Position numbers and translations under genes: made by a program
Shown: positions 1-64,000 of the stretch, piece by piece
Position numbering within the stretch: position 1 is the first letter of the stretch
Layout of the letters: each line of letters starts with the position of its first letter
Notes under the pieces: model-generated
Told to the model about the DNA's origin: nothing
Database searches by the model: none
Seen by the model: only the letters and a program-made list of their open reading frames with translations
Source: a virus
IMG/VR virus record: IMGVR_UViG_3300045988_174992
DNA length: 64,000 nucleotides
Strand: one strand, 5' to 3'

Positions 1-162
1 TTCTGTAATATCAAATGACTTCTGAAAAGCAGAATATGCTGCAAGTTTCTTATTTGCTGTCTTACCATTCAATCGTGGTACAAAGAAATCCTGTCCTGCT
101 GCCTTAAAACTTACTTTAGGTGTCTCACCAAACTCATTCCAAATTCTTAATGTCTTTCCCAT
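1..162 (-). CDS. partial CDS, N-terminal 54 aa only (gene continues left of window); weak dUTPase-like motif
   Basis: ATG at 162-160 on the minus strand, open to the window edge: MGKTLRIWNEFGETPKVSFKAAGQDFFVPRLNGKT... KAAGQDF resembles the dUTPase (S/A)AG.DL motif. Absent from the ORF track because it is truncated. Confidence 0.35.
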   Translation of the reverse strand, partial: MGKTLRIWNEFGETPKVSFKAAGQDFFVPRLNGKTANKKLAAYSAFQKSFDITE

Positions 163-226
163 TTCTTTAATTTACAATTTAAATATGTGTTTTCTTATTA
201 GGATATCCTTTTTCTTTAATTAATTT

Positions 227-259
227 TAATATAGATATATGGTTAACATGGTTTCAAAC
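227..259 (-). promoter_or_regulatory. host-type promoter (-33 TTTG / -7 TAnnTT) upstream of gene 1..162
   Basis: Minus strand reads TTTG-N21-TATATTAA. The same bipartite motif recurs before about 20 genes in this window. Confidence 0.45.
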
Positions 260-264
260 ATATT

Positions 265-1131
265 TTAATATTTCTTATTGAATATGTGTTCTGCTAAATT
301 CTTAATATCTTCATCTGTCTTCTTATCAGTATTGTTCTTTACCCATTCAATAATTGCAGGCATTTTTTCTTTTTTGAGAGCTTCTCTGGCAATTGCATTT
401 TCAAGTTCTCTTTTTTCAATGTTTGCATTTATAGAAAGTTTCACAATTTCAGGAATATTTATATATTTTGCACCTGTGTTTCCGAGAGATTTTACTTTAC
501 TATTATAGTTTATTGTATCACAATGTGAATAACTCATTTTATAAGCCCAAAGATGTGCAAGAGAATATACTGTTGCTTCATTCATCTTTAATCCTTTAAC
601 AACAAGATTTTTGAATTTATTACGAAATTCATTATCATATTCAATATATTCAAATGAATTTATGATATGAATGATTCCTGTTGTTGGATCAAGAATTGCC
701 GGTTTTGTAAAAGTTTTTGTAAATGTTCCAAAACCAAAACTTAAACTTGTGGATATCGAATAAATAAGATATCCGGCACCTTTGAACTTTCTACCTCTTA
801 CGACATTTACAGGAATAGCTGTTGGATTATCTTCAGAAGAACATCTTGCAATATTCTCTAAAACTGAATCTGATGCAACTGGGGTTTCATCTATCATTAA
901 AGAAATCATTTCTTCAATTAGACTCTGCTTAATATCTAAAGAAACATTACATAGTTCAATTGAATTTCTTCTTTCTTTCATATCAGTACCATGCCCATAA
1001 GTTGTAGTACATATTTTCTTTTCAACAGTATCATATAATACTGCTCCCCATACTCCATAGTCATCATTATCATAATTGATATTATCTTCAAGAATAATAT
1101 AACGTAAAGAATTATTTACCATATTAGTCAT
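265..1131 (-). CDS. hypothetical protein (288 aa)
   Basis: Long uninterrupted ORF in a co-directional array, with its own upstream promoter motif. No family motif recognised. Confidence 0.7.
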   Translation of the reverse strand: MTNMVNNSLRYIILEDNINYDNDDYGVWGAVLYDTVEKKICTTTYGHGTDMKERRNSIELCNVSLDIKQSLIEEMISLMIDETPVASDSVLENIARCSSEDNPTAIPVNVVRGRKFKGAGYLIYSISTSLSFGFGTFTKTFTKPAILDPTTGIIHIINSFEYIEYDNEFRNKFKNLVVKGLKMNEATVYSLAHLWAYKMSYSHCDTINYNSKVKSLGNTGAKYINIPEIVKLSINANIEKRELENAIAREALKKEKMPAIIEWVKNNTDKKTDEDIKNLAEHIFNKKY

Positions 1132-1154
1132 AATTATTGATTTTAAATTCAGAC

Positions 1155-1186
1155 AGAATATAGTTTATCCTGTCTGAATTTCAAAA
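1155..1186 (-). promoter_or_regulatory. host-type promoter overlapping a terminator-like hairpin
   Basis: Minus strand reads TTTTGAAAT then TCAGACAGGATAA then ACTATATTCT (TTTG-N19-TATATT). The 9-bp inverted repeat TTCAGACAG / CTGTCTGAA (1148-1156 / 1170-1178) spans the spacer. Confidence 0.5.
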
Positions 1187-1202
1187 TATTTAAAATTTTA
1201 TA

Positions 1203-4200
1203 TTAAAATGGACAATCCTCAAACAAATTTTTCTCTTCTACCTTCTTCATGTAAGAAGTATCTTCAGATTTGCTTAAATTCTGTCCAAAGATAGTACCTC
1301 TTAACGAATTAGTATTCTCCATCTTCTCAACAAATCTCTTATTTGTTCCATCCTTTGAAGCATAATCACTATAATCATAACCATCATGAATAACATTCTT
1401 CAATTGACTTTCAATTTGCTCTAATTTGTATTTTGAAGTGTGTGGAAGATTTTCTGGTAACTTGGATTCATATTCCTCTAATGTTTCTTCTTTCTTGTTT
1501 CCATCTTCTATCTTAATGTTTTCTATAAGTTCTTGTAAGAAGAACTGCTTAGTAATGTTGTTCTGATAAATCTCATTTATTTCTTGCTTAGTATTCCAAA
1601 GCATTTCAAATGGTCTTATTGTTATAATTCCATTCTTCAGTTTGGATTGGTCAATTATGATCTTCCATAAGTTGCATATCAAATCATAAATCTTCTCAAG
1701 ATATGCTTTATCTTCAACTACAACATCCTTTACAGAATTTGCATATTTACATGCATAGCTCTTCAACCATTCATCTATTTCTTCTCTTGTACATTTCATT
1801 GTATCATCTGCCCATTTCTGAGCATCTTTTACAAATCTCAATATAGGAAAATCAAGTCTTCGTTTTCTTCTGCTTTGTTCTATTGAAACAAACTTTCTTA
1901 TTCTGTTTAGCTTACTGAAATTTATTCTGTTCTGCTTCTTGTCAATACAATACTTATATATATCTTTGATAGTATCTATATTGTAGTTCTTGTACAATGA
2001 CAATACTATTGGAACATTTCTTTCCATTATCTCTATATCCTTAACATACAAATTATTGTCTTCTCTCATTTCTCTATATTCATCATCTTTGAATATGTTG
2101 TAGTTTCCAGAAATGAGTTCTCGATACAAATCAATATTTCCATCATTTACATGATCCAAGAAATCCAAAGTTTCAACAGTAACTTGATTGAATCTCATGT
2201 GTCTGCATGACTTAAGATAATCTTCAATGAATTCCAATCTGTCTTCTGATATCTCTTTTTCATGGTCAATCACATTTGTAACATATCCATAATACTGAAG
2301 ACCTTCAATCATCATTGGAAGCTGCTTCATATAAGTGGCGTATCTGTCTTCAAACACACTCAACTTATATGTTGTTTCATCAATAAAATACTTGCATTGA
2401 TTTTCATCATACTTTAGATATTTGTTAGTAGAAAGCAATGATTGAATTAATGGGTTGTATTTTGATTCTTCATTGTTTCTCTCTATCATATCATTACATG
2501 TCTTAATCAAATCTCTTGCCAAAAGCAAATCAGCCTGATTCAAACTCAAATCCAATGGTTGAGTATAGTAATAGTTGATAGGCATTCCAACAGAATCTTT
2601 CTTTGGAAGAAACATTTTAAGATACAGATTGTTGTTTCTAAGTCTATTTGCAAACTGTTCAATATCTTGTGGAATCCATTGTTCATTGAAATAAACAGAG
2701 AAACTGAACTTATCACAAATATCCACACCTACTGACAAATAAGTTGTACAGAATACAATATCATTATTTCCAATAGACTTATCAAAATTGATGAGATCCA
2801 TAGATTCTTCACCATAATTTGATTTCTTATAATAGAAACAGTTTATCTGTCTTCCAAACTTCATATCATCAAGATATTGCTGTACTAATCCAGTAAGCTG
2901 ATCATACCAAAGATTTCCTTTATTTGTTGGATAGAGAATCTTCTTACCATCTTTGATATCTTTTGCCATTGAATGAGCCATTTCAATCATCTGTTCTACT
3001 TTTGTTGGACACATGTTCAATTCAAAAGATTTCTCCCTGTAGTCATCCTTTTCAACTTTGATATGTTTGATACCAGGAAAGAATAGCATTTCTCCAGTAG
3101 GAGTACCAGTCATCATGATTATTTTTGCTTTACAATTAGCAAGTCTCTGAATTGTTGGGGCCATCACATCACGATAAGAAGAAGTGAATATCAGATGCGA
3201 CTCATCAAGTACTATATATTCAAATCCTGCGGTATCAAGCTCCATGACATTCAATCTTGAAAACTTATCTATTGTCATTGACATAGATTTGTTTGAAAGC
3301 AAATCTTCAAGTTGTGGTTTCTTATTTCCGTAGTAATAAAGCCAATCTGATGTTACAGATGATGTTTCTACTTTTGCTTTTATTGTTGAAGTAAATGGAA
3401 GTATCAGAAGTGTCTTAGCTTTGAATGCTTTAATCATTTCAGTCTTTCCATAACCAGCACCAGCTTCCAACAATGTGATATGATTCAAATTCTTAAGAAT
3501 ATCATCCTTCAAATCAGAAAGATACTGATCTTTATTCAAATGCAACTTTACTAAGTTGTCATCTTTATCATTAAGAACATCTGTTGGCGACTTGAATATT
3601 TTTTCATCTTCTCTATTTGTAGTTAATGACTTCTGCTCTTCTTTATAGATATTGTCATCTTCTATCTTAATGTTGAATCCATGATATTTGTTCAACTGTT
3701 TGATAGCCCAAACGGAAACTGGCTTATCATGTATGCTTGCAGTCTTAACATCACCTTTAAGCTCTTTATAATCTGTACCATCACAAATGGCAACCATATA
3801 TTGCAATGCCTTATCATATCCATATATAGAAGTAAGAGTGTTTGCAAGTTGCCAACGTTGTGCATGCTTATAATGTCGACGAATGCATTTGCTTGGATCA
3901 ACATCATTTATATCAGAAACTGCAGTTATATCTACACTTTTCTTCTGATTGTTTTCTGTATTGAACCATTCCAACTTAGCAAATATGTTCTTCAAGTCAG
4001 GATGTGATATCCAATCTATTGATTCAAGCCCTGTATCAAATGCCGTTTCAAAGTTAGCATCAAGTCGTAAGTCTATGAAATTAGTGGACAATAATGCTTT
4101 ACTATCTGATGTAATGAATATACCTTGCTGTGGTTTTGCCATCGCCATATCAAGCCAATCAAATATATCATCCTTTGTATATCCAATTTCCTTCATATAC

Positions 4201-4856
4201 TTAGTAAGAACAATATACAAGTAACTGTACTTATGCCTGAAATTACACAGATATTCAATCTTCTTGTTTTCGTCTGTATAAGATATTGGTGTTATCTTTG
4301 TCCAAACATGAAGTGATTTTCCAGATGCTGACTTAGCAACTCCTAAAAACCAATGATATTTGTTGAGGTCTTCAAAAATCTTTAGTTTAAGTTCATTTGC
4401 AATCTTCTTATTCTTAATATCAATATCTATGATCTGAATTCCATTCCACATAGAAAATGACTTTTCACCAATAGGTCGATTGTTAGATGAAACTGAAAAC
4501 ACTACTTTTCTGCTTGCTTTCTCAACATTCTTATATATAGGATCCTGAACAAGCATCCAAACATCTTTCCATGACTGTACAATACCTACTTTATCATAAA
4601 TGGAATTAGTAATCAAACACGATACCATGCCAAGTACAGAATCGAGATATCTGTCTTGCTCTTCTTTAGAACATTCTTTAAAATTAACAGAAGAATATAT
4701 TTCTTGATCTGTATCTTCTTCATTTAATGCTTCATATTCTTTAGACATACAACGAAACTGTTCATAAATATCAGTCATTGCAGTCTTCCCAGAATAGCTT
4801 TCAGCAACCTTCTTGAGGTATTGTGCTATATTTAATGGATTTGAATTGTTACTCAT
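1203..4856 (-). CDS. putative primase-helicase fusion (primase-like N-terminal domain plus SF2 helicase)
   Basis: 1217-aa ORF. Walker A is LLEAGAGYGKTEMI, Walker B/DExH is YIVLDESHLI, motif III is MMTGTPTGE, and a motif VI-like QFANRLRNN is present. The N-terminal segment ...GVAKSASGKSLHVWTKI... resembles VirE/BT4734-type primase-like domains. Confidence 0.6.
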   Translation of the reverse strand: MSNNSNPLNIAQYLKKVAESYSGKTAMTDIYEQFRCMSKEYEALNEEDTDQEIYSSVNFKECSKEEQDRYLDSVLGMVSCLITNSIYDKVGIVQSWKDVWMLVQDPIYKNVEKASRKVVFSVSSNNRPIGEKSFSMWNGIQIIDIDIKNKKIANELKLKIFEDLNKYHWFLGVAKSASGKSLHVWTKITPISYTDENKKIEYLCNFRHKYSYLYIVLTKYMKEIGYTKDDIFDWLDMAMAKPQQGIFITSDSKALLSTNFIDLRLDANFETAFDTGLESIDWISHPDLKNIFAKLEWFNTENNQKKSVDITAVSDINDVDPSKCIRRHYKHAQRWQLANTLTSIYGYDKALQYMVAICDGTDYKELKGDVKTASIHDKPVSVWAIKQLNKYHGFNIKIEDDNIYKEEQKSLTTNREDEKIFKSPTDVLNDKDDNLVKLHLNKDQYLSDLKDDILKNLNHITLLEAGAGYGKTEMIKAFKAKTLLILPFTSTIKAKVETSSVTSDWLYYYGNKKPQLEDLLSNKSMSMTIDKFSRLNVMELDTAGFEYIVLDESHLIFTSSYRDVMAPTIQRLANCKAKIIMMTGTPTGEMLFFPGIKHIKVEKDDYREKSFELNMCPTKVEQMIEMAHSMAKDIKDGKKILYPTNKGNLWYDQLTGLVQQYLDDMKFGRQINCFYYKKSNYGEESMDLINFDKSIGNNDIVFCTTYLSVGVDICDKFSFSVYFNEQWIPQDIEQFANRLRNNNLYLKMFLPKKDSVGMPINYYYTQPLDLSLNQADLLLARDLIKTCNDMIERNNEESKYNPLIQSLLSTNKYLKYDENQCKYFIDETTYKLSVFEDRYATYMKQLPMMIEGLQYYGYVTNVIDHEKEISEDRLEFIEDYLKSCRHMRFNQVTVETLDFLDHVNDGNIDLYRELISGNYNIFKDDEYREMREDNNLYVKDIEIMERNVPIVLSLYKNYNIDTIKDIYKYCIDKKQNRINFSKLNRIRKFVSIEQSRRKRRLDFPILRFVKDAQKWADDTMKCTREEIDEWLKSYACKYANSVKDVVVEDKAYLEKIYDLICNLWKIIIDQSKLKNGIITIRPFEMLWNTKQEINEIYQNNITKQFFLQELIENIKIEDGNKKEETLEEYESKLPENLPHTSKYKLEQIESQLKNVIHDGYDYSDYASKDGTNKRFVEKMENTNSLRGTIFGQNLSKSEDTSYMKKVEEKNLFEDCPF

Positions 4857-5015
4857 CTAAAATTCTATCAATTGTTCTAAAACTTAAAAATCATTATATT
4901 ATGTTATGTTACTTACTTATCTTGTATCAAAATAGTAAATTGAATAAAGCTATTTCAAAATGATTTTAATATAGAATATATTTGTTAAAACAATCAGAAT
5001 ATATAAATAAACATA

Positions 5016-5113
5016 GGATTCTCCAGGATAGCGCCTGGGTCACGAGATTGGCGGAAGATTGGATGTAAGTATAATTTATCAGCTTAAACATTTTTAACGT
5101 CCCTGAAGTGAAA
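5016..5113 (+). repeat. GC-rich conserved intergenic element, copy A (possible structured RNA)
   Basis: GGATTCTCCAGGATAGCGCCTGGGTCACGAGATTGGCGGAAG ... AACGTCCCTGAAGTGAAATTT. Both the 5-prime and 3-prime blocks align with copy C (42142-42235, opposite strand), and the 5-prime block aligns with copy B (31498-31565). Hairpin is CCAGG-N6-CCTGG. Confidence 0.55.
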
Positions 5114-5191
5114 TTTAACATTAATCTTATTTAACAGACAATAAAAATTAATGAAATGACAATTTTTAAATAAGTTAAATGATTGAATTCA

Positions 5192-6049
5192 ATGAGTTGT
5201 GTACAAAATACAAATAATAGTTCTCCAGCACAAAAAGAAATCTCCATGGAGGAATACAATAAGAGAAAGCATAAAATAGAAGATCAAGTAGATTACCAGT
5301 TTATTCAAAGAATCATACAAGAACTGACACAAACTTGTGCTATAAATTTACCAATGCAACCATCAGCTATTCCACCATTGATTCTTCAAGCTGCTCAATA
5401 TTTCTGGGAAAATTGTGACCAGGCGATAGAAGAACGTTGGTATTGTCTCCCATTCAGAGAGTTTACAAAATGTGGTGCTAACATGATTGCTAAGTTGCCA
5501 CCGCAAATTCTTTCAGTAAACGGATTGTACAAAGCAACAGATAGTTGGTCTTATGGTGTCATGGGCGACTTTTCTTTAGAAAGAATGATACTGAACAATT
5601 CAGCTATAGCATCTGGTGTTGGTGGAAGCTTATCTGATGTGTATGGATCAGGTGGAGGATATACATTGACTGATGTTACAGCAGCATTGTATGAACTTGA
5701 TACTTTTGACTATATTTTTAATACTCCTATAACATATAATTACAATACTTACAGTAATGATCTTGTTGTGTTAGGAGCTATCGGTCATTCTGATTTGATG
5801 CTCAATGTATATAAGAGACTTAAGATACAAGATCTGTACAAGAATTACTATTTCTTCAGATATTGTGTTTGCCTTGGCTTACGTTCTATGGCTACTATCC
5901 TTGGTACATTTGAATTTAAGTTGCCTGGTGGAGTTACTTTAAATTACAGTATATGGAGAGACATGGCCAATGAAGAAATGCAGAAGATAGATGAATGGAT
6001 TCAGAAGAATCATTCTGCTGACTACTTCATAAATACTAATACTATTTAA
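5192..6049 (+). CDS. hypothetical protein, probable virion/baseplate module member
   Basis: The ORF track starts at a TTG (5183); the first ATG is at 5192. It is followed at 1-3 nt spacing by a 78-aa ORF and a 1172-aa ORF. No motif recognised. Confidence 0.65.
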   Translation: MSCVQNTNNSSPAQKEISMEEYNKRKHKIEDQVDYQFIQRIIQELTQTCAINLPMQPSAIPPLILQAAQYFWENCDQAIEERWYCLPFREFTKCGANMIAKLPPQILSVNGLYKATDSWSYGVMGDFSLERMILNNSAIASGVGGSLSDVYGSGGGYTLTDVTAALYELDTFDYIFNTPITYNYNTYSNDLVVLGAIGHSDLMLNVYKRLKIQDLYKNYYFFRYCVCLGLRSMATILGTFEFKLPGGVTLNYSIWRDMANEEMQKIDEWIQKNHSADYFINTNTI

Positions 6050-6050
6050 A

Positions 6051-6287
6051 ATGGACATAAAGCAAAGTTTAGATTACAAGTTTCTAGGATATCAAAAGTC
6101 AACAAATCTTGGAAGGAAAAAATATGACTATGCTAGGGATGGAATTCTCATAAGAGTTCTTCCACCTATTCTGTTCAGGGGAAACCCAACATTAGTAGCT
6201 TTCTTACAACTTATAGATATTCAACTCATCACCATGTTCAAGCATGTTGAAGCAATCAGAAAATTCAAGCACATATCATCTTATTAG
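6051..6287 (+). CDS. hypothetical small protein (78 aa)
   Basis: ORF packed 1 nt after the previous stop and 3 nt before the next start. Confidence 0.55.
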   Translation: MDIKQSLDYKFLGYQKSTNLGRKKYDYARDGILIRVLPPILFRGNPTLVAFLQLIDIQLITMFKHVEAIRKFKHISSY

Positions 6288-6290
6288 ACA

Positions 6291-9200
6291 ATGGAATTCA
6301 TCGATCATACAGGACATATATACTCATTGAAGGATTGGCAAAATGAACCAATAGGATATGAATATGAAATAGGAAATTATGTAGACTGGTTCACTTCAGA
6401 TACAACTTCTCACAAGCTTAGTACAGACAGATACTATATTAAGCCTGTAAGAATCATAGTGAATTCTAATGACTTTATATCTGTAAAGATTAATAATGGT
6501 GGTAAATATGAATATGATATGAATGTTCCACATTTCTGGTTGCTAAGCTCTGCATACATACAGGATTGTATAGAGAACAACAGTAACATATTTGATCCTC
6601 TCAATATAGAAGAAAGTGAATTTCGTGATGAACTTTATACATACGATTTAACAGTAATAGATAATGTAGAAGTAGAAGGAAGAGAATCAACTGTATCAGT
6701 AGCTACATTTTATGTTGTCACACTAAGTCAAGAAGAAACTACTTGGCTAACTAATATCCTCATTCATATAACTACAGGAGAAGATTACAATGACAATATC
6801 TGGTGTCCTTATACTGTAGGTGCTGAATTCCACATGGAAGATAGTGAGCTTATCATAAATGGTAAGAATATGGGAATAAACATTCCTAAGGATCTAATGA
6901 AGTCAATATATTTTACTGATGTAAAATCTGACAGAATAGATGAAGAAGAATATTCTTATAAGTTAAAAGAACTTCTTCTAAACTATATGCATATTAGAGG
7001 AGAATGTGGAAACTATGAATCAGCTAAAGATTCTCTTGATTGGTTTGGCTATGGAAATCATATTACCATAAGAGGACTCAACCAAACTGACAACCAATTC
7101 TTAGAGCAATATATACAAGACAATTTTGATACTTTGTCTGACAATCTTTGGTCTTGGCAACATTTCAGAAAAGCTTCTGCTTATTCTATATGGATGGATA
7201 TAGACAGATATACAGAAGTTCTAGACAAGCAGTACTGGACAGAAGAGCTTATAGGAGAAGGTAAGCCTATTTCAGAAAACTTGTTTGATAAGATGGTTTA
7301 TGATAAGTTTGATGAACAAGACATAAAATTCTGGCGACCTTACTACAATTGGAGACTAGAAGATATGTACATAAAGATGTCGATGGTAGAGTATTACTGG
7401 AAGAAGTACTTCTTACCTATAATGACGACTATATCATCTAGTATGAAGCAACATTGCTGGATGAATGACATCAAATATATAGTAAGTCCTAGCATTCATG
7501 TTACAGAAACTCCTACTTGGATTGGAAGCACCAATACTTCCGTAAGATTTCAAGGATCTGATATAGTTTACATATACAACCAAGAATCTTACTTTGATGA
7601 ATGCTATAATGAGTTTTCAAATTCTGAAACATTAGGAAAGACAACAGAAAATCCAACAATATATATCAATGATATTTGTGCTAAGGTGCCAATTTGTTTC
7701 TTATCAAATGAAGATGAAGATTTCTTTGATGTAACTTTGGTACTTACAAAAGAGGGTAAGAAAATATATAGCTCATCATTCAGTTTCTTCCAACGAAAAG
7801 ATGATGTTGCTTATAAGAACTTCGTAATGATACCAAAGTCATTAGTAAAGTCATTCAATATGACTTATTGGATAGATAAGAAATACAGATTGTCAGTAAA
7901 CTGTAATGGAAACTGGTATTACTATGACTTCATGTTGAAAGCACCAGAATTCCAGTTGAAAGTAGGTACTTTAGAATACAAATATTTCAATTATACAGAA
8001 GTAAAAGAACTTAAACCTGGAGAAGAAGGATATCGAGATCCTAATGATCCAGAATTCGACAGTATGACAGAATCAGAGAAAGCAAACATAAATCTGTATA
8101 CAACAGAAAAATCATTGTTTTCACAGATAAAGTCTATAGAAGATGACTCAGTAAACTTCAATTCTTATATGTACCTTCCTGGATTAGCAGAAGTGAATGA
8201 CATAAGATTCTTTGACAAGTTGAAGTATATGATAGACAATGCTTCTTCTAATACTTCAAATAGTAATTCTAATAATGCTTCTACTAATACAATGAACAAT
8301 TTCTGCAACTATATTGCTTCTAAATGCTACATATATAATTTAGGAGTAAAGAACAGTAAAGTTGTATATAAGAAAGGAAATTCTGTCATCCCAATATTCA
8401 TGTTCAATAATGGTCTTGATATACCTGATAACCAAGGATATTCTTTAAGCAAATTCTATGTAGATGTATTGTTTGATGTGGACTCTAATAATGAATATTA
8501 TGCTAAGATAAGATTAGATTTGAATGATCTGAGTACTACAAAACCTAATGAATGTGTCAATCTTCATGAATATACTATATCAAACAATGATTTGATAATG
8601 ATGAAGAAAGATATTGGTTTAGGTGACCCAGCTTACAACAAGCAAGGAAATATTGATTGGGATGCAACTTCTGACAAATGGAAGCTTTTCTATATAGATG
8701 AACATCTTAGACACAAGTCAACAGTAACTATACGATTAGCTACTACAGGTGAAATAAAGCTACCAAATGGAAAAACTTATGAATTTGGTGGATATACTTT
8801 GTCAGGTGTTCCTAGAATATATCAAGATATTGCTATTCCTATCTGGAATACTAGTTCAGATTCAGTATGCAATATGGAATGCAACTGTCCTTGGAAATCT
8901 GAATGTAAGTTTAGAGGAGATTATGTAAAGACAGATTATGATTCTACTCCTAAATTAGATGAAGTAGACATGAACATGAGGCAAGAAATCACATCAGAAA
9001 ATGTAAAGAAGTCTATAGATTCACTTATCAATAGCATGAGGCAAACCGTGTCTACATCTAACAACAAAAAATATCTGAACAGAATGCATATCTATGATTT
9101 GTATTTGTATAAGATGAATGATGTAGAAAAAAGAAAGAGACTTGGTTTGAATATAAGTAAGATATCAAAACTTAAGTACAATAGTAAGATATATGATACC

Positions 9201-9809
9201 AAGTGGTATTCTCCAAACCACTGGGAACAACCTTCTGAACTGGTAGAACTCTATAGAATGTTCTTTAATGATGATGGTACAGAAAAGTTCAGTATAGGAG
9301 ATGACAATGCATTCAATTATGATTTCTATCTTATGCATGATGACACTAATTGGTTTGCTGTTCTCATATCGCAAGATACAGAAGACAAACTTATTGGTGA
9401 CATGGATTTAGATCCTCATGACAAGATAGAATATTGTCCGGATGATGAAACAAAGATTGTAATGAAAAAATACAGATCATCTGATACTTTCTTAATAAAC
9501 AGAATGGTATTGGAAGAAAAATATCCAGTAAATCATTTTAAAGAAGATGACTTGATATTCGCTAGTATTGACAATGTGAAATTCCCATTCATATTGGATA
9601 AGACGACTAAATGGTCAGTAAAGAATTTGTCATTGTTGAATAAGAACAAGCCATCTATAACTTCTAATTCTAATGCTATGATACTTAGCTTATATGATGA
9701 AGCTTCTAAGAATGTTTCAGGTTATTATAATATAGATGTAAGATACAGCATAGAAGGAAATGTTGACCACCAACAGAAAAAACATACAAGAATACTTATA
9801 GAAAAATGA
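6291..9809 (+). CDS. large putative virion structural protein (1172 aa)
   Basis: Very long uninterrupted ORF with an Asn/Ser-rich low-complexity patch (ASSNTSNSNSNNASTNT). It sits in the plus-strand structural-looking block. No enzymatic motif recognised. Confidence 0.7.
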   Translation: MEFIDHTGHIYSLKDWQNEPIGYEYEIGNYVDWFTSDTTSHKLSTDRYYIKPVRIIVNSNDFISVKINNGGKYEYDMNVPHFWLLSSAYIQDCIENNSNIFDPLNIEESEFRDELYTYDLTVIDNVEVEGRESTVSVATFYVVTLSQEETTWLTNILIHITTGEDYNDNIWCPYTVGAEFHMEDSELIINGKNMGINIPKDLMKSIYFTDVKSDRIDEEEYSYKLKELLLNYMHIRGECGNYESAKDSLDWFGYGNHITIRGLNQTDNQFLEQYIQDNFDTLSDNLWSWQHFRKASAYSIWMDIDRYTEVLDKQYWTEELIGEGKPISENLFDKMVYDKFDEQDIKFWRPYYNWRLEDMYIKMSMVEYYWKKYFLPIMTTISSSMKQHCWMNDIKYIVSPSIHVTETPTWIGSTNTSVRFQGSDIVYIYNQESYFDECYNEFSNSETLGKTTENPTIYINDICAKVPICFLSNEDEDFFDVTLVLTKEGKKIYSSSFSFFQRKDDVAYKNFVMIPKSLVKSFNMTYWIDKKYRLSVNCNGNWYYYDFMLKAPEFQLKVGTLEYKYFNYTEVKELKPGEEGYRDPNDPEFDSMTESEKANINLYTTEKSLFSQIKSIEDDSVNFNSYMYLPGLAEVNDIRFFDKLKYMIDNASSNTSNSNSNNASTNTMNNFCNYIASKCYIYNLGVKNSKVVYKKGNSVIPIFMFNNGLDIPDNQGYSLSKFYVDVLFDVDSNNEYYAKIRLDLNDLSTTKPNECVNLHEYTISNNDLIMMKKDIGLGDPAYNKQGNIDWDATSDKWKLFYIDEHLRHKSTVTIRLATTGEIKLPNGKTYEFGGYTLSGVPRIYQDIAIPIWNTSSDSVCNMECNCPWKSECKFRGDYVKTDYDSTPKLDEVDMNMRQEITSENVKKSIDSLINSMRQTVSTSNNKKYLNRMHIYDLYLYKMNDVEKRKRLGLNISKISKLKYNSKIYDTKWYSPNHWEQPSELVELYRMFFNDDGTEKFSIGDDNAFNYDFYLMHDDTNWFAVLISQDTEDKLIGDMDLDPHDKIEYCPDDETKIVMKKYRSSDTFLINRMVLEEKYPVNHFKEDDLIFASIDNVKFPFILDKTTKWSVKNLSLLNKNKPSITSNSNAMILSLYDEASKNVSGYYNIDVRYSIEGNVDHQQKKHTRILIEK

Positions 9810-10321
9810 AAAGTTTAACTAATTACATTTATGAAAGCATAAATAATGTATCAGAACAGTTCCAAAGCAATAGTTCTAATAAAAATGGAATGTTCTTACA
9901 TAAAGATGGATTACGCCAATCAGAAGACTTTAATTTCAACCCAGGTGAAAAGGCATTATGCATTGCTTATGATACTGATGGATATCGTATTCAAATCCGT
10001 GGCATATTAGAAATTGCTAAAGTCCTTAAGAGTAGTATTAAAGTTAAGGCTACTACAGATGATGGAACTGAATTTTATAATAAAATGAAATTTGATAATA
10101 CAGGTATTGCCATTGTGAAGACAAACAGCAAGTATCGCGGTAAATCTGTAAAATATTATGTTCTCTACAATAAAGATCTTATTGACAGTGAAAAGGATGG
10201 TAAAGATATTAAAGAAATATTAGATAAAGGTACATGTTCTTGGGGATTTGATCTTCCAGAAAATAAAGAATTAAGAAAGGATTATATCAAAAACCTCAAA
10301 AAGTATCTTAAAGAAATCTAA
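9806..10321 (+). CDS. putative capsid internal protein with CTS-like N-terminus MKSLTNYIYE
   Basis: ATGA start/stop overlap with the upstream gene. The N-terminal decapeptide is almost identical to that of the next gene and resembles the T4 internal-protein capsid targeting sequence MKTYQEFIAE, which ends in the I-x-E prohead-protease motif. Confidence 0.6.
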   Translation: MKSLTNYIYESINNVSEQFQSNSSNKNGMFLHKDGLRQSEDFNFNPGEKALCIAYDTDGYRIQIRGILEIAKVLKSSIKVKATTDDGTEFYNKMKFDNTGIAIVKTNSKYRGKSVKYYVLYNKDLIDSEKDGKDIKEILDKGTCSWGFDLPENKELRKDYIKNLKKYLKEI

Positions 10322-10325
10322 GTAA

Positions 10326-10766
10326 ATGAAAAGTTTAACTAACTATATTTGCGAAGCTATGAAGAAGAAATTCAATGGCTTCGCAATTCTCAAACCAGAA
10401 TTCTTGGATATCAAAGATGATTTTGAAGATATGTTAGAAGATGCTGGTTGGGATATAACTAACTATAAGACTATAAAGATGAACTTGGATGAAGCAAGAG
10501 AGCTTTATAAAGTACATGAAAAGGAAGATTTCTATGATGATCTTTGTCATTACATGAGTTCAGGTAACTGTATAGCTTACAAACTTTATAAAGATTGTAA
10601 AGACCCTATAAAAGACTTGAAGAAAGTAAAAGATGAAGTAAGAGACAAATATGGTAAAGATGATATGAAGAACTGCATGCATAGTTCTGATTCTAAAGAA
10701 AATGTGGAAAGAGAAGCAGATATCTGTTTCAAAATAAATAATGAACTAGACAAAGATGAAGATTAA
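10326..10766 (+). CDS. ndk: nucleoside diphosphate kinase-like protein with CTS-like N-terminus MKSLTNYICE
   Basis: FNGFAILKPEFL parallels NDK ERTFsIIKPnav. DEARELYKVHEKEDFYDDLCHYMSSGNCIAYKL parallels eqArgFYaeH.gkpFFdgLvefMtSGPivv. NCMHSSDSKENVEREADICF matches the active-site N..HgSDS...A.rEi..fF. Confidence 0.8.
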   Translation: MKSLTNYICEAMKKKFNGFAILKPEFLDIKDDFEDMLEDAGWDITNYKTIKMNLDEARELYKVHEKEDFYDDLCHYMSSGNCIAYKLYKDCKDPIKDLKKVKDEVRDKYGKDDMKNCMHSSDSKENVEREADICFKINNELDKDED

Positions 10767-10899
10767 ATGCAACAATTGTGGTAATGAAATAGATTTGACA
10801 GATTATTTCATCAACGAAAGAGCTCATGTTCCTTATATTGTAAAATGTAATGAATGTGATTCATCTGTTTCATACATACCAAATAAGGATGGCTATTAA
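10756..10899 (+). CDS. small zinc-ribbon protein (47 aa), not in ORF track
   Basis: Hand translation gives MKIKCNNCGNEIDLTDYFINERAHVPYIVKCNECDSSVSYIPNKDGY, with two CxxC pairs. It overlaps the ndk-like stop by 11 nt and is followed directly by a terminator hairpin. Confidence 0.5.
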   Translation: MKIKCNNCGNEIDLTDYFINERAHVPYIVKCNECDSSVSYIPNKDGY

Positions 10900-10916
10900 G
10901 CCATCCTTTTATTTTA
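10885..10916. terminator. bidirectional intrinsic terminator between convergent genes
   Basis: AAGGATGGCT-ATTA-AGCCATCCTT (10-bp stem) followed by a T-run and preceded by an A-run. Confidence 0.7.
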
Positions 10917-11270
10917 TTCTTCTGGATCAAGTTTCTGGTTTGCATCTGAAGCATACCAAATAACCATTCTCATTGTTTTTGCAACAGCATATTCTACTTG
11001 GCATCCTTTAGAATCATTATATCCTTTACATAAATAGATATAGTCACATTCAAGCAAATCTTTGATATCTTCACCTAAATGCCAAGACCAAGGATGCGTA
11101 GGAGCATTAGGGTCTAGGCCATTCTCATCGAAATCATCAATATTGGTAGGACCATAAATCAATGCATCTGGATATTCTTTTCTAATCTCTTCTACAGCTT
11201 TATCATATCTCTTTCTTACTGATTTCTGATGATAAGCCATAGGTAAGCTAACATAAAATTTTAGTGCCAT
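10914..11270 (-). CDS. DUF4406 / nucleoside 2-deoxyribosyltransferase-like protein
   Basis: 118 aa. The pattern ...LLECDYIYLCKGYNDSKGCQVEYAVAKTMRMVIW resembles the family signature cD.i..l.gW..S.G...E...A...g..v. Confidence 0.45.
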   Translation of the reverse strand: MALKFYVSLPMAYHQKSVRKRYDKAVEEIRKEYPDALIYGPTNIDDFDENGLDPNAPTHPWSWHLGEDIKDLLECDYIYLCKGYNDSKGCQVEYAVAKTMRMVIWYASDANQKLDPEE

Positions 11271-11285
11271 TTTAACATTTTTAAA

Positions 11286-12623
11286 TTACATAAAATAATT
11301 TCTATTCTCTTCAATATAATCAGGATAGACACCATCTAATGCATTCTTAAGAAAATCTTCCACTTTGGTTGCAACACCATTAATAAGACCTTCTACTATA
11401 TCATTAGGTACCATTCTGAAGAAATGGATCTCATTAGCAGGCTTGAACTTATCATCCATGAATATAACCATAGTAATACCATTAGCATAACCTGCTGCTT
11501 TTATCTTATTCATATTAATTACATTGAATGGAATAGCAGATGGTCTTGGTATAGAAACCATCGAACCATCTGTATTCATGTAATTCAACTTATTAGGATT
11601 CAACTTAACAATTTTCAACATAGAATTTTCATAATTTGGATTAGGAATTTGTTCGACCTTGTCTAGTGTACCATACTTGTTCAAGTACTTTTCAAAATCA
11701 CCATGCTTAATCTTGAATATGATACGATCACCATTCTTACGAAGCAATCCATCTGGTGTCTTCAATACAAGACCTTCTGCTACATAGCTATCATCTTCTG
11801 CTAATGGATCCTTAAAACCCTTCTTAACATAATCGATAGCTTCATCAATAGTAAACTGCCCAATACTAATTACCTTAGGAATTCCAATCTCATCAAGAAT
11901 TGCATCTCGTTCTGGAGTATTCAAATAAACTGAAGAACCATCTCTGTTAGTTACCTTAACATCAAAAGCTCTGAAACTTACACTATCCTTAAGATATCTG
12001 CATCCGGACTTACCAATCTTCTTTCCATAACCTTCACCATAGATAGTGAACATCTTAGGCAATGTACAATTCTCTTCATCAACCATATAGTCATCAACAA
12101 CGATGGCATCTGGATCATCAAATGGCTTCTGATTAAGAGTATGACAACCAAATTTCTTAATATATCCACGTTCAAGCATCCAATCAACGTTTTCCTGAAT
12201 ATTCAATCCAGTTTCAAAATCTCTTGTACACATGTAAGATTCTGGAAGTCTAAATGCTTTAAAAATCTTACCTACAAGGTCACCATTACCTTCTAGCTTC
12301 TTACCATCAGATGAAACATAAGTATTCCACATGAAGTCATCAAGAATAGGTGGAATATTAGCATTGTCTGTCTTACCCTTAATACCAATTCCACATGACA
12401 ATGATACAGTACCATGACAAAGCTTATCTGTAATCTGTGGATAAACTTCAATACGCATGTTTGTACCATCAATCTTGATAGTGGCATCAAACTTACAATT
12501 TCTCAACCATTCAAACTCTGGAAGAGTAAAATTATCATAAGGCATGATAATGTTGTTGATATCACGCTTGAAGATAGTATTAATCTTCTGATATGTATTT
12601 TCTGATCTCTTTTGCTTTCCCAT
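11286..12623 (-). CDS. RNA ligase, Rnl2-like nucleotidyltransferase with C-terminal extension
   Basis: Motif I is ATIKIDGTNM (compare T4 Rnl2 EKIHGTNF). Motif III/IIIa is TIYGEGYGKKIGK, motif IV is AEGLVLKTP, and motif V is IIFKIKHGDFEK. Confidence 0.7.
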   Translation of the reverse strand: MGKQKRSENTYQKINTIFKRDINNIIMPYDNFTLPEFEWLRNCKFDATIKIDGTNMRIEVYPQITDKLCHGTVSLSCGIGIKGKTDNANIPPILDDFMWNTYVSSDGKKLEGNGDLVGKIFKAFRLPESYMCTRDFETGLNIQENVDWMLERGYIKKFGCHTLNQKPFDDPDAIVVDDYMVDEENCTLPKMFTIYGEGYGKKIGKSGCRYLKDSVSFRAFDVKVTNRDGSSVYLNTPERDAILDEIGIPKVISIGQFTIDEAIDYVKKGFKDPLAEDDSYVAEGLVLKTPDGLLRKNGDRIIFKIKHGDFEKYLNKYGTLDKVEQIPNPNYENSMLKIVKLNPNKLNYMNTDGSMVSIPRPSAIPFNVINMNKIKAAGYANGITMVIFMDDKFKPANEIHFFRMVPNDIVEGLINGVATKVEDFLKNALDGVYPDYIEENRNYFM

Positions 12624-12643
12624 GATTTATTTAATTTAAAATT

Positions 12644-12913
12644 TTAATTTCCTTCTCTGGATACAATCTCAAGATGTGGAATAGTTACCTTGACCAACTG
12701 ATTTGCATATCTAAGGCAAGTACCAGATTCATAAACTTTCACTGGTTCACTATCATTATTAGTTTCTGTTCCAAACTGATGGTATAGACAACGAATCTTT
12801 ACTTTAGTTGGGCAGAACTTCATGATATATCCAAGATGTGTATCTGTTTCCTGGTCACCATAAACTACAATATCACCTACATTCAAATAATTGTTTAAAA
12901 CATCTCTATGCAT
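12644..12913 (-). CDS. hypothetical protein (89 aa)
   Basis: ORF in a co-directional array. No motif recognised. Confidence 0.55.
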   Translation of the reverse strand: MHRDVLNNYLNVGDIVVYGDQETDTHLGYIMKFCPTKVKIRCLYHQFGTETNNDSEPVKVYESGTCLRYANQLVKVTIPHLEIVSREGN

Positions 12914-12925
12914 GATAAATGAATT

Positions 12926-13234
12926 TTAATTGAACATATCATCTGATTCCTGTGTCTCGATAGAAACCAATGATTCCTCCTGAAATGAACGCCAAGCTGA
13001 CTTATCCAAATCAAAGTAAGCAATTACACCAGTCTTTGGAGTACCTTCACCTGATGGAATTGCATTTTCATCAATGGATTTAATCCTATCAATTTTCTTT
13101 GTACCTCTAGCATGTCTAAGTTCACCATTCTTTTTCCTATAAGAAAAATTAACTACATTTTCTGTTTTAAGAATGTGATTTAACTTTTGCAATAAACTTT
13201 CTTTATTCATAATTATTATAATTTTGTTTGACAT
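12926..13234 (-). CDS. hypothetical protein (102 aa), possible small beta-barrel (DUF2693-like) protein
   Basis: FSYRKKNGELRHARGT resembles the F.F.K.dG..R.a.GT signature. The start codon abuts the promoter -7 box. Confidence 0.55.
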   Translation of the reverse strand: MSNKIIIIMNKESLLQKLNHILKTENVVNFSYRKKNGELRHARGTKKIDRIKSIDENAIPSGEGTPKTGVIAYFDLDKSAWRSFQEESLVSIETQESDDMFN

Positions 13235-13268
13235 ATATAATATAGAAACAAATAAAGAAATTTCAAAA
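13235..13268 (-). promoter_or_regulatory. host-type promoter; start codon directly abuts the -7 box (leaderless arrangement)
   Basis: Minus strand reads TTTTGAAATTTCTTTATTTGTTTCTATATTATATATG (TTTG-N19-TATATTAT, then ATG of 12926..13234). Confidence 0.6.
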
Positions 13269-13583
13269 TTATTTGGATAAAGTCTTTATTTCTTCTACAT
13301 TTATCTTAGGAATAATATATAAAGTATCTTTATGGTTTCCAAAAAAGTAAATGTTGTCATTTGTTTGTCCATATATGACAGAGGTGGCATTCACTTTATT
13401 CTTTGTTCCATCTTTATAAGTTACTTCAAATGTGGTCGATGTGTTATGTACTGGAGTTTCTTCAACATAAGAATCATAAGTATGTTGGGTTTGAGTACCA
13501 ATGATACATCTAGTGTACCCTAAATATATGAACAAAGATACAAATAAAATTATTACAAAATTTCGTATTGTCTTATCACTCAT
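13269..13583 (-). CDS. membrane-anchored hypothetical protein (104 aa)
   Basis: N-terminal hydrophobic segment FVIILFVSLFIYLGY. Overlaps the upstream gene by 8 nt. Confidence 0.6.
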   Translation of the reverse strand: MSDKTIRNFVIILFVSLFIYLGYTRCIIGTQTQHTYDSYVEETPVHNTSTTFEVTYKDGTKNKVNATSVIYGQTNDNIYFFGNHKDTLYIIPKINVEEIKTLSK

Positions 13584-14259
13584 ATTTCTTTGTAGTATAG
13601 TTGTACATCAATATTCTGTCACCAAAAGAAAAGTCAAATTTCTCTTTCCAGCCTTTCTTATATTGAATCTTAGAAAAATGACATTTCAATTTAATTAAAT
13701 CATCATAAGTCAATCCATGTTCTGGATCTGTTTGTATAAGCCTTGGAAATTGCTCTATCAACATATCTGTATCATCATCAACAATCATATAGTAGCTTGG
13801 TTTGAACTCATCAACCCATACTTTGATTTCATCACCACGACACCATCGCTTACCATTTGTTCTACCTAAATTCAATCTGCAAGTTTGTCCTATGATATAA
13901 GGAGATATCTTATTCAAATATGGTATGCTATCTAAAGATTTGAATGTTTCATAGATATTACCAGACCTTCTCCAAGATGATGACAATACCAACATGAAAC
14001 CTGTTGATTGCAAAAATTCAATCAACATATCAACTGCTTTGGGATCACAAAAATTATGATAATTAGGATTTGGATTCTTGTACAATTCTTCAGCCCAATC
14101 ACCACTATTCAACACACCATCAATATCAAGAAATATGATAGGAGTACAACATTTTTCTTTCCAATCTGCATCAACAATACCTGCATAATTAGTTAGCCAC
14201 ATTCTCTTCTTTGGATCCTTTGGATACATGAAAACCGGATTATTATTACGATATGCCAT
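13576..14259 (-). CDS. HAD-superfamily phosphatase (RNA-repair-associated HAD type)
   Basis: Motif I is IIFLDIDGVLNSG, followed by LVLSSSWRRSG and MIVDDDTD. This is the pattern of HAD domains found with RNA-repair ligases and kinases. Confidence 0.6.
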   Translation of the reverse strand: MAYRNNNPVFMYPKDPKKRMWLTNYAGIVDADWKEKCCTPIIFLDIDGVLNSGDWAEELYKNPNPNYHNFCDPKAVDMLIEFLQSTGFMLVLSSSWRRSGNIYETFKSLDSIPYLNKISPYIIGQTCRLNLGRTNGKRWCRGDEIKVWVDEFKPSYYMIVDDDTDMLIEQFPRLIQTDPEHGLTYDDLIKLKCHFSKIQYKKGWKEKFDFSFGDRILMYNYTTKKYE

Positions 14260-14264
14260 AGTTT

Positions 14265-14459
14265 TTACTTCTCTACTTCTTTGTATTTTCTCTTCAAAAA
14301 TACTACAAACTTATCATCATACATGTGTTCAACACTAAATGCTTCCCAACCATCAGCACCATCTAGCTTACTATCTACTTGGTCATAGGTAATATCGTGT
14401 ACTGTTACAATTTGCGTACGATATTCCCATTTGTCATCTTCAATCATTTTGTATATCAT
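14265..14459 (-). CDS. hypothetical small protein (64 aa)
   Basis: ORF packed between neighbours with 3-5 nt spacers. Confidence 0.5.
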   Translation of the reverse strand: MIYKMIEDDKWEYRTQIVTVHDITYDQVDSKLDGADGWEAFSVEHMYDDKFVVFLKRKYKEVEK

Positions 14460-14462
14460 ATC

Positions 14463-14939
14463 TTATTTACCGTTAGTGAGTTTCCAAATCTGCTTATCTA
14501 CATCCTTCTTTACAACTTCAAGATAGTTGTTATATGCATCAATTATATGCTGAATATCCTCACCATTCAAAATTGTGAAATTCCAATGTTCATTCAAATC
14601 TTCGATTGTATGGTCATTTCGAAGAATGTAAGGATTCATGAACTTATGGAGAATATCAAATACATCATGACGAGAAGTAACATCTAACTCTGTATCAATA
14701 GTAATTTCTGGGTCATCACTATAAAGATACTTCTTTACAAAGTAATAAGCTGGCATGCTGATAATCCAACAGCCATCTAAAACTTGATAACCACTAGGGT
14801 ATTTCGACATACAAATTCGAATATCATTATCTGAATTCAACAAATTCTTTACTGAATATCTGTCTTTATGAGTAAGCTTTACTGCTTCAATTGTATTTGG
14901 ATTGATAAACATAATAATGTATTTTATTAATATAAACAT
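14463..14939 (-). CDS. hypothetical protein (158 aa; alternative start at 14912)
   Basis: ORF downstream of promoter 14973-15006. No motif recognised. Confidence 0.6.
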   Translation of the reverse strand: MFILIKYIIMFINPNTIEAVKLTHKDRYSVKNLLNSDNDIRICMSKYPSGYQVLDGCWIISMPAYYFVKKYLYSDDPEITIDTELDVTSRHDVFDILHKFMNPYILRNDHTIEDLNEHWNFTILNGEDIQHIIDAYNNYLEVVKKDVDKQIWKLTNGK

Positions 14940-14972
14940 TAAAACCTGTTCTGTATCTTAAATTTTTTACAT

Positions 14973-15006
14973 TTAAAATATAGAACAGGTTTTATAAATT
15001 TCAAAA
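14973..15006 (-). promoter_or_regulatory. host-type promoter inside a long inverted repeat
   Basis: Minus strand reads TTTTGAAATTTATAAAACCTGTTCTATATTTTAAATGTAA. AAAACCTGTTCT (14941-14952) pairs with AGAACAGGTTTT (14982-14993). The motif-terminal ATG is followed immediately by TAA. Confidence 0.55.
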
Positions 15007-15017
15007 TAAATATAAGA

Positions 15018-15671
15018 TTAACTAATTTTTACTACATTTGCCGGAACAATCTCACCATCATCTCTAATATAGTCCCATCTGGGTGTTAAACCACTATCTT
15101 TATATTTTCCATAAGTATATAAATTAAAATTTCTACCGTAAACTGTTGTGGTTTCATTATATCCACTAGTAACCCTAATACTAAAATCTTCTATTTTAGG
15201 TTCACTTGCACTATCCATCATAGAAATTTCTACATATTGTACTTCACCTGATCCATCAGATTTTACATTAAGCAAATGAAATCTGTTTGGGTTATCAGTG
15301 TATGTTGGAGCAAAATCCCTAGTTGTTAAAAAAGCACCACAATCCTCATATAAAAGTGGATCAAACACTATATTTATAGCTAATTGTAAAGAATATTGAT
15401 GCAGTTGTTGAGTTTTCTTAAAATAAAATGTTTTCTTAATACCCCCACCACCATTTCTCCAATCCCCATATATTGTTTCACAATAGCAATCATAATTACT
15501 ACTATCTCCATCATCATATCCATTATAAGTTATACTATAATTTCCATTAGAATCTGGTCCTGTCATATTACTGCTAAAATTATTTGGATAGTGATTAATG
15601 TCACCACTAAAACATTCTGATTCATATTTTTCTACACTACCACTTTTAGTATAACATCTTGCTGAAGCCAT
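15018..15671 (-). CDS. hypothetical protein (217 aa), possibly structural/receptor-related
   Basis: ORF divergent from the fibre-like genes. Gly/Asn/Tyr/Asp-rich N-terminal half. No motif recognised. Confidence 0.6.
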   Translation of the reverse strand: MASARCYTKSGSVEKYESECFSGDINHYPNNFSSNMTGPDSNGNYSITYNGYDDGDSSNYDCYCETIYGDWRNGGGGIKKTFYFKKTQQLHQYSLQLAINIVFDPLLYEDCGAFLTTRDFAPTYTDNPNRFHLLNVKSDGSGEVQYVEISMMDSASEPKIEDFSIRVTSGYNETTTVYGRNFNLYTYGKYKDSGLTPRWDYIRDDGEIVPANVVKIS

Positions 15672-15904
15672 ATTATTTCATAAACAGCGCTTTAGGGAAG
15701 TTCCCTCTATTCTACATAACTCCTCATGTTGCACTTTATGGCATATCATATAAGTGTATTTCATTAATTATTCATAAAATTACAACGAGTCAGTAGCGAT
15801 TCATTGATTTGTAGCTATATAAAAATAAAATGGTATACCTGTTGAACATTAAATTTCTTTCAAGTTCAATTTTTATATAACTAAACATTGAACTTCAAAA
15901 TCAA

Positions 15905-17503
15905 ATGCCAGTAATACTTCAAAGTGGATATGTATTTCAGGGTGATAGCAAAGCCTTACCAAAGATAGTAACAAACAGTAAGCTTGGATCTTTTGTATTC
16001 AGGGGTACTTCTTGGGACTGGTCTAACTTGGTATTCAGCGGCTCTGCTAACACCTTGCAATTTGTTCCTGATCCTAATGATGGAGGATTGCAGGGGGACT
16101 TCAGTATAGGTACAGGTTCTGTTACTTCAGCTTATCCTAACAAACAATCTACTTTTGATTTTGATCCTAATAAGGTCTTTGAACTAGAACCTGCTGGTGG
16201 AACAGGCTATTTTGATTTGAAGGCAAGAGAGCTTACTTATACCTGGAAGTTTGGACCTATCCTTGCTTCTTACCAATACACTAAATCAGATAACTATATG
16301 GAATTTATTGAAGGTAAATTTTTATTTACCGGTATTTCTAATTCTTATAGAGGAGTAAACCATACAACAGTTTATCCTGAAAATAAATTAGAAGGAAATA
16401 CATATATCCAATATCATTATCTTGATGTATTACGTTCTTCTGTTTCTTTAAATTCTAATAATTGGACAAACAAACCTGTTGAAAGTTCTTCTACTGACTA
16501 TACTGTTTCTTTTTCTATAGGTCCTAACAATACACCAGAAGCAGCTTATACTGAAGTGAGATTCATAGGTTTTTCTAATGAAGCTTTGGGATGGGAATAT
16601 TTTGAACCTTCATCATCTTTTGGAACAATTAAACTAAATCATCCAAGAGCAGTTCCATTTACAAATGAAGAAAATCAACGTTCTTTACCTGATGCTAGCC
16701 TACCTAAAGAATTCACTTTGTTGAAAGTTTGGCAAAAACCTAACATTCTCTATTATGCTCACTTGAAGTTTATAAATTTGGATTATACAGATTATGATAA
16801 TCCACCATCTAATGCAAATGTATTGGAACATTGGTATTCAAATTGGGATGTAAAAAGAAGAGAAATATTGCTTTACATAGAATTTGGAGTAAGCCCTAAT
16901 GGTGGTAAGACAATATGGTGGAATGGGCTAGAATCAAACCCAAATATAGGAGGTACAATAGGAGCTAAGCTTGTTGCTAGAGGTATTACTACCATAGTGC
17001 CTAATGACATCAATAAGTACTTGACTGCCACTCTACTCAATTATTCTACTAAACCAGGAAATGTAAATGGTAAACCAGAAGGTGAATCACCTGATAACAG
17101 ATATAACATATCTACATCTTCTGCTACAGTTCATGGTACTAATACATTCAAATATGTAAGAATACCTATATGGACCGATTTACCAAATGATGAATATGCA
17201 AACAACAGTGAAAACACTATCCAGAAATATGAATGTATCAATTTTTCTGATGTACAAACAAATACTACAGCTACACATAATGAAGATATTGGTATAGATG
17301 CAAGCACTAAAAGGAGATCTGATGAATATTGGGCTAAATATCAAGAAAATTCTGAATCATCGGAAAAATTCCAGATAGGAAGAAAAAACAGAACTAACAA
17401 TTGGAGAACTGATATTCATATAGACTTGTTCTACAAGAAATATCCTTTGAAATATAAAGGGTCAACTGATGGTAAGACAGTAACTTCTAAATTAACTTCC
17501 TAA
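15905..17503 (+). CDS. putative tail fibre / structural protein (532 aa)
   Basis: Long ORF immediately upstream of the 1653-aa fibre-like ORF. Ser/Thr/Asn/Gly-rich beta-type composition. Confidence 0.6.
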   Translation: MPVILQSGYVFQGDSKALPKIVTNSKLGSFVFRGTSWDWSNLVFSGSANTLQFVPDPNDGGLQGDFSIGTGSVTSAYPNKQSTFDFDPNKVFELEPAGGTGYFDLKARELTYTWKFGPILASYQYTKSDNYMEFIEGKFLFTGISNSYRGVNHTTVYPENKLEGNTYIQYHYLDVLRSSVSLNSNNWTNKPVESSSTDYTVSFSIGPNNTPEAAYTEVRFIGFSNEALGWEYFEPSSSFGTIKLNHPRAVPFTNEENQRSLPDASLPKEFTLLKVWQKPNILYYAHLKFINLDYTDYDNPPSNANVLEHWYSNWDVKRREILLYIEFGVSPNGGKTIWWNGLESNPNIGGTIGAKLVARGITTIVPNDINKYLTATLLNYSTKPGNVNGKPEGESPDNRYNISTSSATVHGTNTFKYVRIPIWTDLPNDEYANNSENTIQKYECINFSDVQTNTTATHNEDIGIDASTKRRSDEYWAKYQENSESSEKFQIGRKNRTNNWRTDIHIDLFYKKYPLKYKGSTDGKTVTSKLTS

Positions 17504-17539
17504 ATAGAAAGAATTTAAATTACATTATTAAAATACTCT

Positions 17540-20500
17540 ATGGCAGATTACGGAAATTATTTTACTTCAAATAGTGGAAATTACAACTACAATACAAGAG
17601 GGCATTCTTATGATGATTCTGATTGGGTTATTGTTGGATTAGCAAATTCTGGTAATGTATCTCAACCTATTCCACACCCTAATGGCGCTGAATTTACAGG
17701 TAACAATACAACTTGTTATTTCTATATCACTAATCACATGTCTAAGCCTAATAGGGAAGTAAAGACTGGTAACGACTATGTTGCTTATTTCAATTGGGCA
17801 ACGGCTAACAAAAATACTATAGGATCTGTGGATGGAGATTTCAATTTCTACCCATTTGGAAGCAAAACTGATTCTAGATTTATTGAACCAACAGGATTAG
17901 ATGATACTAAACATGGTGTAAGTCCTTATAGCAATTCTAACAACAACGTCATATCTAGAACTAACTTAACTGTAAAAGGTACAACTTTTACAGCTGGTTA
18001 TCGTAGACATAAGATACAATATGAACCAAGCATACGATATGATTTAAATAGCTACAATTATGGTACAAATGACAATTATAAAAGTGATGGTAGTACTAAG
18101 GCAACTGGTGGTCGTGTTGTAACACAAAGATATGATGCTTTTCAAACTTTCTATAATATAGAAGACCCATATAGTGTACTCAATATCTCTATAGCAAACC
18201 ATGATGATGCAAAGTCAAGTTCTCCAACTTTCTGTACATTAACTAACAACAAGTCAGAATACAGAATAAGTCATTCTTATACTTACAACCCATATACTAA
18301 TTCAGCTACTTGGAATAATACTAATTATCTTTCATTTACATACAATACATTGCCTACTTATCCAAAAGAATTAGTTTTTACTTATGGGTCTAATTACAAT
18401 TCTGTTTCTTATGATGGTGATACTATAACAGTTGAAGCTAAAGCCCGTTATAATGGTACTTATGACAGATTTACAACTTCTACTGCAAATGATGATGGGT
18501 TTTCTTCTTATAAGAGATATGTAGATGTAACATATAGCTTATCTACTTTTAACAGTTCTACTATACCTACAGGTTCAAATACATATACATTCAGAATATG
18601 GCAACCTGGTTCTAAGTTAGGAATATCTTATACTTGGTCTATAGATAACAATCCATCTTGGGCACATCTTTCTACAACCTCCGGAAATACAACAAAGGTA
18701 ACATTTGATGACCAAGGAGATGACAAGCCAAGTGTAGGTGGTACTCTTTCATTATCATTGAACAATACTACTATTTCTAATGGAGGATCTACCACTGGTT
18801 CTGTTTCTGGTGTATCTTGGACAGCTCCTACTAATAAAAGCGCTCGTTCTTGTGTACTAAGGCAGAATATGACTGTTACAAATTATTGTGCACAAAACAT
18901 TACACCTAAGACTAGTTCTGGTCAACCATATCAATCTTTGACTTTAACACAGAATGGAATGACTTGGAACAATCCATCATTTGATATGAAATGGAAAGTT
19001 ACCCAAAAAAGTAAGACAACCACAACTTATAATGATATATATGGACATGGTTGGCCTACTATTAACATAGGTGGGATATCAACATCAGATGGAACAGAAA
19101 AGACAACTGGATGGTATTACAACACATCATCAAAATCAGTTTCTGTTTTAATGCCAACAATAAGCAAACCTTGGGTAAATACTTATAGTGGTGGTAAAGT
19201 AACTATAACAAAAGGATCTAATACAGCTATATCTTATAAAGGTGGTAGTATAACTATAAATTTAGATCCTAATATTACATTCAGACAGGGTTTTACATCT
19301 GGTGTTTCTGAACGTACTTGGACAATATCTAATACTGCAAATAATGCAACAAATCAAGAATATTGGGCGTTAAATAAATTTAATGATGTTGTTATCAAAC
19401 TTCCTGCTATAGCTGCTGCAAATCATGCTTTTGGTAATGCAACATTGTCATGGAGAGACACCGGTACCCAAGATTTAACATTTTCTAAATCAAGCAGAAC
19501 ATGGAATAATTCTAATTCTGATGACAGTTTTACAACAACATTAGCTTCTAACTTACCTTATATTGGTAGTTGGACAGCTTCTGCTAGCGGTGGCTCAATT
19601 ACATTTAAATCTACTACTAAAAATTCAAGTTCCACATCTGGTACTATATCATTTTATGGATCTACTTATCAGGATGGTGTACTGACACCAAGTCCATCTA
19701 CTATAACTATATCACAAAACGGTACAAGCATATCTGGTACTATCTATATAAAAGCAGAAGGTACTGGTATAAAAAGTTGTGATGGATCCTCAGTATATCC
19801 TATAGATGGTAATACAAGAACTGCTAGTTATTCTTTAAAACCTAAAGAGTATATACATGTTACTAAAGTAGAAAATTTAGCGGCAACAATAACGTCACCA
19901 ACAAATAGAAATGTAATATGGCAAGGTGAAACTATTTATTTTGGTAAAAAATCAGGAACTGTAACAACAGAAACTACAGCTTCTAAAACATATCCTTATA
20001 AAATAACTGTAAGTAGTAATATAGTTAGTACTTATCCATCTAATGCTACCAATGGAGTTATATTAAGTAATAGTGTTACACCTTATGATGCAAATTATGT
20101 TATTGAATATTCAGTTGATAGTGGTTCTTGGACCACTAGTACTACGGCCACTATAGGACAAAGACCTGCCGTGTGGTCATCAAGTCCATCATTAGTAGTT
20201 AGATCTAGTGGTTGGACAAATGTAAATGAAGGTATTTATAAATACACAAGAGGATGGTATGCTTCACAAGGATCTACAACACATACAGTAGCAATAAGAG
20301 TAATAGATAGAAATAATAGCGATAAAGTATTTAGTGGAACATCAGCATCTATAACTCAAGATGGTCAAGGTGGATATTCAACAGATACAAGATATACATT
20401 TACCACTGGTGGAACAAATTGTACTACAAGCACACCTTCAGCAACTGGTTCTAGTGCAGGAAATTATGGGTCATTTACTGTAAGTCCTTGGTCGCCAATA

Positions 20501-22501
20501 TCAGATCCTAGTGGTAACCAAGGATCAGAAAATGATATATCTAATTATATATACAATTATAGTAATAAATTATCTGAAGGATATTGGGACTCATCTACAG
20601 TAACTGCTGAATTTATAGGTGAAAGTAAAACATTTGGATATGGTGAAAGTATAAGTATGAAGTTTGGCGTCAGATCAAGTTCACCAGATACTAAAGTTTG
20701 GATATATACAGGAAAAAAGACTTGGAATTATAAATATAAATTTTGGATAAAAGCAAGTAATGAAACCAATTATCATTATAATAGCACTTTAACAGGAACA
20801 GGTTCTACTGGACCATGGTCATCCATTACATATTATAGAAAAATAAATTTTGATGGTGGATCATGGTCAAGATTAGATACGAATGGAGAAAAAACAATAA
20901 CATTAACATCAGCTGGTGAACACACAGTGAAAGTAGGATGGTGGTCTGGTAATGATGGTCCTTATCATACACAATCAAAGACAATTACTTTAGGACAAAT
21001 AACCGTAATATATCATAAAATTACATTTTTCCTTTTTTTATTGACTCCAAACACAGTTGGACCTAATATATTTAATAAAATGAAATACACAATAAATGGA
21101 ACGGATAAAACTGTGGATTTAGATACATATTCCAAATTTGAAATACAGGTAAATGATGGTGATGAAATTATATTTCATTCTGATAATTATACATCATGTA
21201 ATAATATTAAAGATATAACTAGATCAGATAATTATTATGTAGATCAGTATGGATTGTCAGGTAACCACCCTGCACAATTGTTATACTATAATGATTCTAA
21301 CGATGTTAAAAACGATATGTTTACATTATATCATAAATTAAATGACGTTATATATGCTGATGTATATGGTCATCATGATATAACAATTAATAATGTAACA
21401 GAAGATAGCATTGCATATATGTATGTTGTACCAAAATATATATATGTGCACCCATGGCATGCAGGATATTCGCAAGAAAATGCATCTGATAGCACAGATA
21501 ATGTATGGGATGATACTGAGTTTTCCGATAATGATAAATATACGCAGTGTAAAATGAGTTGTTCAGGACGTAAATCAAATACAGGAAGTGATTATGATAG
21601 AGGTCCATGGGGTGCTCCTGCAGGTGATGGTGGAAACAGAACAGATTTTTCGGGTATTATTGATCCTTTTGGTGTTGTTAGACATTCAGATAATAAAAAA
21701 TCAAAAGAAAAATGGTATAACTATCATTTAGGTGTAAAGTTAACCACTTCTTTATATGAGTATGAACCAAGTAAAGTATATACCGTTTATAGAAGTACAT
21801 ATACAAATCCAGCTAACTCGATATATTTTTCATATAATAATGTATGTGATAATTTTTTAAGAACATTAAATAATTCACCAAAACCAACAAGTAGTTATTG
21901 GGGTGATGAAAAAATAATCAATAGATATATTGAACCATATAATAGTTATATTCCATATGATAATGCTAGAAGAGGAAATTATGAAACAGTGACTTATGCT
22001 AAACAATTTCCTCAAAATAATACATATATTGCTCTTGATAGAACAGATCCAGATAATTCAGCAAGAGAAGCGGCAACTACGATGCCACCACAATTTTGGG
22101 TGGGCCCTAAAATAAATGCATGGGGTAAATTCGTTAAAGCACCACAAGATAATTTTGGTTTAAATTATTTGTCTCCTCCAATGATATTGCAAGGTTTGAT
22201 TTGTGGAGGATCTGGTGGTGATAAAAATCACCAAGCATTAGGATTATTTTCTGCAATTTCTTTAAAAGGAAAAAATAAAAATAATAATAAATTAATGTTT
22301 TTTGCTGAGGCATATAATACTTATTTTGATCATGATATCCCACAATCAACGATAGGTACAATAAATCAACCTTATAATTCTTATATAATTACTGGTAGAA
22401 TTAAAAATGGCGGCCGTCGTGGTTCTGAATTGCCAATTTGGCAAAAATTTAGATTCAATATATGGGCTAAGGCAAAAGAATGGATAGAAGAATATGGATA
22501 G
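17540..22501 (+). CDS. putative large tail fibre / adhesin (1653 aa)
   Basis: Uninterrupted 4.96-kb ORF, extremely Ser/Thr/Asn/Gly/Tyr-rich with repetitive WT/ST-type segments. Followed by a strong terminator. Confidence 0.7.
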   Translation: MADYGNYFTSNSGNYNYNTRGHSYDDSDWVIVGLANSGNVSQPIPHPNGAEFTGNNTTCYFYITNHMSKPNREVKTGNDYVAYFNWATANKNTIGSVDGDFNFYPFGSKTDSRFIEPTGLDDTKHGVSPYSNSNNNVISRTNLTVKGTTFTAGYRRHKIQYEPSIRYDLNSYNYGTNDNYKSDGSTKATGGRVVTQRYDAFQTFYNIEDPYSVLNISIANHDDAKSSSPTFCTLTNNKSEYRISHSYTYNPYTNSATWNNTNYLSFTYNTLPTYPKELVFTYGSNYNSVSYDGDTITVEAKARYNGTYDRFTTSTANDDGFSSYKRYVDVTYSLSTFNSSTIPTGSNTYTFRIWQPGSKLGISYTWSIDNNPSWAHLSTTSGNTTKVTFDDQGDDKPSVGGTLSLSLNNTTISNGGSTTGSVSGVSWTAPTNKSARSCVLRQNMTVTNYCAQNITPKTSSGQPYQSLTLTQNGMTWNNPSFDMKWKVTQKSKTTTTYNDIYGHGWPTINIGGISTSDGTEKTTGWYYNTSSKSVSVLMPTISKPWVNTYSGGKVTITKGSNTAISYKGGSITINLDPNITFRQGFTSGVSERTWTISNTANNATNQEYWALNKFNDVVIKLPAIAAANHAFGNATLSWRDTGTQDLTFSKSSRTWNNSNSDDSFTTTLASNLPYIGSWTASASGGSITFKSTTKNSSSTSGTISFYGSTYQDGVLTPSPSTITISQNGTSISGTIYIKAEGTGIKSCDGSSVYPIDGNTRTASYSLKPKEYIHVTKVENLAATITSPTNRNVIWQGETIYFGKKSGTVTTETTASKTYPYKITVSSNIVSTYPSNATNGVILSNSVTPYDANYVIEYSVDSGSWTTSTTATIGQRPAVWSSSPSLVVRSSGWTNVNEGIYKYTRGWYASQGSTTHTVAIRVIDRNNSDKVFSGTSASITQDGQGGYSTDTRYTFTTGGTNCTTSTPSATGSSAGNYGSFTVSPWSPISDPSGNQGSENDISNYIYNYSNKLSEGYWDSSTVTAEFIGESKTFGYGESISMKFGVRSSSPDTKVWIYTGKKTWNYKYKFWIKASNETNYHYNSTLTGTGSTGPWSSITYYRKINFDGGSWSRLDTNGEKTITLTSAGEHTVKVGWWSGNDGPYHTQSKTITLGQITVIYHKITFFLFLLTPNTVGPNIFNKMKYTINGTDKTVDLDTYSKFEIQVNDGDEIIFHSDNYTSCNNIKDITRSDNYYVDQYGLSGNHPAQLLYYNDSNDVKNDMFTLYHKLNDVIYADVYGHHDITINNVTEDSIAYMYVVPKYIYVHPWHAGYSQENASDSTDNVWDDTEFSDNDKYTQCKMSCSGRKSNTGSDYDRGPWGAPAGDGGNRTDFSGIIDPFGVVRHSDNKKSKEKWYNYHLGVKLTTSLYEYEPSKVYTVYRSTYTNPANSIYFSYNNVCDNFLRTLNNSPKPTSSYWGDEKIINRYIEPYNSYIPYDNARRGNYETVTYAKQFPQNNTYIALDRTDPDNSAREAATTMPPQFWVGPKINAWGKFVKAPQDNFGLNYLSPPMILQGLICGGSGGDKNHQALGLFSAISLKGKNKNNNKLMFFAEAYNTYFDHDIPQSTIGTINQPYNSYIITGRIKNGGRRGSELPIWQKFRFNIWAKAKEWIEEYG

Positions 22502-22533
22502 TTCAACGATGGTTAATTATTTTATATGCCCGA

Positions 22534-22568
22534 AATGGGAGGATCTTAGATCCTCCCATTTTTATTTT
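22534..22568. terminator. bidirectional intrinsic terminator
   Basis: AATGGGAGGATC-TTA-GATCCTCCCATT (12-bp stem) followed by TTTTATTTT. Lies between convergent genes. Confidence 0.8.
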
Positions 22569-23389
22569 AATTTTTTAACTTCTCGATTTGTAATATAACC
22601 TTCTTCATCTAACCATTCTACAATATAATATCCTTTTTCTAGACAATCAATATCATAGAATTTAGCGGTGAACCAATCTTCTGATGGTTTCCATCTTGAA
22701 CCATCTTCATGAGCAATAATAGGTTTCTTGCATTTGGTATGTCCTACAATCTGAGTCCAAGTACGCATATATTGCGCTTCATGATCGTAATCTTCATACA
22801 TATCAGATAACAATGCTTCAGGTCTTACCCAAAGTGGACCATTCAATGGATCATTTCCATAAGGATCAAAATGTGAACCATAGGTAAACTTAAAGTTGTC
22901 AAAACTATCAACATCAATCATATTGATAGGAATACTTACCTTATGACGTTCATTAATCCATTTGTTTGTTACACCTGCATGAGTATAAATGATTCTATTT
23001 GTCATGTCAACAAAAGAAAATCTAAGCTTTCTAGATTTGACACAATCCTTCAACAACTGTCCTGCAAGCAACTGTGTCATTTGGTTATAACCACTATACT
23101 TGTCATCACCATCAACAAGATAATGAAAGTCATGATTGCCGATAAGCATATAAAACAAACCTTCTTCTTTGTTATGTTTATTCTGTAATGCAAGCAAATT
23201 CTTAAAACCATCCAATTGCTGTTCTGGCGTGATATTTTCATAAGTGTCAAAATAATCACCTAAAGTAATTACTTCATATAATGTAGTATTTGGATCTTTT
23301 GGTTTCTCCAAATTATAGATAGTATTGAACTTATCATAATTACCATGGATATCACCAACAACCAATCGTTTTGTCTTTTGTACTTTCAT
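22562..23389 (-). CDS. calcineurin-like metallophosphoesterase (Ser/Thr phosphatase / ApaH-like)
   Basis: Motifs VVGDIHGNYDKF, LGDYFD, LIGNHDFH, THAGV and IVGHT. Confidence 0.8.
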   Translation of the reverse strand: MKVQKTKRLVVGDIHGNYDKFNTIYNLEKPKDPNTTLYEVITLGDYFDTYENITPEQQLDGFKNLLALQNKHNKEEGLFYMLIGNHDFHYLVDGDDKYSGYNQMTQLLAGQLLKDCVKSRKLRFSFVDMTNRIIYTHAGVTNKWINERHKVSIPINMIDVDSFDNFKFTYGSHFDPYGNDPLNGPLWVRPEALLSDMYEDYDHEAQYMRTWTQIVGHTKCKKPIIAHEDGSRWKPSEDWFTAKFYDIDCLEKGYYIVEWLDEEGYITNREVKKLK

Positions 23390-23390
23390 A

Positions 23391-23705
23391 TTATTTCTTT
23401 TCCATTAATGTTGATAATGTTAGACCTACTGAACCCCATAATGGTTGTAATGAGAAACCAAGCATAGATCTGAAATCAATAAGATGCTTATCATACCAAG
23501 CATTCATATCTTCCAATAACTTATCTGCTGCTTCTTTGGTGTCTTCACATTCTTCTACCATTTTCCACAACTCATCTAATGAATTGGGATCATCAATAGT
23601 ACCAGGATCATTCTTATAAAATTCAGTAGCTCTCTTGACTGATTCTAATTCAGATCCTAAAGTACGTCCAAAATATTTTACACTTACATCTGTCAACTTA
23701 CCCAT
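23391..23705 (-). CDS. hypothetical protein (104 aa)
   Basis: ORF with 1-nt spacers on both sides. Confidence 0.55.
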   Translation of the reverse strand: MGKLTDVSVKYFGRTLGSELESVKRATEFYKNDPGTIDDPNSLDELWKMVEECEDTKEAADKLLEDMNAWYDKHLIDFRSMLGFSLQPLWGSVGLTLSTLMEKK

Positions 23706-23706
23706 T

Positions 23707-23925
23707 TTATTGTGTCGTTAATTTAAATTCTAGATACTGTGGTTCATCATCAAATGAATACTTGCTTCCTTTTAACATTTCTTTAATGTTATCATGAATC
23801 AAGCTATTCAGGAAGAAATCACCAAACCACCCATCACCTATTCTTTTTGGTTCTGATGTAAAAAGAAATAATTTATTTTCTTTATTTACAGCAAACCAAA
23901 TTCCAATATTCTTATTCTCTCCCAT
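23707..23925 (-). CDS. hypothetical protein (72 aa)
   Basis: ORF in a tight co-directional array. Confidence 0.5.
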   Translation of the reverse strand: MGENKNIGIWFAVNKENKLFLFTSEPKRIGDGWFGDFFLNSLIHDNIKEMLKGSKYSFDDEPQYLEFKLTTQ

Positions 23926-23928
23926 GTT

Positions 23929-24630
23929 TTATTTGCCTATTAAACCTATTTGTTTAGCACAAGCAAAATTATATTGTGATTGAGTTATCTTTTTTCCTTT
24001 TACTCGTGAATTGTATTCAGATGGTAATACATTATCAATATTCTTACTCGTATGTATCAATCCTTCAAATGGAATATCATCCAGTTTAGTTGTCAATATT
24101 ACTTCATAAACATCCAACATAAGTGGAAATTTCTTATCAATACCTTGAATCTTGATATATTTTGTCACTGGATAGAAAAAATCTTCTGCTAATTTTTCAT
24201 AATCAGGCTTTTCCTTATTCTTATTATGAAATTTAATATAGTCATATATATCTCCACCATCAGCATAATTTCTCTGTTCAAAATACGAAGTACCTATATG
24301 TGGGTATTCATCAGTAACCGGAAAATCATCAGTCAATGGATAGACTTGATCTACATGAACTACAATATCATTATCAAATATATTATAGCATTTGATATTC
24401 AAAGTCTGCTTATAATCATGAAGAATCTTCCAAGCCTCATCAGAATATGGCATAGTACCAACATACGAATAATTTACTACCTCTTTATCGATTTCATCGG
24501 CATAATAGAATATATTACATACATCAAATGGTTTATTCAATTGATAAAGTTTCATATCAGCTGGCAATATCAATTCATCAACACAACTGGTATATGCAAA
24601 TCTCCAAATCTTATATTTCTTAGTTTTCAT
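23929..24630 (-). CDS. hypothetical protein (233 aa from ATG 24630)
   Basis: The track ORF begins at a TTG (24672) inside the upstream gene. The ATG at 24630 (MKTKKYKIWRF...) lies 1 nt after the upstream stop. Confidence 0.6.
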   Translation of the reverse strand: MKTKKYKIWRFAYTSCVDELILPADMKLYQLNKPFDVCNIFYYADEIDKEVVNYSYVGTMPYSDEAWKILHDYKQTLNIKCYNIFDNDIVVHVDQVYPLTDDFPVTDEYPHIGTSYFEQRNYADGGDIYDYIKFHNKNKEKPDYEKLAEDFFYPVTKYIKIQGIDKKFPLMLDVYEVILTTKLDDIPFEGLIHTSKNIDNVLPSEYNSRVKGKKITQSQYNFACAKQIGLIGK

Positions 24631-24631
24631 C

Positions 24632-24886
24632 TTAATCAATTTTATGAGGTGATGGCATAAAATCATCATCAATACAAATATAATTGCAATAAATATCTTT
24701 TCTTTCTGGTTTATATCTTTTAATATAAGATGCTATATAAGGGCTCTTTCCAGTAAGAATTTCCATCATCTTTTCTGTTGGGTGCGCATCATCATCCATA
24801 ATCTTATGAATATCATCAGCCATTACCACATCCATTACTGGATATAGATTGCAATTAATTATAGTGCTTACTACAAACTTTCTCAT
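24632..24886 (-). CDS. hypothetical protein (84 aa)
   Basis: ORF in a co-directional array. Confidence 0.5.
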   Translation of the reverse strand: MRKFVVSTIINCNLYPVMDVVMADDIHKIMDDDAHPTEKMMEILTGKSPYIASYIKRYKPERKDIYCNYICIDDDFMPSPHKID

Positions 24887-24894
24887 TACCTATC

Positions 24895-25236
24895 TTATTT
24901 ACAATATCTAACATTAGGAATATCTTCCAAATATGTAAATGACACTTCTGACTTGTCATATACTTCTTTATCATATTCTGTTCCAGAAATCTGATTGATA
25001 ACTTCTCTTGTATATTCAGTTGGTGTACCATCTAAATTAACATAATCAGATTTCCAAGAAGCATCATTCTTCAATACAAGTATCTGGAACAAATATGTAC
25101 AAACTTCATTACTAACGTCATAACATGGAACTGATACCTGTACGATGACAATATCTTTTTCTAATGGAATAGGATAATGACCACTCGAACCAAAATCCAT
25201 CACTTCTACTTTATTCTTATCAAAATTCTTAATCAT
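24895..25236 (-). CDS. hypothetical protein (113 aa)
   Basis: ORF in a co-directional array. Confidence 0.55.
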   Translation of the reverse strand: MIKNFDKNKVEVMDFGSSGHYPIPLEKDIVIVQVSVPCYDVSNEVCTYLFQILVLKNDASWKSDYVNLDGTPTEYTREVINQISGTEYDKEVYDKSEVSFTYLEDIPNVRYCK

Positions 25237-25263
25237 ATTGTATTCTATTAAATGTTCTACATT

Positions 25264-25593
25264 TTAAATGTTAATAGCTGGAAGTGAATCAACAAATTCA
25301 AAGTATATTCTAGAATCCTTATCAAGAACATCACTTATCTTGAATTCCGGATGATTCTCAATAATCCAATTAGCAAATCCTAGAGTTGGTATACCATCTT
25401 TATCAATCAATGTAGCATTCAACTTGTCCATAATCTTACTGATTGGATTTAAATTGATGTCACAAGTGTATCGACAAAGTTTTTCTTTAACACCATTTGC
25501 AAATCTGATATTTACAATAACTGTATAAGTATATGCCTTTGAAAAATTTGTCTTAACCATAATCATAAAAATTTTAATGTTCATTATTAACAT
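25264..25593 (-). CDS. hypothetical protein (109 aa; several in-frame Met near the start)
   Basis: The ATG at 25593 sits 4 nt after the promoter -7 box. Confidence 0.55.
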   Translation of the reverse strand: MLIMNIKIFMIMVKTNFSKAYTYTVIVNIRFANGVKEKLCRYTCDINLNPISKIMDKLNATLIDKDGIPTLGFANWIIENHPEFKISDVLDKDSRIYFEFVDSLPAINI

Positions 25594-25628
25594 TTATAAT
25601 ATAGAAAAAGGTTAAGAAATTTCAAAAA
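25594..25628 (-). promoter_or_regulatory. host-type promoter, leaderless arrangement
   Basis: Minus strand reads TTTTGAAATTTCTTAACCTTTTTCTATATTATAAATG. The 14-bp inverted repeat AAAGGTTAAGAAAT / ATTTCTTAACCTTT (about 25607-25620 and 25650-25663) encloses the -33 box. Confidence 0.6.
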
Positions 25629-25942
25629 TATATTTAAATATTTTCTACTATTTCTTAACCTTTCCGTTGACATCAGTTCATGATAATAATATCCAGAACT
25701 ATAACAAGAACGTATCAAGGTGCAAGATCATGAACTAGAACACCAAACAATATAGTGTGTACACTTACACATTGTATGGCTAAAAAATTTACTTAATTCC
25801 TTGATACTCAGTTTCATTATTGGAGCCAAAATAATTGATTTTGACTTTCATCCATGTTACTAAGATATATATTAAGAAGTAATCACATAACTGATGCCAT
25901 TCGATTTGCTTATCTTAAACCGGACTTACAAATCTACTAATT

Positions 25943-26848
25943 TTATTTATTAATTTCATCATAAGTCTGTTTAGGTCCTTCTGGAAGATAAATCTTCAAT
26001 GCACTAATTTCCTTCACAGTCTTAGTTTTCCACATGTCAAACTTATTTCTGATACTTTCCATTGTATCAACATATTTTGCATATTCATCATCAAACTTCT
26101 GGGCCTTAGCAAGCTTATCTTCTGTAATAGCATCAATAATTTCTTGCTTCATCTTATTGAATTCTGCTTCTTTATGTCGAAGTTCAGTAGACAGCCAATC
26201 ATACTCAGTATTAACATCAGATACTAGCATAGATGGTTCATAAGAATAAATGATTGTATCTCGACCAGAACCTTCTACTTTGCTTGGATTCTGTAAAGCA
26301 TTGTTCATCTGTGCTTTAGCTTCATAAAATGCTCCCTTAGGATGAATGAACTTACCAACAAGAGAACAATAAGATTCATAAACATAGTACTTATTTCTCT
26401 TAGCAACATCCCATGTACCAATTACATCAGATTCGCCAATAGGAAATTCCTTACCTGGGGCATTTGGAAGTTCAATATTCTGAGCCTTAGCCCATTCGGT
26501 AATAGGAAGTGACTGAACATAATCAAGAATCTCTGTCTTTGCTTTGATTGCTTCATGAATCCATGCACTCATGGCATTCAAATTTGCAATCTTTGCAATG
26601 GTCTTATGCATTGATTCAAAAGAATCTGCACTCATACCTTTTGTAATTGGCTTAGAATCAGCCACACCATAAGAGTTGAAAAGCAAACATAATGATGTAT
26701 TGACAAAATTGATATTGTCAAGAATTGCCTGTTCTGACTTCAACAATTCTTTACCCTTATTAGAAACATGATTAGCAGAAGTAGATGTAATACCCTTTTC
26801 TGCAAAAAATACCTTATACTTACTGAATTTGTCGTTTAATATATCCAT
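25943..26848 (-). CDS. hypothetical protein (301 aa)
   Basis: The ORF is flanked by two ORF-free, structure-rich regions. Its ATG lies 14 nt downstream of the tRNA-like element. Confidence 0.65.
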   Translation of the reverse strand: MDILNDKFSKYKVFFAEKGITSTSANHVSNKGKELLKSEQAILDNINFVNTSLCLLFNSYGVADSKPITKGMSADSFESMHKTIAKIANLNAMSAWIHEAIKAKTEILDYVQSLPITEWAKAQNIELPNAPGKEFPIGESDVIGTWDVAKRNKYYVYESYCSLVGKFIHPKGAFYEAKAQMNNALQNPSKVEGSGRDTIIYSYEPSMLVSDVNTEYDWLSTELRHKEAEFNKMKQEIIDAITEDKLAKAQKFDDEYAKYVDTMESIRNKFDMWKTKTVKEISALKIYLPEGPKQTYDEINK

Positions 26849-26862
26849 AGTTTTAAAGTTTA

Positions 26863-26927
26863 GTGGACCATGTGAGATTCGAACTCACGTCCAACCGAAG
26901 TTATCGATTGTCAAATCCGTAATGGCC
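26863..26927 (-). ncRNA. 65-nt tRNA-like element (canonical acceptor and T arms, truncated D region)
   Basis: Minus strand reads GGGCCAT-TACGGATTTGAC-AATCG-ATAACTT-CGGTT-GGAC-GTGAG-TTCGAAT-CTCAC-ATGGTCC-A. It has a 7-bp acceptor stem (one G.U), a perfect GTTCGAATC T-loop, and a 5-bp stem with a 7-nt loop (U33 present, anticodon position AAC). Only 12 nt stand where the D arm should be. Confidence 0.45.
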
Positions 26928-27006
26928 CAAGTTATGTTTATTAATTTTAGTTCTTGAACAGAACTGAAAGTGATGTTCATTATTTATATTTTCGATATAG
27001 AAAAGT

Positions 27007-27966
27007 TTAAATCAAAAATTCATCATTTGTTATGATAATATTTAGTTTATTTTCTTCATTTTTCTCTTCTATTTTTTCTTGTTTATCGAAGAATTCATCC
27101 ACTTCTTCAAATTTCTTACCTTGACAATCAATAGTATATCCTTTATTGAAATTAGGATCATTCTCACTTATTGTAATAGCGGCTTTCTCTATTTCCTCAG
27201 CTGATAATGTTGTCTTATCATAAAATACCAATGAAAGAGAATTGCATACGCATTTCATTATAATATTCTCATATCCAATTCCAGATCTTCCATTAGAATA
27301 TCCTTCATTGAGAGTCAATTTAGAAATAAATGTTCCAAGACTTACATCATTGATAGTAAAATACTGTTTAGATAATTTCGTTATACTTTCAAAACTTCTA
27401 TCTTCAGTGATATCCATCAATTCAGTATTCCATGTATTTGGATCTGATGTATATGCAAACATACTGAATGAATATGGATAAAAAGCTAGATTGCATTTTC
27501 TTGGATACAACTTCATAGCAGCTACAGACATATTTGTATCAAATGAATAACTTTGTCTCATTTTCAGTTCTCCATTTTCATAATGCACCGCCTTTATGAA
27601 GTTGTTCTCTCCAAGTATTTTGAAATACTTTTCATTCAATACAATCTCTAAGTCTTCTATATATGATTCATTCAATGTATATTGATTAGATGTACCATAG
27701 TAAATATCATTCACTCTTTTATTGAATATATGTTCTGGTACTTTACGAAGAATACAAGGAATGTAGAATGACTTACTTGTATCTATTGCTTTTACTTCCA
27801 TAATTACTGTTACCCAGCGTTGGAACAATCTGTAATCATTATTAGTAAAAGCATAAGCAGATAAAAATTTGTCATTATCTATAATAGATTCTGGTGGAAA
27901 TCTAGAATTCTCTTGTAATCTTTCTATACCCTTATCTATGTAATATAAAACCTTACTATCTTCCAT
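27007..27966 (-). CDS. hypothetical protein (319 aa) translationally adjacent to dnaJ
   Basis: ORF starts 4 nt after the dnaJ stop. Acidic C-terminal tail. No motif recognised. Confidence 0.65.
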   Translation of the reverse strand: MEDSKVLYYIDKGIERLQENSRFPPESIIDNDKFLSAYAFTNNDYRLFQRWVTVIMEVKAIDTSKSFYIPCILRKVPEHIFNKRVNDIYYGTSNQYTLNESYIEDLEIVLNEKYFKILGENNFIKAVHYENGELKMRQSYSFDTNMSVAAMKLYPRKCNLAFYPYSFSMFAYTSDPNTWNTELMDITEDRSFESITKLSKQYFTINDVSLGTFISKLTLNEGYSNGRSGIGYENIIMKCVCNSLSLVFYDKTTLSAEEIEKAAITISENDPNFNKGYTIDCQGKKFEEVDEFFDKQEKIEEKNEENKLNIIITNDEFLI

Positions 27967-27970
27967 TATT

Positions 27971-29002
27971 CTATCCTTTATCTTTTAAACGTTCAATTGC
28001 TTTCTTTGTTTCTTTATCAAGTGTTTTAGGAAATACCGGATTGACAACCATTGTATAATCATGTCCATCAATACCCTTTCCTTTTATTCTAAGTTTCTTA
28101 CCAACTTCAGAACATTCCGGAAGATTTATTCTCATCTTCTGATTACCAGGTAAATTGATTTCAATCTTACCTCCGAGCATTACATCCTTCCAATCAATAT
28201 CTTCTTTACCTTCTACATTACCATAATCATCAATATGATATTTATTATGGTCATAAGTATGTTGTACAGTAATGTAAAGTTCACCATTTGTTCCATTTAC
28301 AGATTTAGATTCAGAACCAAGTGGACCAACATCAATTCTGATACCATCTTTCAAAAGATATTCCAACGGAATTCTTGACAAGTCAATTTCTTCACTTACT
28401 AACTTGCCAATGAAACCAGTACCAGAACAAGCTGCACACTTATGTTCTACTGTCTTACCTTTACCATTACAATAAGGACATGGATGGCTAGATTGGAAGA
28501 ACATGTTTCCTTGTCGTCTAGATTCAGTCACCATACCACTACCGTTGCAATGTGAACAAACTTTAACACCAGTACCACCTACACCATCGCAAACATTACA
28601 TCTGAAGTCTTTCAAATATGCTACTGACTTAATACCTCTAAAATAGAAATCAGAAATATCAACATTCAATTTTCCTTCGCAATTCTTACCTCTCAAATCT
28701 CTATAATCTTCAGTATGCCAAGATGGTCCACTTGACCTATCATGTCCGAAGAAATCAGCAAATGGATTGAATCCACTACCGAAACCAGGATTGTCATATT
28801 CTTGCTTCTTTTGTGGATCTGACAAAGTTTCATAAGCTTCATTAGCAGATTTTACAATCTCTTCAGCTTCTTTCTTCTCCTTATCAGATTTGTTACCCAT
28901 TCTATCTGGATGATATTTGAGCATTATTTTCTTATATGCTCTTTTGATATCATCTTCTGATGCATCTCTAGATACACCTAAAATATCATAGTAATCTTTC
29001 AT
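27971..29002 (-). CDS. dnaJ: DnaJ (Hsp40) co-chaperone, type I
   Basis: J domain DYYDILGVSRDASEDDIKRAYKKIMLKYHPDR. Four CxxCxGxG zinc-finger repeats (CNVCDGVG, CSHCNGSG, CPYCNGKG, CAACSGTG). C-terminal substrate-binding region present. Confidence 0.9.
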   Translation of the reverse strand: MKDYYDILGVSRDASEDDIKRAYKKIMLKYHPDRMGNKSDKEKKEAEEIVKSANEAYETLSDPQKKQEYDNPGFGSGFNPFADFFGHDRSSGPSWHTEDYRDLRGKNCEGKLNVDISDFYFRGIKSVAYLKDFRCNVCDGVGGTGVKVCSHCNGSGMVTESRRQGNMFFQSSHPCPYCNGKGKTVEHKCAACSGTGFIGKLVSEEIDLSRIPLEYLLKDGIRIDVGPLGSESKSVNGTNGELYITVQHTYDHNKYHIDDYGNVEGKEDIDWKDVMLGGKIEINLPGNQKMRINLPECSEVGKKLRIKGKGIDGHDYTMVVNPVFPKTLDKETKKAIERLKDKG

Positions 29003-29025
29003 GTTATTTATTATCTATTCTTTGA

Positions 29026-29062
29026 CATGTTAAATATAGAAAATGGTCGATCAAATTTCATT
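29026..29062 (-). promoter_or_regulatory. promoter variant upstream of dnaJ (-33 box ATGAAAT instead of TTTGAAAT)
   Basis: Minus strand reads TTAATGAAATTTGATCGACCATTTTCTATATTTAACATG, 26 nt before the dnaJ ATG. The spacer arm CGACCATT pairs with AATGGTCG. Confidence 0.45.
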
Positions 29063-29102
29063 AATTCAACCGACCATTCAAATTGTTATTGATATAAATT
29101 AT

Positions 29103-31058
29103 TTATGCATCTTCAACTACAGCATCTTCTACTTTTACATCATCTGATTTTTCTTCTTTCTTATCATTGTCATGATTTGACGCATTCTCTTCCTTTGCAT
29201 TTCCTTCCTGTGTCTCTGTCTTATCAGTACCATCTTGGCTCTTTTGCTTATCGGCATAGAATTTCTCAACTATTGGGTTCCAAACTTCTTCCAACTCTTT
29301 CTTAGCTTCCATGATCTTATCATGGTCTTTGTCCTTCAATACAACAACTGATTCCAATGCATCAAGTTTTTCTTGTGCTTTAGCTCTATCCTCATCTGAT
29401 GTAGCTTTGACAAAATCTTCATTGACAATCATCTCTTTTGTATTGAACATGTAACGTTCTGCATCATTGATGTCATTAGTTTCTTTTGTCTTCTTTTCAT
29501 CAGCTTCCTTGAACTTCTCAGCATCTTCCTTGATTGCTTTGATTTCCTCATCAGTAAGTGTATTGTTACTGATTGTAATGTGCTGTTCTTTATTAGTACC
29601 AAGATCCTTAGCAGTAACAGTAACGATACCATTTGCATCAATATCAAAGCAAACTTCAATCTGTGGTACCCCAGCTTTTGCCATAGGAATTCCATCCAAT
29701 CTGAATCTACCAATAGACTTATTACCAGAAGCAATCTTACGTTCACCTTGCAATACATTTACCTCAACCATAGGTTGGTTATCAATAGATGTGGTGAATA
29801 CTTGCTTCTTCTGACATGGAATTGTTGTATTTGCTTCAACAATAGGTGCCATCATATCTCCCTTAGTTTCAATACCTAATGACAATGGAGTAACATCAAG
29901 AAGCAACAAATCACCAGTAGAATTACCAGCAAGAATATCAGCTTGCTTAGCAGCACCTAATGCAACTGCTTCATCTGGATTTACAGATTGATTCAATGGC
30001 TTATTGAATTCCTTCTTCAATGCCTCTTGCAATGATGGAATACGAGTTGTACCACCTACAAGTAAGATACAATCAATATCATCATACTTCTTACCAGCTT
30101 TCTCAACAGCAACCTTTGCTTTTTCAACTGTGCGATCATTCAAATTCTTTACAAGAGATTCAAACTTAGCACGAGAAAGTGTCATAGCAAGATTCAATGG
30201 TGCACCATCTTTCATAGAAATATATGGAAGATTAATCTCTGTCTGTGTTGAACTTGACAATTCAATCTTTGCTTTTTCTGCAGATTCTACTACACGAGCA
30301 TAAGCCATATTATCCTTTGTCAAATCAACATCATCTGACTTCTTAAATTCATCAACTACCCACTTTACAATAGCATCATCATAGTCTTTACCTCCAAGAT
30401 ATACATCACCATTTGATGCAAGTACTTCAGCCATACCATCTGACAACTCAAGGACAGAAACATCAACAGTACCAGTACCTGAATCCACTACTACAACAGT
30501 CTTGTCTTTCTTGTCTTCCATCAAGTTAGCTGCCAATGCTGCTGATGTTGGTTCATTAATCACACGAAGTACATTCAATCCAGCAAGCTCACCAGCTGTC
30601 TTAGTTGCTGTACGAGCAGCATCACCAAACCAAGCTGGTACTGTAATTACTGCATCTTTGATTTCCTCACCAACAAAATCTTCAGCAATTTTTTTCATCT
30701 TACCAACAATCATAGATGAAATCTGTTCTGGAGAATATTCCTTATCATCAATCTTAACATAAGGCTTACCAGACTTATTTACAATATCATAAGTTGCAAG
30801 CTTTTGCATCTTCTTTACATTTTCATCATTGAAATCAGCACCCATCAAACGCTTTACAAAACTGATAGTGTTCTTTGGATTTGTTACCATTGCACGCTTT
30901 GCGGCATTACCAATCTTCACTTCATCCTTTGTAATCTGTACTACAGATGGTGTTGTTCTTGTTCCTTCTTCATTTACTACTACAACTGGTTTACCTGCCT
31001 CAATTACTGCTACACACGACATACCCGTGCCTAGATCTAGGCCTAAAACTTTACTCAT
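29103..31058 (-). CDS. dnaK: DnaK (Hsp70) chaperone
   Basis: 651 aa. GLDLGTGMSCVAV, DAVITVPAWF, VIDSGTGTVDVS-type and LVGGTTRIPS motifs. A substrate-binding domain and acidic C-terminus are present. Confidence 0.95.
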   Translation of the reverse strand: MSKVLGLDLGTGMSCVAVIEAGKPVVVVNEEGTRTTPSVVQITKDEVKIGNAAKRAMVTNPKNTISFVKRLMGADFNDENVKKMQKLATYDIVNKSGKPYVKIDDKEYSPEQISSMIVGKMKKIAEDFVGEEIKDAVITVPAWFGDAARTATKTAGELAGLNVLRVINEPTSAALAANLMEDKKDKTVVVVDSGTGTVDVSVLELSDGMAEVLASNGDVYLGGKDYDDAIVKWVVDEFKKSDDVDLTKDNMAYARVVESAEKAKIELSSSTQTEINLPYISMKDGAPLNLAMTLSRAKFESLVKNLNDRTVEKAKVAVEKAGKKYDDIDCILLVGGTTRIPSLQEALKKEFNKPLNQSVNPDEAVALGAAKQADILAGNSTGDLLLLDVTPLSLGIETKGDMMAPIVEANTTIPCQKKQVFTTSIDNQPMVEVNVLQGERKIASGNKSIGRFRLDGIPMAKAGVPQIEVCFDIDANGIVTVTAKDLGTNKEQHITISNNTLTDEEIKAIKEDAEKFKEADEKKTKETNDINDAERYMFNTKEMIVNEDFVKATSDEDRAKAQEKLDALESVVVLKDKDHDKIMEAKKELEEVWNPIVEKFYADKQKSQDGTDKTETQEGNAKEENASNHDNDKKEEKSDDVKVEDAVVEDA

Positions 31059-31095
31059 TTTAAATTTAATCTTATATATGTTTTTGTTTATCTAA

Positions 31096-31130
31096 TTAAT
31101 ATATAGAAAAAAGTGTGCCAGAATTTCATG
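31096..31130 (-). promoter_or_regulatory. promoter variant upstream of dnaK (-33 box ATGAAAT)
   Basis: Minus strand reads ATCATGAAATTCTGGCACACTTTTTTCTATATATTAA, about 40 nt before the dnaK ATG. It shares ATGAAATT...TTTTCTATAT with the dnaJ promoter. Confidence 0.45.
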
Positions 31131-31173
31131 ATTACAAAATTCTGACACATTGTCATATATTCCTGCCAAAATG

Positions 31174-31455
31174 TCACTCTGACACTTCAATCTTATTGAC
31201 AAAATAATTTGCCGTCAACGTAAACTTAACAATCACTTTAGTATCACCAATATCTAATGAAATCATCCACGGTGCAAATTCAACATCTAATTTATCAGGT
31301 CCATCAACCTTCTTTACATCAAACTTACCACCAGTAACATCGGTTACTTTCTCAATAAGAGATTTGACACTACCAATCTTACAATTCAACAATGCTTGTC
31401 CTAAAAGAACTTCAACAATACGCGAAGCTCCACTCTGTTTCTTTAATTGTTTCAT
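31174..31455 (-). CDS. hypothetical protein (93 aa)
   Basis: ORF downstream of element copy B. Confidence 0.55.
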   Translation of the reverse strand: MKQLKKQSGASRIVEVLLGQALLNCKIGSVKSLIEKVTDVTGGKFDVKKVDGPDKLDVEFAPWMISLDIGDTKVIVKFTLTANYFVNKIEVSE

Positions 31456-31497
31456 AAAAATTCATATTTTAAAGTTTTACTGATATATGATATAATA

Positions 31498-31565
31498 TTC
31501 ACCAGGATGGCGGCTGGGATTGACAGGGAGCGGAAAAATATACTTCAGTATATTCTATCAGCCTA
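31498..31565 (+). repeat. GC-rich conserved intergenic element, copy B
   Basis: TTCACCAGGATGGCGGCTGGGATTGACAGGGAGCGGAAAAATATACTTCAGTATATT aligns with copies A and C. It contains the AT hairpin AATATAC-TTCA-GTATATT. Confidence 0.5.
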
Positions 31566-31856
31566 AGACTTTTTAGTTGTTCCTGGTGACTTTTTTGTAT
31601 TCTTATTTTTTCTTCTTGTATACATCTTCTGAAATGCATGAACTTCTTCTGGTTCTACATAATCAACTATACGATATTCATTCTTCAACTTTGCTTTTAT
31701 TCTCTTATCATTGTCTTTATAGTCTGAAATTTTCTGCTCAAGAAAAGCTTTATCTTCATTAGGACCTTCTGACAACATGCAAAACCATTTTGTCCATTCA
31801 ACACCAGTTCTTGTATGATACTGATATCTTGATTCAATGTTATATAACTTACTCAT
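31563..31856 (-). CDS. hypothetical basic protein (97 aa)
   Basis: ORF with a Lys-rich C-terminus. Confidence 0.55.
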   Translation of the reverse strand: MSKLYNIESRYQYHTRTGVEWTKWFCMLSEGPNEDKAFLEQKISDYKDNDKRIKAKLKNEYRIVDYVEPEEVHAFQKMYTRRKNKNTKKSPGTTKKS

Positions 31857-32082
31857 TTGTACAATCTAAGAATTTGTTACCTTTAAAACCAAACTTCTCT
31901 GAAATTTCTTCTGAAGTCATATCTTTTACTCTATTATAGAAAGTAAACCATATAGGAAGAACAAATGCAACCAAACATATTGTTGCTAAATACATATTGT
32001 CAACTATCAATATGACAATGAATGCTGATAATATAGCAAAGAAAAAATGAATTGTCAATGGATTGATATACTTATGCATCAT
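31849..32082 (-). CDS. small membrane protein (77 aa)
   Basis: Two hydrophobic segments (FFFAILSAFIVILIV, ATICLVAFVLPIWF). Confidence 0.55.
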   Translation of the reverse strand: MMHKYINPLTIHFFFAILSAFIVILIVDNMYLATICLVAFVLPIWFTFYNRVKDMTSEEISEKFGFKGNKFLDCTNE

Positions 32083-32431
32083 ATTTAGAAATTTTCTTGT
32101 TAGTATAATAAATAAGAATACACATGTTGTGAATAGCTGCTCTTAAATCAAAGCTATGCAATGAATCCGATGATGAACTGTCATCATACAAATCTAATAC
32201 ACATGATTCAACAATACAATTTGATGACTCAGCTTCATCAAAAATATTCAGCTTCTTTGATATTCTCCAGATTTTCCATTTGATATCAGATTCTGATAAT
32301 CTTGATACTGCATTCAAACAATCATTGATGTTAGGATATAAATAAAGCATCTGTCTTGCTATCCCACCAATAATCTTTTCAATATTATCATTAATCTTAG
32401 TATATATAACTTGAGGATTTGTATTTATCAT
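32072..32431 (-). CDS. hypothetical protein (119 aa)
   Basis: ORF in a co-directional array. Confidence 0.55.
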   Translation of the reverse strand: MINTNPQVIYTKINDNIEKIIGGIARQMLYLYPNINDCLNAVSRLSESDIKWKIWRISKKLNIFDEAESSNCIVESCVLDLYDDSSSSDSLHSFDLRAAIHNMCILIYYTNKKISKYDA

Positions 32432-32448
32432 GATTTTATATTGTTTAA

Positions 32449-32748
32449 TTAGTAACGAATGATTCCGCCAGCTCTTTCAATATCAAAGTTATGTAAAGCC
32501 ATCATACCTTTTATTACATTCACAATACCATCTAAAGTCTTCTTATCAAGAAGCATAGTATAGATGACATCTTTTACAGATGGCCATGCATCTCTAGTAA
32601 AATATCCATTAAGACCGTTAAAAATATCTTCTACCAACTGATCAAAATTAATAGTAACTACTTCATTGAGGTATTCCTCATTACCATAGTTATTAGCAAC
32701 TTCACTGAGAGCTTCTGCAATATGTAACTTAACGAAATCAATAATCAT
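32449..32748 (-). CDS. hypothetical protein (99 aa)
   Basis: ORF downstream of a promoter motif at 32777-32812. Confidence 0.55.
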   Translation of the reverse strand: MIIDFVKLHIAEALSEVANNYGNEEYLNEVVTINFDQLVEDIFNGLNGYFTRDAWPSVKDVIYTMLLDKKTLDGIVNVIKGMMALHNFDIERAGGIIRY

Positions 32749-32812
32749 AATTTTAATATTTAAATGTTTAACTTACGATAATAAGATAGAATAACTTTCA
32801 GAAATTTCAAAA

Positions 32813-33088
32813 TTAGCAATGTAAAACTTCTGAATATTTTACAAGAGCTTCACGATATGCAATCATCTTAGCATCAGAAAAATCTAATACAAAACCAATA
32901 AGTGTATCAATATCTTTCTGTTCCATCTTAACAATATTGTTGAGCTTAATTCGATTGCAAATAGAAATACGAAGATATTCAAGAGTGAATTCGTAAATTG
33001 CACTAGGAGAATAAGTTGAGCAGAAATTAGCATTAATCATTGCAAGTTCTGTAGCGTAATCATTCAAAGTCTTTGTCATCATAATCAT
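32813..33088 (-). CDS. hypothetical protein (91 aa)
   Basis: ORF downstream of promoter 33125-33157. Confidence 0.55.
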   Translation of the reverse strand: MIMMTKTLNDYATELAMINANFCSTYSPSAIYEFTLEYLRISICNRIKLNNIVKMEQKDIDTLIGFVLDFSDAKMIAYREALVKYSEVLHC

Positions 33089-33124
33089 AAAATTTTAAAA
33101 ATTAAACTTCTTGTTTTGAACAGA

Positions 33125-33157
33125 TTTAATATAGAACAAACCCAGGAAATTTCAAAA
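33125..33157 (-). promoter_or_regulatory. host-type promoter
   Basis: Minus strand reads TTTTGAAATTTCCTGGGTTTGTTCTATATTAAATCTG. Confidence 0.55.
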
Positions 33158-33184
33158 CAAATGCAAAAAAAGTGAATGACTTTG

Positions 33185-33397
33185 TCATTCACTTGGTATC
33201 AATCCTAATACTTCAAATGTAGGTTTTACACCAGTACCAAGATATTTGTCATATATGTATTTTTCACAATCTTCAAGCTTATCTGTCCATTTTACCCATC
33301 CATATTCATTTCTATCACAGAAATCCCACCAATGAAAAAACAAGAACTTTTTTTCTTTTCTGTACTGCATATTCTTTAATAAGATATGTAGTATCAT
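33185..33397 (-). CDS. hypothetical protein (70 aa; may be the 3-prime part of a frameshifted gene)
   Basis: Overlaps the preceding ORF (33315..33527) in another frame across an A7 run (33348-33354). Confidence 0.4.
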   Translation of the reverse strand: MILHILLKNMQYRKEKKFLFFHWWDFCDRNEYGWVKWTDKLEDCEKYIYDKYLGTGVKPTFEVLGLIPSE

Positions 33398-33527
33398 TGT
33401 AAGTATAATGCTTGAATATTTTTCTTACTACTATACGATATTTTTGTTTCAGTATAGCATCATTTACTGCAGATATGAATTCTCTCTTTTCTGCTTGATC
33501 TAACTTACTTAAATCACCAATCGTCAT
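33315..33527 (-). CDS. hypothetical protein (70 aa from ATG 33527)
   Basis: ATG at 33527 (MTIGDLSKLDQ...) overlaps the upstream stop by 14 nt. The longer track ORF runs inside the upstream gene. Confidence 0.45.
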   Translation of the reverse strand: MTIGDLSKLDQAEKREFISAVNDAILKQKYRIVVRKIFKHYTYNDTTYLIKEYAVQKRKKVLVFSLVGFL

Positions 33528-33804
33528 CACTATCATACAATGGGTTATCATAAAAACCAGAATCAGAATAGCTATCAGCATCACTGTCTTCATCATACTC
33601 TGTACAATCAAACCATCCATCTTCTGGCAAATCATTTTCATCAATTACTTCTTCACCATTAGCATAATTCAAATAGCCATTTCGATCTGTTGTCACATAA
33701 TCTCCATTTTCTTGCCATTCTTCAGTTGTATATCTGTTGCCTTTGTTGATGTAAGACTCTTGCAACATTTCTTCTTTAGTCATCAAATCAATTTTCACTT
33801 CCAT
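33514..33804 (-). CDS. highly acidic hypothetical protein (96 aa)
   Basis: Asp/Glu/Tyr-rich ORF (…DEDSDADSYSDSGFYDNPLYDSDDDW). Confidence 0.55.
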   Translation of the reverse strand: MEVKIDLMTKEEMLQESYINKGNRYTTEEWQENGDYVTTDRNGYLNYANGEEVIDENDLPEDGWFDCTEYDEDSDADSYSDSGFYDNPLYDSDDDW

Positions 33805-33883
33805 TAAAATTATATACTTAGATTAAAAATAAGGTTAAATAGTTTCATGAACAATAAAGCAATAATGATTCCAATTGTAAATT

Positions 33884-34057
33884 CTAGTAATATATAATAC
33901 TCCATATATCAAACAAATTATATCTTAATATTACATAAATCATTACATAGATAAAAGAGAATCCTAAGATAAATTTTTCTTGGTACTTTTCTGGTACTGC
34001 AAAGCTTGCAAATACAGCTATTACAGTACCAATCATCATACATAGAATTTCTTTCAT
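33884..34057 (-). CDS. small membrane protein (57 aa), not in ORF track
   Basis: Hand translation gives MKEILCMMIGTVIAVFASFAVPEKYQEKFILGFSFIYVMIYVILRYNLFDIWSIIYY. It starts 7 nt after the upstream stop. Confidence 0.4.
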   Translation of the reverse strand: MKEILCMMIGTVIAVFASFAVPEKYQEKFILGFSFIYVMIYVILRYNLFDIWSIIYY

Positions 34058-34064
34058 ACAACAT

Positions 34065-34745
34065 TTACTTTTCTACAAGATTGTCAACCATCATTGCTTT
34101 ACCTAGCATAGTATCACCACCAGAAAGTACAGCAGCATCATTATTGATGTTATGCTCAATATTCTGTAGTGCACTAACTGCATCCTTATGTGAATAATAG
34201 ATATTGTTTGTATTGTTTCTGTACAAGTCAGCAACAGGATTCATCCAATAATATGTGCAAGATACCTGACCTTTTGAATTCAAAAACCAATACTTTCTTG
34301 TATTGCAAACAATATCATCTGTATTGACAATCTCCATCTTTCCAGTATTCACATCTCTCACTCCCATTTCTTGGATGAACCTCAAAGGAGCTTTTCCATA
34401 TCCTTTTCGTGGAATAACCACAGTTGGTTCTTTGATAATTTCAACAACACGATTCTTTGTTGGATTGCTGGCTGATACTTCCTTTGCCTTATCTTTATTA
34501 TTTGACAATACAACTAAATCACCTTTAGAATAATTAGACATGTTGAAATTAGTAATTGTCTTCTCAAATAGGCCAATCTTAGCAAGGTCCTCAAAATTAA
34601 TATCCTTAAGACAATCCTTTCTGGTAACACCATATTGATTTGACAAAAATACAATACCATTCACCACATAAACTCTATCATTAACATTAAGCTTAATCAA
34701 TGGATTTGCCTTAACATACTTGTATACATAAACTTGATTCATCAT
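34065..34745 (-). CDS. hypothetical protein (226 aa)
   Basis: ORF in a co-directional array. Confidence 0.65.
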   Translation of the reverse strand: MMNQVYVYKYVKANPLIKLNVNDRVYVVNGIVFLSNQYGVTRKDCLKDINFEDLAKIGLFEKTITNFNMSNYSKGDLVVLSNNKDKAKEVSASNPTKNRVVEIIKEPTVVIPRKGYGKAPLRFIQEMGVRDVNTGKMEIVNTDDIVCNTRKYWFLNSKGQVSCTYYWMNPVADLYRNNTNNIYYSHKDAVSALQNIEHNINNDAAVLSGGDTMLGKAMMVDNLVEK

Positions 34746-34761
34746 AATTTTATAATCTTAT

Positions 34762-34995
34762 TTAATTCATGAAATAATAATTCAATACAACATCTCTTGA
34801 GTCCTTCAAGATTTCACTATTTCTGTCACCATGGACAACATAAATTCTCTTATTAGTAAAACCAACAACAGTACCATGTTCAAGGCATTTTCTAGATTCA
34901 CCTGGATCACAAAATACAACTTTATCACCATATTTCAAAGTTGTTCCAAGAAAATCTGTCAAGTTGGTTAAATTCTCTTTATTGTGCTCTTTCAT
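34762..34995 (-). CDS. hypothetical protein (77 aa from ATG 34995)
   Basis: MKEHNKENL... start chosen for minimal (17-nt) overlap with the upstream gene. An alternative ATG lies at 35040. Confidence 0.5.
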
Positions 34996-35224
34996 AAGTC
35001 TTATCAAAAATATCAGGTTTGCATGGATAAAACTCACCATTTACACCCTTGATAATATAATCATTGATAGATGCTTCCATATCACCTTCTAATGTGTGAA
35101 TTACAAGAGTAGTTCCTTTGTTTTCAACAAGTCTACCCATAAAATTGTCAATCTCAGACAAATTCTTACCATTCCATTGAATTGCCTCAATAATAACTGG
35201 CTTCTTTCTATATTTCATAATCAT
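34979..35224 (-). CDS. hypothetical protein (81 aa)
   Basis: ORF. The N-terminus [15 protein letters not shown] is typical of small conserved phage proteins of unknown function. Confidence 0.55.
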
Positions 35225-35243
35225 TTGCTTTTATTTATATATT

Positions 35244-35663
35244 TTAGAAATCTAACATTGGGTATGCATCATCTTCAATAATGAAGACTCCAGCACCATT
35301 TTCTCCATAGCTAAGATATGTTTTTGGTATACCGAACTTATCTTTGAGATAATTGATAAATTCATTCTTAAGTTTAAGACCAGAAATAAAATTTCTTTCA
35401 TTAGCTGGAGTATGTAATGGACTTCCACCAATCAAATTTAGTGTTGTCCAATTAGAAATTTGCATTGAATAACCAGTTGGATTAACCAAATACTTATTCT
35501 GTACAACTTTATTGATGAACTCTTCTCTAGTTCCATTGAACTTGAAGATACCTCCACCTTTATGAGATGTTACAGAAACTGGTGCTTCATGCAAATCACC
35601 TCTCTTCATATATCTTGTTGTTGAATTGTAAGTCTTTGCTGTATAAATGTAAACTGTAATCAT
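35244..35663 (-). CDS. hypothetical protein (139 aa from ATG 35663)
   Basis: The track ORF begins at a TTG inside the promoter motif. The first ATG after the -7 box is 35663 (MITVYIYTAK...). Confidence 0.6.
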   Translation of the reverse strand: MITVYIYTAKTYNSTTRYMKRGDLHEAPVSVTSHKGGGIFKFNGTREEFINKVVQNKYLVNPTGYSMQISNWTTLNLIGGSPLHTPANERNFISGLKLKNEFINYLKDKFGIPKTYLSYGENGAGVFIIEDDAYPMLDF

Positions 35664-35682
35664 AATTTTTATATTTATTTGA

Positions 35683-35719
35683 CATGAATAATATAGAAAA
35701 AGTGCATAAAATTTCAAAA
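35683..35719 (-). promoter_or_regulatory. host-type promoter
   Basis: Minus strand reads TTTTGAAATTTTATGCACTTTTTCTATATTATTCATG, 19 nt before the ATG at 35663. Confidence 0.6.
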
Positions 35720-35749
35720 CAAGTTCAAAATTTCATGCACTTTTTAAAA

Positions 35750-35953
35750 TTATCCGTTAAGTTTAATTGTTGTCAAATCATCCCATTCTATAATACCAGC
35801 ATTTACTAAGTCATCTATCAATAGCTTGTTGATTTTCCATCCAGTTCGCATTCCAATTTCAGAAACATCTAAACTATCAGGATATCTCTCTTTACAAAGC
35901 TCTACTATCAATTGCTTTTGTGCTTCTACAGCTTCTTTTCCTCTATTATTCAT
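35750..35953 (-). CDS. small hypothetical protein (67 aa), possible winged-helix DNA binder
   Basis: Composition and length are compatible with a wHTH fold. No strict motif recognised. Confidence 0.45.
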   Translation of the reverse strand: MNNRGKEAVEAQKQLIVELCKERYPDSLDVSEIGMRTGWKINKLLIDDLVNAGIIEWDDLTTIKLNG

Positions 35954-35957
35954 GATT

Positions 35958-36563
35958 TTACTTTATAAATTCTGAATCATCTATAGTACATATCTTATTC
36001 TCTTTAAATGATTTCTGTACATCTATGATTCTCTGATTAGTACTTCCTCTAAATGGTATTGTTATGTTTCTTTTTTCCTTTACATAAGGTCCATCAATTA
36101 TAACATCACAATTCTTAATTACTTCTTTATGAGGATAATTATTCAAATCTTCAATGAAATATCCCGTATAAAGCCAAATACTCTTTTCTGGATATCTCTT
36201 CTTTATATTAGAAAGAAACTTAGCAAGTTCTTCTAATGCTTGTACAGACTGATCTAATGGGTCACCGCCAGAAATTGTTACACCATCAATATGTTCATCA
36301 CCTATCAAATTCAATATCTTGTCTTTATAAGTGATGTTTGTATATGGTACCATATCATCTAACTTATGACCTTGAGCATATTTCCAAGTATGCTTATTCT
36401 GACAACCAGGACATGCATGTGTACATCCAGATACCCATATAGTTACTCTAAAACCAGGACCATTATTGATATCTGGACCAGTAACTGCTATGATATGTAA
36501 GCCGTTAGACTTGTCTATGTGCAAGTTGTTAGACTTGTCTATATGTAAATCTTTTGTTTCCAT
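35958..36563 (-). CDS. nrdG: anaerobic ribonucleotide reductase activating protein (radical SAM)
   Basis: GPGFRVTIWVSGCTHACPGCQNKHTW (NrdG-type C.x3.C.x2.C cluster). SGGDPL motif. Sits immediately downstream of nrdD. Confidence 0.85.
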   Translation of the reverse strand: METKDLHIDKSNNLHIDKSNGLHIIAVTGPDINNGPGFRVTIWVSGCTHACPGCQNKHTWKYAQGHKLDDMVPYTNITYKDKILNLIGDEHIDGVTISGGDPLDQSVQALEELAKFLSNIKKRYPEKSIWLYTGYFIEDLNNYPHKEVIKNCDVIIDGPYVKEKRNITIPFRGSTNQRIIDVQKSFKENKICTIDDSEFIK

Positions 36564-36612
36564 ATTTATAATATAGAATCAGGATGAACTTAAGTTCACC
36601 CTGATTTGATTT

Positions 36613-37656
36613 TTAAATTAGATTTTGTTCTACATGCTTTAATCGTTTAGAAACTTCATCTTGTTTACCTTCATTCATATTGGAAACATCAGTACTAAGG
36701 TAACCAGTGACCATTCTTAGTTCCTCTATGTTATGGCTTCCACAATGTGGGCATGTTCCATTGAAATCACCTTTGCTATGACAATCTCGGCAGTAATCCA
36801 GTGGAAAATGCAAAGAGAAATATGGAAGATCCTTATCCATTGCATAAACCACTAATTCTTCACAAGCATCTATATTGTTAGTTGCTGAACTTGGCATTTC
36901 AACATAAGTGATGCATCCAGCATTACTGAACTTATCTAATTCACTTTCAATATCAATTTTCTTGAAGCAATCAATATCTTTATATACAGGTACATGAGTT
37001 GAATTTGTAAAGAATTTGTTATCATTATCAGTAACACCTTTAACATCATTACCATATTGTGCTCTGAATTTTGTCATTGCTGTCTTACAAAGTGATTCTC
37101 CTGGAGTCAAATATACTCCAAAATTCAACTTATCATTTTTCTTGAATTCTGCACATCTGTCATTGAATAGCTTTTCAATTCTCTTTCCAAGTTCAAGTCC
37201 TTGAGCTTCTGTCTGGTCACACCCAATCAATATTTGCAATGTTTCTGCTAATCCAATTTGTCCGATAGCTAATGTACCATGTTTCATAGCAGATACAGGA
37301 CCTTCTTCATGGATATATCCTACCATTGTATTGTTTGTCCACATGAATGGAGCAGACTTAGAATTCTGGCTGCAAATCAAAGTAAATCTTTCAAGAAGCA
37401 TTTCTCTTGCTTCATGGATCTTCTTATCAAGCAACTTCATGAATGTTTCTACTACATCTTTGCTACCAGATTCTTTTGCCATCATAGCTAAAGTAGGCAT
37501 AATGATAGTAACAGGGCAAATGTTTCCACGACCATCTTTTTGGTTTGCAGATAACATCCAATTGTCTTGTACTTTACCAGTTTCTGCTATCTTTTTAAAT
37601 ATTTCAAAGAAATAATTTGAATCACAATTGATATCATAACCATTATAAGTTCTACA
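36613..37656 (-). CDS. nrdD: anaerobic ribonucleoside-triphosphate reductase, exon 2
   Basis: Begins CRTYNGYD... after the intron. C-terminal Zn site CRDCHSKGDFNGTCPHCGS and glycyl-radical motif RMVTGYLS. Confidence 0.85.
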   Translation of the reverse strand, partial: CRTYNGYDINCDSNYFFEIFKKIAETGKVQDNWMLSANQKDGRGNICPVTIIMPTLAMMAKESGSKDVVETFMKLLDKKIHEAREMLLERFTLICSQNSKSAPFMWTNNTMVGYIHEEGPVSAMKHGTLAIGQIGLAETLQILIGCDQTEAQGLELGKRIEKLFNDRCAEFKKNDKLNFGVYLTPGESLCKTAMTKFRAQYGNDVKGVTDNDNKFFTNSTHVPVYKDIDCFKKIDIESELDKFSNAGCITYVEMPSSATNNIDACEELVVYAMDKDLPYFSLHFPLDYCRDCHSKGDFNGTCPHCGSHNIEELRMVTGYLSTDVSNMNEGKQDEVSKRLKHVEQNLI

Positions 37657-37953
37657 CATCTTATCTGTTATTACTAACAGGACTGACTATATGTTCCTTA
37701 TTATATAAATTGTATTTTCTATATATTAAGGCCTCACGCTCCGAATTGGTGCTTATCTCCAATTCTACTCCCTTACACTCATCAGGGATAGTCGATACAC
37801 CTTTATGACAATTAAAATTGTCAATTTAGCACGGATCTCATCCATCTATTATAAATGGACCTAACCGTTAGCAGCAGCTTATTTATTTTCTTATGCTGCC
37901 ACACCCATTAAGCATGGTTCGAGAGGTTTTAGATGGGCTGTAGTATTGCACTT
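37657..37953 (-). ncRNA. group I self-splicing intron (297 nt, no ORF) in nrdD
   Basis: Exon 1 ends ATGGGT (U at the splice site). The internal guide GCCCAT (37933-37938) pairs with exon AUGGGU, giving the U.G pair. The intron ends ...GATAAGATG with a terminal G. Joining gives VMSTMG-CRTYNGYD, matching the conserved NrdD ..PMGCR.. motif. Many hairpins are present, including the GNRA-capped CUGUUA-GUAA-UAACAG (37665-37680). Confidence 0.8.
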
Positions 37954-39408
37954 ACCCATCGTGCTCATCACTTCATATCTAGTGAATTTCTCTGCTGGTT
38001 TTACTTTAATTTCCCAACTATCTTCAATAGAGTCATAATGACCTTCTAATGACAAATAATCTTCATAATCTGGATGTTCTGACAACCATTTAGCAAATGC
38101 ACAGTATGTTGATTTGGAGAAATTGAGCAAATTCTTCAATGCACGATTCTTTTGCTCTCTATCAAATATATTACCTTTCCAGTTAGTACTCCAATCAACA
38201 TTACAATAATTAGGATAATCACGTTGTGTTGTAGATTTCAATGCTAATCTGAACAAATCATAGTTAGGACCAGGATTATTTTTAGAGCCATGAATTTCTT
38301 TACTGTATTGGAATATGCAACATGGGAATATAGCAGTACGATGATACTTACCAGTACCTTCCAATGTCATATTGATTAATGCTCTAATTATTTCACGACC
38401 TTCCTTTAAAGTACATGTACCATAATTGATGCTAGAAAATGGCAGCTGGGCACCACTACGAGATTGCAAACTATTTAGATTATGACTCATTGCTTCAGTA
38501 GCTTGACTTAATTCCTTCAATGTAGAATTCCAAGCCTTCTTCCATATCATTTTCTTCAATGGTTTCAACAATCCAACACCGGTATAAATTCTATCATCAA
38601 CACTTATATGTTTGATTGATTTAGGATCAATGTTAGGTTTAGCCCACTTCATCAATGGAATTCCATCACACCAGTTTTTGTAATGCTTAAAGAAACTCTT
38701 ACGGAAATATGGTATCATTGACCAATCAAGATGTGATGCAGAAATACCACCAAACTGTTCAAGTGATTGTACTTGGAAATTTACAGCTATCAATTGGAAT
38801 GCCGTACTTAATGAATTAGCAGGACGAATATCACACTGTTTCAATGTAATACCATGTTCAAGAAGAATATCAATCGGATCAGTTAAACAATTATGCTGTC
38901 CAACTGCAAAATTTGATAAATCATGCTGATAAACCATATTTCCTTCATGATTCTTTCTTGCCATCTTCGACATGTTGTTTTTCAAAGCATAATCTTTACA
39001 AACAACTGCTCCAGCTTCACCAATACGGCCACTAAAGCTGTTTTCATCAAGATTGGCATTCTGGTTTACTACATTCTTGGCATAAAGTTTTGTAGCAATA
39101 TTCTTAGCAAGCTTTGTATTTGATTCTCGATACCTAGATCTCTCTTCTCGGTAAATGATGAATTGTTCTGCTGCTTCATTCTCTCCTACCGACATGAGGA
39201 AATCTCTCAAGAAATCTTGTACAGTCTCAATATCAACTACATCTTCTTTCATAGTTTCTAACCAAGCTCTTATTGATTCTGTAAACTTACTAATTAGTCC
39301 ATCAGGAACTTCTTTCTTCACTCCATTCTTATATACTTTTTCAAGTGCATGAATTGGTTTGTTAAGATCAAAGCCTTGGACTTTACCATCTCTTTTCTTT
39401 ACTTTCAT
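37954..39408 (-). CDS. nrdD: anaerobic ribonucleoside-triphosphate reductase, exon 1 (ATP-cone plus core)
   Basis: N-terminal ATP-cone-like MKVKKRDGKVQGFDLNKP. The track ORF reads 20 codons into the intron before a stop. Confidence 0.85.
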
Positions 39409-39483
39409 AGTTAATTTATTTCAAAGATCTATTTGTAAAAGTGGAGAGTTAGATCTCCACTGTATATTAAAATAACTTCCATA

Positions 39484-39630
39484 TCAAATCACTTGTGGCA
39501 GCTTGTTTGCTACCAATATTCTGTTTGCTTCATCTAATTTCTGTCTTGTCTTTATATATAATCCAAATCCAAGACCAGTAATACTAGAAAGCAATACTAA
39601 TGTCCAAATACTTATTGTAATGTAAAACAT
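39484..39630 (-). CDS. small membrane protein (48 aa from ATG 39630)
   Basis: MFYITISIWTLVLLSSITGLGFGLYIKTRQ... The ATG is a few nt after the upstream stop. The longer track ORF overlaps the DHH gene. Confidence 0.45.
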   Translation of the reverse strand: MFYITISIWTLVLLSSITGLGFGLYIKTRQKLDEANRILVANKLPQVI

Positions 39631-39634
39631 AAAT

Positions 39635-40717
39635 TTATCCTCCGACTGTTTTATTTTTATTCCACTTATTGAACTTAGAATTACTGATAGTAAATCCAGC
39701 AGCACCTGGATGTCCACCTGCTGTCTTTACCAAACTCTTGATCCATCTTCCAAGATTGTATTCTCTATCATCATCTTGTCTTACATTATATACAGAACCA
39801 GACCATTTTCCATTAGGCAAATGTTTGAATACAATAGCATGATCTACTTTATCTGCTACTGATTCGAACATTCTGCTTGATGATGGACCTTGACAGAACA
39901 ATGCAACTGCCTTACGTTCCTTTCCATTGATAATGAACTTCCAATCAAAATCACCGTAGTTGTTTACTAACTGCTTATTCTTATAGTTTTCATAATCAAC
40001 AATACTTTCTGCTTCAAGTACGGTTTCACTAATGAAGTTTCTTCCATAATCAGATTCAGAACCATCATCATACATGATATGCTTTACACAATCATATACT
40101 TTATCAAAATCTAGCTCAAAGTCTCTATTGATTACAAGATTGACACCATAACAATCATCTAATTCAAGACAATACTGATTTGGATGGAAGCTGTCCCAAC
40201 CGGCAAGATATTGGAGCAACTGTGGCATATTACCCTTATTCTGGTTGATTCTAAGTACATCAAACAAATGTTCATAAACCAATCCAATTGTTGAAGTAGT
40301 TGTTGCTCTATATCCAGGTGTATCATCATACCCATGTTGCTTTGCTAATGCTAATGCTGGGCCATGATGGTCAAACCAACTAAAGCCTAAATGGCAATTA
40401 TATGCATCACGCAAGAACTTCATTACTTTCCAATTGTTGAATGAAATATCAAGCATATATACATGTCCAAATTTGGTTACCCAATTATAAGGGCACATAT
40501 CATTATTTCGGTCTTTAGATAAAGTATCTAGCATATTGTAATCTGCACCAAGCAAAGTAACATTTTCCTTCTTAGTCTGTAAATTTTTAGATATGCAATC
40601 AACAATCCAATGATACATCAATGCGGCAGAAAATACACCATCATTATCTTCTTTATGATATACAATCAATACTTTATTTTCATTCTCTTTTGTCAGTTTC
40701 AAAACATTCTTCATCAT
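39635..40717 (-). CDS. DHH/DHHA1-family phosphoesterase (NrnA/RecJ-like)
   Basis: Motif I is VYHKEDNDGVFSA, motif III is WFDHHGP, and the DHHA1 signature is TAGGHPGAAGFT. Confidence 0.8.
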   Translation of the reverse strand: MMKNVLKLTKENENKVLIVYHKEDNDGVFSAALMYHWIVDCISKNLQTKKENVTLLGADYNMLDTLSKDRNNDMCPYNWVTKFGHVYMLDISFNNWKVMKFLRDAYNCHLGFSWFDHHGPALALAKQHGYDDTPGYRATTTSTIGLVYEHLFDVLRINQNKGNMPQLLQYLAGWDSFHPNQYCLELDDCYGVNLVINRDFELDFDKVYDCVKHIMYDDGSESDYGRNFISETVLEAESIVDYENYKNKQLVNNYGDFDWKFIINGKERKAVALFCQGPSSSRMFESVADKVDHAIVFKHLPNGKWSGSVYNVRQDDDREYNLGRWIKSLVKTAGGHPGAAGFTISNSKFNKWNKNKTVGG

Positions 40718-40959
40718 TAATCTTTATTTAAATTTTTAAACTCTTCTTGAATTACTATTACAACTACATAGGCAAATGCTGTAAACACCATTGATATTAT
40801 CACATAAAATGATGTTGCAAATATGCACATACCCATTTTTTCTTCAACTAAGTTTGTTGCAAAAAAATTCCAAGAAATATAGCATATAACAGCATATACA
40901 ATGCATGGAAGTATTATTGTTCCAATATTACAATCTTGTATTAATTTCATAATTTTCAA
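40717..40959 (-). CDS. small membrane protein (80 aa)
   Basis: Two or three hydrophobic segments. Start/stop overlaps with neighbours. Confidence 0.55.
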   Translation of the reverse strand: MKIMKLIQDCNIGTIILPCIVYAVICYISWNFFATNLVEEKMGMCIFATSFYVIISMVFTAFAYVVVIVIQEEFKNLNKD

Positions 40960-41177
40960 ATATCTAATTCTGTAAACATGAATGTCAATATTACAATTAT
41001 GATTATAGTAAATAAAGTCATGAGTACCAAATGGTGAATCATAATTTCTTTACCTGTATATTCAACACCATATTTCAATATAAGCCAAACTATCCCAAAG
41101 AAAATAGAATATAAGATACAAAAAGCTTTATGGGTGAATTTCTTACTCTGAATGAGTTCTCTCATATTCATCATCAC
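40956..41177 (-). CDS. small membrane protein (73 aa)
   Basis: Two hydrophobic segments. Confidence 0.55.
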   Translation of the reverse strand: MMMNMRELIQSKKFTHKAFCILYSIFFGIVWLILKYGVEYTGKEIMIHHLVLMTLFTIIIIVILTFMFTELDI

Positions 41178-41338
41178 TGCTAATCATTAAACAAACTATA
41201 CTAACAAACACAAAAAACAGATATACTAAGATGAATCCTGGAATAGTATTTTCTCCAACATTATTCAATCACATCAATGCTACAATCATCAATGTTGCAA
41301 TGGTATAAGTTTTGAATCCATCTTTCTGTATCTTATCT

Positions 41339-41635
41339 CTAAAAAATGTATTTATCGAAATTGTTACCTTCATTTCTTTCTTTTTCATCTAACCATTCTG
41401 TTAATGGAATTCCACCACATATAATGAATCCTACAAATACTAAACTAGCAGAAATCGTTGTCATAAAGATTGACAAACAAAAATCTATAGTTCTGCTAGT
41501 ATTACCCATAAAATAATTGGTCAATGGATAAGACAATATGGCAGAAATCAATGAAATAACACCATAATATCCATATAAACCTAATTCATATATAGTTGGA
41601 ATTTTTCTATTCTTTACTATTGTTGTCTTCATCAT
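41339..41635 (-). CDS. small membrane protein (98 aa)
   Basis: Three hydrophobic segments. Confidence 0.55.
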   Translation of the reverse strand: MMKTTIVKNRKIPTIYELGLYGYYGVISLISAILSYPLTNYFMGNTSRTIDFCLSIFMTTISASLVFVGFIICGGIPLTEWLDEKERNEGNNFDKYIF

Positions 41636-41855
41636 GAATATGCTTAGTAAAATCTACTTCTTCTTTAACATTAGTAATATTCACATCAGTAATCTTAACA
41701 TGCCTAGCAATATTTTTAGCCTCTTGTTCATTAGTGGCAATAATGCTTATAGACAATGGAATTACTCTACTAGTAAACTGACCATATACTGTAATATCAG
41801 CATGTACTTTAAATAGTTTCTTATCTCTTAAGTTTTCTACATTAACATCCACCAT
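41607..41855 (-). CDS. hypothetical protein (82 aa)
   Basis: ORF that overlaps the next gene by 29 nt. Confidence 0.5.
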   Translation of the reverse strand: MVDVNVENLRDKKLFKVHADITVYGQFTSRVIPLSISIIATNEQEAKNIARHVKITDVNITNVKEEVDFTKHIHDEDNNSKE

Positions 41856-41871
41856 AATCTATATATCAAAT

Positions 41872-42069
41872 TTAAAAAATCAAACATAATATGACAAAGA
41901 TAGCTATACACCAGAAAATGAAGCTACCTATTGCCTTCAAAACAAATCCTCCCATGAAAGCAATACTTCCAACAAACAGTTTTATTAATCCTACCACTAT
42001 AAACAGGACAAGTACTGTAATGAAAAGACCTGCTAATAAAGTAATTATTCCAAAAATCAATTCTATCAT
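41872..42069 (-). CDS. small membrane protein (65 aa)
   Basis: Almost entirely hydrophobic (two TM segments). Lies downstream of promoter 42088-42124. Confidence 0.55.
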   Translation of the reverse strand: MIELIFGIITLLAGLFITVLVLFIVVGLIKLFVGSIAFMGGFVLKAIGSFIFWCIAIFVILCLIF

Positions 42070-42087
42070 AATTCTATCATTTTTGTT

Positions 42088-42124
42088 CAGATATAAGATA
42101 GAAAAATCTTGACTGATTTCAAAA
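42088..42124 (-). promoter_or_regulatory. host-type promoter
   Basis: Minus strand reads TTTTGAAATCAGTCAAGATTTTTCTATCTTATATCTG. Confidence 0.55.
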
Positions 42125-42141
42125 TTTTATTTAAATAAAAA

Positions 42142-42235
42142 GTCACACAGGGATGTTAAATCTATTTCAGGTATATAAATATACTCCTAAACAATTTTCC
42201 GCTCCCTGTGTGACCTAGGCGCTTTCCTAGAGAAC
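42142..42235 (-). repeat. GC-rich conserved intergenic element, copy C (possible structured RNA)
   Basis: Minus strand reads GTTCTCTAGGAAAGCGCCTAGGTCACACAGGGAGCGGAAAA...AACATCCCTGTGTGACTTTTT. The 12-bp stem GTCACACAGGGA/TCCCTGTGTGAC (42203-42214 with 42142-42153) closes a roughly 50-nt loop. The small hairpin is CTAGG-N6-CCTAG. Confidence 0.55.
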
Positions 42236-42236
42236 A

Positions 42237-42740
42237 TCATTTTCTCTTCTTTGGTTGTAATTTTCTATTAACAGGTTTATAAGTACAATTTGTCTTCATC
42301 TTCTTAAGCATTGCAACTTCAACACGTAAGGTCTTTACTTCTTTCATTAATGCAACATTGTCATTATGCAATGAATTGAGTTTAGAAAGTACAACTCTGA
42401 AATTAGCTTTTACAATAGAATCAGAACTCATGCTATTGTGATTGTCATTATTAGTAATGACTGTGGTAATGTTGTTCAGTTTCTTTACACTACATCTACA
42501 GTTAGGATCATGAACAACAAAACTTTCAGTATTGTCATTCTCATCAGATTTTACAATATTGATGAACTTATGGTTTTGATAGTCAAATTCCATCACTTTA
42601 CCTTCTGATGTCAAGGTATCACCTACTATGGCAATATCATTTGATTTACCAGTACATTTGTTGACAACAAGCATGCTTCCTGTAAGAAACAATACAAATG
42701 TTATAGCTGCTATAATAATACTTTTAATATTCACTTTCAT
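42237..42740 (-). CDS. membrane-anchored or lipoprotein-like coiled-coil protein (spanin candidate)
   Basis: N-terminal signal/TM IIIAAITFVLFLTGSMLVVNKC. C-terminal heptad-like LMKEVKTLRVEVAMLKKMK. Sits directly downstream of the endolysin. Confidence 0.35.
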   Translation of the reverse strand: MKVNIKSIIIAAITFVLFLTGSMLVVNKCTGKSNDIAIVGDTLTSEGKVMEFDYQNHKFINIVKSDENDNTESFVVHDPNCRCSVKKLNNITTVITNNDNHNSMSSDSIVKANFRVVLSKLNSLHNDNVALMKEVKTLRVEVAMLKKMKTNCTYKPVNRKLQPKKRK

Positions 42741-42761
42741 AAATTCAATAATTATAATATT

Positions 42762-43538
42762 CTATACTTCTTCTGTCATTTTATTGTGTTCTGCTTTTCT
42801 TCTGTTCTTATGTCCTGCATAATATATTCTAGAAATGTTAGCAGTTTTAACTGCCTCTATAGCATAAATCAAGTCTTTCTTGTTGATAGCTTTTGTCTTC
42901 TTATCATATCGACATGCCTTCATTCGTTTCCAGAACCTTGTCTTTCTTACACCATCTGGTCCACAATTGTATGTCAATGATGTCAACCCATCAACAAATG
43001 ATTGGGTATAGATAAATCTATGGTCAAGTTCAGAAAGCAATTCTCTTACATGAACATTGAACTTATCCATATCTTTATCAAATAGCTTATCAGCATATTC
43101 TTGACTTATCTTATGTGGAATATTATCTTCATAGATTACATGGCCATAACCTATAGTATATCTCTTTTCACCTTTAAGCTTGTAAGCGGTAAGGACACAA
43201 GATTCATATTTCTTGATGAACTCTTTTCCTTTCTTACTTATACTGGCATTCTTATATGTATAAGTATTAGTATGATGTTCGTGTACATCAGAAGATTTTG
43301 CCATTGTATTGATATCGATAGTCATCATTTCCTCAATACGTTGTACTCTTTCTTCTATAGTAAACGTATCTCTTACTACACTATATAGCTTAATATTCTT
43401 CCAAAGATGGGCACTGTCTTCCTTTTCTTTTATTAATGAATTGATATTAGGACTAGCATTAATGAACATAGGTGGTAATGTTCCAGACAATCCACCTAGA
43501 AATGCAGAACCTACTATCAAATATTTTATCTTCTTCAT
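42762..43538 (-). CDS. endolysin, GH24 (T4/lambda-type) lysozyme with N-terminal signal/SAR segment
   Basis: KGKEFIKKYESCVLTAYKLKGEKRYTIGYGHV matches the E...Y.D..G..TIGYGH lysozyme core. N-terminus is MKKIKYLIVGSAFLGGLSG. Confidence 0.75.
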   Translation of the reverse strand: MKKIKYLIVGSAFLGGLSGTLPPMFINASPNINSLIKEKEDSAHLWKNIKLYSVVRDTFTIEERVQRIEEMMTIDINTMAKSSDVHEHHTNTYTYKNASISKKGKEFIKKYESCVLTAYKLKGEKRYTIGYGHVIYEDNIPHKISQEYADKLFDKDMDKFNVHVRELLSELDHRFIYTQSFVDGLTSLTYNCGPDGVRKTRFWKRMKACRYDKKTKAINKKDLIYAIEAVKTANISRIYYAGHKNRRKAEHNKMTEEV

Positions 43539-43581
43539 TCTTATCTTACTTTAAAGTTAAATATTATACATATTGTTTTAA

Positions 43582-43618
43582 CATCTTAAATATAGAACAA
43601 ACATAAAAAAATTCAAAA
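43582..43618 (-). promoter_or_regulatory. host-type promoter of the endolysin
   Basis: Minus strand reads CTTTTGAATTTTTTTATGTTTGTTCTATATTTAAGATG. A 24-nt block (43578-43601) is identical to 44549-44572. Confidence 0.55.
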
Positions 43619-43684
43619 GAGGAAACCTTTCGATTTCCTCTTATATATTGATTATTCTAAATATTATACTATACTTTTTATTAT

Positions 43685-44167
43685 CTATTGCTTTAAAAAT
43701 CCAAGTTCGTAAATCATAGGTCGCATCTTATTAGCAAGTGTACTATAAAGCTCTTTAAACTTGTCCAAATCTTCTTTAGCATATTCCTTAGCAAGAGCTT
43801 TTATCTGGTACCATCCACAATCCCAATTATTTATCTGATATTCAGGATGTTCTGAATTGAACAACTCTCTATATTTGAAAGTCTTTCTGACAATTTCTGA
43901 GGCTTTATCCAAAACTACTTGTGCTTCTGAAGTAAGCGTTATTTCTTGAAGTTTCTTATATACAAATCTATCTGAATCAGTATGAACATCTAAATAACAA
44001 TCGTCATTATTAAATTGATTTGCTAAGTCTTCAATTTCTGACTTTGACATCCAGAAGAATTCGTTTTTGATATCCCAAAGTTTATCGTGATATTTTATAT
44101 TTTTTAATGAAACATCATATCCTCCAAATATTGTTAAAATTAGTGATCTTAATTTACATTGTACCAT
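43685..44167 (-). CDS. hypothetical protein (160 aa)
   Basis: ORF in a co-directional array. Confidence 0.6.
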   Translation of the reverse strand: MVQCKLRSLILTIFGGYDVSLKNIKYHDKLWDIKNEFFWMSKSEIEDLANQFNNDDCYLDVHTDSDRFVYKKLQEITLTSEAQVVLDKASEIVRKTFKYRELFNSEHPEYQINNWDCGWYQIKALAKEYAKEDLDKFKELYSTLANKMRPMIYELGFLKQ

Positions 44168-44315
44168 CCATTGTCATTCCAATCATGAGTGCACCAGTTA
44201 TCAGCAATAGACAACCAATCATGCAAAGCCAATCATTAGATACACGTCTTTCATTGTTTATCATATAAACACCAATACCTAAGAAAATCAATATAATTCC
44301 AATAAAAATCATCAT
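44154..44315 (-). CDS. small membrane protein (53 aa), not in ORF track
   Basis: Hand translation gives MMIFIGIILIFLGIGVYMINNERRVSNDWLCMIGCLLLITGALMIGMTMDGTM. Its stop overlaps the next start (ATGGTACAATGTAA). Confidence 0.45.
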   Translation of the reverse strand: MMIFIGIILIFLGIGVYMINNERRVSNDWLCMIGCLLLITGALMIGMTMDGTM

Positions 44316-44346
44316 AATCGTAAATTTTAAAAATTAAACATCTTAT

Positions 44347-44532
44347 TTATAAAGCATGAAAGATAATTACATAAACTATTATCATGAAATTAGGAAATAT
44401 CATTACCAAAAGTTTCAATATATTATATGTTAAATCATCTTCATATTTTGGCTTGTGAGTAAAATTCAATGTAAGAAGAATAATTTCAATAACAAAGAAA
44501 ATTACTAAAAATATAATTGAATTTTTATCCAT
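44347..44532 (-). CDS. small two-TM protein (61 aa), holin candidate
   Basis: Two hydrophobic segments. Its promoter shares a 24-nt identical block with the endolysin promoter. Confidence 0.4.
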   Translation of the reverse strand: MDKNSIIFLVIFFVIEIILLTLNFTHKPKYEDDLTYNILKLLVMIFPNFMIIVYVIIFHAL

Positions 44533-44552
44533 AATCTATATTTATTATTTAA

Positions 44553-44589
44553 CATCTTAAATATAGAACAAATGTAAAAAATTTCAAAT
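44553..44589 (-). promoter_or_regulatory. host-type promoter
   Basis: Minus strand reads ATTTGAAATTTTTTACATTTGTTCTATATTTAAGATG. Confidence 0.55.
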
Positions 44590-44619
44590 TATTTTTATTA
44601 TATAAAAGCAAACAAAAAA

Positions 44620-45035
44620 ATGATAAGTTTAACAGAATCATTAAATGTATCTTTGAATGAATCAAAGAATTATTCAGTAAAAAGCGTTAAAGCAGAAGAT
44701 GTTGTTACATTCTTAAGATAAAATCCAGAATATTATTTCTATACTAGAGGATTTGGTTCAAACGCGGCACATTATGGTGCAAAAGTAAATTGTTAGATTG
44801 TGAAATCCAATACCAACCTAAAACAAAGAATTGGTATGTATATTCATATTCAAATCAATATACTGGAGGATTTGAAATGGATGATGATAAATCAATTGAC
44901 TCAATTGATAGTTTAGTTTCAGCAATAGATTCTGCAGATAATACGGATATTAAAATAGGTGGAGGTAAATTTGGTATATATGGTGTTAATGGAAATACAC
45001 CTAATGCAAAAATACAATTAAGAAAGAAAAAATAA
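44620..45035 (+). pseudogene. disrupted gene (in-frame TAA, then TAG/-1 frame change); CTS-like N-terminus MISLTESLN
   Basis: Piece 1 is MISLTESLNVSLNESKNYSVKSVKAEDVVTFLR, then TAA (44719-44721). The same frame continues NPEYYFYTRGFGSNAAHYGAKVNC, then TAG. The -1 frame continues KLLDCEIQYQPKTKNWYVYSY... to 45035 with no ATG near its start. Confidence 0.35.
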
Positions 45036-45057
45036 AATTAATTTATTATAAATAAAA

Positions 45058-45094
45058 AGAGCGAAATTCCACAGAATTTCGCTCTTTTGTTTTA
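45058..45094. terminator. bidirectional intrinsic terminator
   Basis: AGAGCGAAATTC-CACA-GAATTTCGCTCT (12-bp stem) flanked by an A-run and a T-run. Lies between convergent genes. Confidence 0.8.
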
Positions 45095-45101
45095 TTCCAA
45101 G

Positions 45102-46202
45102 TTAGAATGGAAGATCATCAGAACCAGCCGTTGGTGTTGATTCTGTTGTATCTGAAGGAGCAGTGGCAGTAGTTGTTGATGCTGTTGTTGTAGTTGATGG
45201 CAATGGATTTGTTGGGTCATTACCAGCAAGAACTACACTAATCCATGCATTGACACGGGCTGTTACTTCAGGTGACCACTCATGGTAACCAAGCTCTTCA
45301 ATTAGATTAGGACAGAAGCTCTTAATCTTCTCGATTACACCATGATACAACTCACGAAGTTTCTTTGTGTTTTCTTCTGCATTGATTTCTGCAAGAGCTG
45401 TAGCACGAAGATCTGGATCCTTCTGCTTCCAAACTTTCTTTGTCATTTCCTCAACATACTGATCAAGAATAGCTTGCTGATCATCATCAAGTAATGGACT
45501 TCCATCAGGATTAGTACAACTAACTACATCATCAGTAAGTTCAGAAGTATTGTAACTAATCTCGCGAGTCTTACGTTCAGGTGCTTTAGGATCATCTGGA
45601 CCTGGTGTTACCTCAAGGTCAATAGCACGACCAAACAAGAAATCCATTACAGGAATACTTGCTTTCTTAGACTCAGGACTTGGAGCCATCTTAGCATTGA
45701 TTGTCTCCCAAATAGCCTTAGGAAGCTTCCAGAACATGTACTTTCCTACAAGATCTGGCTGATTGTTGTCTTCAATAACCTGAATGAGAGCATAACGAGC
45801 ATAACGCTTGTCGAACAAACCACGACCACCTTTATCCTTAGTCAAAGCCTGCTTCTGCATATTCTCATCCTTTGAGAAATGACACTGTTTCCATGCCTTA
45901 AATACTGGGCAATTCTTGTCATTATTTGTCAATGAACTTACGACAGAGAAGAAGCCATTACTATCTTGCAAAGCATAAGACTGCTGTTCAAGAATACTGT
46001 TTCGAAGATCCCATGGATTATAGATAACCTTGATCTGAGAACGATAAACTCCATCTTCTGCCTTAGAAAGAGCTGGCTTTGGGTGATAAATGTTAGGATT
46101 TCCACCTGAAGTCTGCTGTGGTTGCTCTTGATAAACTGTGAGTTGACTTGGATCGAAACCAAGAATGTCATTTTCAATTGAGTTCAAATTTTCGTTTGTC
46201 AT
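45102..46202 (-). CDS. gp32-like single-stranded DNA-binding protein
   Basis: GKYMFWKLPKAIWETINAKMA parallels T4 gp32 [21 protein letters not shown]. A Cys/His cluster NCPVFKAWKQCH is present. The Ser/Thr-rich acidic C-terminal tail ends DDLPF. Confidence 0.7.
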   Translation of the reverse strand: MTNENLNSIENDILGFDPSQLTVYQEQPQQTSGGNPNIYHPKPALSKAEDGVYRSQIKVIYNPWDLRNSILEQQSYALQDSNGFFSVVSSLTNNDKNCPVFKAWKQCHFSKDENMQKQALTKDKGGRGLFDKRYARYALIQVIEDNNQPDLVGKYMFWKLPKAIWETINAKMAPSPESKKASIPVMDFLFGRAIDLEVTPGPDDPKAPERKTREISYNTSELTDDVVSCTNPDGSPLLDDDQQAILDQYVEEMTKKVWKQKDPDLRATALAEINAEENTKKLRELYHGVIEKIKSFCPNLIEELGYHEWSPEVTARVNAWISVVLAGNDPTNPLPSTTTTASTTTATAPSDTTESTPTAGSDDLPF

Positions 46203-46281
46203 AATTTTACTTTTAAATATTTTGATTAAATTTACTTGTTAAAATGTGTGTTGCAACACATTTGTTTTATTTTATATCTTA

Positions 46282-46320
46282 CATTTATAATATAGTCAAC
46301 CAATATTATGATTTTCAAAA
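46282..46320 (-). promoter_or_regulatory. host-type promoter of the gp32-like gene (-33 box lies inside the upstream ORF end)
   Basis: Minus strand reads TTTTGAAAATCATAATATTGGTTGACTATATTATAAATG (TTTG-N21-TATATTAT). It leaves a leader of about 80 nt. Confidence 0.5.
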
Positions 46321-47384
46321 TAATCAATAAAAAATTCTTTTAATTCTTTTAGAGACCAAAATTCTTTATAATTTAGATTTTCTTCTTTTGCTTTATTTCT
46401 TTTTTCAACATCCCTTTTAGTCCAAGTTTTTATTGCATTATCATAGTACTTTGTTCTTTTTGTTTTCCATTGTTCTAACTTAACTTGATCTTTTATTGAG
46501 CTTGGGTCAAATGGGTGTTTTCCATGGGTCCAGTGGAAGTTGCATTCTATAAACATATCTAAGTCTTCAATATAAAAATCACAATTAAATGGATATCTTG
46601 AACCTCCATTAAATTGTCTAGTTACATCTATATATTGACTTAAAAATTCATATACTTTATCTTCTTCTTTTGATGTATTGAAAGTGTTGTTTTTCCTTTT
46701 TGTATTAATGATTTTATTTTTAATCTCTCCAATATTATTTAGGAAAGATTTCCTAAATTTTGATGTTTTTGAATAATTATCTATTCCATATTTTTTCAAA
46801 CAAGACTCTTTAGATTTTTCTCTAAATTCTTTTGTTTTCATGTATTCATCAACACCATATTTTTTCAAACAAGACTCTTTAGATTTTTCTCTAAATTCTT
46901 TTGTTTTCATGTATTCATCAACACCATATTTTTTCAAACAAGTTTGTTTATATTTTTCTCTATTATTAAAAAATTTTACTCCATATTTTTCTAAACATGT
47001 TTCTTTAATTCTTTTTTGTGATTCTGGATTCTTAGAATTATGGGTATATCCGGTTTTATTGAAATATGTATTTTGTTTCTTTTTTATTATATCTTTATCA
47101 TGTTGAACACATTCTTTACTACAATAGTCATTATAAAACTTATATTTTCTAAACTTTACTGCAACGGGTTTACCACATACTTTACATTTTGGATGTACAC
47201 TAATATTCCAACAAATTCTTAATATAGACTCTTCAAATGATAAAGAATCATCATATCTATCTACAATATATTTATATATTTCTGATTCTTTATCATTTGA
47301 GTATTTTCTTTTCATCTTAGAAGAAACAAATCCATTTTTTGTAAGAAAAATTTTCTTTATCTTTTCATCATTGATTTCTTCCAT
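46296..47384 (-). CDS. free-standing homing-endonuclease-like protein (Zn finger, KYG repeats, PD-(D/E)xK-like C-terminus)
   Basis: CKVCGKPV...CSKEC finger. Repeated ..CLKKYGV(D/K).. modules. C-terminal NCDFYIEDLDMFIECNFHWTHG resembles the cDFy....IE.dG..H nuclease core. Inserted next to the gp32-like gene, as seg/mob genes are in T4. Confidence 0.4.
   Translation of the reverse strand: MEEINDEKIKKIFLTKNGFVSSKMKRKYSNDKESEIYKYIVDRYDDSLSFEESILRICWNISVHPKCKVCGKPVAVKFRKYKFYNDYCSKECVQHDKDIIKKKQNTYFNKTGYTHNSKNPESQKRIKETCLEKYGVKFFNNREKYKQTCLKKYGVDEYMKTKEFREKSKESCLKKYGVDEYMKTKEFREKSKESCLKKYGIDNYSKTSKFRKSFLNNIGEIKNKIINTKRKNNTFNTSKEEDKVYEFLSQYIDVTRQFNGGSRYPFNCDFYIEDLDMFIECNFHWTHGKHPFDPSSIKDQVKLEQWKTKRTKYYDNAIKTWTKRDVEKRNKAKEENLNYKEFWSLKELKEFFIDYFENHNIG
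46786..46942. repeat. perfect 69-bp tandem duplication (2 copies plus a 19-nt partial third) inside the endonuclease-like gene
   Basis: 46786-46854 is identical to 46855-46923, and the first 19 nt repeat again at 46924. The unit encodes the duplicated peptide KTKEFREKSKESCLKKYGVDEYM. Confidence 0.9.
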
Positions 47385-47398
47385 TATTTATCTTTTAC

Positions 47399-47728
47399 TT
47401 ATTTAATTCCTAAAGTATTTGGTACTTTACCATTCGTCAATGGACTAGGACTTTCAATTTTAGCAGTTTGTGTTGTAGGAGAACCAACCGTTATGATTTG
47501 CCCATAAACATCTGCATTTTTGATATAATAATCTATTGCATTTGCCATTCTAACACCAAGAGGTTCTGCAATCATTTTAGTAATAGATTCGCCAAATTCT
47601 TTAGCAGCTTTATTTCCTGATTTAGAAGTACATGGCAATACATGTTTAAAACCTTCTTCTAATGCAGATGGCAAGACCTCTTCAAGAGATCTTGTCAACG
47701 CCTTTTCTAATTCAGATACTACTAACAT
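47399..47728 (-). CDS. hypothetical protein (109 aa)
   Basis: ORF in a co-directional array. Confidence 0.55.
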   Translation of the reverse strand: MLVVSELEKALTRSLEEVLPSALEEGFKHVLPCTSKSGNKAAKEFGESITKMIAEPLGVRMANAIDYYIKNADVYGQIITVGSPTTQTAKIESPSPLTNGKVPNTLGIK

Positions 47729-47731
47729 AAA

Positions 47732-48148
47732 TTACTTATGATTGTAAATGAATTCCGCAAACTTCTTGTATGATACCTTTGCCATAGGTACCAGCCTTTT
47801 CATGAATGAATTATCTGGAATATTGAGTGATTCCATATACTCATCAACCAACTTATCAATCTGTGAATCTACAGTATTACCAGTAGGTACATTCTTAGGT
47901 TCTGGTTCTGGTGCTGGTGCTTCATGGGTCATATCCCACTTAGCTTGAAGTTCTGCCTTGAAGTTGTCAATGTATTCATCACCAATCAGCAATGTTACAA
48001 AGTCATTATCCTTCAATCTATCAAGAAAATCCATTGTCTCATCAAGCTCTTCCTTTGTAACTTCACTAATATCAACATCATTCAACTTAGCAACATTATC
48101 AGACTCAGTCAACTTTACAACGTCTTCAAAAATATCAAAAATTCCCAT
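47732..48148 (-). CDS. acidic hypothetical protein (138 aa)
   Basis: ORF in a co-directional array. Confidence 0.55.
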   Translation of the reverse strand: MGIFDIFEDVVKLTESDNVAKLNDVDISEVTKEELDETMDFLDRLKDNDFVTLLIGDEYIDNFKAELQAKWDMTHEAPAPEPEPKNVPTGNTVDSQIDKLVDEYMESLNIPDNSFMKRLVPMAKVSYKKFAEFIYNHK

Positions 48149-48190
48149 GATTATTTATATTTTATTTATTTATTAATTTTATTTTATCTA

Positions 48191-48562
48191 TTAAAAATCA
48201 GGATCAAGATGTGGATTAGCATGACCAAATGTCACTATACAACATGATTCTCTAGTTGGTATGCCAACCTCTCTCCAAGTACCATTCTTCCTTAATGAAT
48301 ATAATTCTCCATCACGCATGAATTTATTGAATGCTTCATCTGTCAAGTATTCTACTCCATCCTTTTCATATATATACTGATCTTTATTATCTTCAGTAAT
48401 GTCATAAATATTCACAAGACGTACCTTCTTATTACTTATGACAGCTTTGCAACATACAACATATCGATCAGATCCTACATGTAAAGTACCTACCATTCCA
48501 CGTACAGGCAATATTACAGCCTTTTCAGATCCATCCGCTTGCTTAATCTTTATTGTTTCCAT
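48191..48562 (-). CDS. hypothetical protein (123 aa)
   Basis: ORF downstream of promoter 48583-48620. Confidence 0.55.
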   Translation of the reverse strand: METIKIKQADGSEKAVILPVRGMVGTLHVGSDRYVVCCKAVISNKKVRLVNIYDITEDNKDQYIYEKDGVEYLTDEAFNKFMRDGELYSLRKNGTWREVGIPTRESCCIVTFGHANPHLDPDF

Positions 48563-48582
48563 TATTTATATTTTAATCATTA

Positions 48583-48620
48583 CAATTATAATATAGAACA
48601 ATCTTTAAATATTTCAAAAA
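48583..48620 (-). promoter_or_regulatory. host-type promoter; upstream stop codon embedded in the -33 box
   Basis: Minus strand reads TTTTTGAAATATTTAAAGATTGTTCTATATTATAATTG. The TGA of gene 48614..49042 is the TGA inside TTTTGAAAT. Confidence 0.55.
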
Positions 48621-49042
48621 ATTGAACCTAATAAATTACTAGCCTTCTTTAAATTATATTCATGCACCCAATATTCATTTCTCATATCCATATATACATA
48701 ATATTCTGGATATCCACACTTGTTGAATATTGTAAAAATAATCTTATCTTTACTAAAATCTGGATTCAATTCTGTACTATATCCTTTACCTGGAATTGGG
48801 CATTTCTGTACTCTTACAGTTATATTGATAGGATTATATTGCTTATAAGGCTCTTCCTTGACAATTGCATGAAGTTTGTCATTGTCATCAACATACATTG
48901 ATATGATCTGTGCACCCTTTAATGGTGTTATGACTAAAGTATTTCTACCAGATACAGGATACCATTCAAATTCATAATCGTCAAGATAGAAACCTTCATT
49001 ATGATTCTTTACTGCTTCTTTAATATCATCTATAGTAGCCAT
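48614..49042 (-). CDS. hypothetical protein (142 aa)
   Basis: ORF that abuts the next gene with no spacer. Confidence 0.6.
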   Translation of the reverse strand: MATIDDIKEAVKNHNEGFYLDDYEFEWYPVSGRNTLVITPLKGAQIISMYVDDNDKLHAIVKEEPYKQYNPINITVRVQKCPIPGKGYSTELNPDFSKDKIIFTIFNKCGYPEYYVYMDMRNEYWVHEYNLKKASNLLGSIF

Positions 49043-49411
49043 TTACTTATAAGAAATATAGTTTGTTGGTTTTGGTTGATTCTTACTATCTCCTGTAATC
49101 ATACCAGACATTGTATGCTTGTTCAATAAGTCAAGTGTTGCATCTGCTATAGCACCTGCATTGTCACCTTTCAATCTTGAAACAGTAATAGTAAAGCACT
49201 TCTTACCCATATTCCATGGGATCATATATGAAATATCAAATCCTCCATCTGCATTCTCCAAACAGATATAATGATGTCCATTTGATAAGATATCCAAATT
49301 CTTCACTGATGTATGGAAACAAGAATCTGTCAATACAAGATTATTGTCAGCTTTAATGATGTAATATGCAAGACAAATTTTTGTCCAAAAATTCTTTAGC
49401 TTATTTAACAT
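49043..49411 (-). CDS. hypothetical protein (122 aa)
   Basis: ORF in a co-directional array. Confidence 0.6.
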   Translation of the reverse strand: MLNKLKNFWTKICLAYYIIKADNNLVLTDSCFHTSVKNLDILSNGHHYICLENADGGFDISYMIPWNMGKKCFTITVSRLKGDNAGAIADATLDLLNKHTMSGMITGDSKNQPKPTNYISYK

Positions 49412-49422
49412 ATTTTAATATT

Positions 49423-50184
49423 TTAACTGTATTTCAAACTTGGCATTTCTACAATGTTGCCTTTCTTCTCCAACTCCTTCTGTTTTCCATAAATCTGTTC
49501 CTTAGTGAGATCTGCCTCAATAATAGTATTTGGATCAATAATAGTAAGTACATAAGGATTCTTAGAGTACTCTGCAACTGGTACCTTAACTTTCTTGAAT
49601 GACAAAGACTTATATGATTCTCTTACATAGGTTTCAAAGTATTCAACAATGTTGAATTCCATTTTACCTTCCTGTAATACAATACAAAACTTATGGTTCT
49701 TAACATCAAGAAGATCTGACAAATTCTCCCATTCAAGCATATCTAAGAAATCAGAAGTTTCATAATGCTTAGGTCCATCAATCTGAGTAGCTTCATATAC
49801 TGAATTACCAGAAAAATCTTTTCCTTTATATCTGATTTCATCCCAAATAGTAAGGTCTTCTGGTGTTTCAATATTGTTATCCATCATCCATTCAATCAAT
49901 CGTGACAATGGTCGATAATCATCAGAATTTGTTGGGATATCATAATTCATTACAAAGTTGAATGGATAGCATCCTAATTTCATTGCGATCTCTCTTCGAA
50001 TATCAGAAGATAAGAATTCACAATCTCTTTGTGACAATCTTCCATAAACATTCTTTCCCATATCACAACAAATAGAATGTGCAGCAATTGTATGCCTTCC
50101 GATAGCATATCTCATTGCCATCCATGTCAAATCATGTTCATATTCAGACATATATTTTGGTGACTTGTTACATCTTCGTACCAT
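49423..50184 (-). CDS. hypothetical protein (253 aa)
   Basis: ORF in a co-directional array. Confidence 0.65.
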   Translation of the reverse strand: MVRRCNKSPKYMSEYEHDLTWMAMRYAIGRHTIAAHSICCDMGKNVYGRLSQRDCEFLSSDIRREIAMKLGCYPFNFVMNYDIPTNSDDYRPLSRLIEWMMDNNIETPEDLTIWDEIRYKGKDFSGNSVYEATQIDGPKHYETSDFLDMLEWENLSDLLDVKNHKFCIVLQEGKMEFNIVEYFETYVRESYKSLSFKKVKVPVAEYSKNPYVLTIIDPNTIIEADLTKEQIYGKQKELEKKGNIVEMPSLKYS

Positions 50185-50186
50185 AA

Positions 50187-50510
50187 TTACTTTCTTTTTA
50201 GACGATTAACCATATTCTTTACTTGATTTAACTGTTCCTTCTGTGCAGCTCTATTAAGAGAATCAGACTTAGTTTGCTGACGGTTGAATTCTGACAACAT
50301 ACCATTCTTATCTGCTAAATTTGCAATAGTAACATTCAATGACTTGATAGAATCTGTCATTACTTTGTTCAAACTATCTTTATATACAATTTCTTGATTA
50401 GCTTTGTTTAATTTTGATCCTCTATTGCAACTTACCGTACATTTGTTCATTCCAAACAATATCAATAGTACAATCAAAATTTCTTTCCAATTTTTCTTTA
50501 ACTTGTTCAT
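50187..50510 (-). CDS. signal-anchored or lipoprotein-like coiled-coil protein (107 aa)
   Basis: N-terminus ILIVLLILFGMNKCTVSC shares the NKCT motif with 42237..42740. The C-terminal half is coiled-coil-like. Confidence 0.5.
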   Translation of the reverse strand: MNKLKKNWKEILIVLLILFGMNKCTVSCNRGSKLNKANQEIVYKDSLNKVMTDSIKSLNVTIANLADKNGMLSEFNRQQTKSDSLNRAAQKEQLNQVKNMVNRLKRK

Positions 50511-50776
50511 TTTAATATATTGACTTCATTTAAATTTACTGTAAGATCAGCATCAGGCAAACGTTCTTCATTGATGAATCCACATCTTGTATAGACTTTG
50601 TCATAGATATCATCATCTTCACAATCAGTAGAAATATCAATCACATATTGTTTATTCAAATCATCTAATTGAACTTCTTTTGATGTTACATCAAGTACAT
50701 TCAATTGATATTTGGAACATATACCTAATACTTCTTCCTTACACTTTTCTATATCTCTTATCTTTGCTGATGCCAT
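50507..50776 (-). CDS. hypothetical protein (89 aa)
   Basis: ORF with an ATGA-type 4-nt overlap with the next gene. Confidence 0.55.
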   Translation of the reverse strand: MASAKIRDIEKCKEEVLGICSKYQLNVLDVTSKEVQLDDLNKQYVIDISTDCEDDDIYDKVYTRCGFINEERLPDADLTVNLNEVNILK

Positions 50777-50803
50777 TTCTATTTTCTATTTAAGAATAAA
50801 ACA

Positions 50804-51124
50804 TTAGTCTTTTACATCATAGTTGTCAAAGTAGATAAATACTACTTCATGGTTTCTTCTGCACTTTTTATTTGCATAGAACATTCCTTCCAACTGAGCA
50901 ATAAACTTCTTTGCTTTCTTATTTGAAAGTGTCTGAGGATTTGTAACAGTTACCAAAACTGAATAAGTGTTGTCAGTTTCATCTGTTGCATTATCACAAA
51001 CTTCATATTCATAAGAAGGTACAAATCCAACTTCTACTTCTGTCAACTTGATACCCATCTTATTAGCGAAGTGACGTACTGTATTCTCGATTTTATTTGC
51101 TGAAGTGTTCATGTTTCTTTCCAT
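50804..51124 (-). CDS. hypothetical protein (106 aa)
   Basis: ORF downstream of promoter 51151-51186. Confidence 0.55.
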   Translation of the reverse strand: MERNMNTSANKIENTVRHFANKMGIKLTEVEVGFVPSYEYEVCDNATDETDNTYSVLVTVTNPQTLSNKKAKKFIAQLEGMFYANKKCRRNHEVVFIYFDNYDVKD

Positions 51125-51150
51125 TTTGATTATTATAATTATTATTTTTA

Positions 51151-51186
51151 CATAATAAATATAGAATTTCTTTCTTAAATTTCAAT
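51151..51186 (-). promoter_or_regulatory. host-type promoter in a divergent intergenic region
   Basis: Minus strand reads ATTGAAATTTAAGAAAGAAATTCTATATTTATTATG. Confidence 0.5.
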
Positions 51187-51191
51187 AAAAT

Positions 51192-51662
51192 ATGATAATT
51201 TTTTCACAATATATATCAGAATCTTTGGAAATTGACTTGGGTTTCATCTTTGAAGCTAACAAGAAAATTTGGCCATTAAGGGATAAGAAGACAGGTACAT
51301 TCAAATATTCCCCAATAAGCATAATGACTGGAGATCATGTTGAAGATAGAAAATCAGAAAGAAAAGTTGATGATTCTGAAATCATAGATGCTATAATGGG
51401 TGCCAAATCAGATATATTAGGTATGTTGAAAGATGGTAAATTGAAAGTATCCCATTATGGTGAAAAGAAACCTATGACTTTTGTAATAATGGATGCAAGA
51501 AAAAACAAAAACTTGCCATTGACTGTTGTAGGGTTTGTTTCTTGGGCTGATCCTAAATTCAAGAAATGTAATGTAATAATCAAGACTGTAGGTAAGTATT
51601 CTAATTTTTCAAGTATCATGAGAAAAGATTCTGATAAAGAAAAACATATTCAATTGTATTAA
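51192..51662 (+). CDS. hypothetical protein (156 aa) with CTS-like N-terminus MIIFSQYISE
   Basis: Isolated plus-strand ORF. The N-terminal ..QYISE-S fits the I-x-E motif seen in 9806 and 10326. Followed by a terminator. Confidence 0.6.
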   Translation: MIIFSQYISESLEIDLGFIFEANKKIWPLRDKKTGTFKYSPISIMTGDHVEDRKSERKVDDSEIIDAIMGAKSDILGMLKDGKLKVSHYGEKKPMTFVIMDARKNKNLPLTVVGFVSWADPKFKKCNVIIKTVGKYSNFSSIMRKDSDKEKHIQLY

Positions 51663-51685
51663 TTTATTTAATCTTATATACGAAC

Positions 51686-51716
51686 AAAGCCAGGTCTATA
51701 GACCTGGCTTTTTGTT
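51686..51716. terminator. bidirectional intrinsic terminator
   Basis: AAAGCCAGGTC-TATA-GACCTGGCTTT (11-bp stem) followed by TTTGTTT. Confidence 0.8.
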
Positions 51717-51744
51717 TAGCAATCATCAGAGGATTTATTTAATG

Positions 51745-52875
51745 TTACTTCTCTGTTGTAACAATTCGATTCAAATCAAGGTTATCAGGAGAGAACTTAT
51801 TTACAGGACCAGCACCAATAGTCTTAATTTTTGATGCATCAACACCTGCCTTGATAAGTGCATTCTTAACTGCTACTGCTCGCTTAAGTGAAAGCTCTTT
51901 ATTATATCTAGTAGAACCTTCAGTAGAAGCATATCCAGTTACCTTAATAGTACCATCAACATCTTTCAATGCATCAGCGATATCATAGATATTTGCCATA
52001 GATGTTGATTCAATCTTAGCAGTACCCTTCTTAAACTGAACCTTTGGATAAACCATCTTAGTAACTTCATTAGTCTCAATCAAAGTATTTGTCTTTGTAA
52101 GAGAATCATGCATTACCTCAATAGTTGCATTAGCATCATTAAGACTCTTCTGAAGTGTATTGATCTTTCCATTCAACATATCAACCTCTGCCTGATCATA
52201 AAGCTTAGCCTTGTTGAAAAATCGAGTGCCGTTACTTGTCTTGAAGTGATATACAATACCAGCAGTAACTTGTCCAATAGCACGTTCTGTATTGAATGAA
52301 CCTGTACCACTCAAATCATATACAACTGCTGGTCGCAAAGCAATAGTCCATGCATCTGTTACATTATAATTCAGATTAAGACCAGCCTTAACAAGCAAAG
52401 CATTGTACTCATTATGTAAAAGGAAACCGTAACCAGGACCTGCATTAGCTTCTACTTCAAACTTACGTGGCTTACCATTATACTTCCAAATAGCATTAGT
52501 AAGATTTACACGACCTGTCAAATAAGTTGAAATTCCATCAAATGTATTTGCACAATGAAAATGCGTTACCGGTTTTGACCAATTACTAAGTCCATTGATA
52601 TTTGTATTACCCTCAAGTGTTACACCAAATACTGGAGTAATCTCCTTATTGATAACAATACCGGCTACAGCACCCTGTGGCCAATTCCACTGATTGAGAT
52701 TAGTCTCAACACCACCAACTACACCAGCAGAAACATTGTCTGTGAACTTAGAACTACCGGAATAGTTAGACTGTGTCTGAGCATTAACACTAAATACTGC
52801 TGTCAAAGCCAGCAACATTGTCAAAATAAACTTCTTCATTTTTCTTTTAATTTTACTTTTTAAATTATTAAACAT
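51745..52875 (-). CDS. OmpA-family outer-membrane protein (beta-barrel plus OmpA C-terminal domain); likely true start at 52839
   Basis: Signal peptide MKKFILTMLLALTAVFSVNAQ. Gly/aromatic-rich beta-strand region. The C-terminal FKKGTAKIES...VTGYASTEGSTRYNKELSLKRAVAVKNALIKAGV matches the OmpA-like peptidoglycan-binding domain. Confidence 0.85.
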   Translation of the reverse strand: MFNNLKSKIKRKMKKFILTMLLALTAVFSVNAQTQSNYSGSSKFTDNVSAGVVGGVETNLNQWNWPQGAVAGIVINKEITPVFGVTLEGNTNINGLSNWSKPVTHFHCANTFDGISTYLTGRVNLTNAIWKYNGKPRKFEVEANAGPGYGFLLHNEYNALLVKAGLNLNYNVTDAWTIALRPAVVYDLSGTGSFNTERAIGQVTAGIVYHFKTSNGTRFFNKAKLYDQAEVDMLNGKINTLQKSLNDANATIEVMHDSLTKTNTLIETNEVTKMVYPKVQFKKGTAKIESTSMANIYDIADALKDVDGTIKVTGYASTEGSTRYNKELSLKRAVAVKNALIKAGVDASKIKTIGAGPVNKFSPDNLDLNRIVTTEK

Positions 52876-52903
52876 TTATACTTAAATAAAATGGATATGA
52901 GAA

Positions 52904-53242
52904 TCAATTGATTCTCATCCATTCTAAGAGCTTCTCTCTAAAATCCTTGCTTAGATACGGTACATGAAACTTCTGTGATGGGTATTTCCACCAAAGCATG
53001 ATTCCATCTTCATAATTCTCTGAAGGTGCAATAATAAGATTGGACTTATTGATAGACATCACAGAATCTATGAAATCAATATACTTCTGTTCATTATCAT
53101 AGAAGTACCAATACTTTTCATCGTTATCCATTGATGTCCACCAATCATGAGCGACATCTTTTGGATTTGGATTTCCTTCCATATTGTTTGAATAGAAAGA
53201 AAGAAATTTACCAAAGTTGAAAGTTTTTGCACCTAAAGCCAT
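52904..53242 (-). CDS. hypothetical protein (112 aa from ATG 53242)
   Basis: The track start is a TTG (53266). The first ATG after the promoter -7 box is at 53242 (MALGAKTF...). Confidence 0.55.
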   Translation of the reverse strand: MALGAKTFNFGKFLSFYSNNMEGNPNPKDVAHDWWTSMDNDEKYWYFYDNEQKYIDFIDSVMSINKSNLIIAPSENYEDGIMLWWKYPSQKFHVPYLSKDFREKLLEWMRIN

Positions 53243-53276
53243 AATCAAAATAATTAAATTAAACAATTAAAATTAA

Positions 53277-53313
53277 CATTTATAATATAGAACTAATCAA
53301 GAATATTTCAAAT
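53277..53313 (-). promoter_or_regulatory. host-type promoter
   Basis: Minus strand reads ATTTGAAATATTCTTGATTAGTTCTATATTATAAATG. Confidence 0.55.
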
Positions 53314-53395
53314 ATTTTTTCACTTATTTTTGAAAATTAATTTCTTCACATCTTATTTGACTATATGTACTAACAATTTGGCAAATACAAATTGA

Positions 53396-53995
53396 CTAAA
53401 TGGCATTATCATGCTCTAATTTCCATTTAGGTGTTTCTTCAATAAATGTTGACACAAAATCATCTAATATATCTTCTGGTGTATCTGTATTGTCAATCAA
53501 CTTTACAATATCATCAGATTTCTTATATTCATTGAATAAACTTAAAATATTATCAATTTCCTTTTCTGTAAAATCTTGATTTTCTTTCAACAAATTTACT
53601 CGATCTTTATACTCTTCTGGATTTCTCCAAAGCATAATGTAATTAGTCAATTTGAAGTTTGCTTCAATTTCTCTACCAAAATACTTTTCTACCACATGTT
53701 CACGATCAAATAAATCTGCAAATACATTATCAGTAAGCAAAAGACGATCCATTACAATTGGTCTATCAGTACCATTCAACTTTGCCATTGTATATAAGTC
53801 ATCAAGTACTTTACGAATTGTTTTTCTAATCCACTCTTCAAATTTTTGTGGATTTTTATAATCTACTCTTTCTTTTTCTGCTGATACTGGATTATATACT
53901 AAAAAATCATCAAATCTATTCTTCAAATTTTCTAATAATGTTCCTTTGCCAGTCCTATCACAACCCTCAAGAACTATAATGCGAATTTTTTCCAT
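53396..53995 (-). CDS. thymidylate-kinase-fold (d)NMP kinase
   Basis: P-loop IIVLEGCDRTGKGTLLENL parallels TMK IViEGleGaGKtT. IVMDRLLLTDNVF parallels TMK vigDRh.lStqAY. Confidence 0.6.
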   Translation of the reverse strand: MEKIRIIVLEGCDRTGKGTLLENLKNRFDDFLVYNPVSAEKERVDYKNPQKFEEWIRKTIRKVLDDLYTMAKLNGTDRPIVMDRLLLTDNVFADLFDREHVVEKYFGREIEANFKLTNYIMLWRNPEEYKDRVNLLKENQDFTEKEIDNILSLFNEYKKSDDIVKLIDNTDTPEDILDDFVSTFIEETPKWKLEHDNAI

Positions 53996-54120
53996 TTTTA
54001 TTTACAAACATAAATGTATTTATTACCATCAGTAGATGATTGATATTTATATTCAGGAATATGTGTTTTATTTTCTATCCACTTCATGTTTAATCAGTTT
54101 AAATATATTTTATATATAAA

Positions 54121-55350
54121 TTAGAATTTTGGCATATATTTTTCATACTTTTCAAATACAAATCTACGTTGTCTTTGAACAATCTCTCTATATAATGGTT
54201 CATTATTTTCTACTTTCTTAAGCTTATCAGCATAATCTTGTCCATTCTTACAATATGTATGTTCATATAACCAATCATCACACAATTCATGATTTGGATC
54301 AAAAGCTTCATCTACAAAACATACAATATCCATAAGCATCAAATCAAACCACCTTGGAGATATCTGATTACCTAATATACATTTGTTATGTGTTATCAAC
54401 GAAGACTTAGCATTTGATGGAACAAATTCCAACAAATCACGATAAGGCATATTTTTTACAAGCTCAATATCATGGTCAAAATCTATATGTTTAAAGAAAT
54501 TCTTATTACCTCCTTTAATTACTAAAAATGGTTTGTCAACTTTACTGTAAAATTCTTCTGTTCTAGCTATTCTATCTGAATCTTTAATATATCCATAATA
54601 GCAAGCAGAATACTTCTTATCATCAAAATCATAATTTCTCATTCTCAAATCCAAATCATCATTTAATGTGATGTAATAGTAAACATTAAAATTGAACCAA
54701 GACTTTGGCAATATCTTTATTCTATTCTCTTTAACATATTTATCATAATCTAATCCACAAAATGCTAAATCAAAATCATTTTCTATATTGCATATATCAT
54801 CATATCTAGATTCTAATAAAGATATTTCGTTTGCATAATTGTTTTCATTTATTCCATGGTTCCATGATGTTTTTAAATCTTTCTTTATAGCATGGCGATA
54901 AGTATGATGTCTAAAAAACCAAAGATTATATACTTCTGGATCATCATTAATGAATATAATTTTGTCATTTTGACCTTTTGATTTCCACCATTCATATATT
55001 CTATTCATACAAAATGGAAATGTCATAATAGCCATACCACCAAAATTATTTGTTTGAGCAGGAACAACCCACATATCATTTATATGATAATCTAGTAGCA
55101 AGTCTTTCTTTTCAATTCCATATATCAATGGACAATCTTTCAGTATGTTATTATATTTTTCACCGGAATTAGACAATGATGTTGCTAAAACATATACTTT
55201 ATCATATTTCAAAAACTCCGTCAAATATTTCCAATAATGATATACATTATACATTGTAATGTTATCTCTATTCACAAGTATATGTCTTACTGGTAATGTT
55301 ATACATGCTATTCTGCCCTTTCCATTAGGTTCTTCTATATGTTTAATCAT
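54121..55350 (-). CDS. T4 beta-glucosyltransferase-like (BGT-like) DNA glycosyltransferase candidate
   Basis: Three collinear blocks resemble T4 BGT as I recall it. DMWVVPAQTNNFGGM parallels DRLIVVNSSINFFGGK. SACYYGYIKDSDRIARTEEF parallels DVIYGGSFRSGQRESKMVEF. ISPRWFDLMLMDIVCFVDEAFDPNHEL parallels ITLRVWETMASDAVMLIDEEFDTKHRI. Confidence 0.55.
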   Translation of the reverse strand: MIKHIEEPNGKGRIACITLPVRHILVNRDNITMYNVYHYWKYLTEFLKYDKVYVLATSLSNSGEKYNNILKDCPLIYGIEKKDLLLDYHINDMWVVPAQTNNFGGMAIMTFPFCMNRIYEWWKSKGQNDKIIFINDDPEVYNLWFFRHHTYRHAIKKDLKTSWNHGINENNYANEISLLESRYDDICNIENDFDLAFCGLDYDKYVKENRIKILPKSWFNFNVYYYITLNDDLDLRMRNYDFDDKKYSACYYGYIKDSDRIARTEEFYSKVDKPFLVIKGGNKNFFKHIDFDHDIELVKNMPYRDLLEFVPSNAKSSLITHNKCILGNQISPRWFDLMLMDIVCFVDEAFDPNHELCDDWLYEHTYCKNGQDYADKLKKVENNEPLYREIVQRQRRFVFEKYEKYMPKF

Positions 55351-55406
55351 AAAATACTGTATCTCAACTTATTTCTAAGTTAAAAATACAGTATTAATTT
55401 TATGAT

Positions 55407-56000
55407 TTACTTATAGATTTCAAGTTCATCTTTATCCATCAGCATTAGTTGATATAATATATCTGCAAATCCTCCATGTCCACCTTGATATTTAGAAACA
55501 TAGTGAAAAAATTGCTTTATATATTCAAAGCAATTATCTGTAGTAGCACATATATTTGCTTTTGATGCGGCATTCAAATCACTTGGACTATCACCAATAA
55601 AAGCAACAATGTATCCAGCATCTCTGCATTTCCTAACCATTTCTTCTCTTTCTTTTGAATTTGCATTTGTAGCATGTAACATGAAAGAATTACTTATTCT
55701 TCTATCTGTAATATTACCTCCAGTCTTATCATCTGTTACGAATAAGAATTCCCATCCAAGATCCTTAGCAATATTAAATAATTCCTTATCATGGCAACCA
55801 TAAGTCTTGAATCGTTTTCTGTTTTCATCATAAGTCATATTTCCATCTGTCAATATGCCATCACAATCAGAAATTATGATTTTCTTCATATTGATATATT
55901 CTAAGGTATGCTTGGACTTAAAATAATCAGCCCAAGTCAAACCTTCTTTCAATATTATTCTTGATGTTTTGAATTTACTTTTTTCCATTAGTACATTCAT
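55407..56000 (-). CDS. KdsC-like HAD-IIIA sugar-phosphate phosphatase
   Basis: IIISDCDGILTDG parallels KdsC DvDGvlTDG. FIGDSPSDLNAA parallels yiGDD..Dl. C-terminal GGHGGFADIL parallels GG.GavRE. The start is uncertain (56000, 55988 or 55889). Confidence 0.65.
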   Translation of the reverse strand: MNVLMEKSKFKTSRIILKEGLTWADYFKSKHTLEYINMKKIIISDCDGILTDGNMTYDENRKRFKTYGCHDKELFNIAKDLGWEFLFVTDDKTGGNITDRRISNSFMLHATNANSKEREEMVRKCRDAGYIVAFIGDSPSDLNAASKANICATTDNCFEYIKQFFHYVSKYQGGHGGFADILYQLMLMDKDELEIYK

Positions 56001-57447
56001 TAATTATATTAGACAATCCAGAAATAGCATACTCAAATACAATATTCAATTTCATAATATCTTTTGCAAAGATTGGAAGCATACTAAGCAAATGAAGATA
56101 AATAGCTGTTTCAATAAACACATCACAATCTTCTATTTTTGGAAGTTCATCTACTTTATATGTCATTTCCTTTCTCAAAGCATCATCCAATCCAATCTCT
56201 ACCATATAAGCTTCTGATTGGTCAACAATTGGATGACAGAAAAATGATCCATTTCTTCTTGATATTGGATTATACAGTTTAATATCTCCAGTCATATTTA
56301 CAAGAACATTATGCGAATTGATGTTTCCATGAGTCAGTACCCATTCATCATTCGCTAAACCATCTATGAGAATATCACATGCATTATCTATAAGTGTTTG
56401 AATTTCTGCAAATGTTATGTTATTTTCAAAAAGCCTACGTGTATCACAAATTCCCTTCAATGGTTTACCATTATATTCTTCTAACAGAAATTTTACTGAA
56501 TATGACAATGGCACATCTACTTTATATCTTACAAAATCATTTAAAAGATTGGTAAGATTTATCTTTGATGCATGTGTATATCCTTCAAGATTATGCATAT
56601 CACAAGCATATCCATCTTCTGTCTTACTTACTGGCATATCTACAACATAATCACTAATTCCAGGATTATAAGATAAGAAAGAAGTCCAATCATACTGATA
56701 GTTCAAATGCTCATTTGTTTTTGATACGTATTGCATAGATTCTTTATCAGTATATGAAACCTCCATATCAGTAGGTAAAACCAAATCTTTCTGATAAGAA
56801 GTTGACATGATCTTCTTATATTCTGATAATGACTTATATTCAGTTATTTTTGTATTGATATTTGATTCAACAAAAGTAATCATACCATCATTTACTTTTT
56901 CTTGAATAATATCAATCAAATCTTTATTTTCATCACATGGCTTAGTTGGAATAACCTCTGAAATATCTTTGATCCAAAAAATACCTGGAACATTTCCATC
57001 ATAAGCAAATGATCTGTTTACAATCTTACCATCTTCTATATTATATCGATATTTTGCATCATTTACAGTAAAAATCACACAATTGTCTTTATCTTCAATT
57101 TTTCTATCCAATTTGAATTCATCATTATCAAACAAAATATCTGACCAGAAAAACAAAACATTCTTCTTTGGAAGCCAATCATATACAGAAGCTAAAGTAT
57201 TGCCTGAACCATTAGTATTGTTTGATACAATCACATCAACATTAAGATGATTGATTTCAATATAAGCTTTCATGATATTTGCAAACTTTTTATTTACAAC
57301 AATACTTATTGTATTTGCTTCATCAAAATAATCTAATTGCTTAATCAAAATTGGTGTTCCATCTTTTGATGGTAACAATATTTTAGGAAAACAAGAAAGT
57401 TCATTAAATCTGGTCTGTAATCCACCAGCTACTATTACAACATTCAT
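55975..57447 (-). CDS. bifunctional sugar-phosphate nucleotidyltransferase / kinase (LicC/LicA-like architecture)
   Basis: N-terminal VVIVAGGLQTRF parallels the NTP-transferase AGG.GTRl motif. C-terminal LTHGNINSHNVLV...DIKLYNP parallels the APH/choline-kinase H.D....N catalytic loop. Confidence 0.6.
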   Translation of the reverse strand: MNVVIVAGGLQTRFNELSCFPKILLPSKDGTPILIKQLDYFDEANTISIVVNKKFANIMKAYIEINHLNVDVIVSNNTNGSGNTLASVYDWLPKKNVLFFWSDILFDNDEFKLDRKIEDKDNCVIFTVNDAKYRYNIEDGKIVNRSFAYDGNVPGIFWIKDISEVIPTKPCDENKDLIDIIQEKVNDGMITFVESNINTKITEYKSLSEYKKIMSTSYQKDLVLPTDMEVSYTDKESMQYVSKTNEHLNYQYDWTSFLSYNPGISDYVVDMPVSKTEDGYACDMHNLEGYTHASKINLTNLLNDFVRYKVDVPLSYSVKFLLEEYNGKPLKGICDTRRLFENNITFAEIQTLIDNACDILIDGLANDEWVLTHGNINSHNVLVNMTGDIKLYNPISRRNGSFFCHPIVDQSEAYMVEIGLDDALRKEMTYKVDELPKIEDCDVFIETAIYLHLLSMLPIFAKDIMKLNIVFEYAISGLSNIINECTNGKK

Positions 57448-57459
57448 ATTTTATCTTTT

Positions 57460-58572
57460 TTATAAATTATTAATATTAATATAGAAACATCTATCACATG
57501 ATTTCATATTATATGAATTCATATCATATTGTTCCTTTGTTATGGCAAATTGACATCTTGCTTTTGGTGACATCATTTCCCATAAAGTTGCATGATTTAT
57601 GAAGTCTAAATCTTCAAAATAAGGAACAACCACATATTCTGATGACAACATAGTGAAATGTGTATTTCTATCAGTTGGTAATTTGATGAAAACAACATTT
57701 GAATTGAATTTCTTTTTCAAATCTTCCATAGCACCACTGTTGTTTGGATCTGTATAATACACAATAACTACATCGGCATAGTCATAATTGATATATGAAA
57801 TGACATCATCCACTTTATACCCTTCATCAGTCAATCTATAAGGAATATAATAAATAGAATAAGTACCTGTATCAAGACTATTAACTGTTTTAATAGTATC
57901 TTTCAATCCAAAATCTGTCATATAATCAAAATATTTCAGATTACGGTCAACCATCATATAATAAGGGTATATTGAACAATTTGGTAATGAAAATTTCTTT
58001 AATTGTGTTGGACTTTCTACAATTGACCAATCAGAAAGTTGAAACAATTTAGTATTCAAAATGTCATATCCCTCTAAGAAATTTCTTGTATGTTCATTAT
58101 CAATCTTACAAACTGGGCACCAGAAAACCTTTTCAAGTCTTCTAAACCAATATTGATCGCACAATAGATTTCCTAAGAATTGACTTTCAAATATTACAAT
58201 ATTAAAATCATTACCATTATCTGGATTGTTTATAAGTTCAAACAATTCCATTTCCATCTTACCCACAACATCATAATCACTTCTTTGTTCACCTGCATGC
58301 TTACCAAAATTATCTGACCAAATGATTTTAATGTTATCATTGTCTTTTATCCAACTATCAACAATATCATGTGATTCATTATTTTTTGGAAGCAATATTG
58401 TTAAACTTTTGAAATTCTTATGATGTTCAAAAAATGTAATGAAACGTACTACATTTCCATCACTATCTAAATTATACTTATTAGTCTCTCTATTAATAGA
58501 AGATATAATAGGTATGTACAAGATATTCTTATCTTGCATGTGATCGTCTACAAATTTCTTATCTATTGTCAT
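57460..58572 (-). CDS. putative second glycosyltransferase (weak BGT-like C-terminal motif)
   Basis: The ATG at 58572 (MTIDKKF...) overlaps the upstream stop by 14 nt; the track start is a GTG. DFINHATLWEMMSPKA weakly parallels BGT NFITLRVWETMASDA. Confidence 0.35.
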   Translation of the reverse strand: MTIDKKFVDDHMQDKNILYIPIISSINRETNKYNLDSDGNVVRFITFFEHHKNFKSLTILLPKNNESHDIVDSWIKDNDNIKIIWSDNFGKHAGEQRSDYDVVGKMEMELFELINNPDNGNDFNIVIFESQFLGNLLCDQYWFRRLEKVFWCPVCKIDNEHTRNFLEGYDILNTKLFQLSDWSIVESPTQLKKFSLPNCSIYPYYMMVDRNLKYFDYMTDFGLKDTIKTVNSLDTGTYSIYYIPYRLTDEGYKVDDVISYINYDYADVVIVYYTDPNNSGAMEDLKKKFNSNVVFIKLPTDRNTHFTMLSSEYVVVPYFEDLDFINHATLWEMMSPKARCQFAITKEQYDMNSYNMKSCDRCFYININNL

Positions 58573-58882
58573 GATCCTTTTCTTGCAATTTACATGATAC
58601 TTCATGAATAATATTGAATATGCTATCAATAAGATAGTCAAATTCTTCTTTATATTCACTACAAAGCCTTGAACCTTCTAATTGCTTATGTACATTTTTC
58701 ATTACATGATTCCATCTGTCTGGTTGTACAATAGGTTCACATGCTTTCTTCTTAACTCTTCCTATCAATATAGCATTATTCATTCTAGAAATCAAGAGGT
58801 TAACCAATGATCGGTCACCTCTTGTAATTTCTGCTCTACATGATTTGAGAAGTTTCAAATCCGAGTTAGTTATGTTAGTCAT
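58559..58882 (-). CDS. hypothetical protein (107 aa from ATG 58882)
   Basis: MTNITNSDLK... starts 8 nt inside the end of the U32-like gene. The longer track ORF (to 59014) lies within that gene. Confidence 0.5.
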   Translation of the reverse strand: MTNITNSDLKLLKSCRAEITRGDRSLVNLLISRMNNAILIGRVKKKACEPIVQPDRWNHVMKNVHKQLEGSRLCSEYKEEFDYLIDSIFNIIHEVSCKLQEKDHDNR

Positions 58883-60020
58883 ACAAATTATGTTCTTTAG
58901 CAAATTGTTCACAATAACGACAAGAATAACCACATTCATGGTTTTCACATTCCCATCCATTTCCATCCATCCACTTATTGATGAATCCATCAAGTTTCTT
59001 ATTTGGAATATCAATATCTGTTTTAGACTTCAATTCTGTCTTACCATCATAAATCGAGGAAAGAGGTTTCCATAATCCGAGAAGATTTCCATCATAAGTT
59101 TCTGACATATAAGCATTCATTATATATTCAAGATACTCAGTTGTTCCTGTTCTTCCTGATAACTTAAAATAATTTACTCCTGTTTTTTCTCGATAAATTT
59201 TCTGATCCTCTGGTCTAATCCATCGCATTCTTAGCCAAGCTTCTGGAGTAGATGAACGTGCAGACATACAATAACCCATTGGATAATTATTGTAAGACAT
59301 ACTATCCTCTTTTGTTTTGTTACATGCATGACAAAGATAACAAGAATCTCTGAATACACAATGAGTAGCATAATGATTTCCATTTGCATCTACTCCGGCA
59401 ACACCACAAAATTCATTTGCCATACATTCTAATATGCAACCATTTCTATCACAATAATCTTGTGCTTTAATCAAAAATTCCTTATTACGATTCTTAAGAA
59501 TTGAATTACAGAACTTATTTACTCCAAATGTTTCATGATAATACTTCAACTGGGTTACAGTATCAATATGAGAAATACATGACATCTCAATTTCAATATC
59601 CGATACTTCTCTAATAAAAAGCAACATCATTGGATTTGCCACAGTAATACGTACTACACCAATATTTTCAAGCCATTTTACAAGATCCTGAATATCCTTC
59701 TTATGATTCAACATCTCTATCTTTGAACCATAAGGTTGAATTGAATTCATTGTATAGTTGAATGCAATATTGTTATTCTTCAACTTCTTTACATAATTTG
59801 CAAAGAATTCTTTATCAATATCTGGCAATCTCCAACCTGGTCTTGCAGTTACTGCTTCATTACTTGCATCAGATCCAAAAAATTCTACAATCTGTGACTT
59901 ACCCTTATATTTCTTATTCAACTCTACAGCAACATCAATCAATTTAGGATCGAAATTACAACCTACTTTATAAAAGTTCATGTTCTTGTTACTGTAATCA
60001 AAATTAGGTTTCCAACTCAT
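58875..60020 (-). CDS. peptidase-U32-family (PrtC/RlhA/TrhP/UbiU-like) Cys-rich protein
   Basis: TIM-barrel-like N-terminal layout typical of U32 proteins (..VEFFGS..ARPGWR.., IAFNYTMN, IGVVRITVANP). Cys cluster CDRNGCILECMANEFCGV...HCVFRDSCYLCHAC sits at the position of the U32 Fe-S/signature region. Confidence 0.5.
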   Translation of the reverse strand: MSWKPNFDYSNKNMNFYKVGCNFDPKLIDVAVELNKKYKGKSQIVEFFGSDASNEAVTARPGWRLPDIDKEFFANYVKKLKNNNIAFNYTMNSIQPYGSKIEMLNHKKDIQDLVKWLENIGVVRITVANPMMLLFIREVSDIEIEMSCISHIDTVTQLKYYHETFGVNKFCNSILKNRNKEFLIKAQDYCDRNGCILECMANEFCGVAGVDANGNHYATHCVFRDSCYLCHACNKTKEDSMSYNNYPMGYCMSARSSTPEAWLRMRWIRPEDQKIYREKTGVNYFKLSGRTGTTEYLEYIMNAYMSETYDGNLLGLWKPLSSIYDGKTELKSKTDIDIPNKKLDGFINKWMDGNGWECENHECGYSCRYCEQFAKEHNLYD

Positions 60021-60050
60021 ATTTACTTCTTTCTTTTTAATTAAACTTAT

Positions 60051-60089
60051 TAATGATAATATAGTAATTAGACTAAAACAGGTTCAAAC
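60051..60089 (-). promoter_or_regulatory. host-type promoter of the U32-to-kinase operon, overlapping a terminator hairpin
   Basis: Minus strand reads GTTTGAACCTGTTTTAGTCTAATTACTATATTATCATTA. The 10-bp inverted repeat AACAGGTTCA / TGAACCTGTT is at 60077-60086 / 60097-60106. Confidence 0.5.
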
Positions 60090-60337
60090 TATTGTCTGAA
60101 CCTGTTATTAAAATCTTGCATATTCATTGCTAATACTTCTGCTGTCTTAGTAGATTGCATTATGTAAACTGCTTTACCAGAAAATGCATCTGCTGCTACT
60201 GTTTTCAGGTGCCAAATTACCCCAGTTTCTATTTCAGTATAATTTGGACATGTCTGATGATATATCCATAATGAAATTAAACTAATAAAACACGCACCTA
60301 ACAGTATTCCTAATAAGATTAATCCAACTTCTGCCAT
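60089..60337 (-). CDS. small membrane protein (82 aa)
   Basis: N-terminal TM segment GLILLGILLGACFISLISLWIY. Confidence 0.55.
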   Translation of the reverse strand: MAEVGLILLGILLGACFISLISLWIYHQTCPNYTEIETGVIWHLKTVAADAFSGKAVYIMQSTKTAEVLAMNMQDFNNRFRQ

Positions 60338-60342
60338 ATATA

Positions 60343-60852
60343 TTAATTAAATGTAAATTCCATTTCATAATAAGGATAGAATTTTTCTGACAATGACATT
60401 CCATTTCCTTCTTTAATAGACATTCTCTTACCACTAAGTCTCTTATAAAGTACTCTACCATCATTAAGGTGAACAGTAACATCAGTATAGTGATTCCATA
60501 TCTTACCATTAAGTATTGAATGGAATTTTACCTCTTTTACAGTTCCATAAGTAGTCTTTGACAACTTAACATCAGTATTGATTGTAGAATCACCTGTAAG
60601 TGAATATTCAACTACTGTCATTGTACCATTCTTATGTACATACTCATTTCTAATGAATGAAGTAGGTGTTATACAGCAGAAGTAAATTCCTACTAAACAT
60701 ACAATGATAATAGCTAAACTTCCAAAGAAACCTTTCTTATCATATCTGATATCATTCACAATATCAAAATTGCTTTCACTAAATGTTGAGTAAATGCAAT
60801 ATCCAAAGAACAAGCAAACTGATAACAATATTAAAATAATATCAATAACCAT
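60343..60852 (-). CDS. membrane protein (169 aa from ATG 60852)
   Basis: The track start is a TTG (60861). Two N-terminal TM segments. Confidence 0.6.
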   Translation of the reverse strand: MVIDIILILLSVCLFFGYCIYSTFSESNFDIVNDIRYDKKGFFGSLAIIIVCLVGIYFCCITPTSFIRNEYVHKNGTMTVVEYSLTGDSTINTDVKLSKTTYGTVKEVKFHSILNGKIWNHYTDVTVHLNDGRVLYKRLSGKRMSIKEGNGMSLSEKFYPYYEMEFTFN

Positions 60853-60874
60853 AATAATCAAATTTTTAAATTAA

Positions 60875-60909
60875 CATTATTAATATAGAATCTTTATAGA
60901 AAATTTCAA
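60875..60909 (-). promoter_or_regulatory. host-type promoter
   Basis: Minus strand reads ATTGAAATTTTCTATAAAGATTCTATATTAATAATG. Confidence 0.5.
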
Positions 60910-61199
60910 TTTAATTGCATCTTTTTACTTAAAATTCTCTGATAGATACTATACCTTACTTCTATACTAGCTAAGTTTAATTTTATATTTGATTCACGTT
61001 CTGATGCAGACAATGGCCTTTCTGATATGTATGGCACAGTCAAGTCATAATCAAATGTATACCAAGTCTTCCAAAGAAACTTGTGCTTCTTCTTATATAT
61101 AGCCCATTTGATATATACAGTAGTTTCTTCTGTTGGAGGAAACCCTACTTTTATATTTACTGGTCTACTATCTCTTTCTATTTCTACTATTCTACTCAT
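60906..61199 (-). CDS. hypothetical protein (97 aa from ATG 61199)
   Basis: The track start is a TTG inside the promoter motif. The ATG at 61199 (MSRIVEIERD...) abuts the -7 box. Confidence 0.55.
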   Translation of the reverse strand: MSRIVEIERDSRPVNIKVGFPPTEETTVYIKWAIYKKKHKFLWKTWYTFDYDLTVPYISERPLSASERESNIKLNLASIEVRYSIYQRILSKKMQLN

Positions 61200-61238
61200 A
61201 TTTATAATATAGTAAAGTATGTATAAACTTTTCAAAAG
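61200..61238 (-). promoter_or_regulatory. host-type promoter, leaderless arrangement
   Basis: Minus strand reads CTTTTGAAAAGTTTATACATACTTTACTATATTATAAATATG. Confidence 0.55.
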
Positions 61239-61273
61239 TATTTTTACATATATAAGATTTATTCAATTTGAAA

Positions 61274-62341
61274 ATGAAGTACAATGGAACAAACTACATT
61301 ACTGAACTGAAATCTATAGAATATATAGTAGAGAAGAACAGTAACAGTAAAGTAGAAAATCATACACAATTTACTAAGCTTAAGAAAGTAGAAAGAATAA
61401 TATTGATAGGTGAACTTTACTTGAATTCAGTAAAGATGCTTAAGAGAGATAAGATAAAAGTAGAATATGCAGATCCAACTAAGCTCAATTTTTCTTTCAA
61501 AGATGATAAGGTACATATATACAGTGGAGAGAAAGATTTACCTGATATAGTACTTACTAAAGCAGATTCTAAGAATACCATAGTATTGATGCGTAGTGGA
61601 TATACTAAGGAAGTGATAGCAGCTTTACTTGATGCCATCCAAGAATTAGATATACTGATATTGAACAACCAAGAAGCAGTAGCTATGTCATCTGACAAAT
61701 ATGCAACTGCATGTTTCTTGACAAAATCAGAACTTCCACAGCCAAAGTATGTACTTGCAACTTCTAGTGATATAGATAAAGAAGATCATAAGAAGCTAGA
61801 TGAAAAGCTAAAGCAACTCTATGGTAAGCTGGATGACGAATTAAAGTATGTTTGCAAGATATTGAATGGTCATGGTGGTAAAGGTGTATTTTGCTGTCGC
61901 GGAAAAAACATTGTATCTATATTGCAATGTTTGTTCAAACTGAAAGAAAACTGCCCTATACTCATACAAGACTTTCAAGAAATAAAAGATGGTGATATCA
62001 GAGCTCATGTACTTACATTGAATGGAAAGCAAAAGATATTGTCTTCTATCATGAGAAAGAAGGGAAAGGATTTCCGAACTAATCTCAGTCTTGGGTGTGA
62101 TATGGAAGATAATTACAAGATGACTCCAGAACAAGAAAAACTAGCTTTAGATGCTGCTAAAGCATCTGGATTGGAATGGTGTGGTGTAGATATGCTGCCA
62201 TTACAGAATGGAAATACTATAATAGTAGAATTGAATGGTGCACCAGGACCAAGTTCACCTATCAATGATCCTAACATAGAAGAAAATAATTTTAAGTTCT
62301 TCGAAAAGCTAGTAGAAGCTATAAATGAACTTTGTAAATAA
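61274..62341 (+). CDS. RimK-like ATP-grasp ligase 1
   Basis: The first ATG is 61274 (the track starts at a TTG). VCKILNGHGGKGVFCC, IQDFQE..DGDIRAHVL, RKKGKDFRTNLSLGC and WCGVDMLP...IIVELNGAPG match the RimK/ATP-grasp signature. Confidence 0.75.
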   Translation: MKYNGTNYITELKSIEYIVEKNSNSKVENHTQFTKLKKVERIILIGELYLNSVKMLKRDKIKVEYADPTKLNFSFKDDKVHIYSGEKDLPDIVLTKADSKNTIVLMRSGYTKEVIAALLDAIQELDILILNNQEAVAMSSDKYATACFLTKSELPQPKYVLATSSDIDKEDHKKLDEKLKQLYGKLDDELKYVCKILNGHGGKGVFCCRGKNIVSILQCLFKLKENCPILIQDFQEIKDGDIRAHVLTLNGKQKILSSIMRKKGKDFRTNLSLGCDMEDNYKMTPEQEKLALDAAKASGLEWCGVDMLPLQNGNTIIVELNGAPGPSSPINDPNIEENNFKFFEKLVEAINELCK

Positions 62342-62342
62342 A

Positions 62343-64000
62343 ATGGAAAAGGAATATAAGAATATAGAAAATGCAAACATAAATGAAGCAATGGCGCTTC
62401 TGAAAAATGATACCAAGTTAGAGATAAAGAATGTAATATGCTTCTATGTTGGAGAAAATAAAGTAAAGAGCTATGATGAGGCAGTAAAAGAAAAAGAAGA
62501 AGATTGGTCTTATCAAGACTATTTGACTATTTGCTGTCATAAGAGAAAGCTGAATCTTGTATGGTTGAATAAAGCTACGGTACGATTTACCTATTCTAAT
62601 CATATCATATCTATAGATGATGATATAACAGATATGCATTTCTCATTGAAGCATTCTAATATTCATGATACTATCATATTTCAAGGTCAGGCCAATGATG
62701 ACAATAAGAAAAACTATATTGGATTGATGAGAGCATTTGAATATGAAGGTTTCTTCATGCTGAATACTATAGATGAAATCATCATAGCATCTGACAAGTA
62801 TCTTGCATCTAACTTGCTAGCCAAAGAGAATATTCCACAACCTGGATATGTATTGATAACAAAAGAATTGATGGAAGACTTGAATACTGAATGCCATGAT
62901 ACTAGAGAAAGTTTCTGGAAGATGCTTGATTCTATTTATAAAGATAATGAGAACATAAATGAACTGAAAGAAAACAGGCAATATGTAGTAAAGATATTGA
63001 ATGGCAGTCTTGGTATTGGTGTATTCATTTGTAATCATGATGAAATAGAAGGAATACTGCAAGCAATGTTTACTGTTGACAAAGAAGCAGAATTCATCAT
63101 ACAAGAATATAAAGAGAATACTGGAGACATTCGTGTACATGCATTTTCTGTTGATGGTGCCAATTATGAGATACTTGCTTGCATGAAACGTGATAAGATA
63201 AGTGGTGACTTCAGAAGCAATGTTTCATTAGGAGCTAAGACTGAAGAATATCAGATGACAGACAAACAAAAAGAAATTGCATTGAAGGTCGCTAAGCTTT
63301 CTGGATGCAGATGGGTTGGTATTGACTTGATGGCTTGTACTGATGGAGACTTTGTTATAGAATACAATTCAAGTCCTGGTGTTCAAGGAATATCCCAACA
63401 AATCAAGCATAACATGTTTGATATTGTGATAGATAAGATAGAAGCATACATGAAGAATAATGCTATATATTATACTGATGACTTTGAATTTGGTCAAGAC
63501 AAAGGCAGATGCTTTACATCATACAATAAAGACACTATTCTTGAACTTTGGGAGCATGATTGGTCATTCATATCTAGCAAGAGACAAGAAGTAATGTACA
63601 ACTGCTTACTTATGCAACCAGGTCTTTTCTATAAGATACATGGTAAAGACAAACCAGAATATGGATTAGATTGCTCTGGATACATCAAATATGTAATGAA
63701 GAAGGCATTGAATGTAAAGACACCTAACATGTGTGTTGACTTCTTCACTATATTTACTGATAATGATTGGGAAAGAATATCTGTTGATGATCTTAAGCCT
63801 GGTGATATAGGTGTAAAGAATGAATCTACTATATTGAATCACTGTGGTATATATGCAGGTGCAGGAAAATGGTTTGATACTTCTTATCTTTATGGAGTAC
63901 AATTATCTGACTATTCACACTTCAAATACTTCTTTAGAATAAAGAATATAGATACTGATGCTTTGGGAGAAAAGACTGATCATTTAGTAAGAAAACTCAT
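62343..64000 (+). CDS. RimK-like ATP-grasp ligase 2 fused to a C-terminal NlpC/P60 cysteine peptidase domain (3-prime partial, runs off window)
   Basis: Not in the ORF track because there is no stop within the window. Hand translation from ATG 62343 is open to 64000. ATP-grasp motifs: VVKILNGSLGIGVFIC, IIQEYKENTGDIRVHAF, KISGDFRSNVSLGA, RWVGIDLM...VIEYNSSPG. NlpC/P60 motifs: YGLDCSGYIKYVMKK, KPGDIGV, LNHCGIYAG. Confidence 0.75.
   Translation, partial: MEKEYKNIENANINEAMALLKNDTKLEIKNVICFYVGENKVKSYDEAVKEKEEDWSYQDYLTICCHKRKLNLVWLNKATVRFTYSNHIISIDDDITDMHFSLKHSNIHDTIIFQGQANDDNKKNYIGLMRAFEYEGFFMLNTIDEIIIASDKYLASNLLAKENIPQPGYVLITKELMEDLNTECHDTRESFWKMLDSIYKDNENINELKENRQYVVKILNGSLGIGVFICNHDEIEGILQAMFTVDKEAEFIIQEYKENTGDIRVHAFSVDGANYEILACMKRDKISGDFRSNVSLGAKTEEYQMTDKQKEIALKVAKLSGCRWVGIDLMACTDGDFVIEYNSSPGVQGISQQIKHNMFDIVIDKIEAYMKNNAIYYTDDFEFGQDKGRCFTSYNKDTILELWEHDWSFISSKRQEVMYNCLLMQPGLFYKIHGKDKPEYGLDCSGYIKYVMKKALNVKTPNMCVDFFTIFTDNDWERISVDDLKPGDIGVKNESTILNHCGIYAGAGKWFDTSYLYGVQLSDYSHFKYFFRIKNIDTDALGEKTDHLVRKL

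Follow-up and report, generated by a model that had tools for sequence, protein, structure and literature searches.

The 64-kb stretch of viral DNA analysed here (the window) encodes a 381-aa U32-family iron-sulfur enzyme, the gene of which overlaps a chorismate mutase (CM) gene. This enzyme is best explained as an O2-independent, prephenate-dependent pyrimidine C5 hydroxylase that feeds DNA glycosylation, and we consider it probable that this is its activity. An earlier note on this DNA had proposed anaerobic C5 hydroxylation followed by glycosylation. Computational support for that route came from the overlap of the U32 and CM genes, the recurrent linkage of both and the homology of the adjacent GT-B glycosyltransferase; in addition, the window holds no ThyA-type synthase. 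On these grounds we infer the route.

The U32 protein

The ORF to which the earlier note had assigned U32 membership was present as claimed (Table 1) and was matched by PF01136 above the gathering cut-off (24.2 bits vs 22.4; residues 109-170 only). Because this margin is small, membership was backed by hhalign, fold and PDB-profile comparisons. The ORF matched phrog_5757 at 1.5e-111, and precomputed PF01136 assignments were found in most of its metagenomic homologues among the 120 matches listed. Using hhalign, a family profile of 92 sequences (A1) was aligned with Escherichia coli RlhA (97.5%, E 6e-12, 200 columns), TrhP (96.1%, E 3e-9) and UbiU (92.5%, E 4.8e-7), while UbiV was unmatched (4.8%). 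Searching PDB sequences with this profile gave 5d88_A at E 4.5e-8; with the single U32 sequence no match was obtained, so that a profile search was needed. Structure prediction with AF2 (pLDDT 96.1, pTM 0.94) likewise yielded a confident U32 barrel, for which 5d88 was the top Foldseek match (E 1e-8, TM 0.67 on target), followed by generic TIM barrels more than three orders of magnitude behind. Among isolated phages, no near DNA match to this stretch was found.

The cysteine cluster reported previously was recovered, with C205, C221, C227 and C251 conserved, and was joined by a second conserved motif, a C-terminal CX4CX3CX2C (C358/363/367/370). Patterns were searched in a 9-sequence alignment, the 92-sequence alignment being too diverse for this purpose. 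The family-conserved C221/C227/C251 align with C169/C176/C193 of UbiU, defined as [4Fe-4S] ligands in PMC6747719. A four-Cys motif, CX6CX15CX3/4C, is present in most U32 subfamilies, occurs as a variant in UbiU and UbiV and is missing from 2/10 subfamilies (PMC6747719). At the canonical fourth Cys position the phage protein carries a conserved Arg (R255). C205, at least 90% conserved, is at a guess the candidate replacement as fourth ligand, and one might speculate that the C-terminal Cys4 stands in for the cluster of the UbiU/UbiV partner.

Neighbouring genes in the window

Features of the U32 region and its context are collected in Table 1. The CM gene, lying between U32 and the next ORF, had gone unnoticed in the earlier note. 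Its ATG overlaps the U32 stop codon by 8 nt (ATGACTAA). A tblastn search with a fusion of DAHP synthase and CM (DAHPS-CM) missed the gene, and it took phmmer on six-frame ORFs to find it. Its product matched PF01817 at 50.6 bits (cut-off 27; profile 1-80/80) and keeps six of the eight active-site residues of EcCM (R11, R28, K39, R51, S84 and Q88), departing from it at the other two (D48 to Q, E52 to W). It belongs to phrog_10027, annotated as 'unknown function', a family identified here as mini chorismate mutases. CM converts chorismate to prephenate. In the window the CM domain alone is retained and the DAHPS part is missing (tblastn, Pfam); neither prephenate dehydratase nor prephenate dehydrogenase was seen adjoining it.

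Table 1. Coordinates of the U32 gene and of surrounding features in the window
Feature	Position	Strand	Basis or remark
U32-family Fe-S protein, 381 aa	58875..60020	(-)	ATG start; PF01136, hhalign, AF2/Foldseek, cysteines
Type II (AroQ) chorismate mutase (CM), 107 aa	58559..58882	(-)	PF01817; overlap with U32 stop
GT-B glycosyltransferase (o399)	57460..58572	(-)	RB69 gp46:47 / DLP3 gp79 homologue; proposed base-proximal transferase
Sugar-1-phosphate nucleotidylyltransferase domain + C-terminal domain, 490 aa	55975..57447	(-)	phrog_4098; weak NCBIfam nucleotidylyltransferase models
HAD phosphatase, KdsC / KDN-9-P phosphatase type, 197 aa	55407..56000	(-)	presumed sugar-phosphate phosphatase
Second glycosyltransferase-like protein, 409 aa	54121..55350	(-)	phrog_7922 beta-glucosyltransferase, 1e-7
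P-loop nucleotide kinase-like protein, 199 aa	53396..53995	(-)	phrog_761 thymidylate kinase, 6.9e-10
NrdD in two same-frame pieces (37891-39408, 36613-37659) and NrdG (35958-36563)	35958..39408	(-)	context

The glycosyltransferase context described in the earlier note was borne out and could be sharpened, the next gene, o399, encoding a GT-B protein homologous to RB69 gp46:47. Its probable start is the ATG at 58572 rather than the GTG at 58659, the alignment to relatives beginning at about residue 27-37 in this 399-aa ORF. By hhalign, the o399 family was aligned with the GT1 (gp46:47/gp79) family (97.4%, E 1.4e-11, 264 columns), and 13 sequences bridge the two families. The AF2 model (pLDDT 92.4) matched the GT-B structures LmbT, UGT89C1, MshA 3c4q and 6kih; gp46:47 was likewise reported to match 3c4q and 6kih (PMC13326640).

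The 490-aa protein shares 31% identity with its Bas46 homologue over the N-terminal ~160 aa and is presumably the counterpart of the AfhE / RB69 gp52:53-type NDP-sugar enzyme; its C-terminal half may be a kinase. The 197-aa HAD ORF gave 57.8 bits with NF058599 and 37.6 bits with TIGR01670, both below cut-offs, along with weak HAD Pfam matches, and belongs to another family (KdsC-like) than the HAD of the RB69/DLP3-type system. No SIS arabinose-5-P isomerase was found in the 64-kb window by tblastn, while groups B and C have one; the sugar on this phage's DNA may be other than arabinose. A dCTPase or an SIS isomerase may lie elsewhere in the ~220-295 kb genome. The 409-aa ORF matched PF13524 at 18.8 bits, below cut-off. 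For the 199-aa ORF, weak AAA_18, dNK and Thymidylate_kin matches were obtained and homologues were found near U32 in lineages L002, L004, L010 and L016-19; it is a possible kinase for a modified dNMP.

The view that U32 leads an operon was not borne out, three small ORFs on the same strand (60089-61235) being located upstream. Promoter-like sites numbered 86, which is not above the shuffle expectation of 78 ± 8. NrdD and NrdG were present as the earlier note had said, NrdD being in two pieces. A recoded stop was rejected as the cause of this split, since the gap contains nine stops, and a search for Rfam introns was likewise negative. The 64-kb window contains no tRNA genes. A thymidylate-synthase-family ORF was likewise not found in it (Pfam on all large ORFs, tblastn and family HMM), although in a genome of ~220-295 kb the enzyme could lie outside the window.

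Distribution and linkage in other phages

Linkage was counted within ±10 kb of U32 in 33 de-replicated phage lineages, with 35 cellular-type lineages for comparison. CM was located within 2.2 kb of U32 in 14/33 phage lineages, at 0-33 nt in 8, and in 0/35 cellular-type lineages. A DAHPS-CM fusion abuts U32 in L002/L003, L004/L005, L010 and L061 and lies 0.5-0.6 kb from it in L016-19; L060 has a stand-alone CM at 2.2 kb. L004/L005 add DHQ synthase, shikimate kinase, DHQase-EPSP synthase, chorismate synthase and shikimate dehydrogenase. When a viral collection was searched with the DAHPS-CM of L002, no related loci were found.

The U32-CM pair occurs in distant phages, namely jumbo-phage contigs, several T-even-like genera and the Shewanella phage Thanatos. 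Directly after U32, several T-even-like genera have a mini-CM (PF01817, 36-50 bits) without R51 and ~17 residues, and in Thanatos the U32 and CM genes (TH1_065/066) overlap by 4 nt. No CM was found nearby in eleven GT1+U32 lineages or in Mosigvirus (RB69, Bas46). The ORF at the gp49 position of Mosigvirus was considered as a degenerate CM and rejected (no Pfam match; hhalign 0.1%).

GT1 was found within 10 kb of U32 in 26/33 lineages. In 6 of these the two genes abut directly as a GT1-U32 pair, with no sugar genes and no recognisable kinase nearby. Groups A, B and E keep a thymidylate-kinase-like gene within the cluster. Among isolated phages, genus-level counts agree with a restriction of U32 to phages that also have GT1. 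The converse does not hold, as ~40 Escherichia GT1 phage records are without U32, so that even where the host is a facultative anaerobe U32 is not a requirement.

The ThyA-type 5hodCMP synthase, recognised by its D169N/N177D signature, was found only in the T-even-like group, where it is located one or two genes from U32, and in L051. It was not found within ±10 kb in 21 GT1+U32 lineages. A gene of L025 was rejected as a hydroxylase-type ThyA, its L143/D169/N177 signature being that of an ordinary thymidylate synthase.

The source phage is a gut-type jumbo phage, with 64 kb of a ~220-295 kb genome in the window. The closest genome-collection matches were binned with Romboutsia, Erysipelotrichales, Gastranaerophilaceae and Tannerella, host assignment here being by MAG binning only. 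Distant cellular U32 homologues are almost all from anaerobes. Acinetobacter is a strict aerobe; among 57 Acinetobacter phage records with GT1, no more than 3 had U32 and none had CM. The published DLP3 cluster is also without U32 (PMC13326640, Table 1 therein).

Proposed pathway, alternatives and known systems

From family and fold, conserved cysteines, CM identity, GT homology, gene linkage and distribution, we infer the activity, co-substrate, substrate and order of steps as follows. U32 would hydroxylate C5 of a deoxypyrimidine without O2, the oxygen coming from prephenate. CM would turn host chorismate into prephenate at the site of use; in relatives a CM fused to DAHP synthase takes its place, and one lineage adds the whole shikimate pathway. 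Deoxycytidylate before replication is the most likely substrate, cytosine in DNA a less likely one. The resulting 5-hydroxy-dCMP would be phosphorylated, possibly by the product of the thymidylate-kinase-like gene in the cluster, and then be incorporated into DNA. There the 5-OH would be glycosylated by the adjacent GT-B, with an NDP-sugar made by the products of the nucleotidylyltransferase and HAD phosphatase genes, and the second GT-like protein may lengthen the sugar chain.

Parts of this scheme have precedents. RlhA (ho5C) and TrhP (ho5U), both catalysing pyrimidine C5 hydroxylation, require prephenate (PMC5727448, PMC6599085), and in the case of UbiU/V the oxygen has been shown to come from prephenate (PMC10990095). 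RB69 DNA carries arabinosyl-5-hydroxycytosine, and the sugars of RB69 and DLP3 are ether-linked to 5-hydroxycytosine (PMC13326640), so that in relatives sugars are indeed attached through a C5 hydroxyl. According to He et al., as summarised in PMC13326640, a reconstitution of UDP-arabinose synthesis needed no enzymes besides AfhE and AfhF, and in air the ThyA homologue gives 5hodC by itself. As far as that summary goes, U32 is left without an assigned aerobic role. In T-even-like coliphages U32, often with a mini-CM, could be an anaerobic alternative to the ThyA-type synthase, analogous to the TrhO/TrhP and UbiIHF/UbiUV pairs.

The same chemistry might be directed at another substrate, either a base (cytosine or uracil) of polymerised DNA once replication is over, or dUMP, giving 5-hydroxy-dUMP instead of 5-hydroxy-dCMP. 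RlhA and TrhP act on polymers, and the lack of a recognisable kinase near the six GT1-U32 modules also fits a polymer. The thymidylate-kinase-like gene conserved in groups A, B and E, however, suits a mononucleotide route, and in relatives 5hodCMP is made at the mononucleotide level, C being fully replaced (PMC13326640); such substrates are rather unlikely. RNA is a distinctly improbable target. RlhA and TrhP, the best profile matches of the phage protein and both prephenate-requiring (PMC5727448, PMC6599085), would suggest that U32 and CM produce ho5C in rRNA or ho5U34 in tRNA, thereby tuning translation during infection, with the position in a DNA-modification cluster being incidental. That position is kept, with GT1 at most 10 kb away in 26/33 lineages and U32 confined, by genus counts among isolated phages, to places where GT1 occurs; moreover, the phage protein ends in a Cys4 tail of its own and does not have the additional C-terminal regions seen in RlhA and TrhP, and the window is devoid of tRNA genes.

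An action on the sugar side, by redox or rearrangement of a sugar phosphate or NDP-sugar, would agree with the label 'sugar or heterocycle reductase' given to RB69 gp50. The same arabinosyl-5hoC is, however, made by Acinetobacter phages without U32 (PMC13326640), UDP-Araf needs AfhE and AfhF only in the summary given there, six lineages have the GT1-U32 pair with no sugar genes nearby, and linkage to CM has no rationale in sugar chemistry, all of which makes this reading unlikely. It is very improbable that CM, DAHPS-CM and shikimate genes are ordinary auxiliary genes for aromatic amino acids beside a U32 peptidase. Phage records do name the U32 gene 'peptidase' or 'collagenase', and phrog_5045 (DAHP synthase) is counted among the auxiliary metabolic genes. 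Coincidental adjacency is nevertheless at odds with the start/stop overlaps in three unrelated lineages (8 nt in the window, 4 nt in Thanatos, several abutting), amino acid supply with a CM domain that lacks both the DAHPS part and an adjoining dehydratase or dehydrogenase, and a peptidase with the conserved Fe-S cysteines and the reinterpretation of U32 in the literature (PMC6747719, PMC10990095).

We know of no U32 substrate other than RNA and a prenylated quinone precursor, and of none that is a deoxynucleotide or DNA. There is about an even chance that the phage protein is the first of its kind, a prephenate-dependent hydroxylase that works without O2 and takes a deoxynucleotide (dCMP, giving 5-hydroxy-dCMP) or DNA as its substrate. 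It would be fed by the phages' own CM, in some jumbo phages together with a complete shikimate pathway, and would be the sole route to glycosyl-5-hydroxycytosine DNA in phages of strict anaerobes and an anaerobic backup for the ThyA-type synthase in T-even-like phages of facultative anaerobes. If the hydroxylase reading is true, prephenate-dependent anaerobic hydroxylation, so far limited to rRNA, tRNA and ubiquinone, would be extended to DNA precursors, and a second, oxygen-free route would lead to the 5-hydroxycytosine that underlies a whole class of phage DNA glycosylations. The orphan RB69 gp50 would be explained, with a rationale for the conserved phrog_5757 and the unannotated phrog_10027 in dozens of therapeutic-candidate phages. 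A phage shikimate pathway that supplies a co-substrate in place of amino acids would represent a novel type of auxiliary metabolism, and anti-restriction DNA modification is predicted to differ between the anoxic gut and aerated laboratory cultures. No U32 protein has been shown to be a hydroxylase in vitro, and none has yet been reconstituted (PMC10990095); with a single subunit, soluble and purchasable dCMP and its own CM partner, the phage enzyme could be a tractable U32 system.

Mk0906 of Methanopyrus kandleri (PDB 5d88), to our knowledge the only solved U32 structure, is a 254-aa U32 'peptidase' with 13% identity to the phage protein and covers the barrel core only. Among characterised members, the best profile match was RlhA (YdcP), the 23S rRNA ho5C2501 synthase, which hydroxylates cytosine C5 in a prephenate- and Fe-S-dependent, O2-independent manner (PMC5727448). 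It differs in its length (653 aa), its extra C-terminal domains, its rRNA substrate and, in E. coli, the lack of an adjacent CM gene. RlhA has CX6CX15CX3C; in the phage protein an Arg occupies the fourth Cys position, the putative ligand C205 lies upstream and CX4CX3CX2C is added. TrhP (YegQ) is also a U32 protein catalysing prephenate-dependent pyrimidine C5 hydroxylation, and its anaerobic role beside aerobic TrhO resembles the combination of U32 and ThyA-type synthase in T-even-like phages (PMC6599085). Unlike the phage protein, TrhP has 453 aa with its own C-terminal region and acts on tRNA (ho5U34), and TrhO is of the rhodanese type and not homologous to ThyA. The O2-independent ubiquinone hydroxylases UbiU/UbiV(/UbiT) similarly parallel the flavin/O2-dependent UbiI/H/F, UbiU sharing the U32 family with the phage protein; there, two U32 proteins pair as a heterodimer, a lipid carrier takes part and the substrate is a hydrophobic aromatic compound, whereas the phage U32 is a single protein.

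The nearest named relatives, RB69 gp50 (ORF050c), bas46_0144 and Thanatos TH1_065 (phrog_5757), share 45-49% identity with the window protein over the full length, including the same conserved cysteines. Their clusters are of the same type as that of the window, and the labels given to them do not go beyond 'peptidase' or a tentative 'sugar or heterocycle reductase'; unlike the window gene, the Mosigvirus copies have no adjoining CM. The 5hodCMP synthase of RB69 (gp48), DLP3 (gp80) and HY126, a ThyA homologue, has the same proposed product, 5-hydroxy-dCMP, for the same GT1 family (PMC13326640). It has, however, a thymidylate synthase fold and uses flavin and O2, the O source having been shown by 18O2, and is thus unrelated to U32 in both fold and chemistry.

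Family membership and cysteines of the U32 protein

The ORF that the earlier note had placed in the U32 family was present and started with ATG. Its match to PF01136 reached 24.2 bits (gathering score 22.4) over residues 109-170 only; the assignment is thin by Pfam alone and became solid once PHROG, profile and structure evidence were added. The 381-aa ORF matched phrog_5757 (1.5e-111). An exhaustive search at E <= 1e-3 returned 989 cluster representatives, most of them full-length (about 350-380 aa), and PF01136 was precomputed in most of the 120 metagenomic homologues listed. Profile comparisons were carried out with A1, a 92-sequence alignment of the family. Using hhalign, A1 matched E. coli RlhA (97.5%, E 6e-12, 200 columns), TrhP (96.1%, E 3e-9) and UbiU (92.5%, E 4.8e-7), with no match to UbiV. 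Among all PDB sequences, the sole match of A1 was 5d88_A (E 4.5e-8), which we take to be the single U32 crystal structure. The AlphaFold2 model of the ORF (pLDDT 96.1, pTM 0.94) likewise had 5d88 as best solved-structure match (E 1e-8, TM 0.67 on target), other matches being generic TIM barrels more than 3 orders of magnitude weaker.

The protein contains 16 cysteines. Family-wide (A1), C221, C251 and C370 are invariant, conservation of C205, C358, C363 and C367 is at least 90%, and the consensus includes C227; in phage-type members these eight and C171 are all invariant. The experimentally defined [4Fe-4S] ligands of UbiU, C169, C176 and C193 (PMC6747719), align with phage C221, C227 and C251 (hhalign). 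The canonical fourth cysteine of RlhA (CX3C) aligns with a conserved arginine, R255, so the phage cluster site is a variant. By analogy with UbiV, in which the first ligand is likewise displaced, the upstream C205 is a candidate fourth ligand. A C-terminal CX4CX3CX2C motif, which has no counterpart in RlhA, TrhP or UbiU, may hold a second metal centre.

Chorismate mutase beside the U32 gene

The small ORF following U32, missed in the earlier note, matched type II chorismate mutase (CM; PF01817) with 50.6 bits (cut-off 27) over profile positions 1-80 of 80. Compared with the CM domain of E. coli PheA, R11, R28, K39, R51, S84 and Q88 are kept, and D48 and E52 are replaced by Gln and Trp. Its ATG and the U32 stop codon fall within an 8-nt overlap (ATGACTAA), an arrangement typical of translational coupling. 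The next gene, the GT-B gene o399, probably starts at ATG 58572 and not at the listed GTG 58659, because its relatives align only from about residue 27-37; with this start, U32, CM and o399 would overlap head to tail. Prephenate is the product of chorismate mutase. It is the demonstrated oxygen donor in UbiU/V-dependent anaerobic hydroxylation (PMC10990095) and is needed by RlhA (ho5C2501) and TrhP (ho5U34), both of which hydroxylate pyrimidine C5 (PMC5727448, PMC6599085).

U32 was found paired with CM again in phages unrelated to one another. A fusion of DAHP synthase and CM (DAHPS-CM) lies directly after U32 in the metagenomic relatives L002/L003 (84% identity) and L010 (83%), directly before it in L004/L005 (70%) and about 0.6 kb upstream in L016-L019 (58-61%). 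In L004/L005, genes for DHQ synthase, shikimate kinase, DHQase-EPSP synthase, chorismate synthase and shikimate dehydrogenase follow 3 kb downstream, and together with DAHPS-CM are predicted to form a complete route to prephenate. In both loci, codon 25 of the DAHPS-CM gene is an in-frame TAG, which could mean that the codon is recoded, that translation starts elsewhere or that the gene is a pseudogene. On MAG-binned contigs, DAHPS-CM lies 33 nt from U32 (L061) or a stand-alone CM 2.2 kb away (L060). The window, like its nearest relatives (L006-L009, L011, L012, L058, L059), has kept the CM domain alone, an argument that U32 is tied to CM activity and not to DAHP synthesis.

Unexpectedly, the CM-domain HMM also matched a small protein of T-even-like phages that is labelled 'hypothetical protein' and encoded directly after U32, and Pfam confirmed seven of these as CM (36-50 bits). 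They are shortened and keep R11, R28, K39, E52, S84 and Q88, with R51 missing; the family comprises type II CMs of 78-107 aa. By tblastn, this mini-CM was found in 51 isolated phage records (Klebsiella, Serratia, Yersinia, Enterobacter, Edwardsiella, Erwinia, Pectobacterium, Providencia, Morganella, Kosakonia, Escherichia, Shewanella), none from Acinetobacter. In Shewanella phage Thanatos-1, the U32 homologue TH1_065 (49% identity, E 3e-123) and the CM TH1_066 overlap by 4 nt. The small ORF at the CM position in Mosigvirus (RB69, Bas46) was rejected as unrelated to CM (Pfam, hhalign). PHROGs gives 'unknown function' for the CM family (phrog_10027); in a few GenBank records the mini-CM is automatically labelled chorismate mutase, beside 'U32 family peptidase'. 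Full-text literature searches found no paper interpreting the U32-CM pair, and the NAR 2026 pathway paper (PMC13326640) nowhere mentions chorismate, shikimate or Fe-S.

Glycosylation genes and the ThyA-type pathway

The o399 protein had no Pfam or PHROG match. By hhalign its family matched that of RB69 gp46:47 and DLP3 gp79, here called GT1 (97.4%, E 1.4e-11, 264 columns), and 13 sequences matched both families (phmmer). Its AlphaFold2 model (pLDDT 92.4) is GT-B, with matches including MshA 3c4q and sucrose-phosphate synthase 6kih, which were also reported for gp46:47 (PMC13326640). That family was proposed, from synteny and without reconstitution, as the first transferase onto the base (PMC13326640). 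After o399 follow, in order, a nucleotidylyltransferase-containing 490-aa protein, a KdsC-like HAD phosphatase, a second GT-like protein and a thymidylate-kinase-like protein. All of these lie on one strand, spaced by -26 to +125 nt, and a search of this strand from about 61.2 kb down to 52.9 kb found no terminator-like site. The glycosyltransferase-like context described in the earlier note was borne out. U32 need not lead the unit, as that note had it, since three small same-strand ORFs lie upstream. No SIS isomerase of the arabinose route was found in the window, whose HAD phosphatase belongs to a different family from that of the route.

In RB69 and Acinetobacter phage DLP3, arabinosylated 5-hydroxycytosine replaces C, and the 5-OH is put on dCMP by a ThyA homologue that binds flavin and, as 18O2 labelling showed, uses O2 (PMC13326640). 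The U32 homologue RB69 gp50 appears there in a table only, as 'sugar or heterocycle reductase', with no experiment (PMC13326640). The ThyA homologue of T-even-like phages is encoded one or two genes away from U32, and among the loci compared it was restricted by family HMM to this group and L051; L025 was rejected as a weak match with ordinary thymidylate synthase residues (L143/D169/N177) in place of the D169N/N177D signature of the hydroxylase. None was found by Pfam, tblastn or HMM in the 64-kb window, about a quarter of the genome. Following de-replication at 90% U32 identity, 33 phage-type lineages remained: GT1 lies within 10 kb of U32 in 26 and directly abuts it as a two-gene pair in 6; CM lies within 2.2 kb in 14 and at 0-33 nt in 8. 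The hydroxylase-type ThyA homologue occurs in 6/33, CM plus GT1 without it in 10/33 and GT1 only in 11/33. Near U32 in 35 distant cellular-type lineages, none of the three was found.

Coordinates of features in the window and in compared loci (L-numbers)
Feature	Position	Strand	Remarks
U32	58875..60020	-	381 aa
CM	58559..58882	-	107 aa, between U32 and next large ORF
o399	57460-58572	-	GT-B, homologue of RB69 gp46:47 / DLP3 gp79; probable start
RimK-type ATP-grasp ligase	61268-62341	+	divergent from cluster
OmpA-domain protein	51745-52875	-	376 aa, conserved at cluster end in relatives
DHH/DHHA1 phosphoesterase	39635-40717	-
nrdD	36613-39408	-	two same-frame pieces, 505 aa and 348 aa
DnaK and DnaJ	27971-31058	-	adjacent; DnaK full-length, 651 aa (HSP70 680 bits); DnaJ 343 aa
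ORF	17540-22501	+	1653 aa, no Pfam match
HAD_SAK_2 'Swiss Army Knife RNA repair' phosphatase domain	13576-14259	-
RNA ligase (PF09414)	11286-12623	-
ORF	6291-9809	+	1172 aa, no Pfam match
ORF	1203-4856	-	1217 aa; Pfam shows DEAD/ResIII helicase core only
L002, RimK-type ligase relatives	6313-9110		two paralogues, one fused to NlpC/P60 domain
L004 (L005 same), shikimate genes	14314-19311		include DHQase II-EPSP synthase fusion; phage contig
L008, insertion	12558-13798		extra ~1.2 kb between o399 GT and nucleotidylyltransferase gene; absent from window
L114, Yersinia phage TG1 gp050	5387-5680		mini-CM
L115, Thanatos TH1_066	5989-6246		mini-CM
L068, L073, L074, L078, L081, L082, L095, L099	around 7.5-11.2 kb each		tandem U32 paralogues

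Elsewhere in the window, anaerobic NrdD and NrdG are encoded, as the earlier note had stated. The nrdD pieces lie ~240 nt apart with nine stop codons in the gap, and about 200 residue-equivalents at the junction lack a match to the NRDD profile. No Rfam intron matched at the split. The interruption could come from an intron not yet recognised or from some other insertion, or the gene could be truly split. All of the closest DnaK relatives sit on contigs of phage size (about 260-300 kb). The RNA ligase and HAD_SAK_2 domain suggest an RNA repair module.

Distribution, rival explanations and known systems

GT1 was found in 349 isolated phage records, 57 from Acinetobacter, a strict aerobe. U32 was found in 222; Acinetobacter is not among their ten commonest genera and hence accounts for at most 3. 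Some 40 GT1 records from Escherichia also have no U32, which makes it dispensable to some phages whose hosts are facultative anaerobes. The published DLP3 cluster contains no U32 (PMC13326640). The window phage grouped with IMG/VR contigs of 194-294 kb. The closest genome-collection matches (92%) were binned with 'uncultured Romboutsia sp.', others with Erysipelotrichales, Gastranaerophilaceae, Bacillota and Tannerella; such binning is weak evidence of host, and the OmpA-domain protein hints at a Gram-negative-type envelope, at odds with Romboutsia/Bacillota. Cellular homologues (23-30% identity) are from almost exclusively anaerobic organisms (Clostridia, Aminicenantes, Desulfobacteraceae) and frequently occur in tandem pairs.

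Most economically, the findings are read as in the earlier note with an oxygen source added, a reading that we consider moderately probable: U32 would be a prephenate-dependent, O2-independent pyrimidine C5 hydroxylase, the overlapping CM would supply its prephenate, and the new hydroxyl would serve the adjacent GT-B as its acceptor. For phages whose hosts are facultative anaerobes, U32 would act as a backup to the O2-dependent ThyA-type enzyme. A mononucleotide substrate is favoured by the conservation of a thymidylate-kinase-like gene in the cluster and by the known route's use of dCMP; U32 might instead act on DNA or on dUMP. Against the hydroxylase reading weigh the non-canonical Fe-S site and CM active site and the many U32 and GT1 lineages without CM; to our knowledge, moreover, no U32 enzyme acts on deoxynucleotides. 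That none has been reconstituted so far (PMC10990095) counts against it as well.

Were U32 instead engaged in sugar synthesis, its absence from Acinetobacter phages that form the identical sugar-base adduct and the two-gene GT1-U32 modules without sugar genes would be difficult to explain, and, as summarised in PMC13326640, UDP-Araf synthesis was reported with two other enzymes; this role is disfavoured. So is RNA hydroxylation, given the tight linkage of GT1 to U32 and genus-level counts that fit U32 being confined to GT1-bearing phages. The start/stop overlaps in independent lineages and the retention of the CM domain alone in the window speak against a protease, and against a coincidental auxiliary gene for aromatic amino acids.

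The proposed oxygen-free entry to DNA hypermodification is a U32-CM module, to which a phage shikimate pathway is sometimes added; no description of this combination was found in the literature searched. U32 anaerobic hydroxylases and glycosyl-5-hydroxycytosine phage DNA are each already known. The adjacent cellular U32 paralogues of Clostridia and other anaerobes recall the UbiU/UbiV heterodimer, and the proposed pairing of U32 with the ThyA-type enzyme would parallel TrhP backing up TrhO and UbiU/V backing up UbiI/H/F.

Follow-up and report, generated by a model that had tools for sequence, protein, structure and literature searches.

Related Ligase and Peptidase Systems

RimK, an ATP-grasp ligase that modifies ribosomal protein S6 at its C-terminus, is partnered by RimB, a retropepsin proven to act as a Glu-tail endopeptidase, which also stimulates RimK; fusions of the two (RimBK) are active (PMC11957791). 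A comparable pairing lies at the end of a 64,000-nucleotide stretch of viral DNA (IMG/VR record IMGVR_UViG_3300045988_174992; hereafter the window), where two adjacent genes, ORF1 and ORF2, encode twin RimK-like ligases, the second fused to an NlpC/P60 peptidase domain. This phage cassette shares with the RimK-RimB (RimABK) and RimBK systems the RimK-type ATP-grasp fold and active site, RimK being its best match in sequence and structure, and a ligase paired with or fused to a peptidase acting on the ligase product (for the phage, a proposal); phage relatives (P0119 and YerA41 gp066) carry a RimB-like domain itself. It differs in that the peptidase is papain-like (NlpC/P60, Cys-His-Asp) rather than a retropepsin and is C-terminal to the ligase, that it has a pair of ligase paralogues, with as many as four domains in relatives, rather than one, and that the cassette is phage encoded and scores under the TIGR00768 cut-off. 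The arrangement is new; the write-and-trim type is known from bacteria.

The original prediction had compared the fusion with glutathionylspermidine synthetase/amidase. The likeness holds at the level of architecture, in that a single chain carries an amide ligase driven by ATP along with a cysteine amidase of the papain superfamily able to reverse the ligation. It does not extend to the domains: neither CHAP nor GSP_synth is among the Pfam matches of ORF1 and ORF2 at E-values up to 1, the domain order is reversed, and there is no sign of a polyamine or thiol substrate for the phage cassette. RimK and its trimming protease RimB, including the RimBK fusions, are the closer precedent (PMC11957791).

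LysX and ArgX, the second-best structural match, are RimK-family ligases that join an amino acid to the carrier protein LysW at its C-terminal Glu, and a hydrolase later frees the product. The release enzyme in that system is a metallopeptidase. Unlike in that system, no LysW-like zinc-ribbon carrier lies beside the phage cassette, and the biosynthetic genes are absent. The alpha-L-glutamate ligases of cofactor tails, MptN and CofF, are also of the RimK family, with NCBIfam E-values close to that of rimK_fam; however, they serve archaeal cofactor pathways without an associated peptidase, and the phage proteins score far under their equivalog cut-offs.

The peptidase domain has its fold and catalytic triad in common with the NlpC/P60 DL-endopeptidases (MepS/Spr, CwlO, LytE, and SagA) and with phage tail lysins. 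In contrast to these, ORF2 has no export signal, wall-binding domain, or tail structural domain, and its NlpC/P60 domain is fused to an ATP-requiring ligase and is predicted to be cytoplasmic. RimK-like genes are also scattered through large phage genomes, where they are routinely labelled "ribosomal protein S6 glutaminyl transferase" by homology alone (cyanophages S-RIM12 and S-CAM8, Pelagibacter phage Mosig, Melnitz, and YerA41 gp066). These encode RimK-like ATP-grasp proteins only 25-29% identical to ORF2, the best GenBank tblastn matches to it; they differ from the cassette in having a single ligase, and none carries an NlpC/P60 domain. No near-identical GenBank phage was found by megablast.

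Gene Organization

The cassette consists of two adjacent plus-strand genes, as originally predicted. ORF1 (61274-62341) encodes a stand-alone RimK-type ATP-grasp ligase of 355 amino acids belonging to paralogue clade A; it runs from an ATG at 61274 to a TAA at 62339-62341, with an alternative TTG start at 61268. ORF2 (62343-64000, plus strand), a clade-B RimK-type ATP-grasp ligase fused to an NlpC/P60 peptidase, begins with an ATG at 62343 and continues for 552 open codons to the window end; it is missing from the ORF list because ORFs running off the sequence end are omitted there. The spacer is a single nucleotide (62342), not two as first reported. An alternative in-frame ATG for ORF2 at 62325 (MNFVNK-MEKEY...) would give a 17-nt overlap with ORF1, and gene callers chose its equivalent in the near-identical homologues P0001 and L003; in relatives the two genes overlap by 4-17 nt or lie 2 nt apart. 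ORF1 and ORF2 are paralogues (33% identity, E 2e-40) and form a self-contained, tightly coupled cassette with operon-like coupling.

The full length of ORF2, 583-588 amino acids, was obtained from near-identical contigs (P0001 and L003; 97-98% identical in protein, 93% in DNA). The window lacks 30 C-terminal codons and the stop; this 30-residue tail is poorly conserved, is modeled with low confidence, and is absent from most homologues. A break in the gene beyond the window that removed the catalytic His or polar residue would have gone against the original prediction; the last of these, Asp512, is encoded inside the window. Upstream, an intergenic region (61236-61273) separates ORF1 from the last minus-strand ORF (60906-61235) and presumably holds a divergent promoter; a sigma-70 scan of the equivalent region in L003 gave sites no more frequent than in shuffled sequence.

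Ligase Domains

Both genes were originally described as carrying RimK-type ATP-grasp signatures, and this is borne out by Pfam matches, conserved residues, and, for a homologue of ORF2, a structural match. ORF1 matches RimK at 1.4e-20 (74.1 bits) and GSH-S_ATP at 1.2e-9, and ORF2 matches the same families at 1.5e-31 (110 bits) and 1e-12; the RimK scores of both exceed the gathering score of 21 (PF08443). The best PDB sequence match of ORF1 is RimK (7qys, 1.3e-12), as is that of the ORF2 ligase module (4e-20). Against NCBIfam rimK_fam (TIGR00768), ORF1 and ORF2 score 101.4 and 120.4 bits, both under the cut-off of 143.4, so that equivalence to RimK is not established and they are divergent members at best. 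The E-values of the cofactor-tail ligases MptN (about 1e-28) and CofF nearly equal that of RimK, with scores (97-99 bits) far below the cut-off of 350.

The catalytic core of ORF1 (61625-62251, plus strand; residues 118-326) was delimited by alignment to Pseudomonas and E. coli RimK. It includes K195 (codon 61856-61858), D306 (62189-62191), and, inside VELNGAPG (62225-62248), E319 and N321. Homologues of ORF1 number 146; in the 21 sequences compared, K195, the G199-H-G-G loop, D241, R243, R268-T-N270, D306, E319, and N321 are invariant. The ORF2 ligase module (62424-63467, plus strand; approximately residues 28-375) likewise has K217 (62991-62993), R291-S-N293 (within 63207-63221), D328 (63324-63326), E340 (63360-63362), and N342 (63366-63368) invariant in 22 homologues; the homologues in the invariance comparison are 49-98% identical. 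These ATP- and Mg-binding and catalytic residues (the Lys, the Gly-rich loop, the Arg-Ser/Thr-Asn motif, and the Asp, Glu, and Asn) align with those of RimK.

An AlphaFold2 model of the ORF2 homologue P0001 has RimK 7qys as its best match (TM 0.84, target-normalised), followed by ArgX/LysX; the top matches (7qys, 5zct, and 4iwx; TM 0.80-0.85, target-normalised) identify the three-domain RimK fold. ORF1 and ORF2 are confirmed as RimK-type and, judging from their residues, are predicted to be catalytically competent paralogous ATP-dependent carboxylate-amine ligases of the RimK family.

Peptidase Domain

A linker (63468-63527, plus strand; approximately residues 376-395), variable in the alignment and with pLDDT below 50 at P0001 residues 378-389, leads to the NlpC/P60 cysteine peptidase domain (63528-63962, plus strand; approximately residues 396-540). 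The Pfam match (NLPC_P60, PF00877; 8.5e-9) scores 35.8 bits, above its gathering score of 23, and covers residues 430-525. The motifs quoted in the original prediction are real: LDCSGY (residues 442-447, from nt 63666) contains the catalytic Cys444 (codon 63672-63674), and NHCGIY (residues 499-504, from nt 63837) contains His500 (63840-63842), with D-C and N-H invariant in all 22 homologues. The triad is completed by Asp512 (63876-63878), which lies 12 residues beyond the His in WFDTS and is Asp or Glu in 22 of 22. The spacing of His500 and Asp512 equals that of His119 and His131 in Spr.

The domain is modeled at pLDDT 85, and its best Foldseek matches in the PDB are MepS/Spr, Acd24020, SagA, and CwlO (TM 0.63-0.81, target-normalised; E down to 1e-7). 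By both sequence and structure, its nearest kin are peptidoglycan DL-endopeptidases that cut gamma-D-Glu bonds, among them NLPC_P60+Hydrolase_2 proteins. They are not alpha-polyglutamate peptidases, a point against the write-and-trim reading proposed below. PF05618, the RimB-like retropepsin family, has no Pfam match in ORF1 or ORF2. A homologue search with the NlpC/P60 domain alone returned three fragments only, and an exhaustive search of representatives was used instead.

The N-terminus of ORF2 is hydrophilic, no signal peptide was found on reading the sequence, no transmembrane segment was seen, and Pfam gave no SH3, LysM, PG_binding, or tail domain match in either protein; together with the ATP requirement of the ligase, this points to a cytoplasmic enzyme. 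Such an enzyme, with a DL-endopeptidase-type fold, might take as its substrates the cytoplasmic precursors of peptidoglycan or recycled muropeptides. In this scheme UDP-MurNAc-peptides would be cleaved by the peptidase at the bond between gamma-D-Glu and the diamino acid, the ligases would add or replace stem-peptide amino acids, and wall synthesis would be blocked or rewired. Stem-peptide chemistry does employ ATP-grasp ligases such as Ddl (to which there are weak matches here), and a lysozyme follows the ligase gene in one related lineage (L010). However, Ddl and other wall ligases are far less similar to the phage ligases than RimK, LysX, and MptN are, partners of the Mur or Fem type are lacking, and the retropepsin that replaces NlpC/P60 in some relatives has no known peptidoglycan link; we consider this scheme, peptidase and ligase roles together, very unlikely.

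Architectures in Related Phages

The source, a jumbo phage of the animal gut that has not been cultured, has a genome of about 250-290 kb and is kin to the Lak megaphages. Jumbo phages of the gut and rumen include a large group in which the ligase has multiplied, giving three clades of paralogues (A, B, and C). Each phage encodes one to four RimK-like ligase domains, always together with one peptidase-like domain, whose fold varies between unrelated or highly divergent types: NlpC/P60, a RimB-like retropepsin, or a divergent Cys/His domain that is either free-standing or fused. The window and L008 have a clade-A ligase plus a clade-B ligase fused to NlpC/P60. L009, L031, and L032 have a clade-A ligase, a B-C fusion, and a separate Cys/His protein of about 200 amino acids (DCSGF...GSHVTI...DWG). 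In L030, a Cys/His domain of this type is fused to a ligase and is accompanied by a stand-alone ligase and a double ligase, and in L010 and L011 a C-type ligase is fused to a retropepsin-like domain. The latter aligns with the PF05618 domain of YerA41 gp066 (29 bits), which aligns with the C-terminus of P0119. Among cellular genomes, the ligase-NlpC/P60 fusion is present only on phage-like contigs binned into MAGs, and no viral structure in BFVD spans both domains.

The recurrence of three different peptidase-like types with these ligases points to a ligase-plus-trimming cassette, and the multiplication of the ligase with a constant peptidase-like companion strongly suggests, at the genome level, that ligase and peptidase act in a cycle on a single substrate. 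This comparison strengthens the original suggestion that the ligase and hydrolase work as a pair. Comparison of the approximately 200-aa Cys/His proteins with the NlpC/P60 domain of ORF2 was not significant by BLASTP or HHalign (5.7% probability by HHalign); the motif pattern and sub-threshold Pfam matches to ELLD and Amidase_6 hint at kinship.

Proposed Function

We give about an even chance to the reading that the cassette is a cytoplasmic write-and-trim system, in which two RimK-like ligases and a trimming peptidase act in a manner analogous to RimK-RimB. It builds on features observed directly, namely the domain identities, the intact active sites, the paralogy, the operon-like coupling, and the recurrent association of ligase with peptidase. 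The best matches in sequence and structure, RimK and then ArgX/LysX, all modify protein C-termini. Which amino acid is added and to what acceptor, in what direction and role the peptidase works, and when the cassette acts are inferred, as follows. With ATP, the ligases would activate a terminal carboxylate as an acyl-phosphate and then add amino acids, glutamate being the most plausible. They would act on a protein C-terminus, as RimK does on S6 or LysX/ArgX on LysW, or, less likely, on a Glu-tailed small molecule, and each of the two paralogues would handle a different step or residue. The fused NlpC/P60 peptidase would trim, edit, or release the peptide tail, much as RimB, an unrelated retropepsin, serves RimK. 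The phage would probably use the cassette to remodel a host component ahead of late gene expression, the translation apparatus being the leading candidate.

An unlikely variant is that the cassette performs not simple S6 polyglutamylation but template-independent peptide assembly and editing, with the cysteine peptidase proof-reading or releasing the product. Two to four specialised ligases would each add a defined residue, yielding a free peptide or a short hetero-peptide or tag borne by a host or phage protein. If true, this would be a new chemistry of post-translational takeover by phages, widespread in Lak-like and other gut jumbo phages.

The cassette is a small, clonable two-protein system for asking what phages do with RimK-type chemistry; candidate uses are takeover of translation via S6 tails, tagging of another protein, and remodeling of a Glu-tailed metabolite. 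Should the target prove to be the ribosome, uncultured relatives of megaphages would have a way of hijacking translation directly, at the level of an enzyme.

Genomic Context and Possible Expression Signals

In most lineages the cassette adjoins baseplate genes. Baseplate wedge genes (phrog_219, 1.4e-23) lie downstream of ORF2 on the same strand in L003, and L010 and L030 have a downstream trio of the same gene sizes (approximately 600-770, 115, and 560 amino acids), a resemblance by size alone; the downstream 603-aa and 117-aa proteins have no useful PDB sequence match. Because these genes are directly downstream, a reading that the original prediction had not considered must be weighed, namely that ORF2 is a virion- or tail-associated peptidoglycan hydrolase whose NlpC/P60 domain opens the cell wall at infection, with the ATP-grasp part as a packaged, injected effector or accessory. 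The cell-wall kinship of the domain and the lysozyme of L010 are consistent with this, as are matches to minor tail and tail lysin families in PHROG; however, these matches are limited to the NlpC/P60 domain, and a structural tail domain is absent. YerA41 gp066 was detected by virion mass spectrometry, but the same virion proteome includes polymerases and ribonucleotide reductase, so this detection is not specific (PMC7354516). Other lineages put a further ligase domain or a retropepsin in the place of NlpC/P60, and baseplate genes do not adjoin the cassette in L008, L009, or L032.

Two sequence features may set the cassette apart from the baseplate genes in expression. In L003 a strong terminator-like hairpin followed by a U-run (-24.1 kcal/mol, z -6.6) lies 3′ of ORF2, before the baseplate genes. 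In L030, a relative in which TAG is recoded, the ligase genes have 2 in-frame TAGs in 1571 codons versus 26 in 1940 for the downstream baseplate and AAA genes, an approximately tenfold difference; reassigned stop codons are taken as a mark of late lytic genes in PMC11210395, which cites Borges 2022 on this point, and the TAG density of the cassette is early-like. The hairpin and the low TAG content count for the cytoplasmic write-and-trim reading; the tail hydrolase reading is unlikely, and less likely than a cytoplasmic cassette.

In L030 the TAG density of the cassette is like that of the nucleotide-metabolism genes, and thymidylate-synthase-like genes are found nearby, immediately upstream of the cassette in L008, L010, and L030 and at a distance of 4.5 kb in L009. 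These observations, with the MptN and CofF matches nearly as good as RimK's, would suit modification of a small-molecule cofactor, nucleotide, or DNA base, for example remodeling of folylpolyglutamate Glu tails for phage thymidylate-synthase-like enzymes or addition of an amino acid to a hypermodified base. Kozloff reportedly described folyl-hexaglutamate, and glutamate-adding and glutamate-cleaving activities in hub proteins, in the T4 baseplate. T4 dihydrofolate reductase is likewise cited as a baseplate protein in a passage of PMC12484599. However, the thymidylate-synthase-like and kinase genes have no homologue in the window or its close relatives, the other upstream genes from relatives gave no tblastn hit in the window, and a conserved linkage to nucleotide metabolism was therefore dropped. 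The surroundings are quite different in L009, L031, and L032 and differ also in YerA41, Mosig, and the cyanophages, and the MptN/CofF scores are far under the cut-off. We know of no ATP-grasp enzyme that acts on DNA bases, and a role for the cassette on cofactors or bases appears quite improbable.

A link to the neighboring "hypermodification operon", part of the original prediction, is weak, since the upstream gene cluster is not conserved between cassette-carrying lineages, the surroundings vary, and no carboxylate-bearing base chemistry is indicated. A connection with DNA hypermodification in YerA41 was considered and rejected: PMC9023294 describes the modified thymidine of that phage as resembling an oligosaccharide adduct and makes no mention of ATP-grasp.

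A conserved S6-like, LysW-like, or acidic-tailed partner gene was sought next to the cassette, and none was found. In the search for acidic C-termini, the single hit was the ORF at 10914-11270, which ends in -PEE and is regarded as a chance occurrence.

Ligase Genes and Catalytic Residues

Two genes at the right end of the window encode predicted ATP-grasp ligases of the RimK type. ORF1 runs from ATG 61274 to TAA 62341 on the plus strand (355 aa); ORF2 begins at ATG 62343 on the same strand and reaches the window end after 552 codons without a stop, and an alternative in-frame start (ATG 62325) would give a 17-nt overlap with ORF1. The twin ligases of the original prediction are both recognized by Pfam (1.4e-20 for ORF1 and 1.5e-31 for ORF2), as is the NlpC/P60 domain proposed to be fused to the second (ORF2 residues 430–525; 35.8 bits against a gathering score of 23). 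The genes are separated by 1 nt, not the 2 nt first reported; ORF2 is indeed missing from the ORF track, because that list drops ORFs running off the sequence. The top NCBIfam model for both proteins is rimK_fam (101 bits for ORF1 and 120 bits for ORF2, each below the 143-bit cut-off), followed by MptN, LysX, GshB, and CofF. With 33% identity (E 2e-40), the ligase modules of ORF1 and ORF2 are paralogues.

ORF2 is encoded by seven IMG/VR contigs of 148–294 kb (89–98% identity) and by two MAG-binned contigs (97% identity). The complete protein has 583–588 aa in near-identical contigs, so the window lacks only 30 codons; this tail is modelled with low confidence and is not present in most homologues. 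The prediction had allowed that a catalytic residue might be lost beyond the window, but the full Cys-His-Asp triad already lies within it. Across 22 full-length homologues (49–85% identity to the reference P0001, itself 97% identical to ORF2), the ligase residues Lys217, the Gly-rich loop, Arg291-Ser-Asn, Asp328, Glu340, and Asn342 are invariant (window numbering), as are Asp443-Cys444 and Asn499-His500 of the peptidase, and position 512 (His+12) holds either Asp or Glu throughout. The ORF1 counterparts of the ligase residues are invariant in 21 homologues. Because these key residues are invariant, both ligases and the peptidase appear catalytically competent.

An AlphaFold2 model of a full-length ORF2 homologue (pLDDT 81.7, pTM 0.79) comprises an ATP-grasp module (approximately residues 28–375) joined through a low-confidence linker to a papain-like domain. 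Foldseek places the modelled ligase closest to Pseudomonas and E. coli RimK (TM 0.80–0.85, target-normalised), then to ArgX/LysX, and after these to synapsin and Ddl.

Comparative Architecture

A neighbour-joining tree of ligase domains resolves three paralogue clades: A (stand-alone, ORF1-type), B (the N-terminal part of ORF2), and C (the ligase portion of retropepsin hybrids, together with the C-terminal half of each ~700-aa double ligase). The window and one relative (L008) combine A with B-NlpC/P60. Three Lak-like loci (L009, L031, and L032) carry A, a B-C fusion, and, as a gene of its own, a ~200-aa protein bearing the motifs DCSGF...GD(I/L)(I/L)VKGSHVTI...YDWG; L030 has three ligase genes, one stand-alone, one fused to this Cys/His domain, and one double. 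In L010 and L011, a single clade-C ligase is fused to a DTG retropepsin-like domain that aligns with the PF05618 domain of gp066 from Yersinia phage YerA41. Several DUF285 (BspA-like leucine-rich repeat) genes flank the cassette in L009, L031, and L032.

The Cys/His proteins (L009 10684–11289, L031 10178–10777, L032 6992–7615, and L030 7496–8008) lie beside or fused to RimK-like ligases in every case and share DCSGF, GSHVTI(A/V)ADD, and YDWG. They match Pfam ELLD and Amidase_6 at sub-threshold level only, and phrog_14030 (unknown function); no statistical link to the ORF2 NlpC/P60 domain was found. Their motifs suggest that they are peptidases, probably an undescribed papain-like family.

In every variant, a single peptidase-like domain accompanies ligase domains of the RimK-like type; at least three types of peptidase-like domain (NlpC/P60, Cys/His, and retropepsin) occur in fusions with a ligase, and cassette genes are closely packed (4–17 nt overlaps or 1–2 nt gaps). 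This recurrent pairing, repeated fusion, and tight packing argue that the peptidase would act on the substrate or product of the ligases, rather than being an unrelated lysin fused by chance.

A Putative Ligase-Plus-Trimming System

[quoted passage not shown] YerA41 gp066 (L012 7824–9245) is such a hybrid, joining a RimK ATP-grasp domain to a PF05618 RimB-like retropepsin. Its annotation reads "structural protein / eu-GS similarity" despite this RimBK-type make-up, and a LysW-like annotation (YerA41_074) lies ~3.6 kb downstream. The cassette likewise joins a RimK-type ligase with a peptidase, but has a cysteine peptidase and several ligases; by analogy, it is best read as a variant of the RimK-RimB logic. 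It would work on a protein C-terminus or a Glu-tailed molecule, with host S6 as the leading, putative candidate.

Family assignment, structural neighbours, recurrent peptidase pairing, cytoplasmic character, and the timing clue from TAG recoding fit this mechanism class, to which we give about an even chance; any one particular target is much less probable. Phage RimK-like genes and RimK-peptidase coupling are already known. In our literature searches, neither a fusion of ATP-grasp and NlpC/P60 domains nor, for Lak-like or jumbo phages, a RimK cassette with several ligases turned up, and BFVD and the GenBank phage collection hold no equivalent. The cassette is readily testable in vitro.

Genomic Context and Alternative Roles

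In L003, a contig with 93% DNA identity to the window that extends past its right end, the ORF2 stop is followed directly by a 20-bp AT-rich hairpin with a U-run (11790–11835; −24.1 kcal/mol, z −6.6). This strong terminator-like element was missed by a consensus terminator scan because it has few G-C pairs. Beyond it lie genes for proteins of 603 and 117 aa, then for a 550-aa baseplate wedge protein (phrog_219, 1.4e-23) and an AAA ATPase.

TAG is a sense codon in L030 (logan ERR11637157 contig, 5316–17997). It occurs twice among the 1571 codons of the three ligase genes and once among the 706 of the upstream nucleotide-metabolism genes, versus 26 times among the 1940 of the four downstream baseplate and AAA genes, a roughly tenfold higher density. 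Recoded stops have been proposed as markers of late lytic genes (PMC11210395, citing Borges et al. 2022); the low density therefore places the cassette among non-late genes and weighs against a structural role.

Modelled alone, the ORF2 C-terminal domain (pLDDT 85) matches the peptidoglycan DL-endopeptidases MepS/Spr, Acd24020, SagA, CwlO, and LytE, and an exhaustive sequence search with this domain retrieved, besides the fusion family, tandem-repeat NlpC/P60 proteins and NLPC_P60+Hydrolase_2 wall hydrolases. Such relatives, and the position near baseplate genes, would suit a tail-associated wall hydrolase; this role is unlikely given the hairpin, the distribution of TAG, the lack of structural domains, and the other occupants that relatives have at the peptidase position. 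Action of the cassette on cytoplasmic peptidoglycan precursors is quite improbable.

A trio matching the L003 proteins, identified by size and order alone, adjoins the cassette in L010 and L030 and, with order altered, in L031; L008, L009, and L032 have no such trio beside it. L008, L010, and L030 have thymidylate-synthase-like genes upstream of the cassette, and these lack homologues in the window. Since such neighbours vary, only one another and a peptidase-like domain consistently accompany the ligases. Folyl-polyglutamate chemistry has been reported for T4 baseplate hub proteins, although this is contested in the field; by analogy, the cassette might remodel cofactor tails. It might also, as in the hypermodification idea of the original prediction, modify DNA bases. 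Neither idea has conserved linkage behind it, and we consider both improbable.

The divergent upstream side of the window carries small ORFs, then U32-peptidase-like, glucosyltransferase-like, HAD-like, and kinase-like genes. The U32-like gene (58875–60020, minus strand) encodes a 381-aa Cys-rich protein matching phrog_5757 "peptidase" (1.5e-111) and, weakly, Pfam Peptidase_U32. As the U32 family includes RNA C5-hydroxylases (RlhA and TrhP), base modification rather than proteolysis is conceivable for this gene.

The Phage

The source is an uncultured jumbo phage of roughly 250–290 kb that is a relative of Lak phages. Contigs related to it were sampled from gut and rumen, the window uses the standard genetic code, and no GenBank phage is close to it at the DNA level. 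The best clue to affiliation is a full-length Hsp70/DnaK-like gene (29103–31058, minus strand), with 58% identity to its counterpart in Prevotella Lak megaphages and ~50% to those of other huge phages. The window also encodes an NrdD-like anaerobic ribonucleotide reductase (37891–39408, minus strand), whose match spans only the first half of the family profile (positions 4–383 of 718); possibly this gene is interrupted or split, and the adjacent 360-aa ORF (39635–40717, minus strand) might encode the remainder. A 445-aa RNA-ligase-like protein (11286–12623, minus strand; phrog_548 and phrog_968) is a nucleic-acid ligase. A 376-aa protein (51745–52875, minus strand) has a C-terminal OmpA-family peptidoglycan-binding domain (1.1e-18), unusual for a phage, which suggests a Gram-negative host envelope.
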